Under the pieces are notes generated by a model, which saw only the letters and a list, made by a program, of their open reading frames with translations, had not been told where the DNA came from and did not search any database. The position numbers and the translations under genes were made by a program. DNA of 64,000 nucleotides, taken from positions 25,825 to 89,824 of the forward strand of contig CATLFA010000002.1 of NCBI GenBank assembly GCA_949927585.1, written 5' to 3'. Shown in pieces: positions 1 through 64,000 of this stretch. How positions within the stretch are numbered: position 1 is the stretch's first letter; the number at the start of each line of letters is the position of its first letter. This DNA is from an uncultured Clostridiaceae bacterium (lineage in GTDB: Bacteria; Bacillota; Clostridia; TANB77; CAG-508).

Positions 1-1305
1 AAAGTTGAAGAGGCTAGTAAGCAAGCATTAATAAAAAAGTTAAAAGCTAATGAATTAATGCCTATTCAAATTATACAAGTCGGATATATAGGCAAAATTG
101 GTAGAAGTCAAAAAAAGCAAAAAAAGAATGTTACTAATATAGAAGATATAATGAAAACAGCAAATACTACTAACATTTTCAATAGAAATCAATCAAAACA
201 GATATCAACAATAGAAAAGATAAACTTAGCATTAGCGGCAACAGAAAAAATTACACCAAGAGACTTAGTTATATTTACACAAAATTTTTACTTATTAAAA
301 AAAGCAAACTTCAATAATATACATGCTTTAAGTACAATAATACAAAGCACGGAAAACCTTTCATTTAAAGGAATACTAGAAGATATTTTGGCAGGAGTTC
401 AAGCAGGAGACTATATGTATACAACTATGGAATATTATTCAAATGTATTTCCATATATATATATAAATATGATTAAAGTTGGAGAACTTTCAGGGTCACT
501 TGAAAATTCACTTCAGCAAGCAGTAAAATATTTAGATGATTCGACAGATATAACAAAAAAAGTAAAGAAAATATTAGTACCAAATATAGCACAATTTATA
601 TTTTTGCTTTTTGCACTAGTAGTAGGTACACTAGTTGCAGTTCCTTCAATACAAGGAATTTATGAGCAAGTAGGAAGTACAGATAAAATCAATCCAATAA
701 CAATATGGTTCTTTAACTTTATACAAGGCTTTATGCTACATTGGTATATACCAGTAACAATACTAGTAGCAGCAGTAGCAGCAATAATATTTTATATAAA
801 TACACCTAAAGGAAAATATAACTTCCACTATTTCAAATATACAATGCCTATATTTGGAAAACTAATATTTAGTTTAGATTTTTCAAGATTTTTAAAAGCA
901 ATGTTATTAAACTTAAATAATGGAATGAGAATACAAGATTCTTTAGATATTAGTAAAAATGTTGTGAACAATTATGTATTTTTATCAATGGTAGAAACAT
1001 CAATTAATAACATTTTGATAGGGCAATCTTGGATAGAACCATTTGAAAAATCAGGATTATGCTCATCAATGATAATAGAAATGTTAAAAATAGGTATGCA
1101 AACAGACCTACCAGAAATGATGGAAAAATTAGTCCAATATATGGAAATAGATATAGACAATATACTAGACAAAATAATGAAGGTAATGCCACAGTTAGTA
1201 TACTCAATAGTAGGAATAGTGCTGATATTCTTTGTACTAGTAGTACTTGTACCAATACTAGAAGTATATATGGGTAATTTCATGTTTTCAGCAGCAGGAC
1301 TTTAA
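1..1305 (+). CDS. pilC: Type IV pilus / type II secretion platform protein PilC (GspF family), 5'-truncated by window edge
   Basis: Reading frame is open from nt 1; polytopic GspF-like protein with two repeated cytoplasmic/TM modules (e.g. 'GELSGSLENSLQ' and 'IGMQTDLPEMMEKL' blocks). Confidence 0.75.
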   Translation, partial: KVEEASKQALIKKLKANELMPIQIIQVGYIGKIGRSQKKQKKNVTNIEDIMKTANTTNIFNRNQSKQISTIEKINLALAATEKITPRDLVIFTQNFYLLKKANFNNIHALSTIIQSTENLSFKGILEDILAGVQAGDYMYTTMEYYSNVFPYIYINMIKVGELSGSLENSLQQAVKYLDDSTDITKKVKKILVPNIAQFIFLLFALVVGTLVAVPSIQGIYEQVGSTDKINPITIWFFNFIQGFMLHWYIPVTILVAAVAAIIFYINTPKGKYNFHYFKYTMPIFGKLIFSLDFSRFLKAMLLNLNNGMRIQDSLDISKNVVNNYVFLSMVETSINNILIGQSWIEPFEKSGLCSSMIIEMLKIGMQTDLPEMMEKLVQYMEIDIDNILDKIMKVMPQLVYSIVGIVLIFFVLVVLVPILEVYMGNFMFSAAGL

Positions 1306-1345
1306 GATTTTGCTTTGGCAAATAAAACAGTAAATAGAAGAGAAT

Positions 1346-1401
1346 AAATAGTGAATAATGAATAATTTGGGCAATAAGAAAATTATTCACATTCACTATT
1401 T
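1346..1401. repeat. Imperfect palindrome 'aaatagtgaataatgaataatt...aattattcacattcactattt', member of the AATAGTGAATAATGAATA module family
   Basis: Inverted repeat read directly; the same word recurs at 47031-47046 and 47138-47170. Confidence 0.6.
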
Positions 1402-1548
1402 ATTTTGGTGTATATGAGAAATCGACTTAAAAGTATAGGGATGATTATTTTCTTAGCTTTTCAAGAGAGAGTAGCAAGTTAGCAATAAGTTATGCAGAGC
1501 AAATTGCCTGCTCTTTAAAGGGATAGCTTAAATAGAGGAGGTAAAAGT

Positions 1549-2457
1549 ATGCAAATTGGAATAGATTTGGGAGGAAGTCATATAGCAGTAGCAGTAATAA
1601 GCAAAAGGAATTTAGTAGTAGCAAAACGAGAAAAAAATATAGAAAGTAGTGAAAATATATTCGATATAAAACAATATATAGTAGATAATATAAAAAAATT
1701 AATAACTCAAGTTTTAAAAGATATTGGAGCACCAAGCTGTGTAATATCAAAAATAGGAATATCAGCTCCTGGAAAAATAAAGAATAATATCATATATGAT
1801 ATGTATAATTTAGGAATAAAAGAATTTAGCTTAGTTCAAATATTATCAGAACATTATGGAGTAGAAGTAGTAGTAAGAAATGATGCAAAATGTGCAGCAT
1901 TAGTTGAAAAGAAAATAGGAAATTTGAAAGATTATGATGATTGTGTGTTTTTATGTTTAGGTACAGGAATAGGAGGAGCTACATTCATAAATGGAAGAAT
2001 GCTAGAATATACAAAGGAGTGGGGCTCAGAATATGGACATATGATAATTCAAAAAAATGGAATAGAATGCAAATGTGGAAATAAAGGCTGCTTTGAAAAG
2101 TATGCATCAATGAAAGCATTTAAAAGTGGGATAATAAATTTATTAAACTTAGACAGTAATATATCATCAGAGGATATATTGGAAATTTTGCTAAATAGAG
2201 TTAATGAAAAAGATAGAGAAATAAGTAAATATATAGATGAATATATAGAAAACTTAATTATAGGAATTTCAAATATAATAAATATATTAGGGCCAGAGGC
2301 AATATGTATAGGTGGAAGTTTTGTTTATTATGAAAAAATTCTATATACAAAGTTATTAGAAAAAATGAATTTAAAAAATTATAATGGTGTTAAACCAAGA
2401 ATACTATTAGCAAAAACACAAAATGACGCAGGCATGATAGGAGCTTTAATTAATTAA
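1549..2457 (+). CDS. ROK family sugar kinase (glucokinase-like)
   Basis: N-terminal 'GIDLGGSHIAVAV' ATP-binding loop and ROK zinc motif 'ECKCGNKGCFEKY'; RBS 'agaggagg' upstream. Confidence 0.75.
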   Translation: MQIGIDLGGSHIAVAVISKRNLVVAKREKNIESSENIFDIKQYIVDNIKKLITQVLKDIGAPSCVISKIGISAPGKIKNNIIYDMYNLGIKEFSLVQILSEHYGVEVVVRNDAKCAALVEKKIGNLKDYDDCVFLCLGTGIGGATFINGRMLEYTKEWGSEYGHMIIQKNGIECKCGNKGCFEKYASMKAFKSGIINLLNLDSNISSEDILEILLNRVNEKDREISKYIDEYIENLIIGISNIINILGPEAICIGGSFVYYEKILYTKLLEKMNLKNYNGVKPRILLAKTQNDAGMIGALIN

Positions 2458-2540
2458 ACATAAAAATCTCTTTTTTAGTAGAAAAAGGAGATTTTTTGTG
2501 TTATAATTAAATTAGAGGTAAATTCGAAGGAGGAAATACA

Positions 2541-3215
2541 ATGTTCGAAGGTAAATATGGTAAAAGCTTAACAATTGGATTAATAATAGGAATAATAATA
2601 ATAATAGGAGTTATTATATTTTTTACAGTTGATTATATAAAAAATTCTACAATAAGAGACGAAGCATCAAATGCAGTAGATAGATTTGAAGGAGAAGTAC
2701 AAAATAAAGATACTAATACAACACAAACAAATACAACCGAAAATGTAACTTTAAATATTCAAGTAGAAAATATAATTACAAATACAGAAAATAATGGAGA
2801 AAATAGTGGTACCAAAATGTATAAAGGTTTTCCAGTTGTAGGAACAATACAAATACCAAAAATAAATTTAGAATATCCAGTATTAAAAGACGCAAGTAAA
2901 AAAGCGATAGAAGTATCTGTTGCAGTAAATGGCGGACCTGGCCTAAATAAAGTAGGAAATACAATAATAATTGGACATAATTATAGAAATGGAACATTTT
3001 TTTCAAATAATAAAAACTTAAGTAATGGTGACAAAATATATATTACAGATGAAACAGGAACAAAACTAACTTATACAATATATAATATTTACACAACAAC
3101 CCCAGAAGACTCAGAATACATGGAAAGAGAAACTCAAGATAAAAAGGAAATAACTTTAGTTACATGCACAGATGATACTAAAAGCAGATTAATAATATGT
3201 GCAAGAGTAGATTAA
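2541..3215 (+). CDS. Sortase family transpeptidase (membrane-anchored)
   Basis: N-terminal TM segment; catalytic-His block 'IIGHNYRNG', 'TLVTC' active-site Cys motif and downstream Arg ('RLIICARVD'); RBS 'gaaggagg'. Confidence 0.7.
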   Translation: MFEGKYGKSLTIGLIIGIIIIIGVIIFFTVDYIKNSTIRDEASNAVDRFEGEVQNKDTNTTQTNTTENVTLNIQVENIITNTENNGENSGTKMYKGFPVVGTIQIPKINLEYPVLKDASKKAIEVSVAVNGGPGLNKVGNTIIIGHNYRNGTFFSNNKNLSNGDKIYITDETGTKLTYTIYNIYTTTPEDSEYMERETQDKKEITLVTCTDDTKSRLIICARVD

Positions 3216-3322
3216 AAAAATAAATAAGTTACTTTATGAATAAATACATACAGACAAATAAGGTACTCTACAAATTATAAATACTATTATTAAAAATATA
3301 TTGTAGATATATCGAAAGGATT

Positions 3323-3979
3323 ATGCAGATGAAAAAAGGAAGAAAAATTTTTTCAATACTATTAGCAATAGTATTAATAATAACAATTGTGTTGCTTGTA
3401 TTTTTAGTATATAAATACATTTCAAATTACATACTTACAAAGGAAGCATCACAAATAGTCGATGAATTTGAAAATAGCGTTATTACAGTTGCAATCGATG
3501 ATGAGAATATTAATGTAACACAAACAGAAGGAAAACAACAAAATACAATCAATTCAGGTAATAAAACATCTTCAAAAATTAAACATAAAGGATATGATGT
3601 AATAGGTAGTATACAGATTCCAAAAACTAAAGTAAAATATCCTATTGTAAATTCATCAGAACCAGCAGCTATGGATGTTGCAATAGTAATGCTTTATGGA
3701 GCAGGACTTAATAAAGAAGGCAATACAGTAATAGTTGGACACAATTATAGAAATGGGGGCTTTTTTGGAAATAACAAAAAGCTACAAAATGGAGATAAAA
3801 TATATATTACTGATGAGACTGGAAATAAAGTAGAATATGTAATATATAACAAATATACAACAACAGATTCAGATTTTAGCTATGCAACAAGAAATACAGA
3901 AGGAAAAAGAGAAATATCATTGTCAACATGTACTTCAGATAGCTCAACAAGACTTGTAATATGGGCTAAAGAAAATTAA
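3323..3979 (+). CDS. Sortase family transpeptidase, tandem paralogue of the preceding gene
   Basis: Same architecture: TM anchor, 'VGHNYRNGGFFG', 'ISLSTC', 'RLVIWAKEN'. Confidence 0.7.
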   Translation: MQMKKGRKIFSILLAIVLIITIVLLVFLVYKYISNYILTKEASQIVDEFENSVITVAIDDENINVTQTEGKQQNTINSGNKTSSKIKHKGYDVIGSIQIPKTKVKYPIVNSSEPAAMDVAIVMLYGAGLNKEGNTVIVGHNYRNGGFFGNNKKLQNGDKIYITDETGNKVEYVIYNKYTTTDSDFSYATRNTEGKREISLSTCTSDSSTRLVIWAKEN

Positions 3980-4199
3980 AAAATAATTAAAGTGTAAACT
4001 TGAAAAAATTATACGCAAATAAGCATAGTAGCCTTTTTCTAATATGAAAAATTACCATAAAATTTTTTGAAAAAATATTGGAAAATGCTTTGACTTTTAC
4101 CAGAATTTGTAGTATAATATAATCGGTAGTTGAAAAAGAGAATCAAAACCTTTCTTAACTTAACTAATATAAAATTTAGCAGTGAAAGGAGTGTCTTAC

Positions 4200-4769
4200 A
4201 TGTTTAGTGTAGGTGATAAAATAGTATATCCAATGCATGGTGCAGGTACAATAGATGCAATAGAAGAAAAAAATATATTAGGTGAAACACAAGCTTATTA
4301 TATAATAAAAATGCCAGGAGAAGTAAAAGTAATGGTACCAACTGCAAAAGCAGAAGAAATTGGTGTTAGAAATATAATTAGTAAAGAAAATGCAGGAAAA
4401 GTATTAGAAATTTTAGAAGAAAACGAAACAGAAATGTCTAATAACTGGAATAAAAGGTATAGAGATAATATGGAAAAAATGAAAAGTGGAGACATTTACG
4501 AAGTAGCAGATGTAGTAAGAAACCTTGCTTTTAAACAAAAAGAAAAAGGTTTATCTACAGGTGAAAAGAAGATGCTTAATAATGCTAAACAAATATTAGT
4601 AAGTGAGCTAGTTTTAGCAGAACATGCTTCACAAGAAGACGTTGAGAATTTAGTAGAAAATAAAATAACAATGTCATTCCAAGAATTTAAATCACCAATC
4701 CAAGAAACTGAAATTGGAAAAGATATAGTTAAGAAATTTATTCCATTTGATGGAACAACAAACTTATAA
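4200..4769 (+). CDS. CarD/CdnL family transcriptional regulator (RNAP-interacting domain)
   Basis: 'MFSVGDKIVYPMHGAGTIDAIEEKNILGETQAYYII' resembles the CarD_CdnL_TRCF N-terminal domain; RBS 'aaaggag' 8 nt upstream of ATG 4200. Confidence 0.65.
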   Translation: MFSVGDKIVYPMHGAGTIDAIEEKNILGETQAYYIIKMPGEVKVMVPTAKAEEIGVRNIISKENAGKVLEILEENETEMSNNWNKRYRDNMEKMKSGDIYEVADVVRNLAFKQKEKGLSTGEKKMLNNAKQILVSELVLAEHASQEDVENLVENKITMSFQEFKSPIQETEIGKDIVKKFIPFDGTTNL

Positions 4770-4782
4770 AATAAGCACATAA

Positions 4783-4812
4783 TAAAGAAGACGACCTAAA
4801 AAGTCGTCTTTT
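4783..4812 (+). terminator. Rho-independent terminator after the carD-like gene
   Basis: Hairpin 'aagacgacc-taaaaa-gtcgtctt' followed by a T-run. Confidence 0.7.
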
Positions 4813-4840
4813 ATGATATTATATAAAAATAAACTTTAAT

Positions 4841-4990
4841 TTGTAGGGAATAGAATCGCTCGTGTGTTATTTGAGGAATTTATTTAAATGAATAATAAAG
4901 AGTACAAACCTGAGGTTTGATGTAGGGGCTAAATTGGTAAGGAATGCCTAAGAGAATTTACCAAATTTAGCCCTTAAAATTTTTGCAGGT
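4841..4990. repeat. Composite intergenic repeat with ACAAACCTgAGGTTTGATGTAGGGG and GGTAAGGAATgCCTAAGAGAATTTACC modules
   Basis: Modules recur at 47071-47096 and 45450-45476; local GC is higher than the surroundings. Confidence 0.6.
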
Positions 4991-5081
4991 TTTTATAAAT
5001 TTATTGACTAAAAAATAACTTATTGGTAAAATATCACTATAAGATTATCAACAAATAGACATAAAACTAAGGAGAAAAAAT

Positions 5082-6860
5082 ATGATTATAAAAAATAAGA
5101 AGAAAATAATTTTAATAACACTAGTAATATTATTGTTTATAATAGCAATAACATTATTAGTATTAAATCAAACAGGAGTGATAAATACAATTATAGAAAA
5201 TATTAATAAGGAAGAAATAAAAAAAGAGATAAGCTATGAAGTATATAAACATGTAAACGGACAAACAGCAATGCTATTAGTAGCAGAAGATACAGAAAAT
5301 GGAATAGAAAAAATAATATATCCAAACAATGAAATGGAGTTATATTGTAATGGAAAAACAAAAGTAGCATTTGACTACAATACAGATATAACAGGAAAAG
5401 AAAGTTTAACATTCAAGCTAGTAAATACTTTAGGAGAAGAAATAGAAAAAACAATAAAAATAAATGATCAATTTTATTTAGATATGATAAATCATAGTAT
5501 TACAAAAGAAACAGAAACACAAAAAGTATTAACAGTAAATTATAAAGAGGGAAGTTCAACAAAGCAATATAAGATAGGGGATACATCAAACTGGGTTAAT
5601 TATACAAATACAATAAGATTAGATGATTATCAAATATTAGAAGCCTTAGGAAATGAAAGTAGAGAAGTAAAAGTAAGTTTAAGGCAAATAGATAACATAG
5701 GAAATGAAATAATAGTACTAATAAAATATATAATACCAAATAGTATAACATATAAACAGGAAGATACAGTAATAGAAGGAGAAAGTATATTAGCATGTGT
5801 AGAAAATAATAATTTAGAATCAGGAAATTATATATTTAAAGTAACAGGAACAGTACAAGAGCAAAATGAGCAAGGAGTGCTAGAAACAAAAACAGAAACA
5901 CTAGAATACCCAGTAGAACTATATAATTATAATGAAGACGCAAACTATATAGGGCAAAATTATACATTAGTAGGAAATACGGCATATATAGGAATGGGAA
6001 AAGCAAACTCAGAAAAGAGAATGTTAATACTAAAATATAATAAGAATTTAACAATAAGTGAAGGAATAACAATAACACCAACAGGAACAAATGAAAGTAT
6101 AAATGGAGCAACATACCTTTGCACCAAAAAAGGAATGTTTATATATTGTGCAGGAACACTAACCAATAATGGAACAATAACAATGACAGCAAAAGGGACA
6201 GTAAACCAAGAAGGAGAAGATGTATACTTATATAAAAACGAAGATAATACTTATGAATATATACCAGCAGTAGGTGTTACTGGAGCAAGTGGAATATCTA
6301 AATATGGAGGAATTCGCTTTCGTGGCAAAAGTCCAAGTATAGCGACAGATAGAAAAACTGGCGGAGGTGGCTCTGGAGGTTTATATAATGCCTATTTTAA
6401 TGTAACTGCTGTATCAGGAAATGGTGGAGCAGGAACATCATATTCTGGTGGCTCTGGAGGGGGGTCAGGTAACGGTTTGACACGTGGTAGCTCAGGAAGT
6501 TCAGCAGGAGGATATGGCGGAAGTGGTTATGTAGGAGGAGCAGGTAATCCAGGAAGAAATGGTGGACAAACAGGTACAGGAGGGCTTCTTATAATATGTG
6601 CAAATACAATTAAAAACAATGCAGTAATTTCATCAAATGGAAGTTCCACTATCTATGGATACGAATCTAGCGGTGGAGGCTCTGGAGGTGGAAGTATAAA
6701 TATATTTTATAAAAGTTCAATGCTAAAAGGAGTAATATCAGTAACAGGAGGTGCAGGAGGACAATCAAAAAATAGTAATGAACGAGGAGGAGGTGCAGGA
6801 GGAACAGGTTGTACTACAATAGGAAATATCTCCACAGGAACATTTGTAAAAGATGAATAA
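5082..6860 (+). CDS. Membrane-anchored hypothetical protein with a glycine-rich, beta-helix-like C-terminal region
   Basis: N-terminal signal-anchor 'KKIILITLVILLFIIAITLLVL'; C-terminal 170 aa dominated by GGxGxG/SGGGSGG repeats; locally GC-richer codons; no LPXTG motif. Confidence 0.5.
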   Translation: MIIKNKKKIILITLVILLFIIAITLLVLNQTGVINTIIENINKEEIKKEISYEVYKHVNGQTAMLLVAEDTENGIEKIIYPNNEMELYCNGKTKVAFDYNTDITGKESLTFKLVNTLGEEIEKTIKINDQFYLDMINHSITKETETQKVLTVNYKEGSSTKQYKIGDTSNWVNYTNTIRLDDYQILEALGNESREVKVSLRQIDNIGNEIIVLIKYIIPNSITYKQEDTVIEGESILACVENNNLESGNYIFKVTGTVQEQNEQGVLETKTETLEYPVELYNYNEDANYIGQNYTLVGNTAYIGMGKANSEKRMLILKYNKNLTISEGITITPTGTNESINGATYLCTKKGMFIYCAGTLTNNGTITMTAKGTVNQEGEDVYLYKNEDNTYEYIPAVGVTGASGISKYGGIRFRGKSPSIATDRKTGGGGSGGLYNAYFNVTAVSGNGGAGTSYSGGSGGGSGNGLTRGSSGSSAGGYGGSGYVGGAGNPGRNGGQTGTGGLLIICANTIKNNAVISSNGSSTIYGYESSGGGSGGGSINIFYKSSMLKGVISVTGGAGGQSKNSNERGGGAGGTGCTTIGNISTGTFVKDE

Positions 6861-6866
6861 ATATAA

Positions 6867-6900
6867 AAAACTGGAACAATATAAAATTGTTTCAGTTTTT
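6867..6900 (+). terminator. Rho-independent terminator
   Basis: 'aaactggaacaa-tataaaa-ttgtttcagttt' hairpin plus T-tract. Confidence 0.7.
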
Positions 6901-7004
6901 TATATTTATAGAGGAAAATGCCAAATTGCTTTGACTAATTAAGAAGGATTTATGTATATTGTGTCGAATAATATAAATATGGAATAGAAAGGTAGATAAG
7001 GTTA

Positions 7005-8792
7005 ATGCGATATAGTGATGAGTTAATAGATGAAATCAGAAATAGAAATGACATAGTAGATGTAATATCACAATATGTAGTATTAAAAAGAAGTGGTAGA
7101 AACTTTTTTGGTTTGTGTCCATTCCATAAAGAAAAATCACCTTCTTTTTCTGTGTCACCAGATAAACAAATATTTCATTGTTTTGGTTGTGGTGTTGGAG
7201 GAAATGTATTTCATTTTGTAAGCAAAATTGAAAATATAAGTTTTAGAGAAGCATTAGAAACACTTGCTGAAAAAGCTGGAGTAGAGCTTCCAACATTAGA
7301 GTCAGATACAGAAAATGAACTAATACAGCTAAAATCGAAAGTATATGAAATAAATAAGTATGCAGCAGAATTTTACCATGAAAATTTGTATAAAACAAAT
7401 GCAAAACCAGCACAAGAGTACGTAAAAAAAAGAAAAATGGATAACACAACATTAAGAAATTTCATGATAGGTTATTCAAATAATAGTTATAATGAACTAT
7501 ATAATATGCTTAAAGAAAAAGGTTTCACAGAAGAAGAAATACTAGCATCAAGCTTAGTTAACAAAACTAAAGAAGGAAAATTTATAGACCGTTTTCGAGG
7601 AAGGCTAATGTTTCCAATTCAAGATGTTAGAAATAGAGTAATAGCCTTTGGAGGAAGAGTGCTAGATGATAGTAAGCCTAAATATATAAATTCACCAGAG
7701 AATATTGTATATAGTAAAGGAAGGCATTTATTTGGTCTAAATGTTGCAAAAAAATACGAAAACAAAATGAAAAAAATTATTATTGTAGAGGGCTATATGG
7801 ATGCAATTTCACTTCATCAAAGGGGAATACACAATGTAGTTGCGTCACTTGGAACTGCGATGACAGATGCACAGGGACATTTACTTAGAAACAATAGTGA
7901 ACAAGTTGTTATTGGATATGACTCAGATGGAGCTGGACAAGCTGCAACAATGAGAGGTTTAGAAATACTTCAAAACATGGGATGTGATATTAGAATTTTA
8001 CAAATAGAAGGGGCAAAGGATCCAGATGAGTTTGTAGTAAAATATGGCCCAGAAAGATTTTTGAAACAAGTAGATAATGCAATTTCATTGGTTGAATATA
8101 AAGTAAAAGTTCTAAAAAGCAATTTGAATTTAGAACAACCAAATGACAAAATAAAATTTTTAAAAGAAATTGCAAATGTGCTATCGAAAATAGATAATAA
8201 CATAGAAAAAGAAGTTTATGCAGACAAAATAGCAAAAGAATATAAAGTATCTAAAGAAGCAATTTATGCAGAAATAAATAAACTAGAGAAAGCTAATAAA
8301 CCAGCAAGTAAACTACTAGAAAAGTCTAAGCCAAGAATAGAAGTAAAAACACAAAATATTATTAATGAGCAAATAGATAAAAGAGAAAAATTAGCAATAT
8401 ATTTATTAATTAATTATCCAAATGAAAGTTATGAAATAATAAGGAGAAACATAAATATTAATGACTTTAAAAATGAAAAAAATAAGAATATTGTAAAAAA
8501 ATTGTATGAAGAACTAGAAAAAGGAAACAGTAATATTAACAATGTTTTAGATTGGTTTGAAGATGAACAAACAATTAATTATATTTCTTGGATTCTAGCA
8601 TATGATTTTGAAATAACAGAACTTAATAAATGTATAACAGACTTAATAAATATATATGCAAAGCAAAACTTAATAGATCAAAGAAATGAAGTAATAAAAC
8701 AGCTAGAAAGAAACGACTTAAGTAAAGAAGAAAGCGAGCAATTAGAAATGATGTTAAATGAAATAATAATTAAGCTTGCAAAAATGAAATAG
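7005..8792 (+). CDS. dnaG: DNA primase
   Basis: Zinc-ribbon 'CPFHKEKSPSFSV...HCFGCG', TOPRIM region 'IIVEGYMDAISL'; followed immediately by sigA as in the conserved dnaG-sigA operon. Confidence 0.95.
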   Translation: MRYSDELIDEIRNRNDIVDVISQYVVLKRSGRNFFGLCPFHKEKSPSFSVSPDKQIFHCFGCGVGGNVFHFVSKIENISFREALETLAEKAGVELPTLESDTENELIQLKSKVYEINKYAAEFYHENLYKTNAKPAQEYVKKRKMDNTTLRNFMIGYSNNSYNELYNMLKEKGFTEEEILASSLVNKTKEGKFIDRFRGRLMFPIQDVRNRVIAFGGRVLDDSKPKYINSPENIVYSKGRHLFGLNVAKKYENKMKKIIIVEGYMDAISLHQRGIHNVVASLGTAMTDAQGHLLRNNSEQVVIGYDSDGAGQAATMRGLEILQNMGCDIRILQIEGAKDPDEFVVKYGPERFLKQVDNAISLVEYKVKVLKSNLNLEQPNDKIKFLKEIANVLSKIDNNIEKEVYADKIAKEYKVSKEAIYAEINKLEKANKPASKLLEKSKPRIEVKTQNIINEQIDKREKLAIYLLINYPNESYEIIRRNININDFKNEKNKNIVKKLYEELEKGNSNINNVLDWFEDEQTINYISWILAYDFEITELNKCITDLINIYAKQNLIDQRNEVIKQLERNDLSKEESEQLEMMLNEIIIKLAKMK

Positions 8793-8804
8793 GAGGGGTT
8801 ATTT

Positions 8805-9986
8805 GTGAAGAAATCTGAAAGTTCAGAAGGAATAATTGAAGAAAAAGCAAATAATAAAACTACAAAGAAACAAATTGTAGAAAAAGGAATAGATAAAAAA
8901 GAAGAAAAAATAGAAGAAACTGTAAATAAAATAGTAGAAAAAGCGAAATTAAATGATGGGGAAATTACAATAGGGGAACTTGCAAATGAATTAGAAGACA
9001 CAAACCCTGAACAATTAGATAAAATTTTTGATGCATTTGAAGAAATAGGAGTAGACCTATTACAAGAAGAACTAGACGAACCAGACATAGAAGACCTTAA
9101 AGAAGTAGAAGATATAAAGCTAGAAGAAATTGACTTAACAGCAGGAATAGATGGAGTAAATGTAGATGACCCAGTAAGAATGTATTTAAGAGAAATAGGA
9201 AAAATACCATTACTTAGTTATGAAGAAGAATTAGATCTTGCACAAAAAGTATTAGATGGAGATGAATATGCAAAACAAAAACTTGCAGAATCTAACTTAA
9301 GGCTTGTTGTAAGTATAGCAAAAAAATATGTAGGTAGAGGAATGTTGTTCTTAGACTTAATTCAAGAAGGAAATATGGGATTAATAAAAGCAGTAGAAAA
9401 ATTTGATTATACAAAAGGTTTCAAATTTAGTACTTATGCTACTTGGTGGATACGTCAAGCAATAACAAGAGCAATTGCAGACCAAGCAAGAACAATAAGA
9501 ATTCCAGTGCACATGGTAGAAACAATAAACAAATTAATTCGTACATCAAGACATTTATTACAACAATTAGGAAGAGAGCCAAGCCAAGAAGAAATAGCAA
9601 AAGAAATGGAAATATCAGTAGAAAAAGTAGCAGAAATACAAAAAATAGCACAAGACCCAGTATCATTAGAAACACCAATAGGAGAAGAAGATGATAGTCA
9701 TTTAGGAGATTTTATTCAAGATGATGACAGCCCAGCACCACAAGACTCAGCAGCATATACACTTTTAAAAGAACAATTAGAAGAAGTAATGGGAACATTA
9801 ACACAAAGAGAGGCAAAAGTACTAAAATTAAGGTTTGGATTAGAAGATGGAAAAGCACGTACACTAGAAGAAGTAGGAAGAGAATTCATGGTAACACGTG
9901 AAAGAATAAGACAAATAGAAGCAAAAGCCCTAAGAAAATTAAGACATCCATCACGTTCTAAAAAATTAAGAGATTATATGAACTAA
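8805..9986 (+). CDS. sigA: RNA polymerase primary sigma factor
   Basis: Regions 2-4 conserved ('[27 protein letters not shown]', '[29 protein letters not shown]'); GTG start with RBS 'aggagggg'. Confidence 0.95.
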
Positions 9987-9989
9987 AAT

Positions 9990-10036
9990 AAAATTAAGAA
10001 TTGCTTTGCAATTCTTAATTTTATTTTTATATTTAT
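9990..10036. terminator. Bidirectional terminator between convergent sigA and the SPFH gene
   Basis: 'aattaagaattgc-tttg-caattcttaatt' hairpin flanked by A/T runs on both sides. Confidence 0.7.
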
Positions 10037-10040
10037 ATGA

Positions 10041-10964
10041 CTATTCTTTTTTAGATTTTTTGCCATCTTTAACTACTTCAGTAATAGCACCTAAACTACC
10101 TAAGGCACTTGTTGCGTCAAATGGAATAAATACTTTATTAGCATCACCATTTGCTACTTCTTTTAATGCTTCTAAAGATTTTAATTGTACTAACTTATCG
10201 TTAGGGTTTGCTTTCATCATTGCATCATATACCATATGTATTTCTTCTGCTTTAGCTTCAGCAACCTTCTTAATAGCTTCTGCCTCACCAGTAGCTCTTC
10301 TTATTTTAGCTTCTTTATCAGCTTCTGCTTCTAATATAGCAGCTTCTTTTTTACCTTCAGCAAGTGTAATTGCAGATTGTCTTTCACCTTCAGCTTGAAG
10401 TATTAAAGCTCTTTTATTTCTTTCAGCATTCATTTGCTTTTCCATTGCGTCTCTAATATCAGCAGGTGGAGTAATGTCTTTTATTTCAACCCTATCAATT
10501 TTACATCCCCATTGATCAGTAGCTTCATCAAGTATTACTCTTAATTTATCATTAATAGCATCTCTTGAACTGAAAGTTTCATCTAAATCCATTTTACCAA
10601 CAATATCACGAATTGTAGTAATAGCTAGGTATTCAATACCTTTCTTTAAACTTTGAATTTCATAAACTGCCTTTGCAGGATCTGTAATTTTATAGAAAAC
10701 TACAGTATCTATTGTAATAGTAACATTATCTTTAGTAATAACACCTTGTGGTGGTATATCCATAGTTTGTTGTTTTAAACTTACAACACTACGAACATGG
10801 TCAATAAATGGAATAATTATTGTAAGACCAGCATCAGCTATTTTATGAAATTTACCAAGTCTTTCAATAATATAAACTTCAGATTGTTTAACAACCTTGA
10901 TTGTTTTAAATGCAATTAAAAGTATAATAGCAAGTAAAACAATTAAAACTATAAATCCTTCCAT
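10041..10964 (-). CDS. SPFH/band-7 (stomatin/prohibitin-like) membrane protein
   Basis: N-terminal TM then SPFH core ('QSEVYIIERLGKFHKIADAGLTIIIPFIDHV'), C-terminal coiled-coil; downstream partner of nfeD. Confidence 0.85.
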   Translation of the reverse strand: MEGFIVLIVLLAIILLIAFKTIKVVKQSEVYIIERLGKFHKIADAGLTIIIPFIDHVRSVVSLKQQTMDIPPQGVITKDNVTITIDTVVFYKITDPAKAVYEIQSLKKGIEYLAITTIRDIVGKMDLDETFSSRDAINDKLRVILDEATDQWGCKIDRVEIKDITPPADIRDAMEKQMNAERNKRALILQAEGERQSAITLAEGKKEAAILEAEADKEAKIRRATGEAEAIKKVAEAKAEEIHMVYDAMMKANPNDKLVQLKSLEALKEVANGDANKVFIPFDATSALGSLGAITEVVKDGKKSKKE

Positions 10965-10980
10965 TAAAATATCCTCCTTT

Positions 10981-11150
10981 TTTGTTTTAGAAGTCAGATG
11001 TCAGAGGTTAAAATACCTCTTTAGATTCCTGACATTTATTTAATAGAAGTTGGAGGCCAGAGTTAAAGGTTGGAATATAGGGCAATTTCTACGAAGTATT
11101 AGCCCTAATATCTAACTTCCAACTTCTAACCTCTAACATCTATATAATAA
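10981..11150. repeat. Large imperfect palindromic intergenic repeat (AGAAGTTGGAGG... / ...CTAACTTCCAACTTCTAACCTCTAAC arms) between nfeD and the SPFH gene
   Basis: Left arm 'agaagttggagg...aaggttggaat' and right arm 'ctaacttccaacttctaacctctaac' are reverse-complementary heptad-like runs; same family as 28241-28330, 53942-54048 and 54591-54723. Confidence 0.65.
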
Positions 11151-11604
11151 CTAATTTGTAATTTTTGAATTAACAACAATAGGTTCAACTACTGCTTTAA
11201 CTCCATCTATTCTAACAACATTAATTTCTGTACCTTTTTCTATAATAGTATCATCTTCAGTTTTTGCAGACCATACTTCATTAGCAATTTTAATTTGACC
11301 TACTCCAAATGTATTATTAATATCTTGAATTACAAGCCCTTTTTTACCAATTATAGAATATGCATTTGTTTCAAGTTTCTTATCTTTTCTAGTAAATCTA
11401 TCTACAAGAGGCTTTGTTAAAAATAATAATATTACAGAAGAAACTAAAAATACAATAGCTTGAAGTAATATATTATCAGGACAAAACAAACTAAAAAACA
11501 TAGTGATAAGTGCACCCACACCAAACCAAAATACGAAAAAGCCGTACAGTTGCCATTTCAATTACGAAGCACACTCCAGCAATTATAAGCCATACATACC
11601 ACAT
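11151..11604 (-). pseudogene. NfeD family protein, interrupted by an apparent +1 (single-base insertion) frameshift near the 5' end
   Basis: ATG at 11604 with strong RBS 'gaggagg' encodes MWYVWLIIAGVCFVIEMATV then stops after 37 codons. The long ORF (11151..11561) in the +1 frame continues 'LYGFFVFWFGVGALITMFF...' and the C-terminal OB/beta domain. Removing one nt (e.g. C of 'gtaCggc') gives a contiguous NfeD N-terminal TM hairpin. Confidence 0.6.
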
Positions 11605-11782
11605 AATAAACCTCCTCATATAAATTACTCACAATATAAGTATAGCATAAATTTGGAAAAAAAGAAATAGATTAACAAAAAATATATGATTAGTTATATA
11701 TAAAATTGTATGAATAGGTTTACGCTTTTGCTGACCAATAAAATAAATCTTGTTTAATGTAAAAATATTTATAAATATAGAA

Positions 11783-11806
11783 AAACGAGAGCAAAGCTCT
11801 CGTTTA
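11783..11806 (-). terminator. Terminator hairpin 'aaacgagagc-aaa-gctctcgttt' at the end of the 99-aa gene
   Basis: Perfect 10-bp stem read directly. Confidence 0.6.
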
Positions 11807-12103
11807 AATGTGACCATGTTGTGACTCATACCTAAGAAAGTTTTCAATACCCTTTACCTTTTCAGCGTACTTAGCCTTATCATCAGCGGCCTCAAGCATT
11901 GCATCCATATCATGTGTATGGGAAATAACAGGAGGATTACCCAAAATCGGAATAACGCATTCTAAAGGCAAAGTTTCTTCTTCTTCATATTTGTGGCAAA
12001 GGTATGGTAAGTACTCATCAAACAAACAGCCCTCTTCAGGAGTTAAGAGAGTAAATATTGCATTTCTCTCATTTTCAGTTACAATTTTCTTAATGTCACG
12101 CAT
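11804..12103 (-). CDS. Hypothetical small protein (99 aa), Cys/His-containing
   Basis: ORF with RBS 'aaaggag' and a terminator; no family recognised. Confidence 0.45.
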   Translation of the reverse strand: MRDIKKIVTENERNAIFTLLTPEEGCLFDEYLPYLCHKYEEEETLPLECVIPILGNPPVISHTHDMDAMLEAADDKAKYAEKVKGIENFLRYESQHGHI

Positions 12104-12242
12104 AATTTAATCTCCTTTTCATATAAAAAATTTATTGATATTTTAATTATAACATAAATTTACATAAAAATCAAATTTTACTCTTTAAAAATGTAAAAGT
12201 TTATGTTAAAATAGGTAAGTATATAAAGAAGGAGAGAAAGAA

Positions 12243-13583
12243 ATGAAAAAAGTAGCATTTTACACACTAGGTTGCAAAGTAAATCAATATGAAACAAATG
12301 CAATGATAGAGCAATTTATAAAAAAAGGATATGAAATAGTAAATTTTGAAGAAAAGGCAGATATATATATCATAAACACTTGTACAGTAACAAATATGGC
12401 AGATAGGAAGTCAAGGCAAATGCTAAGAAGAGTAAAAGAAATAAATAATGAAGCTTTAGTAGTAGCATGTGGTTGCTATGCACAAGTAGCGAAGGAAGAG
12501 TTAGAGAAAATACCTGAAATAGACTTAATATATGGAACTAACGAGAAAAACAAAATAGCTGACTACATAGAAAATGTCCCATTGGGGACGTTTCAAAATG
12601 GGACATCTGTCACTTTTGGGAATATAAACAATTCTAAAGTTACAGACGTAATGTATCAAAAAGAATTTCTAGACTTTGGTACAACACTATATACTGAAAA
12701 AACAAGAGCTGTTATAAAAGTTCAAGATGGATGTGATAGATTTTGCAGTTATTGTATAATTCCATATGCAAGAGGTCATGTGAGAAGTAGAAAAGTAGAA
12801 AGTGTTATAGAAGAAATAAAAGAGATAGCAAAAGAAGGAATAAAAGAAGTAGTTATAACAGGAATACATGTAGCTTCTTATGGAAAAGACTTTAAAGAAG
12901 ATATAAAACTAATTGATTTACTAGAAAAAGTAAATGAAGTAGAAGGAATAGAAAGAATACGTTTAGGTTCAATAGAACCAACAATAATAACAGAAGAATT
13001 TTTAGAAAGATTAACAAAACTAGAAAAAATATGTGACCATTTCCACCTATCACTTCAAAGTGGATGTGATGAAACTCTAAAAAGAATGAATAGAAGATAT
13101 AAGGCAGAAGAATTTGCAGAAAGCACTAAGCTTCTAAAAAAAGCGTATCCAAATGTAGCGTTAACAACTGACATAATAGTAGGTTTCCCAGGAGAAACAG
13201 ATGAAGAATTTGAAAAGACATATAATTTTCTAAAAGAAATAGATTTCTACAAAATGCATATATTCAAATATTCACAAAGAAAAGGGACAAAAGCAGCTGT
13301 AATGCCAAATCAAATAGATGGTAATATAAAAGAACAAAGAAGTAGAAGATTAATAGAACTATCTGACGAAAATGAAAAAAGACATAATGAAAAATATATA
13401 GGTAAAAAAGTAAAAGTTCTATTTGAAGAAAAAGAAGGCGAGTATATAAAAGGCCATACTACTAATTATATGGTTGTAAAAGTACCATATAGAGAAATAG
13501 AAAATACAATTGAGAAAGTCACAATTGAAAAAATAGAGAATTTAGAATTAATAGGAAAATATCAAAAAGCAAAGTCTTTATAA
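12243..13583 (+). CDS. mtaB: tRNA (N6-threonylcarbamoyladenosine) methylthiotransferase, MiaB-like radical SAM enzyme
   Basis: 'FYTLGCKVNQYET' MTTase N-domain, radical-SAM triad 'CDRFCSYCIIP', C-terminal TRAM. The linker contains a 46-nt repeat element (12578-12623). Confidence 0.85.
   Translation: MKKVAFYTLGCKVNQYETNAMIEQFIKKGYEIVNFEEKADIYIINTCTVTNMADRKSRQMLRRVKEINNEALVVACGCYAQVAKEELEKIPEIDLIYGTNEKNKIADYIENVPLGTFQNGTSVTFGNINNSKVTDVMYQKEFLDFGTTLYTEKTRAVIKVQDGCDRFCSYCIIPYARGHVRSRKVESVIEEIKEIAKEGIKEVVITGIHVASYGKDFKEDIKLIDLLEKVNEVEGIERIRLGSIEPTIITEEFLERLTKLEKICDHFHLSLQSGCDETLKRMNRRYKAEEFAESTKLLKKAYPNVALTTDIIVGFPGETDEEFEKTYNFLKEIDFYKMHIFKYSQRKGTKAAVMPNQIDGNIKEQRSRRLIELSDENEKRHNEKYIGKKVKVLFEEKEGEYIKGHTTNYMVVKVPYREIENTIEKVTIEKIENLELIGKYQKAKSL
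12578..12623 (+). repeat. TTGGGAC-word element copy A (cccattggggacgtt-tcaaaatgggac-atctgtcacttttgggaat), in-frame inside mtaB
   Basis: Near-identical arms at 32064-32159; diverged copies at 25261-25312 and (reverse) 56055-56103. Confidence 0.7.
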
Positions 13584-13619
13584 AACTTTGCTTTTTGATA
13601 TTTAAGACTAAGATACATT

Positions 13620-14072
13620 TTAAATGTATTTTAAAATAATGCGATTGTAAATGAAATTTGCCTTAGAAGTTTTAAGCAAATCAATGAAGCCTAATATAGC
13701 ATAATAAAGCGATATGTCAATTTTACGAATATCGGACTTAGTTTCCTGAAATATTTTTGTTAAACTAATTATAGAAGATAAATTTTCCTCCAATGAATCA
13801 ATTAGAGGTTTTTTCCGATTGGCCAAATAAAGAGCAAATAAGCAATCATACAATTTTTTATGTCGTTCCTCCAAATTATTATGGTCTGCATTACCAATAC
13901 ATAAGGAAAATACATCAATTAATATTTTAGCTGTTGACTCATCAGTTTTGCATGTTTGTAAAATATCTCGTTTAGCATGTTGCATGTTACAGAAATATTC
14001 TATTTCCCGTACCTCCTCAGGTGTAAAGCTTTTTTCAGGGTAAGATTTAGTATCAAACATAATTATATTCAA
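13620..14072 (-). CDS. Hypothetical protein (150 aa)
   Basis: ORF with RBS 'ggaggttg'; divergent from the 14237 gene; no family recognised. Confidence 0.45.
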   Translation of the reverse strand: MNIIMFDTKSYPEKSFTPEEVREIEYFCNMQHAKRDILQTCKTDESTAKILIDVFSLCIGNADHNNLEERHKKLYDCLFALYLANRKKPLIDSLEENLSSIISLTKIFQETKSDIRKIDISLYYAILGFIDLLKTSKANFIYNRIILKYI

Positions 14073-14236
14073 CCTCCTTCTTTATACAATAGAATAAATA
14101 TATTATAACATACAAAAAAATGTTATGTCAAATGCAATATTAAAAAGGTCAAGTTGACATATTATATAATTTCATATATAATATAAAAAGTTTTAAATTA
14201 AATAATAGACCAATTCTTAATTAAGGAGGTAAAACT

Positions 14237-14776
14237 ATGGAACAATACAAATTATCAAATATTTTACGGAATGTTCTTGAAAATATAGGTATTCCAGAAA
14301 GTTACTACAGCATTGGAAAGTATAAAGAAGGAGCTACATGTATTGAAAAAGTAGGTAAAGTATATGTAGTATATAATGCTGAAAGAGCGGAAAGATATGA
14401 GCGCATAGAATGCAAAAACGAACAAGATGCATGTGTTGAAGCAATTCGCAGAATAGCTAAAGATAATAAAGACTTTGAAATATTAGAAGAAGAGTTTTAT
14501 GAAGCTAAAGCTAGAAAAGTATTAAAAGAAGTATTGACAAAAGAAGGAGTGCCTAGGCACAAGTATTGTTTAGAGGGATACGCTGAAGATGCAGTGTGTA
14601 TAGAAAAAGGTTCTAATGGGTATTTTGTATATGTGGTAAAAGAAGATGAAGAAAATGAATTAATAAAACACCCCAACATAGCAAAAGCTTTTATAGATGT
14701 TATTTCAAGACTTATAAGAAATGATATTAAAGAACAAAAAGTAATATATGATTTCATAAGTGAATTAAAAAAATAA
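14237..14776 (+). CDS. Hypothetical protein with an internal tandem duplication of a ~60-aa Cys-containing module
   Basis: Repeat 1 'YSIGKYKEGATCIEKVGKVYVVYNAERAE...' aligns with repeat 2 'YCLEGYAEDAVCIEKGSNGYFVYVVKEDEE...'; RBS 'aaggagg'; sigma-A-like promoter TTGACA-17-TATAAT at 14152-14180. Confidence 0.5.
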   Translation: MEQYKLSNILRNVLENIGIPESYYSIGKYKEGATCIEKVGKVYVVYNAERAERYERIECKNEQDACVEAIRRIAKDNKDFEILEEEFYEAKARKVLKEVLTKEGVPRHKYCLEGYAEDAVCIEKGSNGYFVYVVKEDEENELIKHPNIAKAFIDVISRLIRNDIKEQKVIYDFISELKK

Positions 14777-14806
14777 TAATACAAATATAAGATTCAAAAG
14801 AAAAAA

Positions 14807-14830
14807 GCCATATGGCTTTTTTCTTTTGAA
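14807..14830 (+). terminator. Rho-independent terminator 'aaaaaagccatatggcttttttc'
   Basis: Palindromic stem plus T-run. Confidence 0.7.
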
Positions 14831-14914
14831 ATAATTATTAAGAAACCTTGATTTTTAAGCCTATATGTAATATAATTTCAAATAATGTTATAGTAAATAA
14901 TAGGAGGAAATAAA

Positions 14915-17027
<2,113 letters not shown>

Positions 17028-17077
17028 AAAGATAAACCAAAAGGTTAGAAACCTTTTGGTTTGTTTTTTAAGAATGT

Positions 17078-17299
17078 CTATAATAAATCTTTTATATTAA
17101 CATTTAAAGTATCAGCTATATCAAATAAGACTTCTAAAGACATCTTTTTAACAACGTTAGGAGCTTCAATTTGTGTTAAATAGCTATAACTTATGCCTAC
17201 ATCATTTGCTAACTGTTCTTGGGTCAATCCTCTTTTCATTCTATACTTACTAATTTTTATCCCAATTAATTTATATCTTTCACTATGTTTAAAACTCAT
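17078..17299 (-). CDS. XRE-family helix-turn-helix transcriptional regulator
   Basis: 'LIGIKISKYRMKRGLTQEQLANDVGISYSYLTQIE' HTH_3 signature; divergent from the pilin-like gene. Confidence 0.8.
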   Translation of the reverse strand: MSFKHSERYKLIGIKISKYRMKRGLTQEQLANDVGISYSYLTQIEAPNVVKKMSLEVLFDIADTLNVNIKDLL

Positions 17300-17400
17300 T
17301 TTTATCACCTAATAAAAATTTTACAATAAATTATGTGTTTTTGCTTTCATAAATAGTGAAAGTATGTTATAGTGGATAATATAAAAATAGGAGGTAATAT

Positions 17401-18264
17401 ATGAAAAATGAAAAGTTAAAAGAAAATAGTAAATGTGATAAGATAAATGGAATAACATTAATTTCTTTAATAATAACAATAATAGTGTTAATTATCTTAG
17501 CAGGTGTAGCCATATACTTAAGTGTAGGAAATAATGGGATATTTAATACAGCAAAAGAAGCAAAAGAGTTAACAAATAAACAAATAGCGACAGAAAAGAT
17601 AAATTTGAAAATAACAACGGCGCAGATGAATAAATATGCAGAAAGGCAAGAAATGCCAACTCTAAAGGAATTATCAGAAGTATTAAGAGATGATATGGAA
17701 ATAGCATATGTAACAGAGAAAAGTCAAATAGCAAGTACTAAATATGAAGTAGGAGAAAATCCAAGTTCAATATATACAAAATTAAATGATTATTCATATG
17801 AATTTGAAATAAATGGTAAGTTGCAATTAGCAAGTATAAATGGAATAAAAATTGCAGAAAATGAAGAAAGTAATTTATTTGATTATTCAACTAATGAAGA
17901 AAGAATAGTAGGTAAATGGGTAAATGGAAAAAATGTTTATGAAAAGTTTTTAGATATAGGTAATGCTACACAATATGGGTTAGTATATGATGGGAAGAGT
18001 CAAGGAGTATCGATTCCAGAAAAAGAGATATGTAGTAACATAGATGAGATAATTGCTAGTCAAGTTAGATGTACTGGGATGTATTATAATACAAGAACAT
18101 TGCCTTTTGGATGGGGAGGTATATATACCAATTATGCTACCATATCACATGAGTATTCAAATAAAAAAATTATGTTATGGATGGCTGAGGAATGTACACG
18201 ATCTGAAAATAGCAATACAGCCAAAATTCAGATTATTATTCAATATACTAAAACTAATAATTAA
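17401..18264 (+). CDS. Hypothetical secreted/membrane protein with a prepilin-like N-terminus (non-canonical, Ser at +5)
   Basis: 'KINGITLISLIITIIVLIILAGVAIY' resembles a class III signal peptide / pilin N-domain (G|ITLIS) but lacks Glu5. Confidence 0.4.
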   Translation: MKNEKLKENSKCDKINGITLISLIITIIVLIILAGVAIYLSVGNNGIFNTAKEAKELTNKQIATEKINLKITTAQMNKYAERQEMPTLKELSEVLRDDMEIAYVTEKSQIASTKYEVGENPSSIYTKLNDYSYEFEINGKLQLASINGIKIAENEESNLFDYSTNEERIVGKWVNGKNVYEKFLDIGNATQYGLVYDGKSQGVSIPEKEICSNIDEIIASQVRCTGMYYNTRTLPFGWGGIYTNYATISHEYSNKKIMLWMAEECTRSENSNTAKIQIIIQYTKTNN

Positions 18265-18316
18265 AAATAAGAACACACCAAAATGTTTAGGGTATTTTGA
18301 TGTGTTTCTATTTTTT

Positions 18317-19618
18317 TTATTGCTCTTGTAATTTAAGCTCTATTTCCTTTTCATTACCATTCCTATTAATCTTAATTTTCATACTATCACCAATAGCATG
18401 CTTATTCTTAATTTCATTTAATTCATTCATAGTTCTAATAGCTGTTCCATCGGCTTCTATTATAACATCTCCAATTTTAAGTCCAGCTTTTTCAGCAGCT
18501 GAAAATTCTTCTATACTTGTTATATAAATACCAACTACTAAGTTATTAGCTTTAGCAAGTTCTTCAGATAAATCTCTTCCGCCGATACCTATATAAGGTC
18601 TCTTAACTTTTTTATACTCTATAAGTTGTTCATAAATAGGTTTTGCACTATTTATAGGAATAGCAAACCCCATACCTTCAATACCTGTTCCTGAAAGTTT
18701 TAAAGTGTTAATTCCAATAACTTGACCTTTGCTATTAACTAATGCCCCACCACTGTTACCAGCATTTATAGCAGCATCTGTTTGAATCAATGTATAAGTT
18801 CTTCCATCTGCTGAAACTTCTCTATTAACAGCGCTTATAGTTCCAGAAGAGATACTACTTTGCATTCCTAGCGGATTACCCGCAGCCATTGAAAATTCAC
18901 CAACTTGAACACTGTCAGAATCACCAAGTTCAGCGGCAGTTAAACCAGTTTTATCTATTTTAATAACAGCTAAATCTGTTTGTTCATCAGTTCCTATAAT
19001 AGTTGCATCATAAGGCGTTTTATCATTAAATAGGTAGACCACAACTTTACTAGCATCACCTACTGTATAATAAGAAGATGAAGAACTAGAACTTACAATA
19101 TGGTTATTTGTTAAAATATACCCATCTTCAGATATAATAATTCCTGATCCTTCACCAGTAGTAGTAGAAGTACCTCTACTAAAAATAGAATTAACAGGAA
19201 ATTCAACTGTAATACCTACAACAGAAGGTAGTATTTTAGCTGCCACACCAACACCTGTTTCAGAATATTCTTTTAAAGAAACTAAATCTGTATTAATGCC
19301 TGTGTAAGTATTAGAAGAATTGCTATTAATATTAGAATAACTACCATTACTTCCAATAATAGCTTTTCTAATACCAGGAACTCCAAAGCAAGTACCAATA
19401 ACTAAAATGCCTCCTAGCACTCCAGAAAGAAATGGAGCAAAAACAGTTTTTGCAAAACCACTATTACTTTGTTTTTTACTTTTTACAGTAAATTCAGATA
19501 CAGGTTTATAATTAGATTTAGTATTAGAGCTACTAAAAGAACTTGTTTCTTTAGGTTTAGTAGTATTATTAACTTCTTCTATCTTTTCTCCTTCAATAAA
19601 ATTTTTATTCTCATCCAT
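18317..19618 (-). CDS. htrA: HtrA/DegP-family trypsin-like serine protease with C-terminal PDZ domain
   Basis: Catalytic triad context 'TNNHIV', 'DLAVIK', 'GNSGGALVNSKGQVIGINT'; PDZ 'GIYITSIEEFSAAEKAGLKIGDVII'; N-terminal TM anchor; RBS 'aggaga' before the second ATG. Confidence 0.9.
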   Translation of the reverse strand: MDENKNFIEGEKIEEVNNTTKPKETSSFSSSNTKSNYKPVSEFTVKSKKQSNSGFAKTVFAPFLSGVLGGILVIGTCFGVPGIRKAIIGSNGSYSNINSNSSNTYTGINTDLVSLKEYSETGVGVAAKILPSVVGITVEFPVNSIFSRGTSTTTGEGSGIIISEDGYILTNNHIVSSSSSSSYYTVGDASKVVVYLFNDKTPYDATIIGTDEQTDLAVIKIDKTGLTAAELGDSDSVQVGEFSMAAGNPLGMQSSISSGTISAVNREVSADGRTYTLIQTDAAINAGNSGGALVNSKGQVIGINTLKLSGTGIEGMGFAIPINSAKPIYEQLIEYKKVKRPYIGIGGRDLSEELAKANNLVVGIYITSIEEFSAAEKAGLKIGDVIIEADGTAIRTMNELNEIKNKHAIGDSMKIKINRNGNEKEIELKLQEQ

Positions 19619-19885
19619 AAAATTACTTCTCCTTTCGAACATATCTTTATTATTTTATACATATTTTATCATATATTACAACAAAATTGTGAAAATTGTG
19701 TGACAATTTTGTTGATTTTATAAAAACATACATATATAATAATATCATAAAAAGCAAGAATAAAATTTTCTAAGCTCATTCTTCGCTGAGAAAATCTAAT
19801 TCTTCCATAACTATTTTCTAAGGAAACTCATGTACTTACGTGGATGACTTTCCAAAGAATATAGAAAGAAAGGAAATATGAAAAA

Positions 19886-20056
19886 TGAAAAAAGAAAAAG
19901 GAATGACTCATATAACACTTGTTATTTGGATATTAATTATAATTGTTATAGGATATTTAGGTATGAATTTTATATTAAAAGAAACACGGAAAAGGGAAAG
20001 TAGAAAACCTAAAAACAGATATGTTATTAGTTCAAGGAAAGATAAAAGTAATTGAA
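19886..20056 (+). CDS. Small hypothetical membrane protein (56 aa)
   Basis: ATG with RBS 'gaaaggaaat'; one TM helix 'ITLVIWILIIIVIGYLGMNFIL'. Could be the N-terminus of the next ORF if a frameshift is present. Confidence 0.3.
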
Positions 20057-20362
20057 CAAGAAAACGAAATGAACAAAGAAGAAAACCCATTAAAAGGCTT
20101 AAAAGTTTCAGAAAATTTAGAAGATGAAAAAATAAAAAGCCTAATAGAAAATAAAGTAATAAATGCCGAAGACGAAAACTTTGATAAATATTATATAATA
20201 AATTCAGAAACACTAAACGAACTAAAATTACAAGATAACCTAAAAGGAGAATATTACATAGTAAATTACAAAACTTATGAAATAATATACTCAAAAGGAA
20301 TTGAAATAAAAAACGAAATGCACTATACATTAACTGAAATTTTAGAACATACAGAGAAATAG
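20021..20362 (+). CDS. Hypothetical protein (113 aa)
   Basis: ORF only; overlaps the preceding small ORF in another frame. Confidence 0.3.
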   Translation: MLLVQGKIKVIEQENEMNKEENPLKGLKVSENLEDEKIKSLIENKVINAEDENFDKYYIINSETLNELKLQDNLKGEYYIVNYKTYEIIYSKGIEIKNEMHYTLTEILEHTEK

Positions 20363-20371
20363 AGGTAAAAA

Positions 20372-20999
20372 TTGAAAGAAAAAGAATTACAAAGATTAAT
20401 AGAATTAAAACAAATAGAAGAAAACTTACATTCACAAGGAATAGAATACATATGTGGAATAGATGAAGCAGGACGTGGGCCATTAGCAGGGCCAGTGGTA
20501 GTTGCAGCAGCAATAATGCCAAAAGATTCAATGATAGAAGGAGTAAATGACTCTAAAAAAGTATCAGAGAAAAAAAGAGAATTACTATATGAAAAAATAA
20601 CTCAAGAAGCAATAGCATGGGGAGTAGGAATAATAGACCAAAAAGAAATAGATAGAATAAACATACTAAATGCAACAAAAGAAGGTCTAACAGAAGCGGT
20701 AAAAGCATTAAGTGTAACACCAGATAGAATAATAGTAGATGCACTAAATGGAATAGATACGCTTCGGAATACCATACACATCAATAATAAAAGGAGATGC
20801 AAAATGCTATTCAATAGCAGCAGCTTCAATAATAGCAAAAGTAACAAGAGATAGAATAATGCGTCAATGGGATGAAATATATCCTATGTATGGATTTGAA
20901 AAACATAAAGGTTATGGAACAAAAGCACACATAGAGGCAATAAAAGAATATGGATTATGCCCATTACATAGATTAAGTTTTACTAAAAATATTCACTAA
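20372..20999 (+). pseudogene. rnhB: Ribonuclease HII, interrupted by a single-base (+1) frameshift near codon 135
   Basis: N-terminal 'CGIDEAGRGPLAGPVVVAAAI' in frame 1 stops at 20854. The conserved C-terminal half '[31 protein letters not shown]...[10 protein letters not shown]' continues in the +1 frame to 20999. Deleting the C in 'cttCgga' (20768) fuses them. Confidence 0.8.
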
Positions 21000-21035
21000 A
21001 AGGACACCATTAAAAAAAGAAAAGAGAAAGATAAA

Positions 21036-21368
21036 ATGTACTACATATATATGTTAAGATGTGAAGATAACTCAATTTATACAGGAATAGCAAAAGACTT
21101 AGAACATAGACTAAATGAGCATTTTACTAAAGATGAGAAATGTGCAAAGTACACAAAATCGCATAAAGCTAAAAAATTAGAAATAGCATGGAAAACAGAA
21201 AATAAGTCTTTAGCTTCTAAATTGGAATATGCAATAAAGAAAAATTTAACTAAATCACAAAAAGAAGAGTTGATAAAAAATAGTAAATTATTAAATGAAT
21301 TTTTACAAGATAAAATAAAAACAGAATTATATCAGTTAGAAAAAATAAGTAAACAATACAATTATTAA
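21036..21368 (+). CDS. GIY-YIG nuclease family protein
   Basis: 'YYIYMLRCEDNSIYTGIAKDLEHRLNEH' GIY-YIG motif; RBS 'gagaaag'. Confidence 0.75.
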   Translation: MYYIYMLRCEDNSIYTGIAKDLEHRLNEHFTKDEKCAKYTKSHKAKKLEIAWKTENKSLASKLEYAIKKNLTKSQKEELIKNSKLLNEFLQDKIKTELYQLEKISKQYNY

Positions 21369-21549
21369 GATAGTCATTTTATTGTTTAGTTACTTTTAAA
21401 GGAATATTCATAATATATAAAAATAACACAAAAGCATTGAAACTTATGTAAATATATGTTATAGTATAGAAAGTAGAGAATAGATATCCTTTTTACATTA
21501 ATAATTAGCAACTAGAGTTAAATAAAATTATTTAAAGGAGGAAAAGAAT

Positions 21550-22068
21550 ATGGATGTATTTGAAAGACTTCAAGAATTAGCAGAGCTAAGGAAACAAATT
21601 TACCAGAAAGACAATGAATTAAGTAATGCTATATTCAACCAGTTTGTAGGACTACCATATGAATTAAAGGAAATAGAGGTAGACTATATTGAAAATAGTC
21701 AAAATAGTCATATAATAAAAGTATATTATCCAATTTTAAATGTACCAAAACATTTTAAAAAGGAAGCAGAAAAATTCTATCGGCTCTGTGACCCATATAA
21801 GAAGATAGTAGCACATGAATATATGTTAGTAAATGATAAAGGGCAAAAAGTAGAAATATTAGAGACAGTGGAATTTAAAAGACTTGTGATTAATCCAGAA
21901 GGAAAAGCAGAGAAAAAGAGGCCTTTATACTATATTCCTTTTGGAAAGATTGATTTTAGTATTAAGATGTCAGAGAAAACTTCTATGTTAAATAGGAGAA
22001 TAAATAATGAGCTATTAATCAAAGAAATTGAGAACTCTGAATCAGTACAAACATTTTTTATTATGTGA
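21550..22068 (+). CDS. Hypothetical protein (172 aa)
   Basis: RBS 'aaaggagg'; terminator at 22075-22105. Confidence 0.45.
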   Translation: MDVFERLQELAELRKQIYQKDNELSNAIFNQFVGLPYELKEIEVDYIENSQNSHIIKVYYPILNVPKHFKKEAEKFYRLCDPYKKIVAHEYMLVNDKGQKVEILETVEFKRLVINPEGKAEKKRPLYYIPFGKIDFSIKMSEKTSMLNRRINNELLIKEIENSESVQTFFIM

Positions 22069-22074
22069 TAAATA

Positions 22075-22105
22075 AACCACGGAAAATCAATTTTTTCGTG
22101 GTTTA
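22075..22105 (+). terminator. Rho-independent terminator 'aaaccacggaaaatcaattttttcgtggttt'
   Basis: Stem 'aaaccacgg/ccgtggttt' plus T-run. Confidence 0.75.
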
Positions 22106-22337
22106 TTTTTATTTAGCAATATTATTCTTTATAAATCGTCTAATAGTATTATACAAATGCTACTTAAACGCTTCAAAGTATATAGGTTTCTTATAAAAAA
22201 TATAATATAGAAGGAAGTATAAAAAGGAACTTTCATTTTTTTATTTATTATGATATATTAAAAATAAAGAAAAATATATATAACAGTTAATGCAAAGTTA
22301 AAAATAATTTAAATTAAATATAAAAGAAGGAGTAAAA

Positions 22338-22925
22338 ATGGAAGAACTAAAAATAGAATATGAATTTACCCTAAAGGATTTTGAAACAATGGAAAATATA
22401 GAACATTCATACTTCCTAAACGAAAATATAACAACAGCACAAGAAGTACAAAAATGGTACATAAAAAATAACTTAACTTGTATAGGAGTAAAAAACGATA
22501 ATAATGAAGTAATAGCAAGTATAAATATATTGCCAATAGAAAAGGGAGTATTTTATGATATATATGAAAATAAAATGAATGAAGCAGATTTAAAGTATAA
22601 TCAAATAGAAGAATATAGAAATAATAATTCATATTACATATATCTGTCATCTATATCAATTGATAAAAAATATAGAAACAACTATAAAGTAATAACAACT
22701 TTACTAAAAGGCTCAATAAATTTATTTAATACACTAATAAAAAGAAATATCAAAATAGAAAAAGTAATGGCAGATGCATGTACAATGCATGGAGAAAAAA
22801 TATGTAAGAAACTATTAAAAATGAATTTTATAACAAATACAAGCCATGATTCAAAAATATATTGTAAAGCTGGAGAAGTCTTTATAAATGAAATAAAAAA
22901 GTTAGCTTGTAAATATGGGAAATAA
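22338..22925 (+). CDS. Hypothetical protein (195 aa), possibly an acyltransferase-like fold
   Basis: RBS 'gaaggag'; stop overlaps the pdp start region. Confidence 0.35.
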   Translation: MEELKIEYEFTLKDFETMENIEHSYFLNENITTAQEVQKWYIKNNLTCIGVKNDNNEVIASINILPIEKGVFYDIYENKMNEADLKYNQIEEYRNNNSYYIYLSSISIDKKYRNNYKVITTLLKGSINLFNTLIKRNIKIEKVMADACTMHGEKICKKLLKMNFITNTSHDSKIYCKAGEVFINEIKKLACKYGK

Positions 22926-22938
22926 AGAGGTAAAACAA

Positions 22939-24237
22939 ATGAATATTTTAGAAATAATAGAGAAAAAAAGAGATAATAAAAAATTAAATAAAGAAGAAAT
23001 AGAATATTTCATAAAAGGCTATACAAATGGTGAAATATCCGATTACCAAGTAGCAGCACTAATAATGGCAATATATATTAATGGAATGGATGAAGAAGAA
23101 ATCACAAATATGACTTTAGCAATGGCATATTCAGGAGAAGTGTTAGATTTATCAGAATTAGGAACAGTAGTAGATAAACATTCAAGTGGAGGAGTAGGAG
23201 ATAAAATAACTTTAATATTAATGCCAATAATGGCAGCCTTGGGCGTAAATATTGCAAAAATGTCAGGAAGAAGTTTAGGCTTTACAGGTGGAACAGCAGA
23301 TAAACTAGAAGCAATACCAGGGTATAATATAAACTTATCAATAGAAGAATTTAAAGAAAATGTTAAGAAAATAGGAATAAGTTTAATTACTCAAACAGGA
23401 AATTTAGCACCAGCCGATAAAAAAATATATGCTTTAAGAGATTCTATTTCATGTACAAGTAGCATACCACTAATAGCTTCAAGTATAATGAGCAAAAAAA
23501 TAGCAGCAGGAGCAAATAAAATAGTATTAGATGTAACATGTGGAAGCGGGGCATTTATGAAAAATATAATTGATGCTAAAGAACTAGCAATACAAATGAA
23601 TAAAATAGGAAAGTTAGCAAACAAAGAAACAATATGTGTAATAACAAATATGGATGAACCTTTAGGATATGCAATAGGAAATAACCTAGAGATAATAGAA
23701 GCAGTAAATTCATTAAAAGGTCAGATGCCAAAAGATGTAGAAGAAGTAGTATTAGAATTAGGAGCCTATATGATAAAACTAGCAGGTAAGGGAGAAAATA
23801 TAGAAGAAAACAAAAATAAAATCAAAGACACAATAAAAACAGGTAAAGCTTTCCACAAATTTGCAGAACTTGTGGAAAATCAAGGTGGAGATATAACATA
23901 TATAGAAAATACAGAGAAATTTTCAAAAGCAAAATATGAGATAGAAATATTTAGCAGTAAAGAAGGATATATAAAAGAAATAAACGCAGAAGAAATAGGA
24001 AAACTAGCCTCTTACCTAGGAGCTGGAAGAACAAAGAAAGAAGACAAAATAGACTACACAGCAGGAATAATACTTAACAAAAAAGTAGGGGATAACGTAA
24101 AAACAAACGAAAAATTAGCAACACTATATACAAATAAAGAAAATTATGAGAAAGCAAAAGAAGAGTTAGAAAGAATTATAAAAATATCAAATGAAGCAGT
24201 AGAAAAAGAAAAAACAATATTAGAAATAATAAAATAA
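22939..24237 (+). CDS. pdp: Pyrimidine-nucleoside (thymidine) phosphorylase
   Basis: 'HSSGGVGDKITLILMPIMAALG', 'SGRSLGFTGGTADKLEAIPGY' glycosyltransferase family 3 signatures; RBS 'aagagg'. Confidence 0.9.
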   Translation: MNILEIIEKKRDNKKLNKEEIEYFIKGYTNGEISDYQVAALIMAIYINGMDEEEITNMTLAMAYSGEVLDLSELGTVVDKHSSGGVGDKITLILMPIMAALGVNIAKMSGRSLGFTGGTADKLEAIPGYNINLSIEEFKENVKKIGISLITQTGNLAPADKKIYALRDSISCTSSIPLIASSIMSKKIAAGANKIVLDVTCGSGAFMKNIIDAKELAIQMNKIGKLANKETICVITNMDEPLGYAIGNNLEIIEAVNSLKGQMPKDVEEVVLELGAYMIKLAGKGENIEENKNKIKDTIKTGKAFHKFAELVENQGGDITYIENTEKFSKAKYEIEIFSSKEGYIKEINAEEIGKLASYLGAGRTKKEDKIDYTAGIILNKKVGDNVKTNEKLATLYTNKENYEKAKEELERIIKISNEAVEKEKTILEIIK

Positions 24238-24239
24238 TA

Positions 24240-24581
24240 GAACAGTAGATTGGGGACGGAGCAATTATAATAGGAGCAATAATGATAGCATTTAGTGTAA
24301 CATCATTTTACACATACAAATCAAACGAAATAATATGGTCAGTATTTAGAATATATACATTTGCACAATATCCAGTCGAAATATACAACAAATTTATACG
24401 AATACTAATAACCTTCATATTCCCATTTGTATTTGCAACATACTACCCAACATTGAACTACTTAGAAATGGGAAATGGAGGGTTAATGTACTTATCACCA
24501 ATAGTAGCAATTATATTTTTAATAATAGCAGTGAAAATTTGGAACTGGGGGTTAAATAGGTATAGGAGTACAGGAAATTAA
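24240..24581 (+). pseudogene. Orphan 3' fragment of a polytopic membrane (ABC-2 permease-like) gene
   Basis: Frame opens directly after the pdp stop ('...GDGAIIIGAIMIAFSV...') with no plausible start or RBS; only C-terminal TM helices are present; a partial TTGGGGACGG unit sits at the junction (24249-24259). Confidence 0.35.
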
Positions 24582-24694
24582 GAGAAATAAAAGAATATAC
24601 TTGACTTTCATTATGAATTATGTTGATATAAAAATATAAAAGTAATATACAAAATTAGATTTAATTATTATTAAACTAAAGGAGGATACAACTT

Positions 24695-24913
24695 ATGTGG
24701 GAAAAGAAATTTTATACTTTAAGGGTGACAACGCAAACAGAAGAAGGTAAGGTAAAATCAGTTTATGAAATGTACAGAAAAATAAAATTTCGGTTCAACA
24801 AAGAAAAAAAGACTCTTAGGGCAGTTCTAATTGATTGCAAAGGTAACAAAACAATTGTAGAGAAAGTGAATGTAGAATCGGTAGAAAAATATCCATATAA
24901 TGGTATATTTTAA
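24695..24913 (+). CDS. Hypothetical small protein (72 aa)
   Basis: RBS 'aaaggagg'; terminator 24918-24948. Confidence 0.4.
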   Translation: MWEKKFYTLRVTTQTEEGKVKSVYEMYRKIKFRFNKEKKTLRAVLIDCKGNKTIVEKVNVESVEKYPYNGIF

Positions 24914-24917
24914 TATT

Positions 24918-24948
24918 AAAAAGGTGGTTTCGAATGAGACCACCTTTT
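24918..24948. terminator. Bidirectional terminator 'aaaaggtggtttcgaatgagaccaccttttt'
   Basis: Stem 'ggtggtt/gaccacc' shared by convergent genes. Confidence 0.7.
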
Positions 24949-25172
24949 TATAAACAAATATTTATATCATCATTAGTCAAATACCTATTCAAATTCTTAA
25001 CAGATATACCAGTATTAGCAGATAAAGCTTCTATCGATGCAGGCATTTCATTCTCAGCTAAAAAGTTTTTTAAGTTTAATTGGTCACAATTATCCTTAGG
25101 TACGCAATTAGGGCACACATTGTTTGAAGTAGTATAAAAAGCACCACAACGGCTACATTTATTTAATTCCAT
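24948..25172 (-). CDS. Hypothetical zinc-ribbon protein (74 aa)
   Basis: CxxC...CxxC ('CSRCGAF...CPNC') N-terminus; RBS 'aaggagg'. Confidence 0.45.
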   Translation of the reverse strand: MELNKCSRCGAFYTTSNNVCPNCVPKDNCDQLNLKNFLAENEMPASIEALSANTGISVKNLNRYLTNDDINICL

Positions 25173-25260
25173 AACTATATCCTCCTTGAAAATAGAATAT
25201 CATTTATATTTCGACTTTATTCTATCATATAGAATAGAAAAGAGCAAGTAGTTTTTTGTT

Positions 25261-25312
25261 CCCATTCCAATTAGGGACGTTTCCAATTGGGAAATCTGTC
25301 ACTAATTGGAAT
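25261..25312 (+). repeat. TTGGGAC-word element copy B (diverged: cccattccaattagggacgtt-tccaattgggaa-atctgtcactaattggaat)
   Basis: Same three-unit layout as copies A and C, with CCAATTGG palindromic variants. Confidence 0.55.
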
Positions 25313-25397
25313 TTATTTTTTACTATAAATCCTATATTATAAGTATCTTTTAATCATAGAAAATTTTAATAAATAATAAAAATAAACTAAAAAGTAC

Positions 25398-25444
25398 TTG
25401 ACAATTTATGAAAAAAGAATATAATAATGATAATCATTATCAAA
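25398..25444 (+). promoter_or_regulatory. Sigma-A-type promoter (TTGACA...TATAAT) overlapped by a Fur/PerR-box-like palindrome 'ataatgataatcattatca'
   Basis: 19-bp inverted repeat matching the classical Fur box GATAATGATAATCATTATC lies between -10 and the RBS of the Fur-family gene. Confidence 0.6.
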
Positions 25445-25461
25445 AAACAAAGGTGATAGTT

Positions 25462-25857
25462 ATGAAAAAATATAGTAAACAAAGAGAAGTAATTTTGGAA
25501 TCTTTAAAAATGAGAAGAGACCATCCAACAGTAGACATGTTATATGAAGACTTAAAATTACAAATGCCAAACATAGGAATTGCAACAATATATAGGAATG
25601 TATCAGAACTATGTGCTTGTGGGCAAATAAGAAAAATAAAGTGTGAAGATGGAATATACAGATATGATGGAAATGCAGAAAATCATATACATTTTGAATG
25701 TAATAACTGTCATAAAATTTTTGATATAGAGCTAGAAGAGAAAGAAAGCACAAAGATAAAAAAAGAATTACAAAATTTAGCAAACACAATTAATGCAGAA
25801 TTTGATAAGCAAGAAATAATGTTATCAGGTTTATGTGAAAAATGTAAAAAGCAATAA
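25462..25857 (+). CDS. perR: Fur-family transcriptional regulator (PerR-like, given the rubrerythrin neighbour)
   Basis: Winged-helix N-terminus, 'HFEC..C' and 'CEKC' metal-binding cysteines; RBS 'aaaggtga'. Confidence 0.8.
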   Translation: MKKYSKQREVILESLKMRRDHPTVDMLYEDLKLQMPNIGIATIYRNVSELCACGQIRKIKCEDGIYRYDGNAENHIHFECNNCHKIFDIELEEKESTKIKKELQNLANTINAEFDKQEIMLSGLCEKCKKQ

Positions 25858-25911
25858 ATGATTAAAAATAAAAATCATATTATTGAAAAATAAAATATAG
25901 GAGGTAAAATT

Positions 25912-26457
25912 ATGAAAGCATATGTATGTAAAATATGTGGTTATATTCACTTTGGGGAGGAGCTACCTGAAAAATGTCCACAATGTGGAGCACCAAAAGA
26001 AAAATTTGTATTAAAAGAAGAAACACAAGGAAATAATTACGTAGATGAACACGTAATAGGAGTAGCACAAGGTTTAGATGAAGAAGTAGTAAAAGGATTA
26101 AAAGAAAATTTTATGGGAGAATGCACAGAAGTAGGAATGTACTTAGCAATGAGCCGTCAAGCAGATAGAGAAGGATACCCAGAAATAGCAGAAGCCTTCA
26201 AAAGATATGCATTTGAAGAAGCAGAGCACGCAGCAAAATTTGCAGAATTATTAGGAGAAGTAGTATACCCAGACACAAAGAAAAATGTAATGCTAAGAGC
26301 AGAAGCAGAATGTGGAGCATGTATGGGTAAAAAAGAACTAGCAACAAGAGCAAAAGAATTAGGATATGATGCAATACACGACACAGTACACGAAATGTGC
26401 AAAGACGAAGCAAGACATGGAAAAGGATTTGAAGGATTATTAAAAAGATATTTCTAA
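25912..26457 (+). CDS. Reverse rubrerythrin (N-terminal rubredoxin-like domain plus ferritin-like diiron domain)
   Basis: 'CKICGYI...CPQCGAP' rubredoxin motif followed by ExxH diiron motifs ('EEAEHAAKF', 'EARHGKGF'). Confidence 0.85.
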
Positions 26458-26477
26458 TATAAAAAGTATATAGTAAA

Positions 26478-26506
26478 GTTAACCCCTCATAATTGAGGGG
26501 TTAACT
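26478..26506 (+). terminator. Terminator 'gttaacccctcataattgaggggttaac'
   Basis: 11-bp perfect stem, GC-rich, followed by T-rich sequence. Confidence 0.75.
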
Positions 26507-26589
26507 TGTATAATTTCTACATAATTTGCTATTGTAAAAAATAAAAAAATTTGTTATAATTACCAAGAATAAGAAAGAAGGAGAAAGTT

Positions 26590-28239
26590 ATGGATTATAA
26601 GGATTTAGCAAATTTAATATTTCCAGATTCAAAGGAAATTTCATATTATGAAGAAAAATATAAAAAAAGAGACCTACCAGAAGGAGCAATAGTAACAAGA
26701 TTTGCACCAAGCCCAACAGGTTTTGTACACTTAGGTTCACTATACCAAGTAGTAATAGCAAGAAAAATGGCTAAGCAAACAGGTGGGGTATTCTTTTTAA
26801 GAGTAGAAGATACAGACCAAAAAAGAGAAGTAGAAAATGGTGTAACAGGAATAATAGAATCTTTAAGAGATTTTGGTTTAACTCCTGATGAAGGTATGAT
26901 AAATGAAACAGAGGAAATAGGAGAATATGGACCATATAAACAATCATTAAGAAAAGACATCTACCAAGCATATGCTAAGCACTTATTGGAGCAAGGTAAG
27001 GCATACCCATGTTTTGCAAGTGCTGAAGAATTAGATGAAATGAGAGCAAAACAAGAAGCAGCAAAAATTCGCCCAGGTTATTATGGAGTATGGGCAAAAT
27101 ATAGAAACTTAACAGTAGAAGAGGCAGTGGAAAAAATAAAAAATGGAGAGCCATACATTATACGTTTAAAATCTCCAGGTAGAGAAGATAGAAAAATAAA
27201 ACATCATGATGTAATAAAAGGAAATGTAGATTTCCCAGAAAATGACCAAGATATAGTAATAATAAAAGCAGATGGACTACCAACATACCACTTTGCACAC
27301 GCAGTAGATGACCACCTAATGGGAACAACACATGTAATACGTGGAGATGAATGGCTATCATCAGTACCACTTCACTTACAATTATTCCAAATGTTAGAAT
27401 TTAAAGCACCAAAATATGCACACATAGCACCAATAATGAAGGAAGACGAAGGAGGAAAACGTAAGCTAAGCAAACGTAAAGACCCAGAAGCAGCAGTAAG
27501 TTACTATACGCAAATAGGTGTGCCAAAAGAAGCTGTAACAGAATACTTGCTAAATATAGCAAACTCAAACTTCGAGCTATGGAGAAAACAAAATTCAGAT
27601 GCTTCTATAGATGAATTCGAACTACAACTAAATAAAATGAGTGTAAGTGGAGCACTATTTGACATAGTAAAAATATTAGATATAGCAAAAACAGTAATAT
27701 CAAAATATACAGCTGATAGCATATATGAAGAAGCCACTAATTGGGCAAAAACATATGACGAAGAACTATATAAGCTATTGCAAGACAAAGAATATGCCCT
27801 AAAAGTATTTGGAATAGAAAGAGGCAACGCAAAACCAAGAAAAGACATAGCAAAATGGTCAGATGTAAAAGAAAATATAGAATATATGTATGATGAAGAA
27901 TTCTATAAAAAAGAAAGAACATACGAATATCAAAAAGTAACAGACAAAGAACTAATAAATAAAATAATAACATTATACATGGAAAAATACTATAACGAAA
28001 ACGACGATAAACAAACATGGTTTGACAAAATAAAAGACTTAGCCGAAGAAGTAGGTTTCGCAAGAGAAGTAAAAGAATGGAAAAAAGAACCAGAGAAATG
28101 GCCAGGCCACGTAGGAGATATAAGCACAGTATTAAGAGTAGCCCTAACCTCAAAAGCAAATACACCAGACATGTACGAAATAATGGAAGTGTTAGGAAAG
28201 ACACGAATATTCAAACGTTTTGAAGAAGCAATGAAATAA
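26590..28239 (+). CDS. gltX: Glutamate--tRNA ligase family class I aminoacyl-tRNA synthetase
   Basis: 'RFAPSPTGFVHLG' (HIGH region) and 'KLSKRK' (KMSKS); GluRS/GlnRS-type catalytic core. Presence of gatCAB in the window is consistent with a non-discriminating GluRS. Confidence 0.7.
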   Translation: MDYKDLANLIFPDSKEISYYEEKYKKRDLPEGAIVTRFAPSPTGFVHLGSLYQVVIARKMAKQTGGVFFLRVEDTDQKREVENGVTGIIESLRDFGLTPDEGMINETEEIGEYGPYKQSLRKDIYQAYAKHLLEQGKAYPCFASAEELDEMRAKQEAAKIRPGYYGVWAKYRNLTVEEAVEKIKNGEPYIIRLKSPGREDRKIKHHDVIKGNVDFPENDQDIVIIKADGLPTYHFAHAVDDHLMGTTHVIRGDEWLSSVPLHLQLFQMLEFKAPKYAHIAPIMKEDEGGKRKLSKRKDPEAAVSYYTQIGVPKEAVTEYLLNIANSNFELWRKQNSDASIDEFELQLNKMSVSGALFDIVKILDIAKTVISKYTADSIYEEATNWAKTYDEELYKLLQDKEYALKVFGIERGNAKPRKDIAKWSDVKENIEYMYDEEFYKKERTYEYQKVTDKELINKIITLYMEKYYNENDDKQTWFDKIKDLAEEVGFAREVKEWKKEPEKWPGHVGDISTVLRVALTSKANTPDMYEIMEVLGKTRIFKRFEEAMK

Positions 28240-28240
28240 G

Positions 28241-28330
28241 AAGTTGGAAGTTGGAAATTGGAGATTTAGAGTAAATACTTCAAAGAATTTACTTCAAGTC
28301 CGACCTCTAACTTCTAACCTCCAAAATAGA
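28241..28330. repeat. Palindromic intergenic repeat: heptad arm 'gaagttggaagttggaaattggagatttagag', core 'gtaaatacttcaaagaatttac', complementary arm 'ctctaacttctaacctccaaaat'
   Basis: Arms are reverse complements built from AGTTGGA/TCCAACT heptads; the core matches the 53942-54048 copy. Confidence 0.65.
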
Positions 28331-28340
28331 GGTGAAAAAT

Positions 28341-28535
28341 ATGGAATATAATATAGGAGATATAGTAAGAACAAAAAAACAGCATCCATGTGGAAGTAAG
28401 CTATGGGAGATAATAAGAGTAGGTGTAGACTTTAAATTAAAATGTTTAGGATGTGGACATATAATAATGCTAGAAAGACCAAAAGCACTAAAAATGATAA
28501 CAAAAAAAATAGAAAAAAAAGAACAAGAGGACTAG
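28341..28535 (+). CDS. DUF951-like small protein
   Basis: 'GDIVRTKKQHPCGSKLWEIIRVGVDFKLKCLGCGHIIMLERPKA' with CGS...CxxCGH motif typical of DUF951. Confidence 0.55.
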   Translation: MEYNIGDIVRTKKQHPCGSKLWEIIRVGVDFKLKCLGCGHIIMLERPKALKMITKKIEKKEQED

Positions 28536-28556
28536 CCTCTCGTTCTTTTTTTAGTC

Positions 28557-29243
28557 TTATACCGCCTTAGGTGCAGATAAAGCCTGTTTATACTCAGACA
28601 TTTCCAATATACTTTTGAAGTAAAACTCACTGCTTTCAATATGCTTAATCTGAGTTTCTATTGCATACATCTGTTTTGCAATGTCTTGAGGATTGGAACA
28701 GTTGTCAGAGAATAACTTATTAAATAATGTATCATATTCTCTGTTTAACTTGCGAATCAGTTTGGAACATTTACGCATTTCGCGTTTAGCAACGTTCAAA
28801 ACTTTTTGGGCTTTTGACTTTCTTACCTTTACTTTGTTCAGGTGCCGATTTCTTACAACAGATTTTCTTCCTGCTCTTTCAGCGTAGATATCTATAGCAT
28901 CTTCGGAAGAACTCTGTATTCCAAGGAAATTATGACATGGATAAAGAGAACACATATTACAGTCAGGAAACATATAACAGAAATCATCATCGTAAGATTC
29001 TTCACTGTCATGATAGCAATCCTCAAAGAAGTCGTCTTCGTCAAAGTATCCGTCGGGTTCAGGATATCTGTTGAATTCCTCGAGTCGTCTTTTTTCTTCC
29101 TGCTCTCTCTGCCAATCACGCCAGTTTTCATCAGCATCGTAGGATTCTTCCATACGCTTATCTTCTAATTTCTCCTGAAACCGGTCCTGTCTTTTTTCCT
29201 CCTCCATATAGTTTTCATAATCTTTCATATTAAATTTTGTCAT
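28557..29243 (-). CDS. Hypothetical highly charged/acidic protein
   Basis: RBS 'aggagg' 9 nt before ATG 29243 (MTKFNMKDYENY...); Cys-rich central region; no family recognised. Confidence 0.45.
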   Translation of the reverse strand: MTKFNMKDYENYMEEEKRQDRFQEKLEDKRMEESYDADENWRDWQREQEEKRRLEEFNRYPEPDGYFDEDDFFEDCYHDSEESYDDDFCYMFPDCNMCSLYPCHNFLGIQSSSEDAIDIYAERAGRKSVVRNRHLNKVKVRKSKAQKVLNVAKREMRKCSKLIRKLNREYDTLFNKLFSDNCSNPQDIAKQMYAIETQIKHIESSEFYFKSILEMSEYKQALSAPKAV

Positions 29244-29389
29244 AGTATAAAACCTCCTGTAATGTAAAATGTAATTATACATACTACTAAATTAATGATT
29301 CATAATTATATTATACACTATAATCGACATAAAATCAAGTGATGATATAAAATTTTACAATAAATATATAAAAAACAAAGAATAGTATT

Positions 29390-29983
29390 CTATTCTTTGT
29401 TTTTTATATATTTCTCAATCTCCTCCCAAGCCTTTTGAGTATAAATTCTTCTCTCAGAAGAAAAAGGTATAAAGATTAAATCTTTTAATGGGTTTAATTG
29501 TTCTTGTAGTTCACACACTTGTGCATCTACCTTAGTAACAGCAATTTTATCAGCTTTACTTGTAATTATAATACAAGGTCTCTCACTATCAATTATATAT
29601 CTATACATTAACCTATCATTTTCAGAAGGGTTATGCCTAATATCAATTAAAAATACAATTAATGCTATATTTTTACTAGTATTCAAATATTGCTCTATAA
29701 AAGTGCCGACTTTAGCTTGTTCAACTTTAGACATTTTACTATAACCATAACCAGGTAAATCAACAAAATAGAACTTATTATCCATATTATAAAAATTAAT
29801 TTGTCTAGTTTTACCAGGTTCACTACTAGTTCTAGCAAGTTTTTTTCTATTAACCATAGTATTAATAAAAGAAGACTTACCAACATTAGACTTACCAACT
29901 AAAACAACTTGTGGTAAATTATCATCAGGGTATTGAGCTGGAGATACAGCAGATATTTTAAATTCAGGGTTTTTAATTAACAT
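29390..29983 (-). CDS. engB: Ribosome biogenesis GTP-binding protein YsxC/EngB
   Basis: G1 'GKSNVGKSS', G3 'DLPGYG', G4 'TKADK'. Confidence 0.9.
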   Translation of the reverse strand: MLIKNPEFKISAVSPAQYPDDNLPQVVLVGKSNVGKSSFINTMVNRKKLARTSSEPGKTRQINFYNMDNKFYFVDLPGYGYSKMSKVEQAKVGTFIEQYLNTSKNIALIVFLIDIRHNPSENDRLMYRYIIDSERPCIIITSKADKIAVTKVDAQVCELQEQLNPLKDLIFIPFSSERRIYTQKAWEEIEKYIKNKE

Positions 29984-29998
29984 ATGAAAATTCCTTTC

Positions 29999-30589
29999 TT
30001 AAAATTTTTTCTTTAATTTTAACACTTTATTAATATAGCAAGAGCCACAAAGTGATTCATATTCTATATTTTGTGTACCATCAATTACTACACTATCACC
30101 AACACTTGTAAATTCACCATTTACTTTTCTAGCATTAAACCTTGCTTTTTTACCACATCTACAAATAGTTGGCATTTCTTCTAAGGCATCTGATAATTCC
30201 AGTAATCGTATACTTCCTTGAAAGCCATTAGACTTAAAGTCTGTTCTTAAGCCAAACGCAATTACAGGAATATTATATAGTTTAGTTATATAATAGAGTT
30301 CATCAACTTGGCTTTTACTTAAAAATTGTGCTTCATCGACTAAAATACAATTTGTGATATCTAAGCAATTTCCAATTCTATCGAAAATACTATCATCTGG
30401 TGAGATTAAAGCATCAACATCTCTACTTAATCCTATTCGAGATACAACTTTCTCATTTCCTTTAGTATCTATAGATGGTTTTATTATTAATACTTTTTGA
30501 TTTCTTTCTTCATAGTTATATGCAGTTTGAAGCATAATAGTTGTTTTTCCTGCATTCATTGCACCATATCTAAAATGTAATTTTGCCAT
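29999..30589 (-). CDS. tdk: Thymidine kinase
   Basis: P-loop 'GAMNAGKTT', C-terminal zinc ribbon 'CRCGKKA...CGSC'; RBS 'gtgagga'. Confidence 0.9.
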   Translation of the reverse strand: MAKLHFRYGAMNAGKTTIMLQTAYNYEERNQKVLIIKPSIDTKGNEKVVSRIGLSRDVDALISPDDSIFDRIGNCLDITNCILVDEAQFLSKSQVDELYYITKLYNIPVIAFGLRTDFKSNGFQGSIRLLELSDALEEMPTICRCGKKARFNARKVNGEFTSVGDSVVIDGTQNIEYESLCGSCYINKVLKLKKKF

Positions 30590-30762
30590 ATTTAAGTTCC
30601 TCACTTTTTCATATTCTTAGGAAACTTACAACCATGGTAGGTAATTTTCCTAAGAATACAGTTATAAAAGAATTAGATTTTCTTATATGGTTTTGCCACT
30701 TAGAAAATTTTATTCTTGCTTTTTAATTATACATATAAAATTAATTTTAAAACTATAAGTTA

Positions 30763-32046
30763 TTATTTTACAGTTATTTTTTCAGTTCCACCCATATAAG
30801 GTCTTAAAACTTCAGGAATTATTACACTTCCATCTTCTTGATAATTGTTTTCTAAAATAGCAATTAACATTCTAGGTGGAGCAACTACTGTATTATTTAA
30901 TGTATGTGCATAATAGTTTCCTTTTTCACCTTTAATACGAATTCCAAGTCTACGTGCTTGTGCATCTGTTAAGTTAGAACAACTTCCAACTTCAAAGTAT
31001 TTTTTCTGTCTTGGACTCCAAGCTTCAACATCACAGCTTTTAGCTTTTAGGTCTGCTAAATCTCCACTACAACATTCTAAAGTACGAACTGGAACACCCA
31101 TACTTCTAAATAATTCAACAGTATAGTTCCACATTTTTTCATACCATTTATAGCTATCTTCTGGTTCACAAACTACTATCATTTCTTGTTTTTCAAATTG
31201 ATGTATTCTATAAATACCACGTTCTTCTAAACCATGAGCACCTTTTTCTTTTCTGAAGCATGGAGAATAAGAAGTCATTGTATAAGGCATATTTTCTTTA
31301 TTTAATAGTTGTCCTTTAAACTTACCAATCATAGAATGTTCAGAAGTACCAATTAAATATAAATCCTCACCTTCTATTTTATACATCATAGCATCCATTT
31401 CTTCAAAACTCATAACGCCAGTTACAACATCAGCTCTTATCATATAAGGTGGAATACAATAAGTAAAGCCTTTATTAATCATAAAATCTCTAGCATAGGT
31501 AAGCACTGCAGAATGAAGGCGTGCAACATCTCCCATTAAATAGTAAAAACCATTTCCAGCAACTCTACGAGCAGAATCTAAATCAATTCCACCAAGACTT
31601 TCTAAAATTTCTCCATGGAAAGGAATTTCATAATCTGGAACAATAGGCTCACCATATTTTTTAATTTCAACATTTTCGCTATCATCTTTTCCAATAGGAA
31701 CAGACTCATGAATAATGTTAGGAATTTTCATCATTCTTTCAGTAACTTGAGCCTCATATTCAGCTTCTAATTTTTCATTTTCTACTAATTCCTCGTTAAT
31801 TTTTTTAACCTCTAACTTAATAGCTTCAGCTTCATCTTTCTTACCTTGTCTCATTAAATTACCAATTTCAGAACTTAAAGAATTACGTTTAGAGCGAAGT
31901 TCATCACCCTTCAATTTAGCTTCCCTATTTTTAGAATCAAATTCAATAACTTCATCAACTAAAACAAGTTTATGGTCTTGAAATTTGTTTTTCATGTTTT
32001 CCTTAACAACATCTGGGTTATCTCTTAAAAATTTGATATCAATCAT
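30763..32046 (-). CDS. serS: Serine--tRNA ligase
   Basis: Coiled-coil N-arm, class II motifs ('FRKEKGAHGLEERGIYRIHQFEKQE', 'GSCSNLTDAQARRLGIR'). Confidence 0.95.
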   Translation of the reverse strand: MIDIKFLRDNPDVVKENMKNKFQDHKLVLVDEVIEFDSKNREAKLKGDELRSKRNSLSSEIGNLMRQGKKDEAEAIKLEVKKINEELVENEKLEAEYEAQVTERMMKIPNIIHESVPIGKDDSENVEIKKYGEPIVPDYEIPFHGEILESLGGIDLDSARRVAGNGFYYLMGDVARLHSAVLTYARDFMINKGFTYCIPPYMIRADVVTGVMSFEEMDAMMYKIEGEDLYLIGTSEHSMIGKFKGQLLNKENMPYTMTSYSPCFRKEKGAHGLEERGIYRIHQFEKQEMIVVCEPEDSYKWYEKMWNYTVELFRSMGVPVRTLECCSGDLADLKAKSCDVEAWSPRQKKYFEVGSCSNLTDAQARRLGIRIKGEKGNYYAHTLNNTVVAPPRMLIAILENNYQEDGSVIIPEVLRPYMGGTEKITVK

Positions 32047-32420
32047 AATTTACCTCCTTAGTTCCCATTGGGGACGTTATCTCTGCTTAAGTTATCTGTA
32101 ATTCGCTAACGCTCAAACAACTAACTTATCCTTTTGGGGTATCTGTCACTTTTGGGAATTTTTTTATTTTAAAATGTATGGGCTTGGCCTTGTGTGTGCC
32201 CGCGTGGCGAAGCCACTTTTGTTCCTACATTATAATAAAAACAAAAGCCCTTATGCCTAATAAAAGCATAAGGGCGAATATTTTTCGCGGTGCCACCTTA
32301 ATTTAATTTTGGCTTTTATAAACCAAAAATTAATCTCTGAAATGCTTATAACCTAGCACAACACGGTTTCACTTTTTAGGTGAAAAGCAATAAAAGTAGA
32401 TTCCTAATTTGTTTTAACCT
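32047..32420 (-). ncRNA. T-box riboswitch leader of serS, with a ~190-nt repeat-derived insertion between terminator and RBS
   Basis: On the minus strand: T-box consensus AAUUAAGGUGGCACCGCG (plus 32286-32297) and terminator GCCCUUAUGC-UUUUAUUAG-GCAUAAGGGC + U-run (plus 32237-32275). Downstream are a GGCCTTGTGTGTGCCCGC module (32170-32215) and TTGGGAC element copy C (32064-32159), then RBS 'aaggagg' and ATG. Confidence 0.8.
32064..32159 (+). repeat. TTGGGAC-word element copy C (arms as in copy A, with a ~60-nt internal insert)
   Basis: 'cccattggggacgtt' ...60 nt... 'ttttggggtatctgtcacttttgggaat'. Confidence 0.7.
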
Positions 32421-32643
32421 AACTTACACCAACCGCAGGCTCTCTTTATAAAACTTAAAATTAGTACTATTCTTTTATTATAGCCATTTATTATTAATAA
32501 ATAGTTTAACACAGAAACAATAAAAATACAACTAAAAATATTGAAAAAATAAATTTTATATGACAAACACATATTATGTAACCATAAAAAGAAAAGATGT
32601 TTACAAAATATAAACATTCATAAAATTGCAGGAGGAAATAACT

Positions 32644-33048
32644 ATGAAAATTTTGATAGTTGATGACCACGCAGAAACAAAATGCATGGGTATTATTGAA
32701 GAATGCAAAAAACAGGGAGTAGAAGTTGAAATTGCAAAGGGAAGGAATTCAGCTCTTTGTAGAATTATTTATCAAAAGCAAGATATTGATGGAATTATTT
32801 TAGACATGGGAATTCCAGTGTATGATAATGAATATACAGAAGATGAAAGAGAAGGTGATGATGTACTAAGAGAGTTGCACCGAAGAAAAAAACATATTCC
32901 AGTTTTAATTTTTTCAACTACTCACAGTTTTTACAAAGATAAATGTGATTTTGTAGTTGACCAAATGACAGAATGGAACATAGTACAGGAAGAAAAAAGT
33001 TTTTTCATTTTTAGAAAAGATAAAAAAGCAATAAAAATAAAAAGGTGA
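32644..33048 (+). CDS. Stand-alone receiver (REC) domain protein
   Basis: 'KILIVDDH' and 'IDGIILDMGIP' acidic pocket/phospho-acceptor Asp pattern, 'VLIFS'; RBS 'aggagg'. Confidence 0.55.
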   Translation: MKILIVDDHAETKCMGIIEECKKQGVEVEIAKGRNSALCRIIYQKQDIDGIILDMGIPVYDNEYTEDEREGDDVLRELHRRKKHIPVLIFSTTHSFYKDKCDFVVDQMTEWNIVQEEKSFFIFRKDKKAIKIKR

Positions 33049-33144
33049 AGGAATATTAATTCTTTCACCTTTTTATGTATAAACAAATTGTATTAAATTA
33101 TATATATAGGAAATAATAGGATAAATGAGAGCAAGGAGAAAAAA

Positions 33145-33981
33145 ATGTATATAGAAATATTAAAATTTATTATACTTTCACTTTTGATAGTATTAATATC
33201 TAAATATATACTAGTTAAATTATTAAGAAAGTTAGCAGAAGCCTTAAATTTATCTTCTAAAACAGTAGGAAATGTAGCAGGTGTAGCAACATCTATACCA
33301 GAATTTTTAACAGTAACGTTTGCAGCTTTTGCAGGGCTTGGAGCAACTAGTATTTATAATATTATTAGTTCAAATATCATAAATTTAGTACAATATATTT
33401 TATCTATAATTTTAAGTAAAAATCAAAAACAGTTAAGTAATAAAGCTATAAAAGTACAATTAGTTTTAGTAATAATTACAATATTAATTCCAATATTTAT
33501 GCTAATAAGTAAAATAGAATTTAGTATTAGTTTTGTACCAATTTTTATATTACTATTCGTTTTGTTTTATTATATAAACTCAAATGTACACAAACTATAT
33601 TTAAAAAAGCAAGATAAAGAAATATATAAAGAAATAGAGAAAGAAAAGAAGTGGGTAAAAGGAAAAGTAAATGTAATTATAAAATATTGGGTAGGGCTCA
33701 TAGCTACTTCTATTATTTTATATTTTATAGGGGATAAATTAAGTATAGTATTAGAGAATTTAGCACAAATTTTTAAAATACCTGAAGCAATAATAGGAAT
33801 AGCGTTAGGATTTATTACAAGCATTCCAGAGCTTATTACATTTTTTGAGTCACAAAAACATTATAAAAATGATAAAGAACAAGAAGGTGTAGTAGAAGCT
33901 ACAAATAATTTGCTTACTTCTAATGTACTAAATTTATTTGTTATACAAACAATAGGAATATTAATTATAAATTTGGTATAA
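33145..33981 (+). CDS. CaCA-family cation/Ca2+ exchanger (YrbG-like)
   Basis: Two alpha-repeats 'GVATSIPEFLTV' and 'GFITSIPELITF'; ~10 TM segments. Confidence 0.75.
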   Translation: MYIEILKFIILSLLIVLISKYILVKLLRKLAEALNLSSKTVGNVAGVATSIPEFLTVTFAAFAGLGATSIYNIISSNIINLVQYILSIILSKNQKQLSNKAIKVQLVLVIITILIPIFMLISKIEFSISFVPIFILLFVLFYYINSNVHKLYLKKQDKEIYKEIEKEKKWVKGKVNVIIKYWVGLIATSIILYFIGDKLSIVLENLAQIFKIPEAIIGIALGFITSIPELITFFESQKHYKNDKEQEGVVEATNNLLTSNVLNLFVIQTIGILIINLV

Positions 33982-34037
33982 AAAGGAAAACAATGAATAT
34001 AATAATAACAAGCGAAATTTTAGGAGGCTTGTTTATG

Positions 34038-34310
34038 GAAAATGATTATATAAAAGAAAGTAAAATAATAGAAAAAAATGATAAGGAAAAAGAAATAGAG
34101 CTTATGGTAAGCATTATGAAAGCAAAAAAAGAGCTAGAAGAAGCAAATAAAAACTTTGAATATGCGCAAGATGATTTAATTGATTATTACACATACCAAA
34201 TAAAAGCATGTAGAGCGAAATTCAATTATTTGGTAAAACAAGCCAAAGAACAAGGCATAGTACTAGATATGATAAATCAGATAGAAATAAAATTAAATGA
34301 AGCTATATAA
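34038..34310 (+). CDS. YaaL/DUF2508-like protein
   Basis: 'NFEYAQDDLIDYYTYQIKACRAKFNYLVKQAKEQG' matches the DUF2508 signature; RBS 'taggagg'; precedes bofA as in Bacillus (yaaL-bofA). Confidence 0.6.
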   Translation, partial: ENDYIKESKIIEKNDKEKEIELMVSIMKAKKELEEANKNFEYAQDDLIDYYTYQIKACRAKFNYLVKQAKEQGIVLDMINQIEIKLNEAI

Positions 34311-34441
34311 AAAATACAAAGGGCAAGTCAAATCCTGTCTTTTGATAATTATAAAATATTGAATTAAAGAATGTATAAGAAAAGTAAGTTATATTTGTCC
34401 AACATTAATCATAATATTAAGCAAAGGAAAGGTGATTAAAG

Positions 34442-34723
34442 TTGGAGGCAAATACAATTATAACTTATTTAGCTTGTATATTTTTTTTATTTATAATAGG
34501 TAGAATATTTATAGTACCACTGAAAATTATACTTAAATTAGTGGGAAACTCAATATTAGGAGCAATATTAATATTTATAGTAAATATGATAGGAGCAACA
34601 TTCAATTTTCATATAGGACTAAATATAGGAACTGCCATAGCAACAGGAATACTAGGAATACCACGGAGTAATTCTTTTAGTATTTTTAAAGTTTTTGTAA
34701 TATATAGTATAGGGACAAATTAA
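34442..34723 (+). CDS. bofA: Pro-sigma-K processing inhibitor BofA
   Basis: Two-TM protein with 'VGNSILGAILIFIVNMIG...GLNIGTAIATGILGIPRS' typical of BofA; TTG start with RBS 'aaaggtga'. Confidence 0.65.
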   Translation: MEANTIITYLACIFFLFIIGRIFIVPLKIILKLVGNSILGAILIFIVNMIGATFNFHIGLNIGTAIATGILGIPRSNSFSIFKVFVIYSIGTN

Positions 34724-34925
34724 AAGTATTCACTATAAAAAGGCTAGAATTTTCAAATTTGAAGTTGCTAGTTTTTTATAAAAACAATAAAAATGAATAT
34801 AAGAATATCCATATAAAAATTCCATGAATTATTGCAAAAATAAAGAATATAATGTATAATACAAAAAGAATTCTAAAGTTATGATTATAATTTTAGTTAC
34901 CACCAAAATAAAAAGGGGTAGTATT

Positions 34926-36206
34926 ATGAAAAAATTTTTATCAAATTACAAATCAACAATAATTTTATTGCTTTCAATTATTGTTGGTGCAGCCGTAGGA
35001 CTTATTTTTAAGGAGAAAGCAACAGTATTAAAGCCATTAGGCGATATCTTTTTAAATCTTTTATTAGTCGTAATTGTTCCACTAATATTTTTAACAATAA
35101 CTACATCAGTAGCTAAAATGAAAGAACCTAAACGTTTAGGTAAAATTGTAGGTACTATAATATTAGTATTTGTAATTACATCAGTAATAGCAGTGCTAGT
35201 AGGTTTTTTTAGTACATATTTTATAAAACTTGTAAATCCTGAAGATTCTGAAAAAATAGTAGAAGTTTTTGATGAAGGAGCAGTAGAAGATGAAGAAGAA
35301 CTTTCTATTGCAGAAAGAACAGTTAGTTTATTAACAGTAAATGACTTTTCAAAACTATTAACAAGAGATAATTTAATAGCACTATTAGTATTTTCAGTAA
35401 TATTCGGAATAGCAATGAATATGACAAAGGAAAAAGCAGAGCCAGTTTTAAATTTTCTAAATTCTGCAAATGAAATAGTAAACAATATTATAAAAATAAT
35501 TATGTACTATGCACCAATAGGTTTAGGTTGTTACTTTGCAGCAGTAATAGGTGAGCTTGGTTCAAGCATTGCAGTTGGATACCTAAAAACATTTGTAATA
35601 TATTTTGTAGTAGCAGTATTATTCTATATAATAATGTACACAATATATGCATTTATAGCAGGTGGAACAAAAGGTATAAAAGCATATTGGAAAAATATAA
35701 TTCCAGCAACACTTACATCACTAGCAACATGCTCAAGTGCAGCATGTATACCTGTAAACATAGAAGGAACTAGAAAAATAGGTGTACCAGAAGATATTGC
35801 TGAAACAACAATACCACTAGGAACAAGTTTCCACAAAGATGGTTCAATAATAGGTTCAGTATTTAAAATAATGTTCTTAGTATGCTTATTTGGAACAAGC
35901 TTAGCTACAGCGGGAGAAGTATTTGGAGTTATAGGAATAGCGCTTTTAGCAACACTATTAGTAACAGCAGTTCCAATAGGTGGAGGAACAATATCAGAAA
36001 TGTTGATAATAACAATGATGGGTTACCCAGTAGCAGCATTGCCAATACTAACAATAATTGCTACAATAATAGATGCACCAGCAACTATGCTAAATGTAGT
36101 TGGAGATTCAGCATCATCAATGTTAGTAGCAAGAATTGTCGATGGAAAAGATTGGATGAAGAATAAAGAAGACTTAAAAGAAGAGAAAGAAATAATTAAT
36201 GTTTAA
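34926..36206 (+). CDS. Dicarboxylate/amino acid:cation symporter (DAACS family)
   Basis: Polytopic; 'PLGTSFHKDGS' and 'ATLLVTAVPIGGGTISEMLIITMMG' hairpin motifs; RBS 'aaaaggggtag'. Confidence 0.85.
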   Translation: MKKFLSNYKSTIILLLSIIVGAAVGLIFKEKATVLKPLGDIFLNLLLVVIVPLIFLTITTSVAKMKEPKRLGKIVGTIILVFVITSVIAVLVGFFSTYFIKLVNPEDSEKIVEVFDEGAVEDEEELSIAERTVSLLTVNDFSKLLTRDNLIALLVFSVIFGIAMNMTKEKAEPVLNFLNSANEIVNNIIKIIMYYAPIGLGCYFAAVIGELGSSIAVGYLKTFVIYFVVAVLFYIIMYTIYAFIAGGTKGIKAYWKNIIPATLTSLATCSSAACIPVNIEGTRKIGVPEDIAETTIPLGTSFHKDGSIIGSVFKIMFLVCLFGTSLATAGEVFGVIGIALLATLLVTAVPIGGGTISEMLIITMMGYPVAALPILTIIATIIDAPATMLNVVGDSASSMLVARIVDGKDWMKNKEDLKEEKEIINV

Positions 36207-36377
36207 ATAGAGATTAGAGGTTAGGCGTTAGAAAGAAAAAGCCAATTTATAAATAAAAGATAAAAAGATAAAAACACGCATATTATCAAATAATTTGCGT
36301 GTTTTTTTAAATACTTTAAATTACATAAATAGTATGCTATAATAACACTATAAAAAAATTTAAGGAGGTATATGTAC

Positions 36378-36551
36378 ATGAAATATGGACATAAACAAGA
36401 AGAGTCGCGGTGGTATGAATATGGACAAGGAAAAGAGTTTCCAACAAAAGAAAGAGCAATGGTAAAATTAGAAAGTTATAAGACGAAAGTATTAACATCT
36501 TTTTTTGTAGATGGCCTTTACAAATTATATGATGGAAATTACATAGAATAG
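36378..36551 (+). CDS. Unannotated small protein (57 aa), not in the supplied ORF track
   Basis: Perfect RBS 'taaggaggt' 9 nt before ATG 36378; encodes MKYGHKQEESRWYEYGQGKEFPTKERAMVKLESYKTKVLTSFFVDGLYKLYDGNYIE. Confidence 0.35.
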   Translation: MKYGHKQEESRWYEYGQGKEFPTKERAMVKLESYKTKVLTSFFVDGLYKLYDGNYIE

Positions 36552-36651
36552 ACAAAAAATGCAATTCGAGTAGTTTTTAAATACAGATATATAGAAAGTA
36601 TATTGTAATTAAAATGATAAAAGAAAGATTTGGATATTCCAAATCTTTCTT

Positions 36652-38578
36652 TTATTCTACAGTTACAGATTTAGCAAGGTTTCTAGGTTTGTCAATATCT
36701 AATCCTTTTTCTTTAGCAATATAGTAAGAAAATAGTTGAAGAGGAATAACTGAAAGGATAGGTGATAAAAAGACATTAGTTTTAGGAATAGTAAAAACAA
36801 AGTCAAAATTGATATTAGGAAGTTTTTGATTAGTAATTACAAACGTTTTAGCACCCCTAGATATAACCTCTTGTAAATTGCTAATCGTTTTTAAAGTTAA
36901 TTTAGTATCTGTTAAAATACCAACAACATAAACTCCATTTTCAATTAGAGCAATAGGACCATGTTTTAGTTCTCCAGCTGCATATGCTTCAGAGTGAATA
37001 TATGAAATCTCCTTTAACTTTAAAGAGCCTTCTAAAGAGACAGAATAGTCGATTCCTCTACCTAAGAAAAATAAATCTTTCTGTAAATAACATTGTTTAG
37101 CAATATCTTTTATTTTTTCTTGATTTTGTAAAATTGCATGTATTTTTTCAGGCAGACTAAGTAGTTCTTTCCTAAATTCTTCTAATATACTATAATTACT
37201 ACTTTCCAAAATCTGAGCCATATAAATAGCAAAACAGCAAATAAGTGCTATTTGACACGTATAAGCTTTGGTAGAAGCAACAGAAATTTCAGGGCCTGCA
37301 TAAGTATAAAAAGAAAAATGAGCTTCTCTTGTAATAGAACTACCTATAACATTGGTAATAGCAATTGTTTTACAACCCATACCTTTTGCTAACTTTAAAG
37401 CTGCAATAGTATCAGCAGTTTCACCAGACTGACTAATAAATATGCATAAAGTATTTTCATTAATAATAGGGTCTTGATAACGAAATTCAGAAGCAATTTC
37501 TACATAAGTAGGTATTTTGCATAATTTCTCTATTATATTCTTACCAACTAAGCCAGCATGCATTGCAGTTCCACAGGCTACAATGTAAATTTGTCTAATA
37601 ATAATTAGGTCATCTTTTGTTAAATCAAAATCTGGAAAGGCAAATTGTTTATTAAATATAGAAGGATAATTAAGAATTGTAGAGTTATTATTTTCATCAA
37701 TACCTACTTGGGAATTACACCACTGTGACCTTTGGTTTTCTGATGAAATATATTTATCAATAGTATCAATAATTGCTCTAGGTTGTTCAAATATTTCCTT
37801 TAGCATAAAATTGTCATATCCATTTTTTGTACTACTAGAATAATTTAAGTCAATAGTTTTATAGTTTTTATAAATTATATTTAGTTTTTTATTGAAAAAG
37901 CTTATATTATCTTTTTCAATTACAGAAAATTCATTATCATCTAAAAAGTAAAAGTTTTTAGTATATTCTAAAACAGCAGGAATATCAGAAGAGGCAAAAT
38001 ATTCCATATTACCGCACACCTATTACAAGTGGACTATTTTTCTTTGCTACAATTTGCATATTAGGAAAATCCTTACACAAAACTAAAATAGCATAACTAC
38101 CTTTAAAATTTTTGCATGCCTTAAAAACAGCATTTAAGAAATTCTCTTTTGTTTTCTCTCTTTTTGAATAATAATATTCAATTAAATTAGGAATAACCTC
38201 AGAATCTGTTTGGGAATAAAAAGAGTAACCATAGCCTTCTAAAAGTTGACGAAGTTCTTTATAATTTTCAATAATACCATTATGTACAACCGCAAAAGTA
38301 TTACTATTATCTTTATGAGGATGAGCATTTTCTTTACATGGTATTCCATGAGTAGCCCATCTAGTATGTGCAATACCAACCGTACCTAAAAAAGAAGAAG
38401 TATCAATTAAATTTTCTAATGCAGCAACTCTTCCACTTTCTTTTCTAATTTCAATTAATCCTTTTTCCATTATAGCAACACCAGCTGAATCATAGCCCCT
38501 GTATTCTAAATTTTTAAGACCACTTAATAAAATAGGTAGACATTTCCTACCACCTACATATCCAACAATTCCACACAT
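36652..38578 (-). pseudogene. glmS: Glutamine--fructose-6-phosphate aminotransferase, split by a single-base (+1) frameshift at the glutaminase/SIS junction
   Basis: ORF 38009..38578 carries the Ntn glutaminase domain starting 'MCGIVGYVG' and ends '...SPLVIGVR*'. ORF 36652..38019 (+1 frame) continues '..GNMEYFASSDIPAVLEYT..' through both SIS domains to the C-terminal '...KSVTVE'. Deleting the C of 'gtgCggt' gives the conserved 'PLVIGVGN'. Confidence 0.85.
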
Positions 38579-38848
38579 AATAAAGCCTCCTTATAGTTTA
38601 TAATATGTAAAAAGGTAAAATTGTAGCAAGTACATAATAGTATCAAAATATGATTAATTAATTTTGTTATTAAAATAGGATTTCATAAAATAAGACTTAA
38701 AGCACTTTCCCTTTTCTCAATGCAAAAAGTAAAAAATGGAATAAATGACAATAATTAAAAAATAAAAATAATAAAAAGAACTATACAAAATAAAGTAATT
38801 ATGATAATATAAAATTGTAAAATAAAACGAAAGAAAGGAAGAAAAATT

Positions 38849-39409
38849 ATGAAAAAATCAATTATTGGAGTAGTAGCAGTTATAGTTATTATAGCTATTA
38901 TTATTGGAGTGGTTTTTATACTTTCAAAAAACAAAGAAGAAAAACCAAATAAAAACTCAGCAGTAGAAATACAAACAGCAGAAGAAATGGAAAAAATAAT
39001 AAATGACATTAACACAAAACTTGGAGAAAATCTTCCAGCAATAGAAACACGTCAAATAGACATAACAGACGAATATGCATTTACTTCTTCTACAGGTTTA
39101 AAATCAAATAGTAATGTAGAAGCAGTTGTAGTTTCAGAGCCATTTATGAGTTCACAAGCACATTCAGCAGTAATGATAAAAACAAAAGAAAATGCAAACA
39201 TAGAAGAAATGAAAAAAGAAATATATAACAATATAGATATGAGAAAATGGATATGTGTTTCAGCAGAAAAATTATGGATTACTAACTATAATGATATAAT
39301 CTTCTTTGTAATGTCAAGTGAAGAATGGGGAAAACCTGTATACGATGAATTTAAACAAGCAGTAGGTGGCACAGTAGGAAAAGAATTAGAAAAAGCAGAA
39401 GAATTCTAG
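38849..39409 (+). CDS. DUF4358-like membrane-anchored protein
   Basis: N-terminal TM anchor, then an extracytoplasmic domain; first gene of a cluster with MBOAT and DHHW genes. Confidence 0.5.
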   Translation: MKKSIIGVVAVIVIIAIIIGVVFILSKNKEEKPNKNSAVEIQTAEEMEKIINDINTKLGENLPAIETRQIDITDEYAFTSSTGLKSNSNVEAVVVSEPFMSSQAHSAVMIKTKENANIEEMKKEIYNNIDMRKWICVSAEKLWITNYNDIIFFVMSSEEWGKPVYDEFKQAVGGTVGKELEKAEEF

Positions 39410-39419
39410 GAGGAAAAAA

Positions 39420-40817
39420 GTGTTATTTTCAAGTATTAACTTTTTATATTATTTCTTACCATGTGTATTAATAATATATTTTGTTACACCTACAAAATAT
39501 AAAAATATTATACTATTAATAAGCTCCCTATTATTTTATTTTTATGGGGAGCCTATTTATATTCTAATTATGATAGCAAGTATACTGTCAGCATATATAC
39601 ATGGTATTTTAATAAATAAATATACAAAATATAAAAAAGTATTTTTAATATCATCTATTATAATAAGCATAGGGCTATTGGGGTTATTTAAGTATTCAGA
39701 CTTTATAATAGCAAATATAAATAATATATTCAAATCAGAAATAAAACTACTAAATTTAGCTTTGCCAATAGGAATTTCATTTTATACATTTCAAATATTA
39801 AGTTATGTTATAGATGTATACAATAAGAAAGTTCCAGTACAAAAAAATATTGTAAAGCTTGCAACATATGTATCATTATTTCCACAATTAATAGCAGGTC
39901 CAATTGTACGATATATAGATGTTGAAAAAGAATTAACAAAAAGAGAGCATACCTTCCAAAAAATAGCATTAGGAATAAGAAGGTTTATTATAGGGCTTTC
40001 AAAAAAAGTACTAATTGCAAATCAGCTAGGAGAATTATGCCAAGTTTTTTTACAAACAAATGAAAAAAGCATAATGTTTTATTGGATTTATGGGGTAGCA
40101 TTTAGCATTCAAATATACTTTGACTTTTCAGCCTATTCAGATATGGCAATAGGACTTGGAAAAATATTTGGTTTTCACTTCTTAGAAAATTTCAACTACC
40201 CATATATATCAAAAAGCATTACAGAATTTTGGAGAAGGTGGCATATTTCACTAGGGACATGGTTTAGAGACTATGTGTATATACCCCTTGGAGGAAATAG
40301 AGTAAATAAAATAAAGTTAATTAGAAATATTTTTATAGTATGGTTTTTAACAGGATTTTGGCATGGAGCCAATTGGACATTTATTTTATGGGGGCTATTA
40401 TTTGGGGTATTACTAATTATAGAGAAGCTATTTTTAAAAGATATATTAGAGAAAATGCCAAAAGTAATTAGGCATATATATGTTTTATTTGTAGTAATGA
40501 TTAGTTTCATTATATTTAATGCAAATAGTATAGTAGAAGCATTAAAGCAAATAACAGGTTTATTTGGAGTAAACAAAGAACCATTTATAAATAGTTATAC
40601 TTTATACTATTTAAAAAGTTATTTTGTAATTATAGTAATATCAATAATTGGAGCAACACCATTATTAAAAAATATAATAAATAAGTTAAAAGAAAAAACA
40701 AAAATTAGTAAAATAATTAATACAATAGAACCTATTATTCTAGTAACTTTATTGCTAGTTGTTACATCATATTTAGTAGATAATTCCTACAATCCATTTT
40801 TATATTTTAGGTTTTAA
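39420..40817 (+). CDS. MBOAT-family membrane-bound O-acyltransferase (AlgI/DltB/PatA-like)
   Basis: MBOAT hallmarks 'FYTFQILSYVIDVY', 'FWRRWHISLGTWFRDYVYIPLGGNR', 'GFWHGANWTFILWG' (catalytic His region). Confidence 0.85.
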   Translation: MLFSSINFLYYFLPCVLIIYFVTPTKYKNIILLISSLLFYFYGEPIYILIMIASILSAYIHGILINKYTKYKKVFLISSIIISIGLLGLFKYSDFIIANINNIFKSEIKLLNLALPIGISFYTFQILSYVIDVYNKKVPVQKNIVKLATYVSLFPQLIAGPIVRYIDVEKELTKREHTFQKIALGIRRFIIGLSKKVLIANQLGELCQVFLQTNEKSIMFYWIYGVAFSIQIYFDFSAYSDMAIGLGKIFGFHFLENFNYPYISKSITEFWRRWHISLGTWFRDYVYIPLGGNRVNKIKLIRNIFIVWFLTGFWHGANWTFILWGLLFGVLLIIEKLFLKDILEKMPKVIRHIYVLFVVMISFIIFNANSIVEALKQITGLFGVNKEPFINSYTLYYLKSYFVIIVISIIGATPLLKNIINKLKEKTKISKIINTIEPIILVTLLLVVTSYLVDNSYNPFLYFRF

Positions 40818-40959
40818 AAAAATATTGTAGGGTAGGGGAAACATTTGTAAGAATACCTAGTAGGATAAAAATTAAGCTATATACCCTTCTCTCATATTAT
40901 AGGAAAAACGAAATTTTACATTGAATTTATAAAAATTTATTATACAAGGAGAAAAAAGA

Positions 40960-42054
40960 ATGTTAGATAAAACCAAAAATATAGTAGTAACAGTTACATT
41001 TAGTGTGCTACTAATCTTATTTTTTCTAGCAAATATATTAAAAAAAGATACAGAGATTTCTACTACAGAAAGAAGAAAGCTTGAAAGTTTTCCACAAATA
41101 ACTATAAAAAGTGTATTGGATGGAAGTTTTAGTAATAAATTCGAAAAATATACCACAGACCAAATAATAAAAAGAGAAGAATTTAGAAAACTAAAATCAA
41201 ACATAGAACTTAATTTGTTTAGAAAAAAGGATAACAATAAAATATATATGTATAAAAATAGTCTTATAAAAATAGAATATCCACTAAATGAAAAATCTGT
41301 ATTAAATGTAGCAAATAAAATAAATGAAATACAAAAAAATTATTTAAAAGATATGAAATGCTATTATTCAATAATACCAGATAAAAACTACTTTACCGAT
41401 AGCAAACAATATATTACTATGAATTATAAAAAGCTAGAAGAAATAATGCAAAAAAATGTACAAAACGCAGAATATATTAATATATTTGACTGTTTAGAAC
41501 TAGAAGATTATTATATAACCGACATTCACTGGAAACAAGAAAATTTGCAAAAAGTAGTAGATAAAATAAGTGAAAAAATGAACTTCAAAAATATGCTAAC
41601 AAGCAACTTTGCAAAAGAACAAATTACAGAATTTGATGGGTTATATGCAGGTCAGTTACCAGTAAAAACAAAAAAAGATGAAATTTATACATTAACAAAT
41701 GAAACAATAAAAAATGCAAAAGTATATCATTATGAAAATGGAAAAGAAACAAAAATATATGATTTAGAAAAAATAAATAGTAATGACAAATATGATATAT
41801 ATCTATCAGGTTCTACACCATTAATAACAATAACAAATGAAAATTCTAAAACTAATAAAGAACTAATAGTATTTAGAGATTCATTTGCAAGTAGTTTAGT
41901 ACCGCTATTTACAGAAGGTTATAGCAAAATTACATTAATAGATATTAGATATATAAGAACTAAAGATATAGAAAAATATATAGAATTTAAAGACCAAGAG
42001 GTGTTATTTTTATATAGTACATTAATTTTAAATAATAGTAGTGTATTAAGATAA
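40960..42054 (+). CDS. DHHW/AlgX-AlgJ-like protein, likely periplasmic-side partner of the MBOAT acyltransferase
   Basis: N-terminal signal anchor, central 'YITDIHWKQEN' (D-x-H-W) motif; genomic coupling to the MBOAT gene. Confidence 0.5.
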   Translation: MLDKTKNIVVTVTFSVLLILFFLANILKKDTEISTTERRKLESFPQITIKSVLDGSFSNKFEKYTTDQIIKREEFRKLKSNIELNLFRKKDNNKIYMYKNSLIKIEYPLNEKSVLNVANKINEIQKNYLKDMKCYYSIIPDKNYFTDSKQYITMNYKKLEEIMQKNVQNAEYINIFDCLELEDYYITDIHWKQENLQKVVDKISEKMNFKNMLTSNFAKEQITEFDGLYAGQLPVKTKKDEIYTLTNETIKNAKVYHYENGKETKIYDLEKINSNDKYDIYLSGSTPLITITNENSKTNKELIVFRDSFASSLVPLFTEGYSKITLIDIRYIRTKDIEKYIEFKDQEVLFLYSTLILNNSSVLR

Positions 42055-42134
42055 ATGAATAAATTCAGAAAGATTTGGCCACAATACCAAATCTTTCCAA
42101 CATATATAATATAAAAATTAAGAGAGGATAAGTA

Positions 42135-43946
42135 ATGTTTAATATAGAAGAAGAACTAAAAAAGTTACCTAATAAGCCAGGTGTATATATAATGCATGAC
42201 AAAGACGACAAAATTATATATGTAGGAAAGGCAATTTCTTTAAAAAATAGAGTTAGGTCATATTTTAGAAAAACAAATAAAACGCAAAGAATACAAAACA
42301 TGGTAGCTCTAATAGACCATTTTGAATATATAGTAGTAGATAACGAAACAGAAGCACTTATATTAGAATGTAATTTAATAAAAAAGAATAGACCAAAGTT
42401 TAATGTACTTCTAAAAGATGACAAAACATATCCATATATAAAAATAAATGTAAAAGACGATTTTCCAAATGTATATGTAACAAGAAGAATATTAAATGAT
42501 GGAGCAAAATATTTTGGACCATATGCATCAGCAGGTTCAGCGAAAGAAATGGTAGACTTTATAAAAGAAAAATTTAAAATTCGCCAATGTAAAAGTTTTA
42601 AATATAAAGATAGACCATGCTTAAATTATCACATAAAAAAATGTATGGCACCATGTATGGGGTATATTTCGAAAGAAGAATATAGAGAGCAAATAAACCA
42701 AATAATATCAATTCTAGATGGAAACTTAAATGGTATTTTAAAAGAATTAGAACAACAAATGGAAGAGGCTTCAAAAAATATGGAATTTGAAAAAGCAGCA
42801 TATATAAGGGACAAAAAGCTTGCAATAGAAAGAATAGGAGAAAAGCAAAAAGTTTCAAATATAACTGAAAATGATATAGATGTTATAGGCTTAGCACGAA
42901 ATGAAGTAGAAGTATGTGTAGAAATTTTCTTTGTTCGTAATAGCAAAATGATAGGAAGAGAACACTATTTCTTCAAAGAGCTAAATGATGAAGAAGATAA
43001 GCAAATATTATCAGATTTTGTAAAACAATATTATATAGGAAGAGAAATACTACCTAACAAAATAATGATGAAGAGTGAAATAGAAGAAAAAAACATTTTT
43101 GAAGAATGGCTTACAAAAGAAGCGGGAAGAAAAGTAGAAATAAAAACACCACAAAGAGGAGAAAAACTTCGCCTAGTCGAAATGGCAGAAAACAATGCAA
43201 AAATAACATTAGATAACAAGTCAAAAGACAAATATGATGTGCTAACAGAACTAAGAGAAGTATTGAATTTAGAAAAAATGCCAAGGAAAATAGAATGTTT
43301 TGACATATCAAATCTTTCAGGAACAAACATGGTAGCAGGAATGTGTGTAATGAAAGACGGGGAAATAAAAAGAAACTTATCGCGAATATTTAAAATAAAA
43401 GAAGTACTTGGGCAAGATGATGTAGCATGTATGAAAGAAGTAGTATCAAGAAGGTTAAGGCGTTCAATAAAAGAAAAAAATGGAGCCTTCGGAAAACTAC
43501 CAGATGTAATTTTTGCAGATGGAGGAATAACACAAATAAGAGCGATAAAAGAAGCAATAGAAGCAGTATCCACAGAATATGAAAACAAAGTGGATAACTT
43601 AAATGAAATAAAAGTATTTGGTATGGTAAAAAATGACAAGCACCAAACAAGAGCATTAATAGATGAAGACAGGAAAGAAATAAAATTATCCGAAAACCTA
43701 ATGAAGCTAATTACACTATTCCAAGACACAGTACACGAAACAGCAATAGGGTATCACAAAAAATTAAGAGATAAAGAAGTAACAAAATCAGCCCTAGACG
43801 AAATAAAAGGAATAGGACCTGCAAAAAAGAAAGCTTTACTTGTGAAATTTGGAAGTGTAGAAAAAATGACTAGTGCAAGTATAGAAGAACTTATGGAAGT
43901 GAAGGGAATAAATGAAGAAATTGCAAAGAAAATAAAGAAATTGTAG
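42135..43946 (+). CDS. uvrC: Excinuclease ABC subunit C
   Basis: GIY-YIG N-domain ('GVYIMHDKDDKIIYVGKA'), UvrBC motif, RNase H-like and C-terminal HhH ('IKGIGPAKKKALL'). Confidence 0.9.
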   Translation: MFNIEEELKKLPNKPGVYIMHDKDDKIIYVGKAISLKNRVRSYFRKTNKTQRIQNMVALIDHFEYIVVDNETEALILECNLIKKNRPKFNVLLKDDKTYPYIKINVKDDFPNVYVTRRILNDGAKYFGPYASAGSAKEMVDFIKEKFKIRQCKSFKYKDRPCLNYHIKKCMAPCMGYISKEEYREQINQIISILDGNLNGILKELEQQMEEASKNMEFEKAAYIRDKKLAIERIGEKQKVSNITENDIDVIGLARNEVEVCVEIFFVRNSKMIGREHYFFKELNDEEDKQILSDFVKQYYIGREILPNKIMMKSEIEEKNIFEEWLTKEAGRKVEIKTPQRGEKLRLVEMAENNAKITLDNKSKDKYDVLTELREVLNLEKMPRKIECFDISNLSGTNMVAGMCVMKDGEIKRNLSRIFKIKEVLGQDDVACMKEVVSRRLRRSIKEKNGAFGKLPDVIFADGGITQIRAIKEAIEAVSTEYENKVDNLNEIKVFGMVKNDKHQTRALIDEDRKEIKLSENLMKLITLFQDTVHETAIGYHKKLRDKEVTKSALDEIKGIGPAKKKALLVKFGSVEKMTSASIEELMEVKGINEEIAKKIKKL

Positions 43947-43947
43947 A

Positions 43948-43992
43948 ATCAAAACTTGAAGTCACAATTTGTGACTTCAAGTTTTGATTATT
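43948..43992 (+). terminator. Strong rho-independent terminator 'caaaacttgaagtcacaa-attgtgacttcaagttttg'
   Basis: 17-bp perfect stem. Confidence 0.8.
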
Positions 43993-44117
43993 TAAATTTA
44001 ATTTTATTGACAAATCAAAACAAGTGTTTTACAATATGAACAAAATAAAAAAATAGATGCACCAAAAAATGAAGTGAAAAATGTAATATAAATATTTTAT
44101 TCGGAGGTGTATTTTTT

Positions 44118-45029
44118 GTGGAAGAAAATAAATTAATAAAAACAGAAGAAGATTTGGAGGTATATGATAGAGAGAAGATTAGAAGTATGATTTATGAAGT
44201 GAGGGGAAAACAAGTAATGTTAGATAGTGATGTAGCAAGATTGTATCATACAGAAACAAGAAATATTAATCAAACAGTAAAAAGAAACATAGAAAGATTT
44301 CCAATGGAATTTTGTTTTAGATTGAATGAAGAAGAATTAAGATTTTTAAGATCACAATTTGTGATCTTAAAGAAAGATGGTAGAGGGCAACATAGTAAAT
44401 ATTTACCATATGTATTTACAGAACATGGAATAACAATGCTTGCAGGTCTATTAAAAAGTGAAATAGCAATAAAAGTAAATATCAATATTGTAAATGCATT
44501 TATAGAGATGAGAAAATTTATCATAAATAATAATAATATATTAAACAGATTAATAACAGCAGAATATAAACTACTAGAACATGATAAAAAATTTGATGAA
44601 GTATTTAATGAACTACAAAATAACAAAGAAGAAACAATAACTTCAAAAATATTTTATAATGGACAAATATATGATGCATATAGCTTAATAATTAAAATAA
44701 TAAAAGAAGCAAAGGAAAAGATACTAATTATAGATAATTACATAGATGATACTATTCTAGAAATGCTATCAAAAAAGGATAAAGAGGTAGAAGTAGTAAT
44801 ACTAACATCAAACAATTGCAATTTAGGCAAATTAGACATAGAAAAATTTAATAAACAATATCCAACTTTAAAATTAGCAAAAACAAGTATATTTCATGAT
44901 AGATTTATAGTAATAGACAGCAAAAAGCTATACCATATAGGGGCTTCTCTAAAAGATTTAGGAAAGAAGTGTTTTGGAATTAATAGAATTGAAGATATAA
45001 ATTTCATTAAAACATTGAAAATAACATAA
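44118..45029 (+). CDS. ORF6N (KilA-N-like) DNA-binding domain protein with a C-terminal HKD/PLD-like module
   Basis: N-terminal 'KQVMLDSDVARLYHTETRNINQTVKRNIERFPMEFCF...YLPYVFTEHGITMLAGLLKS' is typical of the ORF6N domain. C-terminal 'FHDRFIVIDSKKLYHIGASLKDLG' resembles a single HxK(x)4D(x)6GSxN motif with Arg at the Lys position. GTG start with RBS 'ggaggtg'. Confidence 0.5.
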   Translation: MEENKLIKTEEDLEVYDREKIRSMIYEVRGKQVMLDSDVARLYHTETRNINQTVKRNIERFPMEFCFRLNEEELRFLRSQFVILKKDGRGQHSKYLPYVFTEHGITMLAGLLKSEIAIKVNINIVNAFIEMRKFIINNNNILNRLITAEYKLLEHDKKFDEVFNELQNNKEETITSKIFYNGQIYDAYSLIIKIIKEAKEKILIIDNYIDDTILEMLSKKDKEVEVVILTSNNCNLGKLDIEKFNKQYPTLKLAKTSIFHDRFIVIDSKKLYHIGASLKDLGKKCFGINRIEDINFIKTLKIT

Positions 45030-45145
45030 AACTATAACAAAATTTTTAATCAAATACTTGTAATATTACCAAAAAAAGGATATAATAAAACACAAAGTTA
45101 TTTAGAGAAATAATAGTTTTAAGAAAAATAGGAGATGAAAAAAGT

Positions 45146-45433
45146 ATGAAAGTAAGTAAAGAAGAAATTTTGCATATAGCAAAACTTGCAAACTTAAATT
45201 TAAAAGAAGAAGAAATAGATACTTATTTACTACATTTACAAGATATTCTAAACTTTGCAAACATAGTAAATAACGCCCCAGTAGAAGGGTTAAAAGAGAC
45301 AATAGGTACAAATAAAAATTATAATGTATTTAGAAAAGATGAAATAATAAATTTTGAAGATAATGAAGCATTACTAGCAAATGCACCAGAAAAAGAAAGA
45401 AATATGTTCAAAATACCAAAAGTAATACAATAG
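45146..45433 (+). CDS. gatC: Asp-tRNA(Asn)/Glu-tRNA(Gln) amidotransferase subunit C
   Basis: 95 aa, '[21 protein letters not shown]' GatC signature; precedes gatA and gatB. Confidence 0.85.
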
Positions 45434-45490
45434 CTGTAGGGAATTAATCGGTAAGGAATACTTAAGAGAATTTACCGAATTACGCCCAAA
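45434..45490. repeat. Intergenic repeat module 'ctgtagggaattaatcggtaaggaatacttaagagaatttaccgaattacgccc' inside the gatC-gatA spacer
   Basis: Matches 4935-4961 (ggtaaggaatgcctaagagaatttacc) and partially 63870-63900 (gattaatcggtaagtaatac). Confidence 0.6.
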
Positions 45491-45527
45491 ATATAACATT
45501 CAAACTCAAAGAAAGGGAGTAAATTTA

Positions 45528-47000
45528 ATGGAAATTACAGAATTAACAGTTCACGAACTAAAAGAAAAATTAGCAAACAAAGAATTAACAATAACTGAAA
45601 TAACAAAGGCCTATGCAGATAGAATAGAAGAAAAAGAAAAGGGTATAGGAGCTTTTGTAACAATATTAAAAGAGGATGCCATGAAAAAGGCACAAGAAAT
45701 AGAAGAAAAAGTAAAAGCAAACGAAATAAAAGGAGACTTAGCAGGTATTCCAATAGGAATAAAAGATAATATCTGTACAAAAGGAATAGCTACAACATGT
45801 AGTTCAAAAATGCTAGAAAACTTTGTTTCACCATATGATGCAACAGTAATGGAAAAAGTAAATAATGAAAACATGATTAATTTGGGAAAATTAAACATGG
45901 ACGAGTTTGCAATGGGTGGCTCAACAGAATACTCAGCATTCCATGTAACTAAAAACCCATGGAACTTAAATAAAGTACCAGGAGGCTCATCAGGGGGAGT
46001 AGCAGCAGCAGTTGCAGCTGGAATGGTGCCTTGGGCATTAGGCTCAGACACAGGTGGTTCAATACGTCAACCAGCTTCTTTTTGTGGAGTAGTTGGAATG
46101 AAGCCAACATATGGTTTAGTATCACGTTATGGTTTAGTAGCATTTGCATCATCACTAGACCAAATAGGGCCAATAACAAAAGATGTAGAAGACTGTGCTA
46201 TGCTTTTAAATGTAATAACAGGTCATGACGAAAAAGATTCAACATCAGAAAATAGAGAAAAAGTAGATTACACATTAAGTCTAAAAAATGATGTGAAAGG
46301 AATGAAAATAGGAATTCCGAAGGAATTCTATGGAGAAGGTATAAGTGAAGAAGTAAAACAAAAGTTAGAAGAGGCAATACAAAAATACAAAGAACTAGGA
46401 GCAGAAGTAGAAGAATTTTCATTAGATATTGCAAACTATGCCTTAGCAACATACTACATTATAGCATGTGCAGAAGCAAGTTCAAACTTAGGAAGATTTG
46501 ATGGGATTCGTTATGGTTACAGAACACCAAACTATGAAAACCTAAAAGATATATACAAAAATTCAAGAACTGAAGCTTTTGGAGATGAAGTAAAAAGAAG
46601 AATAATACTAGGAACTTATGTATTATCATCAGGATATTATGATGCATACTACAAAAAAGCACAACAAGTACGTACATTAGTACAAGCAAAATTTGATGAA
46701 GCCTTCAGCAAATATGATGTTATATTAACACCAACAGCACCAACAACAGCATTTAATATAGGTGAAAAAAAGGCGAACCCACTAGAAATGTATTTAGCAG
46801 ATATTTGCACAGTATCAGTAAATATAGCAGGTCTTCCAGGAATATCAATTCCATGCGGACTAGATAAAGAAGGAATGCCAATAGGAATGCAACTAATAGG
46901 TCAAAAATTCAGTGAAGAAACTTTATTAAATGCAGCATACACATTTGAGCAAGCTGTAAAATTTAGAAAAAATTATAAGCCAGAATTCAAAAACATATAA
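45528..47000 (+). CDS. gatA: Glutamyl-tRNA(Gln) amidotransferase subunit A
   Basis: Amidase signature '[45 protein letters not shown]'. Confidence 0.95.
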
Positions 47001-47200
47001 TAAATACTGTAGGGGTCGCACTCTAACTAATTTGTCAAAGGTAAATAGTGAATAATGAGAGTTAAGAGGACAAACCTAAGGTTTGATGTAGGGGCAGGCC
47101 TTGTGTTTGCCCGCACTTCAAATAAATGGCTTAGATGAATAGTGAATAATGAATAGTGAAGAGTGAATAGTACACACTTCGCGTGGAGGAGGAACAATAG
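47001..47200. repeat. 200-nt composite intergenic repeat cluster between gatA and gatB
   Basis: Contains 'aaatagtgaataatgagag', 'acaaacctaaggtttgatgtaggggc', 'aggccttgtgtttgcccgc' and tandem 'aatagtgaataatgaatagtgaagagtgaatagt'; each module is shared with other loci in the window. Confidence 0.7.
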
Positions 47201-48643
47201 ATGTCTAGAGAAGACTATGAAATAGTAATAGGACTTGAAGTACATGCTGAGCTTTCTACAAAAACAAAAATATTTTGTAGTTGCCCAACTGAATTTGGTG
47301 GGGAGCCAAATACACATACTTGTCCAGTATGTATGGCAATGCCAGGAGCATTACCTGTACTTAACGAAAGAGTAGTAGAGTATGCAGTAAAAGCAGGTCT
47401 TGCTACAAATTGTGAAATAGCAAGAAACAGTAAAAATGATAGGAAAAACTACTTCTACCCAGACCTTCCAAAGTCATACCAAATATCGCAATTTGATATG
47501 CCACTTTGTGAAAAAGGATATGTAGAAATAGAAGACGAAAATGGAGAAAAGAAGAAAATAGGAATAACACGTATACATATAGAAGAAGATGCAGGGAAGC
47601 TAAACCATAATGAATTTGGTGGAGGAAGTTTAGTAGACTTAAACAGGGCAGGAGTACCACTAATAGAAACTGTATCAGAGCCAGATATACGTAGTAGTAA
47701 AGAAGCAGAAAATTACTTAAGAAAATTAAAGTCTATATTTGAATACATAGAAGTATCAGACTGTAAAATGCAAGAAGGTTCATTTAGAGCAGACGTAAAC
47801 GTTTCTGTAAGGAAAAAGGGAGCAAACGAGTTTGGAACACGTACAGAAATGAAAAATATGAGCTCATTTAGAAGTATAGTAAGAGCAATAGAATATGAAG
47901 CAGATAGGCAAATAGATGTAATAGAAGAAGGCGGGAAAATAGAACAAGAAACACTAAGATGGGACGATGTATCAGGAAAAACATTCTCAATGAGAGATAA
48001 AGAAGATGCACAAGACTACCGATATTTCCCAGACCCAGACCTAGTAGCAATAAAACTATCAGATGAATATATAGAAAATATAAAAAATAATCTACCAGAG
48101 TTGCCAGAAAGTAGAAAAGCAAGGTATATGAGTGAATTGGGCTTATCAGAAAAAGATAGTAATTTACTTACAGCATCAAAACACTTATCAAATATGTTTG
48201 AAAAAGCATCTGCAATTTGTAAAAATCATAAACTAGTTGCAAACTGGCTATTATCAGATATTTCAAGAATATTAAATGAAAAAGAAATAGAAGCAGACCA
48301 AATACCATTTACAGCAGAAGAATTAGCCAAAATGATTACACTAATAGAAAAAGGAACAATAAGTAGTGCAATAGCTAAAAAAGTAGTAGAAGAATTATTC
48401 GAAAACCCAAAAGACCCAGAAGAAATAATAAAAGAAAAAGGCTGGATACAAATATCAGATGAAGGAGCAATAAAAGAAGTAGTACAAAAAATAATACAAG
48501 CAAACCCACAGTCAGTAGCAGACTTCAAAGCTGGAAAAGACAAAGCAGTAGGTTTCTTAGTAGGTCAAGCAATGAAAGAAACAAAAGGAAAAGCAAACCC
48601 ACAAATGCTTAATAAGATGTTTATAGAAGAATTAAAGAAATAA
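47201..48643 (+). CDS. gatB: Aspartyl/glutamyl-tRNA amidotransferase subunit B
   Basis: 'YEIVIGLEVHAELSTKTKIFCSC' N-terminus, GatB/YqeY C-terminal domain. Confidence 0.95.
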   Translation: MSREDYEIVIGLEVHAELSTKTKIFCSCPTEFGGEPNTHTCPVCMAMPGALPVLNERVVEYAVKAGLATNCEIARNSKNDRKNYFYPDLPKSYQISQFDMPLCEKGYVEIEDENGEKKKIGITRIHIEEDAGKLNHNEFGGGSLVDLNRAGVPLIETVSEPDIRSSKEAENYLRKLKSIFEYIEVSDCKMQEGSFRADVNVSVRKKGANEFGTRTEMKNMSSFRSIVRAIEYEADRQIDVIEEGGKIEQETLRWDDVSGKTFSMRDKEDAQDYRYFPDPDLVAIKLSDEYIENIKNNLPELPESRKARYMSELGLSEKDSNLLTASKHLSNMFEKASAICKNHKLVANWLLSDISRILNEKEIEADQIPFTAEELAKMITLIEKGTISSAIAKKVVEELFENPKDPEEIIKEKGWIQISDEGAIKEVVQKIIQANPQSVADFKAGKDKAVGFLVGQAMKETKGKANPQMLNKMFIEELKK

Positions 48644-48955
48644 ATGTAAATGTGAGAGACAAAATAGTCTTTCACATTTACATTTGGCGAAATTTTTTAT
48701 TTTCTTGTTTATTTACAATACCTATGAAATTATTATAATGAAATGAAGTATAACTTCTTGAATCAAAATCAGATACTTGTTTATAGGAGAATGAAACTTC
48801 ATATAGTTTATATGGAATAAGTCGAAAAGTAAAATATTTGGGAAGGAAATGGAATGTGGCAAAAACTTTCCATTTCTTTCTTTTTAAAATGTTGAAAAAA
48901 TTGTGTATCTATAGTAAAATAAATAAAAATATTTCTATTATAGGGAGAATATATT

Positions 48956-49867
48956 ATGATACCATATAGATTAAAAAAAGGGGACAAAATTGGAATAATA
49001 GCGCCATCATCTCCAATTACAAAAGATAAATTAGAAGACATAAATAATTCAATAACATTAATTGAAAGTTCAGGATTTGAAGTAGTTTTTGGGAAAAATG
49101 TATTTAAAAACACTTTGGGATATGGCGCAACAGCAAAGGAAAAGGCAGAAGATATAAACTATATGTTTGCAAATACAGAAATAAAAGCGATATTTTGTGC
49201 AACAGGTGGAGCAAACTCAAATTCTACTTTTGAATATTTAGACTATGAAACAATAAAGAAAAATCCTAAAATTATATGTGGTTTTAGTGATTCTACATCA
49301 TTATTAAATATAATAACAAAAGAAACTGGACTTGTAACATTTAATGGTTCTACATTTAAAGCATTAACTTCATGGGAAACAGAGTATAGTTATAAACAAA
49401 TAATAAATAAATTTGTATTAGGAGAAACAAAACTTGCAGAAGAAGATGATAAATTTTATTGTATAAAAGAAGGAACTTCAGAAGGTAAATTAATAGGTGG
49501 AAATTTAAGTTTAACAACAAATTTAGTTTCAGGAAAATATAATATAGATTTTAAAGATAAAATATTATTTATAGAAGAATTAGTATATGAAGCAGATGCA
49601 GAAATGGTAAGCAATTCTTTATATAGAATGAAACAAAATGGAGTATTTGATAAAATAAAAGGAATATGGGTAGGAAATTATGAAGGAGAAATACCATTAG
49701 AAAAAATATTATTAGATACTTTGGAAGGTGATTACAATTTTCCTATAATAAAATCAAATAACTTTGGACACACAGATAGAAAAATGGTAATACCAGTAGG
49801 AACAAGAGCAAGAATAGATACAACTAAAAAAGTAAAAATAGAATTATTAGAAAACTGTGTAAAATAA
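48956..49867 (+). CDS. S66 family LD-carboxypeptidase (LdcA/MccF-like)
   Basis: 'KGDKIGIIAPSSPI' and catalytic Ser block 'CGFSDSTSLLN', C-terminal His/Glu region. Confidence 0.8.
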   Translation: MIPYRLKKGDKIGIIAPSSPITKDKLEDINNSITLIESSGFEVVFGKNVFKNTLGYGATAKEKAEDINYMFANTEIKAIFCATGGANSNSTFEYLDYETIKKNPKIICGFSDSTSLLNIITKETGLVTFNGSTFKALTSWETEYSYKQIINKFVLGETKLAEEDDKFYCIKEGTSEGKLIGGNLSLTTNLVSGKYNIDFKDKILFIEELVYEADAEMVSNSLYRMKQNGVFDKIKGIWVGNYEGEIPLEKILLDTLEGDYNFPIIKSNNFGHTDRKMVIPVGTRARIDTTKKVKIELLENCVK

Positions 49868-49934
49868 TAAGGAAGAATAGTAAATATGTAAATGTTGTAT
49901 ACTTATAATTTTTGATATTTAAAAGGAGAAAAAA

Positions 49935-50486
49935 ATGTACGATAATTGGGAAGAACTAGAACATAGTATTATAGATTGTAAAAAATGCAAATTATGCAAA
50001 AATAGAACAAATATAGTATTTGGTACAGGAAATAAAAATGCAGATATAATGTTTATAGGAGAAGGTCCAGGTGCAGATGAAGACAAACAAGGGGAACCAT
50101 TTGTAGGAAAAGCAGGAAAACTTATGAATGAAGCTTTTAAGGGTATTGGAATAAATAGAGAAGATGTGTATATTGCAAACATAGTAAAATGTAGACCACC
50201 TTCAAATAGAGTTCCAGAAGAAGATGAAGCAACTGCATGTTTAAATTATTTAAGAAACCAAGTAATATTAGTAAAGCCTAAAATAATAGTATTGTTAGGA
50301 AGTACAGCATTAAAAAATATTTTAGGTAAAGAATATGGAATAACAAATACAAGAGGAAGATGGATAGAAAGAAAAGGCATAATGTATATGCCAACTTGGC
50401 ATCCAGCTGCACTTCTAAGAGATGAAAATAAAAAGATAGAATTTTGGAAAGACTTAAAACAGGTTGAATTAAAAATTAACAAATAG
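49935..50486 (+). CDS. Uracil-DNA glycosylase, family 4
   Basis: Fe-S cysteines 'CKKCKLC', motif 'GEGPGADED' and 'HPAALLR'. Confidence 0.8.
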
Positions 50487-50585
50487 ATATATAAATAATT
50501 AGATAAAACAAAATATAAAATTCATAAAAGTAAAAATGAAATACATACCTTATTAAACTATTATTTAATAAGGTATGTATTTTAA

Positions 50586-51125
50586 TTATATATTCTTTTT
50601 AGTCAATATATTTAAAATATCTGTATACATTTTATCAGCATTACTATTCCAATTATCAACAATATCTTTAGCCTTTTCTCTTGAACCTGCAAAAGTTTTG
50701 ACTTCGAAAATAATATCATTATTATCTACAATTTTACAAGTAACAGTATAGTTATCTTCGCTTCTAGGAGTATATTCTGCAATAACTGAATGCTTATCTT
50801 CAAATGAAACTAATTCATCTTTAAAATTACTATCAACTCTTAATTTTATAATACCTGGAATAATATCTTGAGTAAGAGCTAAAGTTTCCTTTCCAAAATC
50901 AGTTATTTCATATAAAACAGAATTATCAGTATTATAACTAATAATATAGCCATTTTCTAATAAATCTAATAAAAATTGTTGAAAATAAAAATAATTCATA
51001 TCCGTTACTGCAAGAACTAAATTTAAAAGAGAATCATTAGAAATTGATTTTGCGACTTTATTTAATATATATAAAATTAATATTTTATTTTCTGCAAGAA
51101 TTTCACTATCTGATGAAAGTTTCAT
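50586..51125 (-). CDS. Hypothetical protein (DUF4364-like)
   Basis: ORF with RBS 'atggagtga'; family assignment from memory only. Confidence 0.4.
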   Translation of the reverse strand: MKLSSDSEILAENKILILYILNKVAKSISNDSLLNLVLAVTDMNYFYFQQFLLDLLENGYIISYNTDNSVLYEITDFGKETLALTQDIIPGIIKLRVDSNFKDELVSFEDKHSVIAEYTPRSEDNYTVTCKIVDNNDIIFEVKTFAGSREKAKDIVDNWNSNADKMYTDILNILTKKNI

Positions 51126-51276
51126 TATAATCACTCCATATGCTAATTTTAAAGTATTATATCATATATTTTTATAAAATACTATGTTTTTTTGGAATAT
51201 TAATGCTATAATTGATAAATAAATTGTAAGTTAATATTAGTAAAAAGTTATTATTTATAAAAAATAGAAGTAACAA

Positions 51277-51443
51277 ATGAATAATTATTATGAAATATTA
51301 CAAGTAAGTAAAAATCCTAAAAAGAAATTATAGAAAAAACATATAAAATATTAGCAAAAAAGTATCATCCAGATTTACAAGAAGAAAGTAATAAAGCTAG
51401 TGCTGAAGAAAAATGAAACTTATATATGATAATATAAACTAAA
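51277..51443 (+). pseudogene. Decayed J-domain (DnaJ-like) gene remnant with multiple frameshifts
   Basis: Frame 1 'MNNYYEILQVSKNPKK' then stop; frame 2 'KEIIEKTYKILAKKYHPDLQEESNKASAEEK'; frame 3 'KMKLIYDNIN'. Together these trace the J-domain consensus (YYEILGV..A...EIKKAYRKLA.KYHPD...AEEKFKEI..AYEVL). Confidence 0.55.
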
Positions 51444-51562
51444 AAATATAGATAAATTATAAAAAAATATAAAAAAGGTTTGAAAAATTTTCCAAAACAA
51501 GTTATAATATAATTATAACAGAGTAATTTTAACAAAAGATCAAAATGAAGGGAGCGATTTTT

Positions 51563-52099
51563 ATGAACATAAAAATAACAGGAAAAGAACTAAAGGCAAC
51601 AGAATCTATAAAAGATTATGCCCAAAGAAAAATTGAAAGGTTAGAAAAATATTTTGGAGAAGACATTGATGTGTTAGTAACAATAAAAACAGAAGGAAAC
51701 GAACAAGTTGCAGAATTACATGTAACAGCAGCTGGAGAAACATTAAGAGCAGTAACTGCACATAGAGATTTATATGCTTCAATAGATAAAGACATAGACA
51801 TTTTAGAAGGACAAATAAGAAAAATGAAAACTAAAAAAGAAAAACAAAACATGTCAGATTCAATAAAATTAAAAGAAACATTAAATAGTGATAAAACACA
51901 AAATGAAATAGAAGATGAAATAATAAAAACAATATATTACAGTATAAAACCAATGGCACCAGAAGATGCGAAACTAGAACTAGAAGGAAAACCAAAAAAC
52001 AACTTCTTAACATTTATAAATATAGAAACAGGAAAAGTAAATGTAATATACAGATTAAAAGATAGCAAAAATTTCGGTTTAGTAGAACCAGAAGCATAA
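51563..52099 (+). CDS. hpf: Ribosome hibernation-promoting factor (long form, YvyD-like)
   Basis: 'MNIKITGKELKATESIKDYAQRKIERLEKYF...HVTAAGETLRA' S30AE domain plus C-terminal dimerisation domain. Confidence 0.9.
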   Translation: MNIKITGKELKATESIKDYAQRKIERLEKYFGEDIDVLVTIKTEGNEQVAELHVTAAGETLRAVTAHRDLYASIDKDIDILEGQIRKMKTKKEKQNMSDSIKLKETLNSDKTQNEIEDEIIKTIYYSIKPMAPEDAKLELEGKPKNNFLTFINIETGKVNVIYRLKDSKNFGLVEPEA

Positions 52100-52163
52100 A
52101 AAAATAATAAACCAAAAAATAAAGTCTTGCATAGCAAGGCTTTATTTTTTGATTTTAATAAAC

Positions 52164-52358
52164 TTATTTCATTTGGCTTTCAGCTTGTTGTATTAATTTT
52201 CTAACCATGTTACCACCTATTTTACCAGCATCTCTTGCAGAGATATTTCCGTTGTATCCGTCTTTTAAACTTACACCAACTTCGCTAGCAACTTCGTGTT
52301 TAAATCTGTTAAGAGCTTCTCTAGCTTCTGGAACTACTTTAGAGTTTGAGTTTGTCAT
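52164..52358 (-). CDS. Alpha/beta-type small acid-soluble spore protein
   Basis: 'VPEAREALNRFKHEVASEVGV' and 'GGNMVRKLIQQAE' SASP signatures. Confidence 0.9.
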   Translation of the reverse strand: MTNSNSKVVPEAREALNRFKHEVASEVGVSLKDGYNGNISARDAGKIGGNMVRKLIQQAESQMK

Positions 52359-52523
52359 TTTATTTCACCTCCTGAAAATTTTAGATTTCATTATATATAT
52401 TGCACAAATAGTAAAAAAATAAACTGGAAATTTTTAGAAAATATTGACTTTTTATGTAAATTGAATTATAATATAAAAAGATAAAATAACGAATATTTCT
52501 TTTTTTAATAAGGAGGAAAATTA

Positions 52524-52766
52524 ATGAAAACAAAGACAATTGGAATTGTTTTAACAAAAATGGACTCAAGTTGTATTTCTGGTTATTTAGGAAAACTGGA
52601 AGCCAATGAAATAATAAAAATATTCTTTAGTTATTATCCAAACTTAGGGTACTATAAAATATATGATGGAACATTTGGAGAAGGTAAAGAAGTCGGGAAA
52701 CAACTTGAGAAAATCGGCATTAAAAATTTGCGATTCAATTTCAATAATGAAATATATACAATTTGA
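52524..52766 (+). CDS. Hypothetical small protein (80 aa)
   Basis: RBS 'aaggagg'; terminator at 52782-52818. Confidence 0.35.
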   Translation: MKTKTIGIVLTKMDSSCISGYLGKLEANEIIKIFFSYYPNLGYYKIYDGTFGEGKEVGKQLEKIGIKNLRFNFNNEIYTI

Positions 52767-52781
52767 TTAAAATCATATAAA

Positions 52782-52818
52782 GAAAGACAGGAACTTGTTT
52801 CCTGTCTTTCTTTTTATG
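52782..52818 (+). terminator. Terminator 'aaagaaagacaggaa-cttgtt-tcctgtctttcttt'
   Basis: 14-bp stem plus T-run. Confidence 0.75.
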
Positions 52819-52867
52819 TAGAAAGGCAAAAAATAAATTCCTGTTTTTCAACTATTTTTTAATATAA

Positions 52868-53068
52868 CTATTTACCAGCCATTTGTCTTTCAGCTGTTTC
52901 GATTAATTTTCTAACCATGTTACCACCTATTTTACCAGCATCTCTTGAAGTTATATCACCATTATAACCTTGTTTTAAGTTAACACCAACTTCGCTAGCA
53001 ACTTCATATTTGAATTTGTTTAAAGCTTCTCTAGCTTCTGGAACTACTTTAGAGTTTGAATTTGTCAT
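52868..53068 (-). CDS. Alpha/beta-type small acid-soluble spore protein (second copy)
   Basis: 'VPEAREALNKFKYEVASEVGVNLKQGYNGDITSRDAGKIGGNMVRKLIE'. Confidence 0.9.
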   Translation of the reverse strand: MTNSNSKVVPEAREALNKFKYEVASEVGVNLKQGYNGDITSRDAGKIGGNMVRKLIETAERQMAGK

Positions 53069-53239
53069 TTTTTTTCACCTCCTAAATGTATATAATTGAA
53101 AAACGTAAAAAATGTTTTTCTAATATTAGAATGTTCAAAAAAAGTAAAAATAAACTACCAATTTTTTGAAAAATGAAAAATAAAATCGAAATGAATATAA
53201 AAATCATAAAAGAGTAAAATAAAAATGAGGTGTTTTTTA

Positions 53240-53386
53240 TGAATGAAGACAAAAAAAGTTATGAAGATATAGAAGATACGACAAAATATGGAGAATTCAT
53301 TTCATCATATTTTGCATGGACTACTTTAGAAAAGCAAAAACAAACTGCAAAAGAAATGGATAGAATGACAAAAAATAAGAAATAAA
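53240..53386 (+). CDS. Unannotated small ORF (48 aa)
   Basis: RBS 'aaatgaggtg' 7 nt before ATG; MNEDKKSYEDIEDTTKYGEFISSYFAWTTLEKQKQTAKEMDRMTKNKK. Confidence 0.25.
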
Positions 53387-53418
53387 AATAAGATAATAAA
53401 AAAATTTATAAAAACTAT

Positions 53419-53463
53419 TGACATAAATTATAAAACGTATATAATATAAATATAGGTCAAAGA
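53419..53463 (+). promoter_or_regulatory. Sigma-A promoter (TTGACA-16-TATAAT) with a CtsR operator 'AGGTCAAAGAAAGTCAAAG' directly downstream
   Basis: Tandem heptad matches the CtsR box consensus (A/G)GTCAAA-NAN-(A/G)GTCAAA; located upstream of ctsR. Confidence 0.75.
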
Positions 53464-53490
53464 AAGTCAAAGTAAAAGAGGTAATAAAAT

Positions 53491-53941
53491 ATGAGAATGT
53501 CAGATATAATAGAAGATTTTATAAAAGATTTATTTACAGAAGAGGATGAATATATAGAAATACAAAGGAATGATTTAGCTCAGCAATTTAATTGTGTACC
53601 ATCGCAAATAAACTATGTAATATCAACTAGGTTTAAACCATCGCAAGGCTATTATGTAGAAAGTAAGCGTGGAGGTCGGCGGGCATATAAGAATAAAAAA
53701 AATAAATGTAACAAAAAGCAATTACTTTATGCACATAATAAATAGTATAGAAGAATACTTATCAAGTCAGGAGGCAGATATATTTATTAGTAATTTTTTA
53801 TCTTATAACATGATAAATGAGAGTCAAGCAAAGTTATTAAAAGTAGCAACAAGCGACAATGTACTAACAATTCCTCAACCAATAAGAGACCAAATACGTG
53901 CAAAGCTATTTAAGAATATGTTAGTAAACTTAATCGATTAA
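53491..53941 (+). pseudogene. ctsR: Class III stress gene repressor CtsR, interrupted by a single-base (+1) frameshift in the glycine-rich hinge
   Basis: Frame 1 '..[36 protein letters not shown]'; +1 frame '[28 protein letters not shown]...'. Deleting C53677 ('ggtCggc') restores the conserved 'ESKRGGGGHIRI'. Confidence 0.85.
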
Positions 53942-54048
53942 AAATTAGATATTAGAAGTCGGAGGTTAAAACTTGAAGTTTAGGGTAAATTCTTCGAAGA
54001 ATTTACTAAAGAATCCAACCTCCAACTCCAAAAAAGGAGAGATAGTTA
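53942..54048. repeat. Palindromic intergenic repeat between ctsR and mcsA (arms 'ttagaagtcggaggttaaaacttgaagtttaggg' / 'ctaaagaatccaacctccaactccaaa'; perfect core 'gtaaattcttcgaagaatttac')
   Basis: Same architecture as 28241-28330. Confidence 0.65.
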
Positions 54049-54590
54049 TGAAATGTGAAAACTGTGGAGAAAACGAAGCAAATGTAAAATATACACAAAT
54101 AATAAACGGAGTAAAAAAGCAAATGTCATTATGTGACAAATGTTCTGAAAAGTTAGGAATTGATGATGTGAAATTTAATATGCCAATTAACTTTTCAAGT
54201 TTTTTAGGAGATGTATTTGATATATATGAAGATACTTTTCCAGAGATTATAAAGCCAAAAACATTAACCTGTGATAGATGCAATATGACATATGATGAAT
54301 TTTTACAAACAGGTAAATTTGGATGCGAAGAATGTTATGAAGTATTTAAAACAAAATTAGACCCAATATTAAAAAACATACATGGAGTTAATAGGCATGT
54401 TGGAAGAATTGGAAATTGCAATAATAGTTCTGAAAATCTTGAAAACATAGATGACTGTAAAAACAATATAGAAAAACAAAAAGAAGGAAAAACGCAATTA
54501 GAAGAAAGGTTAAAACAAGAAATAAAAGAAGAACGCTATGAAGACGCAGCAAAAACAAGAGATGAAATTAAAAAAATGAATAGAAGTTAG
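54048..54590 (+). CDS. mcsA: Protein-arginine kinase activator McsA
   Basis: Two CxxC zinc fingers ('CENCGE...CDKCSEKL', 'CDRC...CEEC') and C-terminal UVR motif ('ERYEDAAKTRDEIKKM'); RBS 'aaaggagag'. Confidence 0.8.
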   Translation: MKCENCGENEANVKYTQIINGVKKQMSLCDKCSEKLGIDDVKFNMPINFSSFLGDVFDIYEDTFPEIIKPKTLTCDRCNMTYDEFLQTGKFGCEECYEVFKTKLDPILKNIHGVNRHVGRIGNCNNSSENLENIDDCKNNIEKQKEGKTQLEERLKQEIKEERYEDAAKTRDEIKKMNRS

Positions 54591-54723
54591 AAATTAGAAG
54601 TCAGAAATAAAAGTTAGAAAATAGATTATATGGGTTGTAGCCTTTGGCAATCAAGTTTCAAAGAAATTACCCAAAAGTCCAACCCCAACTTTCAAAAACT
54701 AACTTTCATACAAGGAGGAGAAA
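54591..54723. repeat. Intergenic repeat between mcsA and mcsB ('agttagaaattagaagtcagaaataaaagttagaaaatag...ccaaaagtccaaccccaactttcaaaaactaactttc')
   Basis: AGTTAGA/AGAAGTC heptad-like arm and complementary CCAACCCCAACTT arm. Confidence 0.55.
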
Positions 54724-55749
54724 ATGAATTGGTATTTAGATAATGGAAAGGAATCTGATGTAGTTGTTAGTACAAGAATTAGATTAGCAAGAAATATAAA
54801 AGGAATGGCTTTTAAATCTAAACTTAATAAAGAGGGAATAAATGAATTGATAGAAAAAGTCAAATATATAACTCCTAGCATAGGATATGGGCTAAAATAC
54901 TTTAAATTAGAAGATATTGATACCATTACAAAATTATCATTAGTAGAAAAGCATATAATTAGTCCAGAAATCATATCTGACAAAAATGAAGAGACATCAG
55001 CAATATTAATTAATGATGAAGAAAATATTTGCATAATGATAAATGAAGAAGACCATATAAGAATTCAAGTATTCGGTAGTGGTTTGGAACTTAAAAATAC
55101 AATGAATTTAGCAAAAGAAATAGATAAAAAATTAGATAAATTATTACATTTTTCATCAAATAAAGAATATGGATATCTAACATCTTGTCCAACAAATGTA
55201 GGAAGTGGACTTAGGGCATCTGTAATGGTACATCTGCCAGCACTAAAACTAACAGGAAACATATCAAAAATATTACATATAATTCACAATTTTGGAATGA
55301 CAATTAGAGGAATATATGGAGAAGAAAGTGAAAGTAAAGGAGATATGTATCAAATTTCTAACAATCAAACATTAGGAATATCAGAAGATGAAATTATTAA
55401 TAATTTAGAAAATATAACTAAGAAAGTAATGGAGCAAGAACGTCTAGCAAGAAAATATTTAGTAAAAGAAAAAATAGAACTAGAAGATAAAGTATATAGG
55501 TCATATGGAACACTTACAAATGCAGTAAAAATAAGCTCAGACGAATGCATAAAGCTACTTTCAGATGTTAAGTTAGGAACAGACTTAGGAATAATGACAG
55601 AATTAACAGATAAAAAAATAAAAGAGCTAGAACTATATACAAAACCATCAAACTTACAAAAGAAATTAGGAAATATAATAAATGCATATGATAGAGATAT
55701 TGAAAGAGCAAAAGTGATAAAGCAAATTATTAAAACTGGGGAAAAATAA
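54724..55749 (+). CDS. mcsB: Protein arginine kinase McsB
   Basis: Phosphagen-kinase motifs 'YLTSCPTNVGSGLRASVMVHLPAL'. Confidence 0.9.
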   Translation: MNWYLDNGKESDVVVSTRIRLARNIKGMAFKSKLNKEGINELIEKVKYITPSIGYGLKYFKLEDIDTITKLSLVEKHIISPEIISDKNEETSAILINDEENICIMINEEDHIRIQVFGSGLELKNTMNLAKEIDKKLDKLLHFSSNKEYGYLTSCPTNVGSGLRASVMVHLPALKLTGNISKILHIIHNFGMTIRGIYGEESESKGDMYQISNNQTLGISEDEIINNLENITKKVMEQERLARKYLVKEKIELEDKVYRSYGTLTNAVKISSDECIKLLSDVKLGTDLGIMTELTDKKIKELELYTKPSNLQKKLGNIINAYDRDIERAKVIKQIIKTGEK

Positions 55750-55750
55750 A

Positions 55751-55786
55751 AAATCCCCATAAAGGGATTTTATTTGTTTTTTTTGT
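55751..55786 (+). terminator. Terminator 'aaaaatccccataaagggatttt' plus T-run after mcsB
   Basis: Hairpin 'atcccc-ataaa-gggat'. Confidence 0.6.
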
Positions 55787-55910
55787 CAATTGCCTGTGCT
55801 ATTATTATTGCTCCTGCTATTATACTTAAGGGTATAGATACTGACATTTCACAAGTAAGAGCCAAAATAATAATTATGGGTGTATAAATTAAAGATAAAA
55901 AAGTACTCAT
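55770..55910 (-). CDS. Small hydrophobic peptide (46 aa), antisense between mcsB and clpC
   Basis: RBS 'ataggagga' 7 nt before ATG 55910; MSTFLSLIYTPIIIILALTCEMSVSIPLSIIAGAIIIAQAIDKKNK (single TM, charged tail). Confidence 0.35.
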   Translation of the reverse strand: MSTFLSLIYTPIIIILALTCEMSVSIPLSIIAGAIIIAQAIDKKNK

Positions 55911-56054
55911 AAAATCCTCCTATTGGGAACACCTTAGTTAATATACTAAGGGCGACAAGTCCAAATGGACAATAAATAGTTATATATATTATAACACAAT
56001 TGACATAAAAATGCAATGAAATTAATTAAAAAATTAGTAAGCTAAAAGAAGGAG

Positions 56055-56103
56055 TGTCCCTAATGGCAATTTTCTGCCAAAAAAGGCCGTCCCTTTTGGC
56101 AGA
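56055..56103 (-). repeat. TTGGGAC-word element copy E (reverse orientation), immediately upstream of the clpC RBS
   Basis: Reverse complement reads 'ccaaaagggacggcc...ccattagggacac', matching the GGGAC units of copies A-C. Confidence 0.5.
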
Positions 56104-56115
56104 AAGGAAGAAAAA

Positions 56116-58575
56116 ATGACATATAAATTTACAAAAAGAGCTGAGAAAGCAATTGAAATTGCAAATAATATAGTAGGGACTCTAGGACATAATTATATAG
56201 GTACAGAGCATCTTTTGTATGGTTTAGTAAAAGAGGGCGCTGGAATTGCAAGTAAAGTATTAGAAAATCAAGGTGTTACAGCAGAAAAAGTAATGGTAGA
56301 AATAGAAAACCTTATAGGTATAAATCAAGATAGTGCAAGTGAAATTAATACTGCAATTGGTTTTACACCTAGAACTAAAAGAGTAATTGAAACAGCTTTT
56401 AGAGAGGCTAAAAAACAAGGGAACGATTATATAGGAACAGAACATTTATTAATAGGCATTATGAAAGAGGGAGATAGTGTAGCAGTAAGAATAATGCTTG
56501 ATTTAAATGTAGATCCTCAAAAATTATACAATGAAATTGTAAAGGTTTTAAATGAAGATGATATAACTTCAAACAATGGGAAAAGCTCAAGCTACAGTCA
56601 AAAAGGAAGCTATAATCAAACTACTACTTTAAACCAATATGGAACAGATTTGACTAAAAAAGCTGAGGAAGGAAAATTAGACCCTGTAATAGGTAGAAAA
56701 GATGAAATAGAAAGAGTTATACAAATACTTTCAAGAAGAAATAAGAATAATCCATGCTTAATAGGTGAGCCTGGAGTTGGTAAAACAGCAGTAGTTGAAG
56801 GTTTAGCTCAAAAAATAGTAGTAGGTGATGTACCAGAATTACTAAAAGATAAAAGAGTAGTAACTTTAGATATATCAGGAATGGTTGCAGGAGCTAAATA
56901 TAGAGGAGACTTTGAAGATAGAATAAAGAAGGTTTTAAATGAAGTAAAAAAAGCAGGAGATGTTATTTTATTTATTGATGAAATACATACTATTGTTGGA
57001 GCTGGCTCAGCAGAAGGAGCAGTAGATGCTGCAAATATTTTAAAACCACTTTTAGCAAGAGGAGAAATAAAAGTAGTAGGAGCAACTACACTAAATGAAT
57101 ATAGAAAATATATTGAAAAAGATAGTGCATTAGAACGAAGATTTAGCCCAGTAAATGTCCAAGAGCCAACTGCTGAAGATACTATAAAAATATTAGAAGG
57201 TATTAGAGATAAATATGAAGCACATCATAATGTGAAAATTACTGAAGAAGCAATTAAATCAGCAGTAGAACTTTCAGTAAGATATATAAATGATAGGTTT
57301 TTGCCAGATAAAGCAATAGATTTAATAGACGAGGCAGCTTCTAAAATTAGAATGAAAGCATATACACAACCAGAGTCAATAAAAAATATAGAAGAAAAAA
57401 TAGAAAAAATAGAAAAAGAAAAAGTAGATAGTGTTCACATGCAAGACTTTGAAAAAGCTGCAAAATTAAGAGATGATAAAAAAGAATTAGAAGAAAAATT
57501 AGAAAAAGAAAAGAAAAAGTGGGAAAGTAAAAATAGTAAAGCTATAATTACACTTACAGAAGAAGATATTGCAGAAGTAATTGCTAGTTGGACTAGAATA
57601 CCTGTAAAAAGACTAACTCAAGATGAAAATGAGAAACTTAAAAATCTTGAAAAAACATTACATGAAAGGGTAATAGGTCAAAATGAAGCAGTAGAAGCTG
57701 TAAGCAAAGCAATAAGAAGAGGAAGAGTAGGTTTAAAGGACCCAAACAGACCAATAGGTTCATTCCTATTTTTAGGTCCAACAGGTGTAGGAAAAACAGA
57801 GCTTTCAAAAGCATTAGCAGAAAGCTTATTTGGAAAAGAAGATTCAATGATAAGAATAGATATGTCGGAATATATGGAAGGACATAGTGTTTCAAAATTA
57901 ATTGGTTCACCTCCCGGATATGTAGGTTTTGACGAAGGCGGACAATTAACAGAAAAAATAAGAAGAAACCCATATTCAGTAATATTATTTGACGAAATAG
58001 AAAAAGCTCACCCAGATGTTATGAATATGCTACTTCAAATATTAGATGACGGAAGACTTACGGACAGTAATGGAAGAACAGTTAACTTTAAAAACACAGT
58101 AATTATAATGACTTCAAACATAGGTGCAAGATTAATAACAGATAAAAAATCATTAGGATTTGGCGGAACAAATAATACAAATGAAGAGTTTAAAAAGGAA
58201 TATGAAAACACAAAAAAAGATGTTTTAGCAGAACTCAAGAAAGAATTTAGGCCAGAATTCATAAACCGTATTGACGAAATAATAGTATTCCACAAATTAC
58301 AAAATGAAGAAATAAAACAAATTATAGATATAATGCTTTCGCAAGTTACAAAACGTTTAAAAGAGCAAAATATAGAAATAGAAATTAGTGAAGAAGTAAA
58401 AGACAAAATACTAGAAAATGGAGTAGACACAAACTTCGGAGCTCGCCCATTAAAAAGAGCAATACAAAATATGCTAGAAGACAAAATTGCAGAAGCAATA
58501 TTAGATGGAAAAATAAAAAAAGGAAAAAAAGCAAATGTACAATTAAATGATGACAAAGAAATAATAATAAAATAA
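56116..58575 (+). CDS. clpC: ATP-dependent Clp protease ATP-binding subunit ClpC
   Basis: Two Clp-N repeats, two AAA+ modules (Walker A 'GEPGVGKT' and 'GPTGVGKT'), UVR linker. Confidence 0.95.
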   Translation: MTYKFTKRAEKAIEIANNIVGTLGHNYIGTEHLLYGLVKEGAGIASKVLENQGVTAEKVMVEIENLIGINQDSASEINTAIGFTPRTKRVIETAFREAKKQGNDYIGTEHLLIGIMKEGDSVAVRIMLDLNVDPQKLYNEIVKVLNEDDITSNNGKSSSYSQKGSYNQTTTLNQYGTDLTKKAEEGKLDPVIGRKDEIERVIQILSRRNKNNPCLIGEPGVGKTAVVEGLAQKIVVGDVPELLKDKRVVTLDISGMVAGAKYRGDFEDRIKKVLNEVKKAGDVILFIDEIHTIVGAGSAEGAVDAANILKPLLARGEIKVVGATTLNEYRKYIEKDSALERRFSPVNVQEPTAEDTIKILEGIRDKYEAHHNVKITEEAIKSAVELSVRYINDRFLPDKAIDLIDEAASKIRMKAYTQPESIKNIEEKIEKIEKEKVDSVHMQDFEKAAKLRDDKKELEEKLEKEKKKWESKNSKAIITLTEEDIAEVIASWTRIPVKRLTQDENEKLKNLEKTLHERVIGQNEAVEAVSKAIRRGRVGLKDPNRPIGSFLFLGPTGVGKTELSKALAESLFGKEDSMIRIDMSEYMEGHSVSKLIGSPPGYVGFDEGGQLTEKIRRNPYSVILFDEIEKAHPDVMNMLLQILDDGRLTDSNGRTVNFKNTVIIMTSNIGARLITDKKSLGFGGTNNTNEEFKKEYENTKKDVLAELKKEFRPEFINRIDEIIVFHKLQNEEIKQIIDIMLSQVTKRLKEQNIEIEISEEVKDKILENGVDTNFGARPLKRAIQNMLEDKIAEAILDGKIKKGKKANVQLNDDKEIIIK

Positions 58576-58604
58576 TAAAAAACTGGGCAATGCCCAGTCT
58601 TTTA

Positions 58605-58901
58605 TTACTCATAAAGCTCATACACATCAAAAACAATAGATTCACAAACATGTTCAATACCTTCAATAAAGTAATGGAAAACAGCTTCTTGTTTGGACAT
58701 AGCATTTTTAAATGTATAGTGTAACCTAAAAATGCTAGAACGATGTCCATCTTTATATCTTACATAGCCTTTCCATTCAACAGGTATAGGTTCAGCTTCT
58801 GTTGATAAATGCAAATGCACATCATGTATCCAACCATGCTCCCGTATTTTTATTTCAAAGATAGTAGGAATGTTTGTGTAAGTATCTTCTACGTTTCTCA
58901 T
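58605..58901 (-). CDS. Hypothetical protein (98 aa)
   Basis: RBS 'aaggagg'; contains a CGG codon; no family recognised. Confidence 0.4.
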   Translation of the reverse strand: MRNVEDTYTNIPTIFEIKIREHGWIHDVHLHLSTEAEPIPVEWKGYVRYKDGHRSSIFRLHYTFKNAMSKQEAVFHYFIEGIEHVCESIVFDVYELYE

Positions 58902-58998
58902 AAACATACCTCCTTTTCAATTGAAAAAGATTAGCTAACGTTATTAATATAATTATAATTTAATATGCAGAATATGTCAACAAATATCGAAAAATGAA

Positions 58999-59856
58999 TT
59001 AAATTGGTTCAACATGAATAGTAGTATCATAAATTTTATCTAATCTATTAATTTCTTTTTCTAAGTTATTAGCTAAAGCGTGGCTATCAAATGTAGACAT
59101 ATTTCCATCCACGCAAATTGTAAGAACAACCATATATTGATAACCAACAGGAGAAGTATAGAAATGTTCAATACTTTGTACATTTTCATAGTTTCTAACA
59201 ATATTCAAAATCAAATCTTTAGTATCTTCATCTAAAGATTTATCCATTAAAACATTATAACTCTCCATAAAAATTTTAAAACCAGTAATAGCAATCCAAA
59301 TTGATATTCCAATTCCAACAACACCATCAAGCCAATACACACCAATTAAAGTAGCAAGTACAGAAAGTAAAGTAAAAGTAGTTACAATACAGTCGTTTTT
59401 ATGGTCTTTACTATTAGCCTCAAGTAAAATATTATTATATTTTCTGCAAAGTTTATTTGTATATATAAATAAACTAAGTTTAACTAAAATAGTAATAAAA
59501 CATACTATAACAAGTAGCCATGAAAAACTCATATAATTATGATTAATTAATGTAAAAATAGAATCAAACATTAATTTAATAGCAACAATTATCATTGAAA
59601 CACTAATAAAAAGTGAAAATATATATTCAGCCTTCCCATGACCAAAATTATGACTTTCATCTTTTGGTTCACTAGCAATTTTATTGCCAATAAAAGTCAT
59701 GAGAGAAGCGAAAATATCACCAGCACTATTAGCGCTATCAGCGATCATTGCTTGACTATTAGTTAAAAAGCCAATAGTCCCCTTTATAATTAACAAAAAT
59801 AGATTACCAAAAATTCCTAAAAGCCCTGCTTTCTTAGTTTCTTTAAATCGTTCCAT
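58999..59856 (-). CDS. Cation diffusion facilitator (CDF) family metal efflux transporter
   Basis: Six TM helices with 'HxxxD' pairs ('SANSAGD', 'HNFGHGKAE'), C-terminal cytoplasmic domain; RBS 'gaaggaaggg'. Confidence 0.8.
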   Translation of the reverse strand: MERFKETKKAGLLGIFGNLFLLIIKGTIGFLTNSQAMIADSANSAGDIFASLMTFIGNKIASEPKDESHNFGHGKAEYIFSLFISVSMIIVAIKLMFDSIFTLINHNYMSFSWLLVIVCFITILVKLSLFIYTNKLCRKYNNILLEANSKDHKNDCIVTTFTLLSVLATLIGVYWLDGVVGIGISIWIAITGFKIFMESYNVLMDKSLDEDTKDLILNIVRNYENVQSIEHFYTSPVGYQYMVVLTICVDGNMSTFDSHALANNLEKEINRLDKIYDTTIHVEPI

Positions 59857-60105
59857 AAGACCCTTCCTTCTATATATTAATTTATGATAAATAAGCATAA
59901 GTATAACACAAAAACTAAAAAAAATAAAGGGAATTTTATAGACAGTTTTGAAAAGGTTTATAGATTTGGAGATTAGAAAGATTGGTAAGTGTTTCTACTT
60001 AAAAATTCCTTTACAAACTATTGAAAAAAAAAACACTTTGTGATATAAACTAATTATACGGAAATAAAGGTTTAAAGCAATAATTATAGTTAAGAAGGTA
60101 ATAAA

Positions 60106-61125
60106 TTGAAAAATATTAAAGATTATAATATAGATGAACTTAAAGAAGAACTTATAAGCTTAGGGGAAAAGCCATTTAGAGCAGAGCAAATTTTTAAATG
60201 GTTATATGTAGATAAAGTAAAAGACTTTGATGAAATGACTAACTTATCTTTAAGTTTAAGAGAAAAACTAAAAGATAATTACACTATGTGCAATTACAAT
60301 ATATTAAAAAAGCAAGAATCATCAGATGGTACAAAAAAATACTTATTTGACGTATTAGATGGAAATGCAATAGAAACAGTATTAATGCAATACCACCATG
60401 GAAAAACAATTTGTGTTTCATGCCAGATAGGTTGTAAAATGGGTTGTAAATTCTGTGCATCAACAGGAATAAAATTTGTAAGAAGTTTAACAGCTGGAGA
60501 AATAGTAGAACAAATTTTAGCGGTAGAACAGGATATAGGAGATAAAATCTCTAATATAGTATTTATGGGAATTGGAGAGCCATTAGATAATTACGATAAT
60601 GTTATAAAAGCAATAAGAATAATAAATAATCCAAAAGGTTTAAACATAGGAGCACGTCATATAAGTGTATCTACGAGTGGATTAGTTCCAAAAATATACG
60701 ACTTAGCTAAAGAAAATATACAATGTACATTATCAATTTCATTACATGCAACAAATGATGAAAAAAGAAGTAGCATGATGCCAGTAAATAATAGGTATAA
60801 AATAGAAGAACTAATTAAGGCATGTAAAGATTATATAAAAATAACAAACAGAAGAATATCATTTGAATATGCACTAGCAAAAGATAATAACGACAACTTA
60901 GAAGATGCAAAAGAACTAGTAAAACTGTTAAAAGGAATGCTATGCCATGTAAACTTAATACCAATAAATAAAATAGAAAACGGAAAATTTACAAAAAGTT
61001 CAAATGAAAACATAATGAAATTTAGAGACTACCTAAATGACCACGGAATAGTAGCAACAATAAGAAGAGAGTTAGGCTCAGACATAGATGCAGCCTGTGG
61101 GCAACTACGTAGAAAGAATTTATAG
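60106..61125 (+). CDS. rlmN: 23S rRNA (adenine2503-C2)/tRNA methyltransferase RlmN (radical SAM)
   Basis: 'CVSCQIGCKMGCKFCAST' radical-SAM cluster motif and C-terminal 'DIDAACGQL'. Confidence 0.9.
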   Translation: MKNIKDYNIDELKEELISLGEKPFRAEQIFKWLYVDKVKDFDEMTNLSLSLREKLKDNYTMCNYNILKKQESSDGTKKYLFDVLDGNAIETVLMQYHHGKTICVSCQIGCKMGCKFCASTGIKFVRSLTAGEIVEQILAVEQDIGDKISNIVFMGIGEPLDNYDNVIKAIRIINNPKGLNIGARHISVSTSGLVPKIYDLAKENIQCTLSISLHATNDEKRSSMMPVNNRYKIEELIKACKDYIKITNRRISFEYALAKDNNDNLEDAKELVKLLKGMLCHVNLIPINKIENGKFTKSSNENIMKFRDYLNDHGIVATIRRELGSDIDAACGQLRRKNL

Positions 61126-61135
61126 GGAGGAACGA

Positions 61136-61861
61136 ATGGAAGCTTTTGCAAAAACTGATGTAGGAAAAGCAAGAGATATGAACCAAGATTACTACTATAT
61201 AACAACCGAAGATGAAGAATTAAAACTATATATATTAGCAGATGGAATGGGTGGTTATAAAGGTGGAGAAGTTGCAAGTAGGCTTGCAACAATTTCAACC
61301 AAAAACTATATAGAAAGTAATTTTGATAACATCATAAAAGAAAAAGAAGAAATACAAAAATTAATAAAAAATGCTATGGAATATGCAAACATGGTAGTAT
61401 ATGAAAAATCTAAAGAAGATGAAGAATTAGATGGAATGGGTACTACTTTAGAAGTATGTTTAATATATAATAATAAGGTATATATAGGACATGTGGGAGA
61501 CAGTAGAATATATAGAATACGAAATGATATAATCAGAAAGATAACTAATGACCATAGTTATGTAGAAAAACTAGTAAAAGATGGAACTATAACAAAAGAA
61601 GAAGCGATTAATCATCCAAAGAAAAACATGCTAACTAAAGCTTTAGGCTGTACAGTATTTGTTGAGCCAGATGTTACTGTAAAAGGTTTTATAAAAGATG
61701 ATATAATTCTTATATGTTCAGATGGGCTAACAAACATGATAAAAGAAGAAGAAATATATAATATAATAAAGCAAGATTATAAAATAGCAACACAAAGGTT
61801 AATAGAGAAGGCAAATGAAAATGGGGGATATGACAATATCACAGCAATTATAATTAAGTAA
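61136..61861 (+). CDS. stp: PP2C-family Ser/Thr protein phosphatase (Stp/PrpC)
   Basis: 'DVGKARDMNQD', 'LADGMGGYKGGEVAS', 'SDG' metal-binding motifs; RBS 'tagggagg'; precedes prkC. Confidence 0.85.
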   Translation: MEAFAKTDVGKARDMNQDYYYITTEDEELKLYILADGMGGYKGGEVASRLATISTKNYIESNFDNIIKEKEEIQKLIKNAMEYANMVVYEKSKEDEELDGMGTTLEVCLIYNNKVYIGHVGDSRIYRIRNDIIRKITNDHSYVEKLVKDGTITKEEAINHPKKNMLTKALGCTVFVEPDVTVKGFIKDDIILICSDGLTNMIKEEEIYNIIKQDYKIATQRLIEKANENGGYDNITAIIIK

Positions 61862-61895
61862 GATTAAATTCCAAAATACCAAAGGAGAGAATAAA

Positions 61896-63842
61896 ATGGA
61901 TTTAGTAGGTAAATTTATAGGAAACAGATATGAAATTATAGAGAAAATAGGAAACGGTGGAATGGCAACAGTATATAAAGCAAAATGCCATGTATTAAAC
62001 CGTTATGTAGCTGTAAAAGTATTAAAAGATGAATATACAACAGATGCAGAATTTATTAGAAGATTTAATGCAGAAGCACAATCAGCAGCAGGTCTAACAC
62101 ATGCAAATATAGTATCAGTATATGATGTAGGACATGAAGACAATATTTATTATATAGTTATGGAACTAATTCAAGGAAAAACTTTAAAACAAATAATAAA
62201 TCAAGATGGAAGCCTTCCTTGGAAGTGGAGTGTAAATATTGCAATACAAATAGCCTCAGCATTAGAGGCTGCTCATAGAAACAATATTGTACATAGAGAT
62301 ATAAAGCCACATAATATAATAATAACAGAAGATGGTATAGCAAAAGTTACAGACTTTGGTATAGCAAAAGCAGTATCAAATTCTACAATAACAGCTTTTG
62401 GCACAACAATAGGTTCTGTACATTATTTCTCGCCAGAACATGCAAAAGGAGGATTTACAGATGCTAAGTCTGACTTATACTCTTTAGGAGTAGTTATGTA
62501 TGAAATGCTTACAGGTAGAGTACCATTTGATGCAGATACACCAGTTTCAGTAGCACTAAAACATATGCAAGAAAAGCCAGTAGAGCCAATAAAATTAAAC
62601 CCATCTATACCATTTGCAGTTAACCAAATTATAATAAAAGCAATGGAAAAAGAGCCAAGTTTACGTTATCAAAACGCGACAGAAATGATAAAAGACTTAG
62701 GAATGGCACTTAAAAATCCAGAAGGAAAGTTTGTAGAAGAAATAGACGATACAATGCGTACACGAGTGATAAATATGCCAGAAGAAAAGGAAACAACTAG
62801 AAAAAATAAAAAGAAGAAAAATAAACTAGCAAGATATTTCGAGGAGCACCCAAAAGCCAAAATACCAGTAATAATATTATCATGTATAGTATTATTTATA
62901 TTAACAATATTTATAACAAAAGGTTTAATGGATATGGGAACAGTAAGAGATGTTCCAATTCCTGAACTTGTAGGGAAAACAGAAGAAGAAATAAAAGATT
63001 TATTTAAAAATACCAAATTTACTTATGAAATAATAGGAGAAGAATATGATAGTGAAATAGAAGAAGGAAAAGTTATTTCACAAGAACCAAAATATAGAAA
63101 AAACTATACAATTAAAGAAAATTCAAAATTCCAAATTGTAATAAGTAAAGGTACAAAAATAGTAGAAATGATAAAAGTAGAAGGCGAAAAAATAGAAGAC
63201 GCAAGAAGAATGATAGAAGAACTAGATGCCAACTTAGAAATAGAAATAATAGAAGAAGAAAGTACAAAGGTTGAAGAAGGAATAGTATTAAAACAAAGTA
63301 TTCAAAAAGGAGAGCAAGTACAAGCAGGAATAAAAATAACACTTACAGTAAGTAAAGCAAAAGAGCAAGTTTCAGTACCATATGTAATAGGAAAAACAGA
63401 AGACCAAGCCAAAAAAGAACTAACAGACTCAAAATTAAAAGTAGAAGTAGTATATGAAGAAGACACAAGCAAAGATGCTGGAAAAGTATTAAAACAAAGC
63501 ATAGACGTAGGAAAAACAGTTGACGTAGACACAGTAGTTACAATAACAGTAAATAAAATAGCAGAAATGAAACAAGGAACAGTAACAGTAAATGTAAAAT
63601 CACTTTTAAATTATACTCCAGAAACAGATGAAGATGGAAACGAAATAATAGAAAATGCACAAATAAAAATAGTTGCAGGAAATGATACAATATATAATGA
63701 GAAGAAACCAAAAACAACGACAAACATAACTGCAAAATTCAGTAGCAAAGGAACTATTGAAGTAAAAGTTTATATAGATGATGTACTAAGAGGAACAAAA
63801 CAAATAAACATGAATTCAGACACAACATGTACATTTGAATAA
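61896..63842 (+). CDS. prkC: Ser/Thr protein kinase with extracellular PASTA repeats (PrkC-like)
   Basis: Hanks kinase motifs ('GNGGMATVYKA', 'HRDIKPHNIII', 'DFGIAK', 'SPE'), TM segment, three PASTA-like repeats. Confidence 0.9.
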   Translation: MDLVGKFIGNRYEIIEKIGNGGMATVYKAKCHVLNRYVAVKVLKDEYTTDAEFIRRFNAEAQSAAGLTHANIVSVYDVGHEDNIYYIVMELIQGKTLKQIINQDGSLPWKWSVNIAIQIASALEAAHRNNIVHRDIKPHNIIITEDGIAKVTDFGIAKAVSNSTITAFGTTIGSVHYFSPEHAKGGFTDAKSDLYSLGVVMYEMLTGRVPFDADTPVSVALKHMQEKPVEPIKLNPSIPFAVNQIIIKAMEKEPSLRYQNATEMIKDLGMALKNPEGKFVEEIDDTMRTRVINMPEEKETTRKNKKKKNKLARYFEEHPKAKIPVIILSCIVLFILTIFITKGLMDMGTVRDVPIPELVGKTEEEIKDLFKNTKFTYEIIGEEYDSEIEEGKVISQEPKYRKNYTIKENSKFQIVISKGTKIVEMIKVEGEKIEDARRMIEELDANLEIEIIEEESTKVEEGIVLKQSIQKGEQVQAGIKITLTVSKAKEQVSVPYVIGKTEDQAKKELTDSKLKVEVVYEEDTSKDAGKVLKQSIDVGKTVDVDTVVTITVNKIAEMKQGTVTVNVKSLLNYTPETDEDGNEIIENAQIKIVAGNDTIYNEKKPKTTTNITAKFSSKGTIEVKVYIDDVLRGTKQINMNSDTTCTFE

Positions 63843-63910
63843 AATCATAAAAGCAATTTATAGAATAAGAGATTAATCGGTAAGTAATACTAAAATTATA
63901 CACTAAATAA

Positions 63911-63975
63911 ATAAAATAATAATAAACTGAGATAGAAAAGAAATTACCTTTTCTAGCTCAGTTTATTATTATTTT
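63911..63975 (+). terminator. Rho-independent terminator after prkC
   Basis: 'aaactgagatagaaaag-aaattacc-ttttctagctcagttt' plus T-run. Confidence 0.75.
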
Positions 63976-64000
63976 TTTACTAATTTTTCAATTTTGGTAA

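Follow-up and report, generated by a model that had tools for sequence, protein, structure and literature searches.

A repeat element within mtaB and at other sites in the window

The window, by which we mean the whole 64-kb stretch of DNA analyzed, includes an mtaB open reading frame (ORF) that carries a short repeat in frame (Table 1). The repeat encodes residues 112 to 127 of MtaB (VPLGTFQNGTSVTFGN) and falls in the linker between the Pfam domains UPF0004 (residues 3 to 98) and Radical_SAM (residues 158 to 330), in agreement with a sequence-only reading of this DNA that had described an in-frame insertion into a tolerant protein linker. That reading placed the string at 12578 to 12623; the string is present there with the translation given above, and the element itself is 2 bases longer (48 nt). 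MtaB relatives of 429 to 431 amino acids (aa) are without the segment, which is therefore lineage specific, the point that the ortholog comparison proposed earlier was to check. Among relatives, the linker contains a sense copy in L118 and L152 (as in the window), an antisense copy in L150 and L151, and no copy in L119. Inversion in situ was discarded as the origin of the antisense copies: the element is reversed entire, arms included, and not at its center alone. In-frame copies were also found in a second, unrelated ORF, the GH15 gene.

Table 1. Positions of the repeat elements and associated features in the window
Feature	Position	Strand	Remarks
mtaB ORF, 446 aa	12243-13583	+	Host gene of the element
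Family-1 element, 48-nt basic form	12576-12623	+	In mtaB, sense, in frame; family-profile E = 2e-16
mtaB copy, left (L) arm	12576-12590	+	
mtaB copy, central unit	12591-12604	+	
mtaB copy, right (R) arm	12605-12623	+	
Family-1 element, 48 nt	25265-25312	+	~82% identity to the mtaB copy; family-profile E = 6e-12
serS ORF	30763-32046	-	Shine-Dalgarno site adjoins the long-form copy at its L arm
Family-1 element, 98-nt long form	32062-32159	+	L arm, 50-nt internal module, central unit, R arm; antisense to serS
serS T-box leader	32267-32490	-	Rfam RF00230, 101.7 bits
Second, related REP-like family member	56055-56103	-	Core CAAAAGGGACGGCCTTTTTTG; immediately upstream of the clpC Shine-Dalgarno site

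A profile HMM of this repeat family (family 1) was made only from the copies of other genomes and then run on the window, where three copies were significant (mtaB, the serS leader, and 25265 to 25312). As had been noted from the letters, both arms of the mtaB copy recur in the serS leader; the matches are exact (32064 to 32078 and 32141 to 32159; shuffle expectation, 0.17 and 0.01; observed counts reached in 0 of 100 shuffles), and the two halves of this copy matched the family profile at E = 2e-7 and E = 9e-4. The copy lies downstream of the serS T-box, within the transcribed leader, with 3 nt between the end of its L arm and the Shine-Dalgarno site of serS. The arms are indeed split, as described previously; the supposed ~60-nt insert between them, however, is not a local insertion but the internal module of the 98-nt long form, which was seen again in a marmot-gut contig at an unrelated locus. 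The diverged copy reported upstream of perR (given as 25261 to 25312) proved to be a family-1 element as well. It sits between divergent genes, with a partial L-arm duplicate of 7 nt just ahead of it (25258 to 25264), and its arms have changed in a compensatory manner (TTCCAATTAG pairs with CTAATTGGAA); the orthologous copy, L055, does not have this change.

Two further sites assigned to the family in the sequence-only reading fall outside it. The single unit at 24249 to 24259 scored E = 18 against the family profile, which is chance level, as are the other weak HMM matches. The element upstream of clpC scored only E ~3 and belongs to a separate, related family (family 2); L150 has no element at the same position. 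L156 (a 98 to 99% relative) has an exact match to the 21-nt core of family 2 upstream of a second Y1 transposase gene, and the same-genome contig L157 has the core with one mismatch.

Chance similarity or convergent protein coding has a negligible probability as an explanation of the mtaB match. Nothing besides the shortness of the match speaks for it; the shuffle controls, HMM E values down to 2e-16, and dozens of noncoding copies in other genomes speak against it. Coincidence had been tied in advance to a segment shared by all MtaB orthologs and to a lack of further genomic copies, and neither was found.

Anatomy and dispersal of the family-1 element

The family-1 unit is a 48-nt imperfect palindrome with an outer stem of TTCCCA/TGGGAA and an inner stem of GGGGACG/TGTCCCT, and not, as first described, a set of two or three TTGGGAC direct repeats (TTGGGAC occurs 0 times in the window). 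Either 18-nt ATCTGTCCCTTTTGGGGT units or an internal module of 50 nt can be added to it, so that copies measure 48, 66, 84, or 102 nt (48 + 18n; single consensus), with the 98-nt long form in addition. Inspection of the consensus showed all six frames to be open. One arm gives CGTC-CCCAATGGG-AA when read from the bottom strand, and the other gives TGTC-CCTTTTGGG-AAT from the top strand; the arms have stems of 3 to 4 bp and a tail of AAT or AAC, and their CGTC/TGTC tags face each other over a conserved 14- to 17-nt spacer. GGACG and TCTG-C are invariant near the center, the GTAG tag of classical REPs is absent from the element, and the ATTCCC...GGGAAT stem is one that we take to resemble dRS3. 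The left flank is commonly TAG or AAG and is unconserved in copies next to Shine-Dalgarno sites. Since many copies follow a TAG, stop-codon read-through was weighed as a possibility; nothing supported it, and it was dropped.

The consensus folds at -23.8 kcal/mol (z = -4.4). In the stem alignment, 84.6% of cells were paired, and covariation exceeded that of 500 of 500 shuffles and of every slid control. Outer-stem pairs change from UA to GC and from CG to UA among copies, and arm pairs covary between subfamilies (TTCCCA/TGGGAA, TGTCCA/TGGACA, and GTCCCA/TGGGAC). The antisense RNA folds less well (-16.5 kcal/mol), because conserved G-U pairs turn into C-A mismatches.

That the covarying sequence is an inverted repeat argues against an operator array in which a regulator would bind GGGAC words recurring every 15 to 18 nt, an option that the first reading had offered. 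The G-rich words are evenly spaced, and several copies lie between promoter and start codon, as would suit an operator. However, copies are also found past stop codons and within two unrelated ORFs, in either orientation; the neighboring genes are functionally unrelated (pth, rng, radA, disA, adhE, serS, and mtaB); unit counts differ between orthologous sites; and the word TTGGGAC itself is missing from the window. We consider an operator array barely credible.

Across ~0.6 Mb of low-GC contigs from uncultured gut Clostridiaceae, we identified 75 unique family-1 copies, 6 of them in ORFs. A scan of the genome collection with the degenerate R arm was swamped by chance matches in high-GC genomes, and low-GC loci alone were used. 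Among the matches listed, two metagenome-assembled genomes (MAGs) had at least 7 loci per genome, with at least 9 copies in one; a scan of viral contigs and a blastn search of plasmids returned no family-1 copy. Tail-to-tail inverted pairs, 25 to 170 nt apart, occur at 10 or more loci, and 20 of the 50 gene-boundary copies have an inverted partner no more than 400 nt away. The site is empty in L091 where L060 and L074 have a copy, and orthologous sites differ in unit number. Copies at orthologous sites remain near consensus while their flanks diverge, and they persist across species (pth, GH15, and mtaB), a pattern that host-level function or gene conversion could also explain. The copy number and the presence or absence at orthologous sites bear out the earlier description of a dispersed miniature element of a mobile kind. 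The family had not been recognized from its letters, and it is without a match in Rfam or the searchable literature: at the gathering threshold, Rfam matched the serS T-box only in the whole window, a literature search with element sequence strings retrieved unrelated primers only, and a keyword search yielded nothing specific.

Correia elements, the Neisseria MITEs to which the element had been likened, measure 100 to 155 bp and duplicate a TA target; like family 1 they are small and abundant, have inverted-repeat ends, and lie beside genes. A MITE of this type, derived from a DDE insertion sequence and moved through its terminal inverted repeats (TIRs) by a conventional transposase, would fit arms that form ~16-nt inverted repeats covarying between subfamilies, as well as the small size, dispersal, and variable occupancy of orthologous sites. 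In contrast to Correia elements, however, family 1 shows no target-site duplication or fixed target word in 75 flanks. No DDE parent element was found, no DDE transposase lies between copies (the bracketed transposases are Y1), and the 18-nt modular units and tail-to-tail doublets better fit arrays of the REP/BIME type. A DDE-derived MITE is thus highly improbable.

A Y1 transposase gene between inverted copies

In related genomes (L014, L008, L121, L134, and L153 to L155), inverted family-1 copies flank a gene for a Y1 transposase of 258 to 274 aa. The arrangement recurs over five related lineages, where the genomic context is either pth-X-rng or GH15-X-radA; the 64-kb window has no transposase gene bracketed by family 1. 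An E. coli RAYT probe of approximate sequence gave the first weak match (E = 0.001) that led to the gene, which was then verified by Pfam, NCBIfam, and PDB; an IS200 TnpA probe, likewise approximate, had no match. The protein scored 49.9 bits against Pfam Y1_Tnp (cutoff, 23). Its best NCBIfam match was NF047646, REP-associated tyrosine transposase, at 61 to 78 bits, under the equivalog cutoff of 80; the IS200 model reached only ~17 to 20 bits. A PDB search with a single transposase sequence gave no match and a profile search was required, which returned E. coli TnpA-REP (4ER8) as its sole significant match (E = 0.004), with the HUH and tyrosine motifs aligned. Among 120 homologs, the HUH pattern was present in 116 and Y[IVL]HxNP in 118. 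The enzyme has a C-terminal helix-turn-helix, the 3' end of its gene often continues into the flanking element, and in 32 of the 120 homologs the C-terminal tail resembles the translation of an antisense element.

By a visual count over the copy table, 4 of the 7 genes bracketed by copies encode this transposase; part of the bracketing could be incidental, since elements occur at many gene boundaries. L157, whose identity to the window is 99.98%, has a second RAYT-like gene ~9.35 kb beyond the end of the window; a family-2 element of the kind found before clpC immediately precedes this gene.

These data suggest that the element is very probably a nonautonomous repeat of the REP/REPIN type, mobilized by a RAYT-like Y1 transposase. 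The associated Y1 transposase is what probably places it in the REP/REPIN-RAYT class; mobilization is what we infer for the enzyme. This Y1 (HUH) tyrosine transposase would generate and transfer copies in the form of single-stranded DNA hairpins; it is presumably encoded elsewhere in the genome, with its own gene between two inverted copies of the element. A copy landing in a tolerant protein linker would merely be translated, because 48 + 18n is always divisible by three and none of the six frames contains a stop. The mtaB copy would then amount to 16 added residues between two domains, and the serS copy would be a passenger in the leader beside the ribosome-binding site.

Placement at gene boundaries and likeness to known repeats

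In ~70% of copies, one arm of the element is flush with a stop codon (sense) or a Shine-Dalgarno site (antisense). The L arm lies 0 to 3 nt past a stop codon, in sense orientation, in 18 of 75 copies (25 of 75 within 12 nt) and lies just before a Shine-Dalgarno site, in antisense orientation, in ~25 to 30 of 75 (0 to 4 nt away in 17); the R arm adjoins a gene start in 1 of 75. The placement of the L arm holds in intergenic regions of 100 to 600 nt too. Simple selfish spread would not predict a placement this strict.

The flush L arm, even in the wider intergenic regions, is consistent with a host cis-acting RNA module in which hairpins have been kept or co-opted as mRNA gene-boundary signals. 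So are the stronger fold of the sense RNA, the near-consensus copies at orthologous sites with diverged flanks, and the L153 copy, whose L arm now serves as the radA Shine-Dalgarno site. Possible roles would be a 3' stabilizer after the stop codon, a protective or insulating 5' hairpin before the ribosome-binding site, and, for doublets, an RNase III site. Nevertheless, in-frame copies occur in two unrelated ORFs (with both orientations in mtaB), empty orthologous sites exist, Rfam has no match, and GTCAC, which breaks an inner-stem pair, is found in 17 of 49 copies. We regard an RNA module as an unlikely primary account, although it can coexist with a RAYT-driven origin.

In keeping with the REP/REPIN-RAYT assignment, the REPtrons of E. 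coli, Pseudomonas, and Stenotrophomonas also consist of short imperfect palindromes that are dispersed, mostly extragenic, and frequently arranged as inverted doublets. Shared with REP/REPIN-RAYT systems are the Y1/HUH transposase gene between inverted repeat copies and the nature of the enzyme's best matches (REP-associated tyrosine transposase in NCBIfam and TnpA-REP in PDB). In contrast to those systems, family 1 has no GTAG tag, it is built on a composite hairpin of 48 nt that takes 18-nt add-ons and has a 98-nt long form, its host belongs to the Firmicutes (Clostridiaceae), the enzyme has a C-terminal helix-turn-helix and a 3' end that often enters the flanking element, and one arm is placed strictly against stop codons and Shine-Dalgarno sites. 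The pneumococcal BOX repeat (PMC3049150) is likewise a modular Firmicute repeat with fixed left and right modules and variable internal units, mostly intergenic and folding as a whole into a hairpin; it differs in having modules of 45 to 59 nt and no sequence similarity to family 1. BOX is not known to have a dedicated transposase. In the literature searched, abundant REP 16-mers are linked to no RAYT groups other than 2 and 3, and the one remark on Clostridia is that group 1 RAYTs are present there as well (PMC5581495). In the REP/RAYT literature searched, we found no description of REP populations in Firmicutes.

CGTC-tagged repeats (Di Nocera et al. 2013, PMC3733652) include RPE-4/RPE-6 of Rickettsia and dRS3 of Neisseria, and with two RPE classes among the CGTC-tagged REPs, the earlier comparison of the element with RPEs was apt. 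In that study, repeats of this superfamily were found in five phyla, Firmicutes not among them, predominantly as head-to-head dimers, and no associated transposase was found (PMC3733652); its criteria are an 8- to 9-bp stem starting with AT, a 4- to 5-nt loop, and a 3-nt tail near CCA (PMC3733652, Table 1). Family-1 arms have the same layout of a CGTC/TGTC tag followed by a short palindrome, head to head over a conserved spacer, and the in-frame translated copies in mtaB and GH15 parallel those of Rickettsia RPEs. They differ in stem length (3 to 4 versus 8 to 9 bp) and tail (AAT/AAC versus CCA), and family 1 brackets a RAYT-like gene.

In the literature searched, REPIN-RAYT systems are described as long-lived, vertically inherited intragenomic replicators, mostly from work on Proteobacteria. 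A clear example from gut Clostridiaceae would broaden this picture and brings with it subfamilies with covarying stems, several RAYT paralogs, and at least two to three repeat families in one genome. Di Nocera et al. 2013 (PMC3733652) found no enzyme for CGTC/RPE-like repeats, and the present case would supply a candidate. We tentatively raise the possibility that family 1 is the first Firmicutes REP/REPIN population with its own RAYT-type enzyme, a CGTC/TGTC head-to-head layout, and perhaps a host-co-opted, polar role at gene boundaries. That one arm lies flush, in a set orientation, with stop codons or ribosome-binding sites hints at target choice or an mRNA role, and the copies in MtaB and GH15 show that such repeats can add peptide segments to conserved enzymes while leaving them unbroken. 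For annotation, the repeats account for lineage-specific protein inserts, for spurious ATG starts that fall within an element, and for breaks between contigs around the transposase gene. Many transposase homologs lie on ~1-kb contigs, as expected if repeats flank the gene and interrupt assembly.

Family-1 copies and anatomy of the element

The sequence-only reading had reported a dispersed short element within mtaB. The string was present, in frame in the gene for MtaB (446 aa), where it encodes VPLGTFQNGTSVTFGN at residues 112 to 127, that is, in the linker between the UPF0004 (3 to 98) and Radical_SAM (158 to 330) domains assigned by Pfam. Both arms of this copy recur exactly in the serS leader (0.17 and 0.01 matches expected from dinucleotide shuffles), positions 25267 to 25312 hold a version with 2 to 3 mismatches, and a repeat finder grouped the three sites as one family (D6). 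We then scored the window with a profile HMM built from 43 copies, all from other genomes. The mtaB copy was recovered at E = 2e-16; the 25265 copy, proposed earlier as a diverged version upstream of perR, at E = 6e-12; and the serS copy, as two separate halves, at E = 2e-7 and E = 9e-4. In contrast, the clpC-upstream site (E of ∼3) and the 24249 unit (E = 18) had also been counted as copies, and on these scores they are not members: the window holds three genuine family-1 copies.

Among the matches listed in a scan of species-representative genomes, genuine copies occurred only in low-GC (25 to 30%) "uncultured Clostridiaceae" MAGs; a metagenome scan added 29 contigs (alpine shrew gut, marmot gut, and other samples), and 75 unique copies remained after duplicates were removed. 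The consensus is TTCCCATTGGGGACG TTTCC-NNNN-GGGGT (ATCTGTCCCTTTTGGGGT)n ATCTGTC(A/C)CTTTTGGGAAT, with main lengths of 48, 66, 84, and 102 nt (48 + 18n). A further, long form of 98 nt includes the serS copy. Its 50-nt internal module also lies upstream of an adhE-like gene on a marmot-gut contig and is therefore part of an element variant; thus, the recurrence of the arms at serS stands, but the separating insert is not a local insertion.

The whole unit forms one imperfect hairpin with outer (TTCCCA/TGGGAA) and inner (GGGGACG/TGTCCCT) stems. Folding energy was −23.8 kcal/mol (z = −4.4) in the orientation as written and −16.5 kcal/mol for the complement, which folds less well because conserved G-U pairs become C-A. 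Outer-stem subfamilies carry matched changes (TTCCCA/TGGGAA, TGTCCA/TGGACA, GTCCCA/TGGGAC), and covariation across 49 aligned copies exceeded 500/500 shuffles and every slid control. In the 25265 copy, TTCCAATTAG and CTAATTGGAA are fully paired; the orthologue of this copy in a related genome (L055) has the left-arm change only, and the 17 aligned copies bearing GTCAC have one broken inner pair. As a pattern in aligned sequences, the matched changes would fit a hairpin and would fit equally well inverted ends recognized by one enzyme. The element is a multicopy hairpin-forming repeat of the REP/REPIN type; the earlier suggestion of direct repeats forming an array of regulator binding sites fails.

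A Y1 transposase gene between inverted copies

No Y1 transposase gene lies within the 64-kb window. The first pointer to one was a weak tblastn match, with an E. coli RAYT sequence as query, to an ORF between two inverted family-1 copies on a fetched contig (L121). The product of the associated gene (258 to 274 aa) matches Pfam Y1_Tnp (49.9 bits versus a cut-off of 23) and has a sub-threshold C-terminal helix-turn-helix match. Its best NCBIfam match is the REP-associated tyrosine transposase NF047646, at 61 to 65 bits, short of the equivalog cut-off of 80; the IS200 model scores far less (17 to 20 bits). With a profile of 43 homologues, the sole significant PDB match was E. coli TnpA-REP (4ER8; E = 0.004), in an alignment where both the HUH motif and the tyrosine motif line up. 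Inverted copies bracket the gene, R arms inward, at a pth/RNase G/E-like locus in two contigs (L014 and L008), and like bracketing is seen at a GH15/radA locus in five (L121, L134, and L153 to L155). Among the 120 closest database clusters, the HUH pattern is present in 116 and Y[IVL]HxNP in 118; 32 have C-terminal peptides matching the translated antisense element, whereas within the protein body each motif gave 0 to 1 such matches. Many of the clusters lie on contigs of ∼1 kb, as expected where repeats flank the gene, and two bear the JGI name "REP element-mobilizing transposase RayT."

This is the REP/REPIN-RAYT ("REPtron") architecture. The earlier reading of a miniature mobile element stands. 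Architecture and homology suggest that the Y1 enzyme mobilizes the element. The system would work like REP/REPIN-RAYT; the element lacks the GTAG tag, a classical mark of that class. Its arms can be read as a CGTC/TGTC tag plus a short palindrome, set head to head across a conserved spacer as in the CGTC-tagged repeats, which include Rickettsia RPE-4 and RPE-6 and Neisseria dRS3 and were described from five phyla, Firmicutes not among them, with no associated transposase found (Di Nocera et al. 2013, PMC3733652). However, stems there are 8 to 9 bp, those of the family-1 arms are much shorter, and the tail differs, so that this is resemblance, not membership. Group 1 RAYTs occur in Clostridia too, and abundant 16-mers have been linked to RAYT groups 2 and 3 only (Bertels et al. 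2017, PMC5581495). A literature search found no published description of the family-1 repeat. On L153, the antisense element at the transposase gene 3′ end overlaps the radA start, and its L arm, mutated to TAAAGGAGT, is now the radA Shine-Dalgarno sequence.

Placement at gene boundaries and within genes

In 25 of the 75 unique copies, the L arm lies in sense orientation at most 12 nt past a stop codon (0 to 3 nt in 18, often as TAG|TTCCCA), and in ∼25 to 30 it adjoins the Shine-Dalgarno site of an opposite-strand gene (0 to 4 nt in 17). The R arm abuts a gene start in 1 of 75. The serS copy belongs to the Shine-Dalgarno group, 3 nt separating its L arm from the site. This placement is kept even where 100 to 600 nt of intergenic region remain. 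In doublets the L arms point outward, as they do in the two copies that bracket the transposase gene. For 20 of 50 boundary copies, an inverted partner lies no more than 400 nt away. One orthologous site is empty in L091, whereas two other contigs (L060 and L074) carry a copy there, placed exactly between a stop codon and the Shine-Dalgarno site that follows. Single copies may descend from doublets that once filled such spacers; target choice by the enzyme and selection on mRNA structure are also possible causes of the polarity. Read as its reverse complement (CAATGGGAA), the L arm contains an ATG, so that ATG-first ORF calling places the start of several genes 7 nt into the element (e.g., L006 1510, L014 1900, and L074 5396), which may be a systematic start-codon misannotation.

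Within coding sequence, alignment of 120 MtaB relatives showed the segment to be lineage specific: it is missing from relatives of 429 to 431 aa, and LGTFPNG-SVPFGN-like versions are present in many others, in some cases extended by one 18-nt unit. At the DNA level, sense copies occupy the linker in the window, L152, and L118 (decayed), and full antisense copies, read as PKGTDYPKGNVPNG, in L150 and L151; L119 has none. These states are intermixed on a neighbor-joining tree; therefore, the ∼30-nt linker was struck at least twice or is one of few sites where insertion survives. The in-frame copy is a lineage-specific insertion. In three genomes, in-frame copies, single or arrayed, likewise occur within a GH15 glucoamylase-like gene. 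By inspection, the consensus is free of stop codons in all six frames and, given lengths in multiples of three, insertion into any ORF is translatable.

Related repeats and other features of the window

L157, which belongs to the window's own genome and is 99.98% identical to window positions 58317 to 64000, continues past the window end and carries, ∼9.35 kb beyond it and after queA, a second RAYT-like gene (partial product; Y1_Tnp, 40 bits; NF047646, 77.8 bits; motifs NHAHIL and YIHNNP). Directly upstream of this gene, L156 (a relative, 98 to 99%) has CAAAAGGGACGGCCTTTTTTG, identical to part of the clpC-upstream site, and L157 has it with one mismatch; the clpC-upstream sequence therefore represents a second, related family. 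Its member falls right at the clpC Shine-Dalgarno site, a position where L150 has none. Another full copy occurs in L059 (96 to 97% identical to the window), where the window keeps only the remnant ACTAAAAGGACAC, which looks as if collapsed between two direct repeats; the two sequences diverge beyond it. A third repeat is laid out like a classical REP, with GTAG and then a palindrome with a 15- to 17-bp stem (GGGCTAAATTGGTAA ... TTACCAAATTTAGCCC). Its two window copies are 80% identical, and in both L156 and L157 the similar ATAGGGGCTAAT occurs upstream of the second RAYT-like gene.

Positions of features in the window and, where a handle is given, in fetched contigs
Feature	Position (strand)	Remark
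mtaB ORF	12243-13583	
Family-1 copy, mtaB	12576-12623	
Family-1 copy	25265-25312	
Family-1 copy, serS leader	32062-32159	exact arms 32064-32078, 32141-32159
serS T-box	32267-32490	upstream of the copy
Family-2 site, clpC	56055-56103 (-)	CAAAAGGGACGGCCTTTTTTG at 56078-56098 (-)
Family-2 remnant	∼20997-21012	full copy, L059 6690-6740
Third repeat	4921-4980; 45435-45494	also L013 ∼6180 (-)
Second RAYT-like gene	L157 15079-15571; L156 21455-21947	
Antisense element at radA	L153 6756-6830	
Leader-like stretches	19748-19900 (+); 30600-30725 (-)	
GC-rich island	32175-32215	between T-box terminator and element
Unaligned with L059	13568-14816; 17044-18313	ORFs 13620-14072, 14237-14776, 17401-18264

The two leader-like stretches (∼140 nt; 77 to 80% identical, with a 27-nt exact match) each lie just upstream of a gene start and gave no Rfam match at the gathering threshold; they may represent a common leader or riboswitch not described before. 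The island in the serS leader, by eye clearly above the window's 28% GC, has a GTGGC-TTC-GCCAC hairpin and no further occurrence in the fetched contigs. The two stretches unaligned with L059 (∼1.25 kb each) are strain-level gene-content variation beside mtaB: where the window has the first, L059 holds 432 nt, so that the window is longer by ∼0.8 kb, and where it has the second, L059 holds ∼20 nt.

Follow-up and report, generated by a model that had tools for sequence, protein, structure and literature searches.

The window, which is the whole 64-kb stretch of DNA analysed here, comes from a lineage of uncultured gut Clostridia with about 28% GC and includes the gatC-gatA-gatB and ctsR-mcsA-mcsB-clpC genes (Table 1). 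The spacers in these operons are oversized, as an earlier note on this DNA had pointed out: 94 nt separate gatC from gatA, 200 nt gatA from gatB, 106 nt ctsR from mcsA and 133 nt mcsA from mcsB. The GC content of these four spacers is 0.32-0.40, compared to 0.12-0.25 in most other intergenic regions, which agrees with the earlier description of the repeats as GC-richer. About 13 spacers in the window carry repeat modules. The elements are located 10-25 nt upstream of ribosome-binding sites, and their arms contain SD-like GGAGG and anti-SD-like CCTCC sequences. A scan of the gat and ctsR spacers found no terminator-like and no promoter-like sites.

Table 1. Positions of repeat elements and of the surrounding operon genes in the window.
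Feature	Position	Strand	Sequence and remarks
Hairpin E7	1340-1405	+	(GAATAGT/GAATAAT) heptad arms and complement; loop TTTGGGCAATAAGAA; T-rich tail
C-type element remnant, 5' half	4842-4880	+	TGTAGGGAATAGAATCG...; TGTAGGG match; start resembles element at 45435
Mini-hairpin CAAACC-TGA-GGTTTG	4904-4920	+	directly 5' of TGTAGGGG tag; 25-mer twice vs 0 expected
C-type element E5	4921-4976	+	TGTAGGGG tag, then 16-bp stem GGGCTAAATTGGTAA / TTACCAAATTTAGCCC
Short heptad-armed hairpin E8	10985-11036	.	TAGAAGT CAGATGT CAGAGGT ...; z = -3.5
Long heptad-armed hairpin E3	11040-11146	.	apical TAGGGCAATTT...ATTAGCCCTA
GGGAC-core hairpin	25259-25312	+	CCAATTAGGGACGTTTCC..GGAAATCTGTCACTAATTGG; about 95 nt upstream of fur
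Heptad-armed hairpin E1	28236-28325	+	core palindrome 28271-28292; between gltX and DUF951 gene
GGGAC-core element with inner hairpin	32062-32158	+	TTCCCATTGGGGACG ... TCTGTCACTTTTGGGAA; between T-box terminator and serS RBS
D-type composite	32174-32230	.	bounded by ATGTATGG...CCTACAT; contains GGCCTTGTGTGTGCCCGC and GTGGCGAAGCCAC hairpin
Orphan heptad array, 5'-arm remnant	36207-36233	+	TAGAGAT TAGAGGT TAGGCGT TAGAA
Degenerate C-type copy, probable member	40826-40900	+	TGTAGGGTAGGGGAAACATTTGTAAGAATACCTAGTAGGAT...; TGTAGGG match
gatC	45146-45433
C-type element E6	45435-45492	+	fills gatC-gatA; nhmmer E = 9e-21; 47 nt 85% identity to 4921-4967
gatA	45528-47000
E-type palindrome, left half	47008-47021	+	TGTAGGGGTCGCAC
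Heptad run	47042-47069	+	(T)AAATAGT GAATAAT GAGAGTT AAGAGG
Mini-hairpin CAAACC-TAA-GGTTTG	47070-47086	+	second copy of 25-mer module
D-type element	47087-47116	+	TGTAGGGG tag and stem-loop GGGCAGGC-CTTGT-GTTTGCCC
Heptad microsatellite before gatB RBS	47134-47171	+	GATGAAT AGTGAAT AATGAAT AGTGAAG AGTGAAT AGT
gatB	47201-48643
Heptad-armed hairpin E2	53948-54032	+	fills ctsR-mcsA; perfect core palindrome 53985-54006; z = -2.5
mcsA	54048-54590
Heptad-armed element E4	54581-54712	+	fills mcsA-mcsB; weak fold, z = -1.5
mcsB	54724-55749
MITE remnant in mcsB-clpC	55921-56102	.	right end 56051-56102 GGAGTGTCCC...CTGCCAAAAAAGGCCGTCCCTTTTGGCAG; left remnant TATTGGGAACACC 55921-55933
clpC	56116-58575
C-type element, 5' half	63870-63891	+	AGATTAATCGGTAAGTAATACT; 20 nt 95% identity to 45443-45462; weak profile match E = 0.3

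Repeat modules in the intergenic spacers

Three groups of repeats are present: long hairpins armed with purine-rich heptamer microsatellites, GC-rich stem-loops with a TGTAGGG(G) tag, and hairpins with a GGGAC core. The five module types that the earlier note had described are all in the window, within 0-11 nt of the positions given there. The core palindrome GTAAATWCTTCRAAGAATTTAC, reported at four places, was confirmed at 28271-28292 and 53985-54006 only. The other two (10981-11150 and 54591-54723) share the architecture of the core-palindrome elements, heptad arms around an apical hairpin, with another apical sequence; even so, a profile built on the apical region picks up 11067-11119 (E = 1.7e-6) and 54657-54684 (E about 0.01). 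For the GTGAA-run module, AATAGTGAATAATGAATA was located at 1347-1364 and 47138-47155 and the 17-mer TAAATAGTGAATAATGA at 1345-1361 and 47042-47058, about 11 nt away from the position previously assigned to it (47031-47046). The 25-mer ACAAACCTRAGGTTTGATGTAGGGG is found at 4904-4928 and 47070-47094, the 18-mer GGCCTTGTGTKTGCCCGC at 32186-32203 and 47097-47114, and GGTAAGGAATRCYTAAGAGAATTTACC at 4936-4962 and 45450-45476, with a partial copy of 20 nt (95% identity) at 63872-63891.

The recurrence of the modules is far above chance in shuffles and Markov simulations. The 18-mer and the 25-mer have two matches each, compared to 0.00 expected in 100 shuffles. Heptad arrays (YRGARRT at least twice in tandem, or the complement) occur 4 + 2 times, versus 0.17 and 0.02 expected in Markov simulations; every array is intergenic and each arm has 2-5 units. 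TGTAGGG has 7 matches in the window (2.57 +/- 1.55 expected), six of them intergenic, though intergenic DNA makes up only about 15% of the window, and all seven are on the + (leading, G-rich) strand, a bias for which base composition partly accounts. Stretches of 32, 47 and 54 nt are shared between unlinked spacers at 94, 85 and 81% identity, respectively. The same sequences are present in independent assemblies (L007, L008 and L030), and the modules are therefore not assembly artefacts. Same-species DNA that was read comprised the 64 kb and about 10 kb more; none of the modules of the earlier note recurs in the 9.8 kb past the window end, so their genome-wide copy number may be modest.

Most elements fold far better than shuffled sequences (z from -2.5 to -9); 47001-47150, within the stretch on which the earlier note had focused, does not (z about -1). 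E7 (-22.2 kcal/mol, z = -9.0) has an 18-mer in common with 47138-47155, and E1 (-29.6 kcal/mol, z = -5.2) is identical to 53955-54007 at 81% over 54 nt. E3 reaches -38 kcal/mol whichever strand is folded (z = -6.2; A-type profile E = 1.7e-6), and E8 is located between nfeD and a stomatin/hflK-like gene, both on the - strand. In E4 the first heptads include the mcsA stop codon. The tag is degenerate in heptad-armed elements (TATAGGG, TTTAGGG). Among the tagged stem-loops, E5 (z = -4.5; nhmmer E = 7e-20) appears to be flanked by a terminator-like hairpin (4788-4810) and a promoter-like site (5004-5032), and the copy at 40826-40900 is only a probable C-type member because its profile match is weak (E = 0.16). 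The palindrome of which a half is found at 47008 is complete in L006 (TGTAGGGGTCGC..GCGACCCCTACA, 20302-20340). The GGGAC-core hairpin at 25259-25312 (-21.6 kcal/mol) matches 32134-32165. Compensatory changes were found in the stems of the GGGAC hairpins, while the modules of the earlier note show covariation of only one or two pairs. The earlier note overlooked the GGGAC-core hairpins as a third group, and that the heptad arms behave like heptamer microsatellites was not visible to it.

At the gathering threshold, Rfam matched only the serS T-box in the whole window, and at permissive thresholds nothing relevant in the spacers; the modules, which had been called unfamiliar, thus match no Rfam family. 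A scan of species-representative genomes for the core palindrome gave four loci, three real and one a chance match in coding DNA. In JGI metagenomes, where the clade is poorly represented, CCTRAGGTTTGATGTAGGGG had two chance matches only, in unrelated contigs of 40% and 56% GC. Among viral contigs neither the 19-mer tag module nor the strict palindromic heptad pattern was found; (AGAAGTT)3 occurs there at 12 loci of mixed GC, which points to general heptamer microsatellites and not to the family in the window. Compared by BLAST with GenBank plasmids and phages, the spacers had no meaningful match, and a literature string search with heptads and tags returned no relevant paper. Exact look-ups gave no record for the GatA of the window or for the 100%-identical GatB. 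HutP-like UAGNNNN repeats, CsrA GGA sites and KOPS/Chi-like skewed motifs were considered and dropped for lack of support, as was nested self-insertion as the source of the arms.

Filled and empty sites in relatives

Comparison with relatives revealed orthologous loci with and without modules. The gatA and gatB genes overlap in L005 and L027-29 and are 170-200 nt apart in L009, L026, L006, L007 and the window. At 90-91% GatB identity, lineages have overlapping gatA and gatB and a tight ctsR-mcsA-mcsB, and in lineages at 92-99% other module combinations are found at the same sites. Relatives at 90-92% GatB identity lack E6 and have a different gene, NT5C, 8-15 nt behind gatC. The ctsR-mcsA spacer measures 12-13 nt and the mcsA-mcsB spacer 1-16 nt in L005 and L009. 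The microsatellite at 47134-47171, common to lineages at 92-94% GatB identity, is the oldest part of the gatA-gatB spacer. In the serS leader, the window has about 175 nt more between T-box terminator and serS RBS than L009, where both the 32062-32158 element and the D-type composite (its 18-mer found twice versus 0 expected) are missing. The mcsB-clpC spacer has three alleles in one species: empty in L006, a clean element of about 250 nt in L030, and a rearranged form in the window and L007. The empty or differently filled orthologous loci show that the modules are insertions, placed after the stop codon of one gene and before the ribosome-binding site of the next; the claim that they expand operon spacers is thereby supported. 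In the filled/empty alignments no target-site duplication was recognisable and no defined insertion target could be read. Y1-type elements generate no target-site duplication.

Modules differ even between strains with 98-99% identical flanking proteins. Strain L006 has another apical module than E2 at ctsR-mcsA, about three 5' heptads fewer than the window at mcsA-mcsB, and a D-type element (47087-47116) short of 15-16 nt between TGT..TGT microhomologies. At one site the module types are the same in L026, L006, L009 and the window, but each has its own combination, recombined in different orders, in keeping with the mosaic that had been proposed. Other uncultured Clostridia MAGs have the same hairpins in the rpoB-rpoC and infC-rpmI spacers and behind polA, and this recurrence at non-orthologous loci supports a dispersed family.

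Locus-specific cis-regulatory RNA structures (attenuators, processing or stabiliser hairpins, translational couplers), resembling each other as a by-product, would account for the good folding of most elements, for their distance from ribosome-binding sites and for the SD- and anti-SD-like arms; similar heptad hairpins also follow capsid genes in phage contigs. The same operons, however, lack the elements in the relatives at 90-92% GatB identity, and unrelated apical modules take their place in a strain at 99%. U-tract terminators are absent from the operon spacers, a T-rich tail being present only at E7, and modules occur elsewhere, which together with the Rfam result contradicts a set of local terminators or attenuators. 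Sense and antisense folding energies and G·U asymmetry show no consistent bias, so the sense strand has no folding advantage. This argues for spread at the DNA rather than the RNA level, as do the position of E5, apparently outside any transcript, the + orientation of the elements in the leader of serS, itself on the - strand, and the single orientation of TGTAGGG. We regard cis-regulatory RNA as an improbable origin.

Without any transposition, spacers might also have grown where they are, through slippage of microsatellites and template switching at quasi-palindromes, local copying making the arms complementary. Such growth fits the variation of heptad number between strains on one arm only, the orphan arrays at 36207-36233 and in the 47134-47171 run, the (TTAGAAG)n arrays in unrelated viral contigs, and the over-representation of intergenic heptameric repeats in bacteria, sometimes as inverted pairs, as in Xanthomonas and Nostoc (PMC4692102). 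Slippage cannot, however, put the same non-repetitive 18-54-nt modules at unlinked loci and beside unrelated genes of other MAGs, and it leaves the clean element and empty-site alleles at mcsB-clpC unexplained. As an account of the whole it is unlikely; slippage and template switching most likely explain the arms only.

A Y1 transposase gene beyond the window

In same-species contigs a RAYT/TIRYT-like Y1_Tnp gene is located about 9.35 kb past the window end; no transposase was found among the mid-size ORFs of the window or in L001-L003 and L006. The protein of about 250 aa has a C-terminal extension of about 100 aa, in which no Pfam domain was detected at E < 0.01. Its only NCBIfam match is the REP-associated tyrosine transposase (REP_Tyr_transpos; 73 bits, cut-off 80), its Pfam match is Y1_Tnp (35.5 bits, cut-off 23) and its only PDB match is E. 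coli TnpA-REP (4ER8, E = 0.022). The translated sequence has the class-2 Y1 motifs, HUH as NHAHIL or NHAHML and the tyrosine motif Y---NP (as defined in PMC6006769) as YIHNNP. The gene order queA-Y1-tgt is conserved in 9 of 10 loci with full context (76-90% protein identity). In the tenth (L037) tgt is present and the upstream neighbour is a contig-end fragment without Pfam data; L030 and L031 end inside the Y1 gene and show queA only, and L041 is too short for neighbours. Judged from the loci read, the gene appears to be single copy in conserved synteny, unlike an IS. Many contigs with the Y1 gene are only about 1 kb long. The gene, with GGGAC hairpins on its flanks, was beyond the view of the earlier note.

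On both sides of the Y1 gene are inverted REPa/REPb hairpins carrying GGGGACAG or GGGGACAC, which fit GGGGWSAS. Dispersed copies of these repeats are found at 56051-56102, the right end of the MITE remnant, both ends of which copy the repeats, and at L030 3955-4215, with more degenerate ones at 25259-25312 and 32062-32158. The intergenic DNA of the window lacks the strict GGGGWSAS motif that has been reported for TIRYT repeats; the copies there are degenerate (AGGGACGT, GGGGACGT). A cognate RAYT would be flanked by the same REPs; here the flanks are GGGAC-core hairpins and not TGTAGGG-tagged stem-loops, and only the GGGAC-core hairpins copy them. The 5' flank contains TAGGGGCTAAT and TAGGGGCAATTT, with which the C-type and E3 stems also begin, and only two TAGGGGC(T)AAT motifs in it resemble the tagged modules. 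We infer the proposed link of Y1 to the heptad-armed and TGTAGGG modules solely from co-occurrence and a shared 10-12-nt motif.

A bolder and unlikely proposal is that the heptamer-armed hairpins are an undescribed class of Y1 (TIRYT)-dependent Firmicutes element. Its TAGGG(G)-tagged apical hairpin would move as ssDNA into the gaps from stop codon to RBS. Its arms would then lengthen as heptamers are added in concert, and its SD-/anti-SD-like stems would tune the downstream cistron in essential operons (rpoB-rpoC, infC-rpmI, gatCAB, ctsR-mcsAB). If true, gut Clostridia would have an active REP-like system that directly affects regulation.

Omega-type repressors bind contiguous 7-bp repeats (WATCACW heptads), direct and inverted. 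The contiguous heptads could accordingly be iterons for an omega-type ribbon-helix-helix protein, whose binding format they share (AGTGAAT is one position from WGTGATW), or for an HTH tail of Y1 in its long C-terminal extension, with a regulatory or nucleoid-organising role. Given that no candidate binding protein was identified, that heptads vary among arrays (TAGAAGT, TGGAGGT, CAGATGT, GAATAGT), that arrays are missing at orthologous sites of relatives and that the extension has no recognised domain, we consider this very improbable.

Origin of the repeats and comparison with known systems

Taken together, the modules are probably non-coding, hairpin-forming dispersed DNA repeats, REP/BIME- or MITE-like, and specific to a clade of uncultured low-GC Clostridia. 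As such they add one more case to an established kind of selfish DNA and do not make up a new kind of system. Mosaicism, empty sites and recurrence at other loci thus favour the earlier comparison with REP/BIME- or BOX-like mosaic elements. Their spread would take place at the level of DNA, with the Y1 enzyme encoded beyond the window acting on them as single-strand hairpins. Copies would decay to half-elements, swap parts by recombination and gain or lose heptamers by replication slippage, which would give rise to the mosaic. Within operons the elements would be co-transcribed as stable stem-loops and, because these lack U-tracts, transcription would continue and the operons would keep working; any influence on how the mRNA is processed, how stable it is or how the downstream cistron is translated would be a secondary matter.

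Most descriptions of REP/RAYT-type repeat systems come from Proteobacteria. The window shows a fast-turnover repertoire of such repeats in uncultured gut Clostridia, inserted in normally contiguous, essential operons, and a Y1 transposase that looks domesticated is close by. The repeats break short-read assemblies and inflate the intergenic distances used in operon prediction. They are also strain-level markers and a natural test of the tolerance of long co-transcribed hairpins between translationally coupled genes.

The elements resemble MITEs in having heptad arms or TGTAGG..CCTACA ends, a length of 52-250 nt and no ORFs. The closest known systems include REP/BIME and GTAG-tagged REPs with RAYT (TnpA-REP) of E. 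coli, Pseudomonas and Stenotrophomonas (PMC3733652; PMC6006769). As in those, small extragenic GC-rich stem-loops, several families per genome, form mosaic clusters between co-directional genes and downstream of coding regions, and inverted repeats stand on both sides of an apparently single-copy Y1 transposase gene. REPs have GT[AG]G 0-2 nt 5' of a G/C-rich stem; many stem-loops here stand behind the GTAG-containing TGTAGGGG, which precedes or begins stems at 4921, 45435 and 47087 and in L001, L006 and L026. As with REPs, location is extragenic, for all heptad arrays and most TGTAGGG matches. REPs usually number more than 100 per genome. The short REP format (20-40 bp, stem of 6-13 bp, small loop) is seen in types D, B and E, as in GGGCAGGC-CTTGT-GTTTGCCC and GGGCGATTA-TT-TAATCGCCC; the C type (56 nt, 15-nt loop) and the heptad-armed A type (hairpins of 85-130 nt) are longer and more AT-rich. 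Unlike in REP systems, the tag is part of the stem in some copies (TGTAGGGG...CCCCTACA), inverted TGTAGGG-type doublets are absent from the window, the Y1 gene has GGGAC hairpins on its flanks instead of TGTAGGG repeats, and the host is a low-GC Clostridia lineage. A 2013 REP/RAYT survey (cited with PMC3733652 and PMC6006769) lists eight phyla, and 'Firmicutes' and 'Clostridi' are not in its main text.

In TIRtrons (TIRYT; TnpA-Y1 subclass 2.1, RAYT group 1) the terminal inverted repeats contain GGGGWSAS, and the repeat families reach a moderate abundance (PMC3733652; PMC6006769). The Y1 gene is similar in protein length, C-terminal extension, HUH and Y---NP motifs, position between inverted repeats that fit GGGGWSAS, and dispersed copies as single ends and as an end-to-end element of about 250 nt, a likeness to subclass 2.1 drawn from motifs and flanks. 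Subclass 2.1 genes were reported without identifiable REP-like secondary structures (PMC3733652; PMC6006769), whereas the flanks here are well-formed hairpins with covarying stems, and the window copies of the motif are degenerate.

BOX, RUP and SPRITE of Streptococcus pneumoniae are likewise modular small interspersed intergenic repeats of a Firmicute, also present within operons, with modules that vary in number and order and fold into hairpins (PMC3049150). No sequence relationship with the modules described here was seen. BOX has defined boxA-B-C modules. To our knowledge, none of the three is known with heptamer arms or a GTAG-type tag.

The arms, finally, are comparable to heptameric intergenic simple sequence repeats (Xanthomonas GGGAATC, Nostoc GGGGA(T/C)T, Calothrix; PMC4692102): tandem 7-nt units, only intergenic, with a length that varies between close relatives. 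Those repeats are sometimes within operons or in convergent inverted pairs able to form stem-loops, and in length as well as in sequence they vary widely between close relatives (PMC4692102). In contrast, the units in the window are purine-rich and AT-rich (YRGARRT, GAATAGT), not G4-forming, and regularly supply the two arms of a single hairpin whose apex is a conserved palindrome. These repeats couple heptamer microsatellites with palindromic elements.

Three groups of repeats in the window

We distinguish three groups of repeats in the window: heptamer-armed hairpins (type A), stem-loops tagged with TGTAGGG(G) (types C, D and E, plus type B in relatives) and GGGAC-core hairpins (Table). The modules named in the earlier note were all present, with coordinates off by 0-11 nt. 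The core palindrome, which had been listed at four sites, is exact at two of them; the other two share the architecture and were recovered with a profile of the apical region (E = 1.7e-6 and ~0.01). The oversized operon spacers were confirmed, measuring 200 nt (gatA-gatB), 94 nt (gatC-gatA), 106 nt (ctsR-mcsA) and 133 nt (mcsA-mcsB), and the G+C content of the gat and ctsR operon spacers is 0.32-0.40 versus 0.12-0.25 in most other spacers.

Table. Positions of repeats and accompanying features (window coordinates unless a contig is named).
Feature	Position	Strand	Remarks
Long heptamer-armed hairpins	28236-28325, 53948-54032, 11040-11146, 54581-54712		
Short heptamer-armed hairpin	10985-11036		
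C type, TGTAGGG(G)-starting GC-rich stem-loop	4921-4976, 45435-45492		Remnants at 4842, 40826, 63870
D type, TGTAGGG(G)-starting stem-loop	47087-47116, 32174-32230		
E type, TGTAGGG(G) group	47008-47021		Left half; complete palindrome in L006
B type, TGTAGGG(G) group			Relatives only
GGGAC-core hairpins	25259-25312, 32062-32158, 56051-56102		Absent from the earlier list of modules
serS T-box leader	32267-32490	-	101.7 bits
ctsR	53491-53941		Broken into ORFs 53491-53745 and 53669-53941
Hydrophobic ORF (46 aa), MSTFLSLIYTPIIIILALTCEMSVSIPLSIIAGAIIIAQAIDKKNK	55770-55910	-	Between mcsB and clpC, beside repeat remnant
Bidirectional terminator-like hairpin	55750-55771		Between mcsB and clpC
SASP gene pair	52170-52376, 52880-53086	-	87% identity over 207 nt
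rnhB, apparently split	20372-21000		RNase_HII profile positions 1-115 of 199 fall in ORF 20372-20854; C-terminal portion readable in other frame within 20848-21000
Leader-like sequence (~90 nt), two inverted copies	19748-19835, 30637-30725		10.8 kb apart; 27-nt stretch 100% identical; one 5' of ORF 20021/rnhB, other 5' of thymidine kinase
Gene-free stretch past window end (846 nt)	L030 17352-18197		30% G+C, strongly folded
Illumina adapter AGATCGGAAGAGCGTCGTGTAGGGAAAGAGTGT	L008 6270-6315		End of public contig; TGTAGGG within it is a coincidence

Two copies of the 18-mer GGCCTTGTGTKTGCCCGC and two of the 25-mer ACAAACCTRAGGTTTGATGTAGGGG are present, versus 0.00 expected for each. TGTAGGG has seven matches in the window (2.6 expected), all on the + strand and six of them intergenic, with intergenic DNA making up ~15% of the window. 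Heptad arrays (YRGARRT, at least two units, or the complement) number 4 + 2 versus 0.17 and 0.02 expected and are all intergenic. The heptamer-armed hairpins consist of a 5' purine-rich heptamer run (TAGAAGT, TGGAAGT, TGGAGGT, CAGATGT), an apical palindrome and a complementary 3' run; GAATAGT is a second heptamer, which makes up the arms of 1340-1405 as well as the two direct runs of the gatA-gatB spacer. The profiles for types C and A pick each other up weakly, since both types end in AGAATTTACC.

The G+C content of the window is ~28%, G exceeds C on the + strand throughout and this strand holds most genes. The window derives from an uncultured Clostridia lineage: the only counterparts of GatB and the PASTA kinase with 98-100% identity are in contigs assembled from metagenomes and labelled Clostridia bacterium. 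NCBIfam confirmed gatC, gatA, gatB, mcsA, mcsB, clpC and gltX; Pfam added nfeD adjoining a stomatin/hflK-like gene, fur and DUF951. The window also contains a SASP gene pair, an apparently split rnhB and a duplicated leader-like sequence; the latter matches no Rfam family and is possibly a cis-regulatory leader not described before.

Filled and empty sites in relatives

The elements in the window are insertions. Orthologous loci were obtained via GatB relatives (90-99% GatB identity). In L005 and L027-29 (90-91%), there is a one-base overlap between gatA and gatB, and the ctsR-mcsA-mcsB spacers of L005 are 12-16 nt. The gatA-gatB spacer of L009-11 (92%) measures 170 nt and contains a heptad-armed hairpin that bears no relation to what the window has there, with the ctsR operon still tight. 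L026 (94%) carries D-like and B-type modules in this spacer, and heptad arms around TGTAGGGGCAGCTAGTAGCTGTCC in the gatC-gatA spacer, where the window has a C-type element. In the same-species locus L006 (99%), 15-16 nt of the D-type hairpin are missing between microhomologies of TGT, a B-type apex replaces the core palindrome in the ctsR-mcsA element and the mcsA-mcsB element has ~3 fewer 5' heptads than in the window. From the serS T-box terminator to the RBS there are 12 nt in L009 and ~175 nt more in the window, the extra DNA being a D-type composite and a GGGAC element. Repeat insertions have moved the T-box leader ~220 nt from the start codon.

The break in ctsR is a 1-nt insertion in codons of the conserved glycine-rich loop. 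It is also found in the independent same-species assemblies L006, L007 and L030, and ctsR is intact in L005 and L009; the gene is either a pseudogene or dependent on frameshifting. In another assembly, a 784-aa GatB-like product (P0001), which matches 92% of GatB at 88% identity, suggests that a gene call runs through a gatA-gatB junction.

Identities between unlinked window spacers are 94% over 32 nt, 85% over 47 nt and 81% over 54 nt. In a scan of one genome per species, the core palindrome was found at non-orthologous places in three other uncultured Clostridia/Clostridiaceae MAGs: between rpoB and an apparent rpoC (beside a C-type and B-type element), between infC and rpmI, and 3' of polA. 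The modules had been described as unfamiliar, and searches of Rfam, GenBank plasmids and phages, JGI metagenomes and the literature (with module strings) brought up nothing like them. The modules of the earlier note do not recur in 9.8 kb of same-species sequence past the window end.

Folding, strand and heptad arms

Most elements fold much better than shuffles (z -2.5 to -9.0). The stretch 47001-47150, being pieced together from half-elements and direct heptad runs, folds no better than shuffles (z about -1). No consistent sense-strand advantage emerged when folding energies of the two strands were compared. No promoter-like or terminator-like sites were found in the gat and ctsR spacers, and the elements there are therefore presumably co-transcribed with the operon; the composite 4842-4976 is flanked by a terminator-like hairpin and a promoter-like site. 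In the leader of serS, a - strand gene, the D-type 18-mer and the GGGAC element keep their usual + strand orientation. Every tag is on the G-rich strand, the template for lagging-strand synthesis. This orientation is expected for single-strand Y1 transposition and is weak evidence for it, because base composition and gene orientation favour the same strand.

Slippage best accounts for the heptad arms. Heptameric repeats have been reported as over-represented, intergenic, variable and at times present as inverted pairs (PMC4692102). Arm complementarity could be maintained by putative template switching between the arms. Arrays of (TTAGAAG)n also occur in unrelated viral contigs (L012-L023, 27-66% G+C), some as both hairpin arms, located 3' of a major capsid gene in L017 and between two ORFs without Pfam match in L016; the array in L023 abuts a GTAG-type GC hairpin. 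These viral arrays may be part of a general excess of heptamer microsatellites.

A Y1 transposase gene and the GGGAC hairpins

L030 and L031, whose PASTA kinase shows 100% identity to that of the window, gave access to sequence past the window end. A Y1_Tnp gene (249 aa) is located ~9.35 kb past the window end, directly 3' of queA. Its product carries an HUH motif together with YIHNNP, which PMC6006769 defines as the tyrosine signature of class 2 (TnpA-REP). The sole NCBIfam match is REP-associated tyrosine transposase (73 bits, below the cut-off of 80) and the sole PDB match is E. coli TnpA-REP (4ER8). At nine of ten full-context loci, homologues (90% and 76% identity) have queA on one side and tgt on the other; in L037, the tenth, a contig-end fragment lacking Pfam data lies upstream. 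Such synteny is what a single-copy gene passed on vertically would show, unlike an insertion sequence. The gene-free stretch of L030 may contain a structured RNA gene.

Two hairpins, GAGTCAAAAGGGACGGCCTTTTTTGACTC and GCCAAAGGGGACA(G/C), are present in inverted orientation on both sides of the Y1 gene. The second fits GGGGWSAS, a motif reported in inverted repeats of TIRYT genes (PMC3733652). Outer-stem changes among the flanking and dispersed hairpins are compensatory (GAGTC/GACTC, GTGTC/GACAC, CTGCC/GGCAG): among only seven sequences, changes affect both sides of three pairs, pairing is kept in 96% of cells and none of 500 shuffles reaches the score. Three mcsB-clpC alleles in one species are direct evidence that the GGGAC group was recently mobile. 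L006 has an empty site of 13 nt, L030 a clean ~250-nt element with Y1-flank-type hairpins at both bounds, and the window an intact right end and a small - strand ORF beside a left-end remnant. This hydrophobic ORF and the terminator-like hairpin, both beside the repeat remnant (55750-55933 overall), are absent from L006 and L030, and together they resemble a toxin-like cassette of type I.

On limited evidence, we infer that the Y1 enzyme may also be tied to the TGTAGGG and heptad-armed groups. The gene is flanked by GGGAC hairpins and by neither of the other modules. The groups occur together within one clade, and the Y1 gene is also present in the MAG that has the infC-rpmI hairpin; they neighbour each other within the same insertions, e.g. 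in the serS leader. Furthermore, two motifs in the 5' flank of the Y1 gene, TAGGGGCTAAT and TAGGGGCAATTT, equal the bases with which the C-type stem and both apex arms of 11040-11146 begin.

What is noteworthy in this repeat mosaic is that essential operons are colonised and that turnover occurs at strain level. Insertion, dispersal and mosaic content across relatives support the REP/BIME-like reading first proposed for the modules. The system is a mosaic specific to Clostridia, in which tagged palindromes are combined with heptamer-armed hairpins and hairpin repeats of the TIRYT type.
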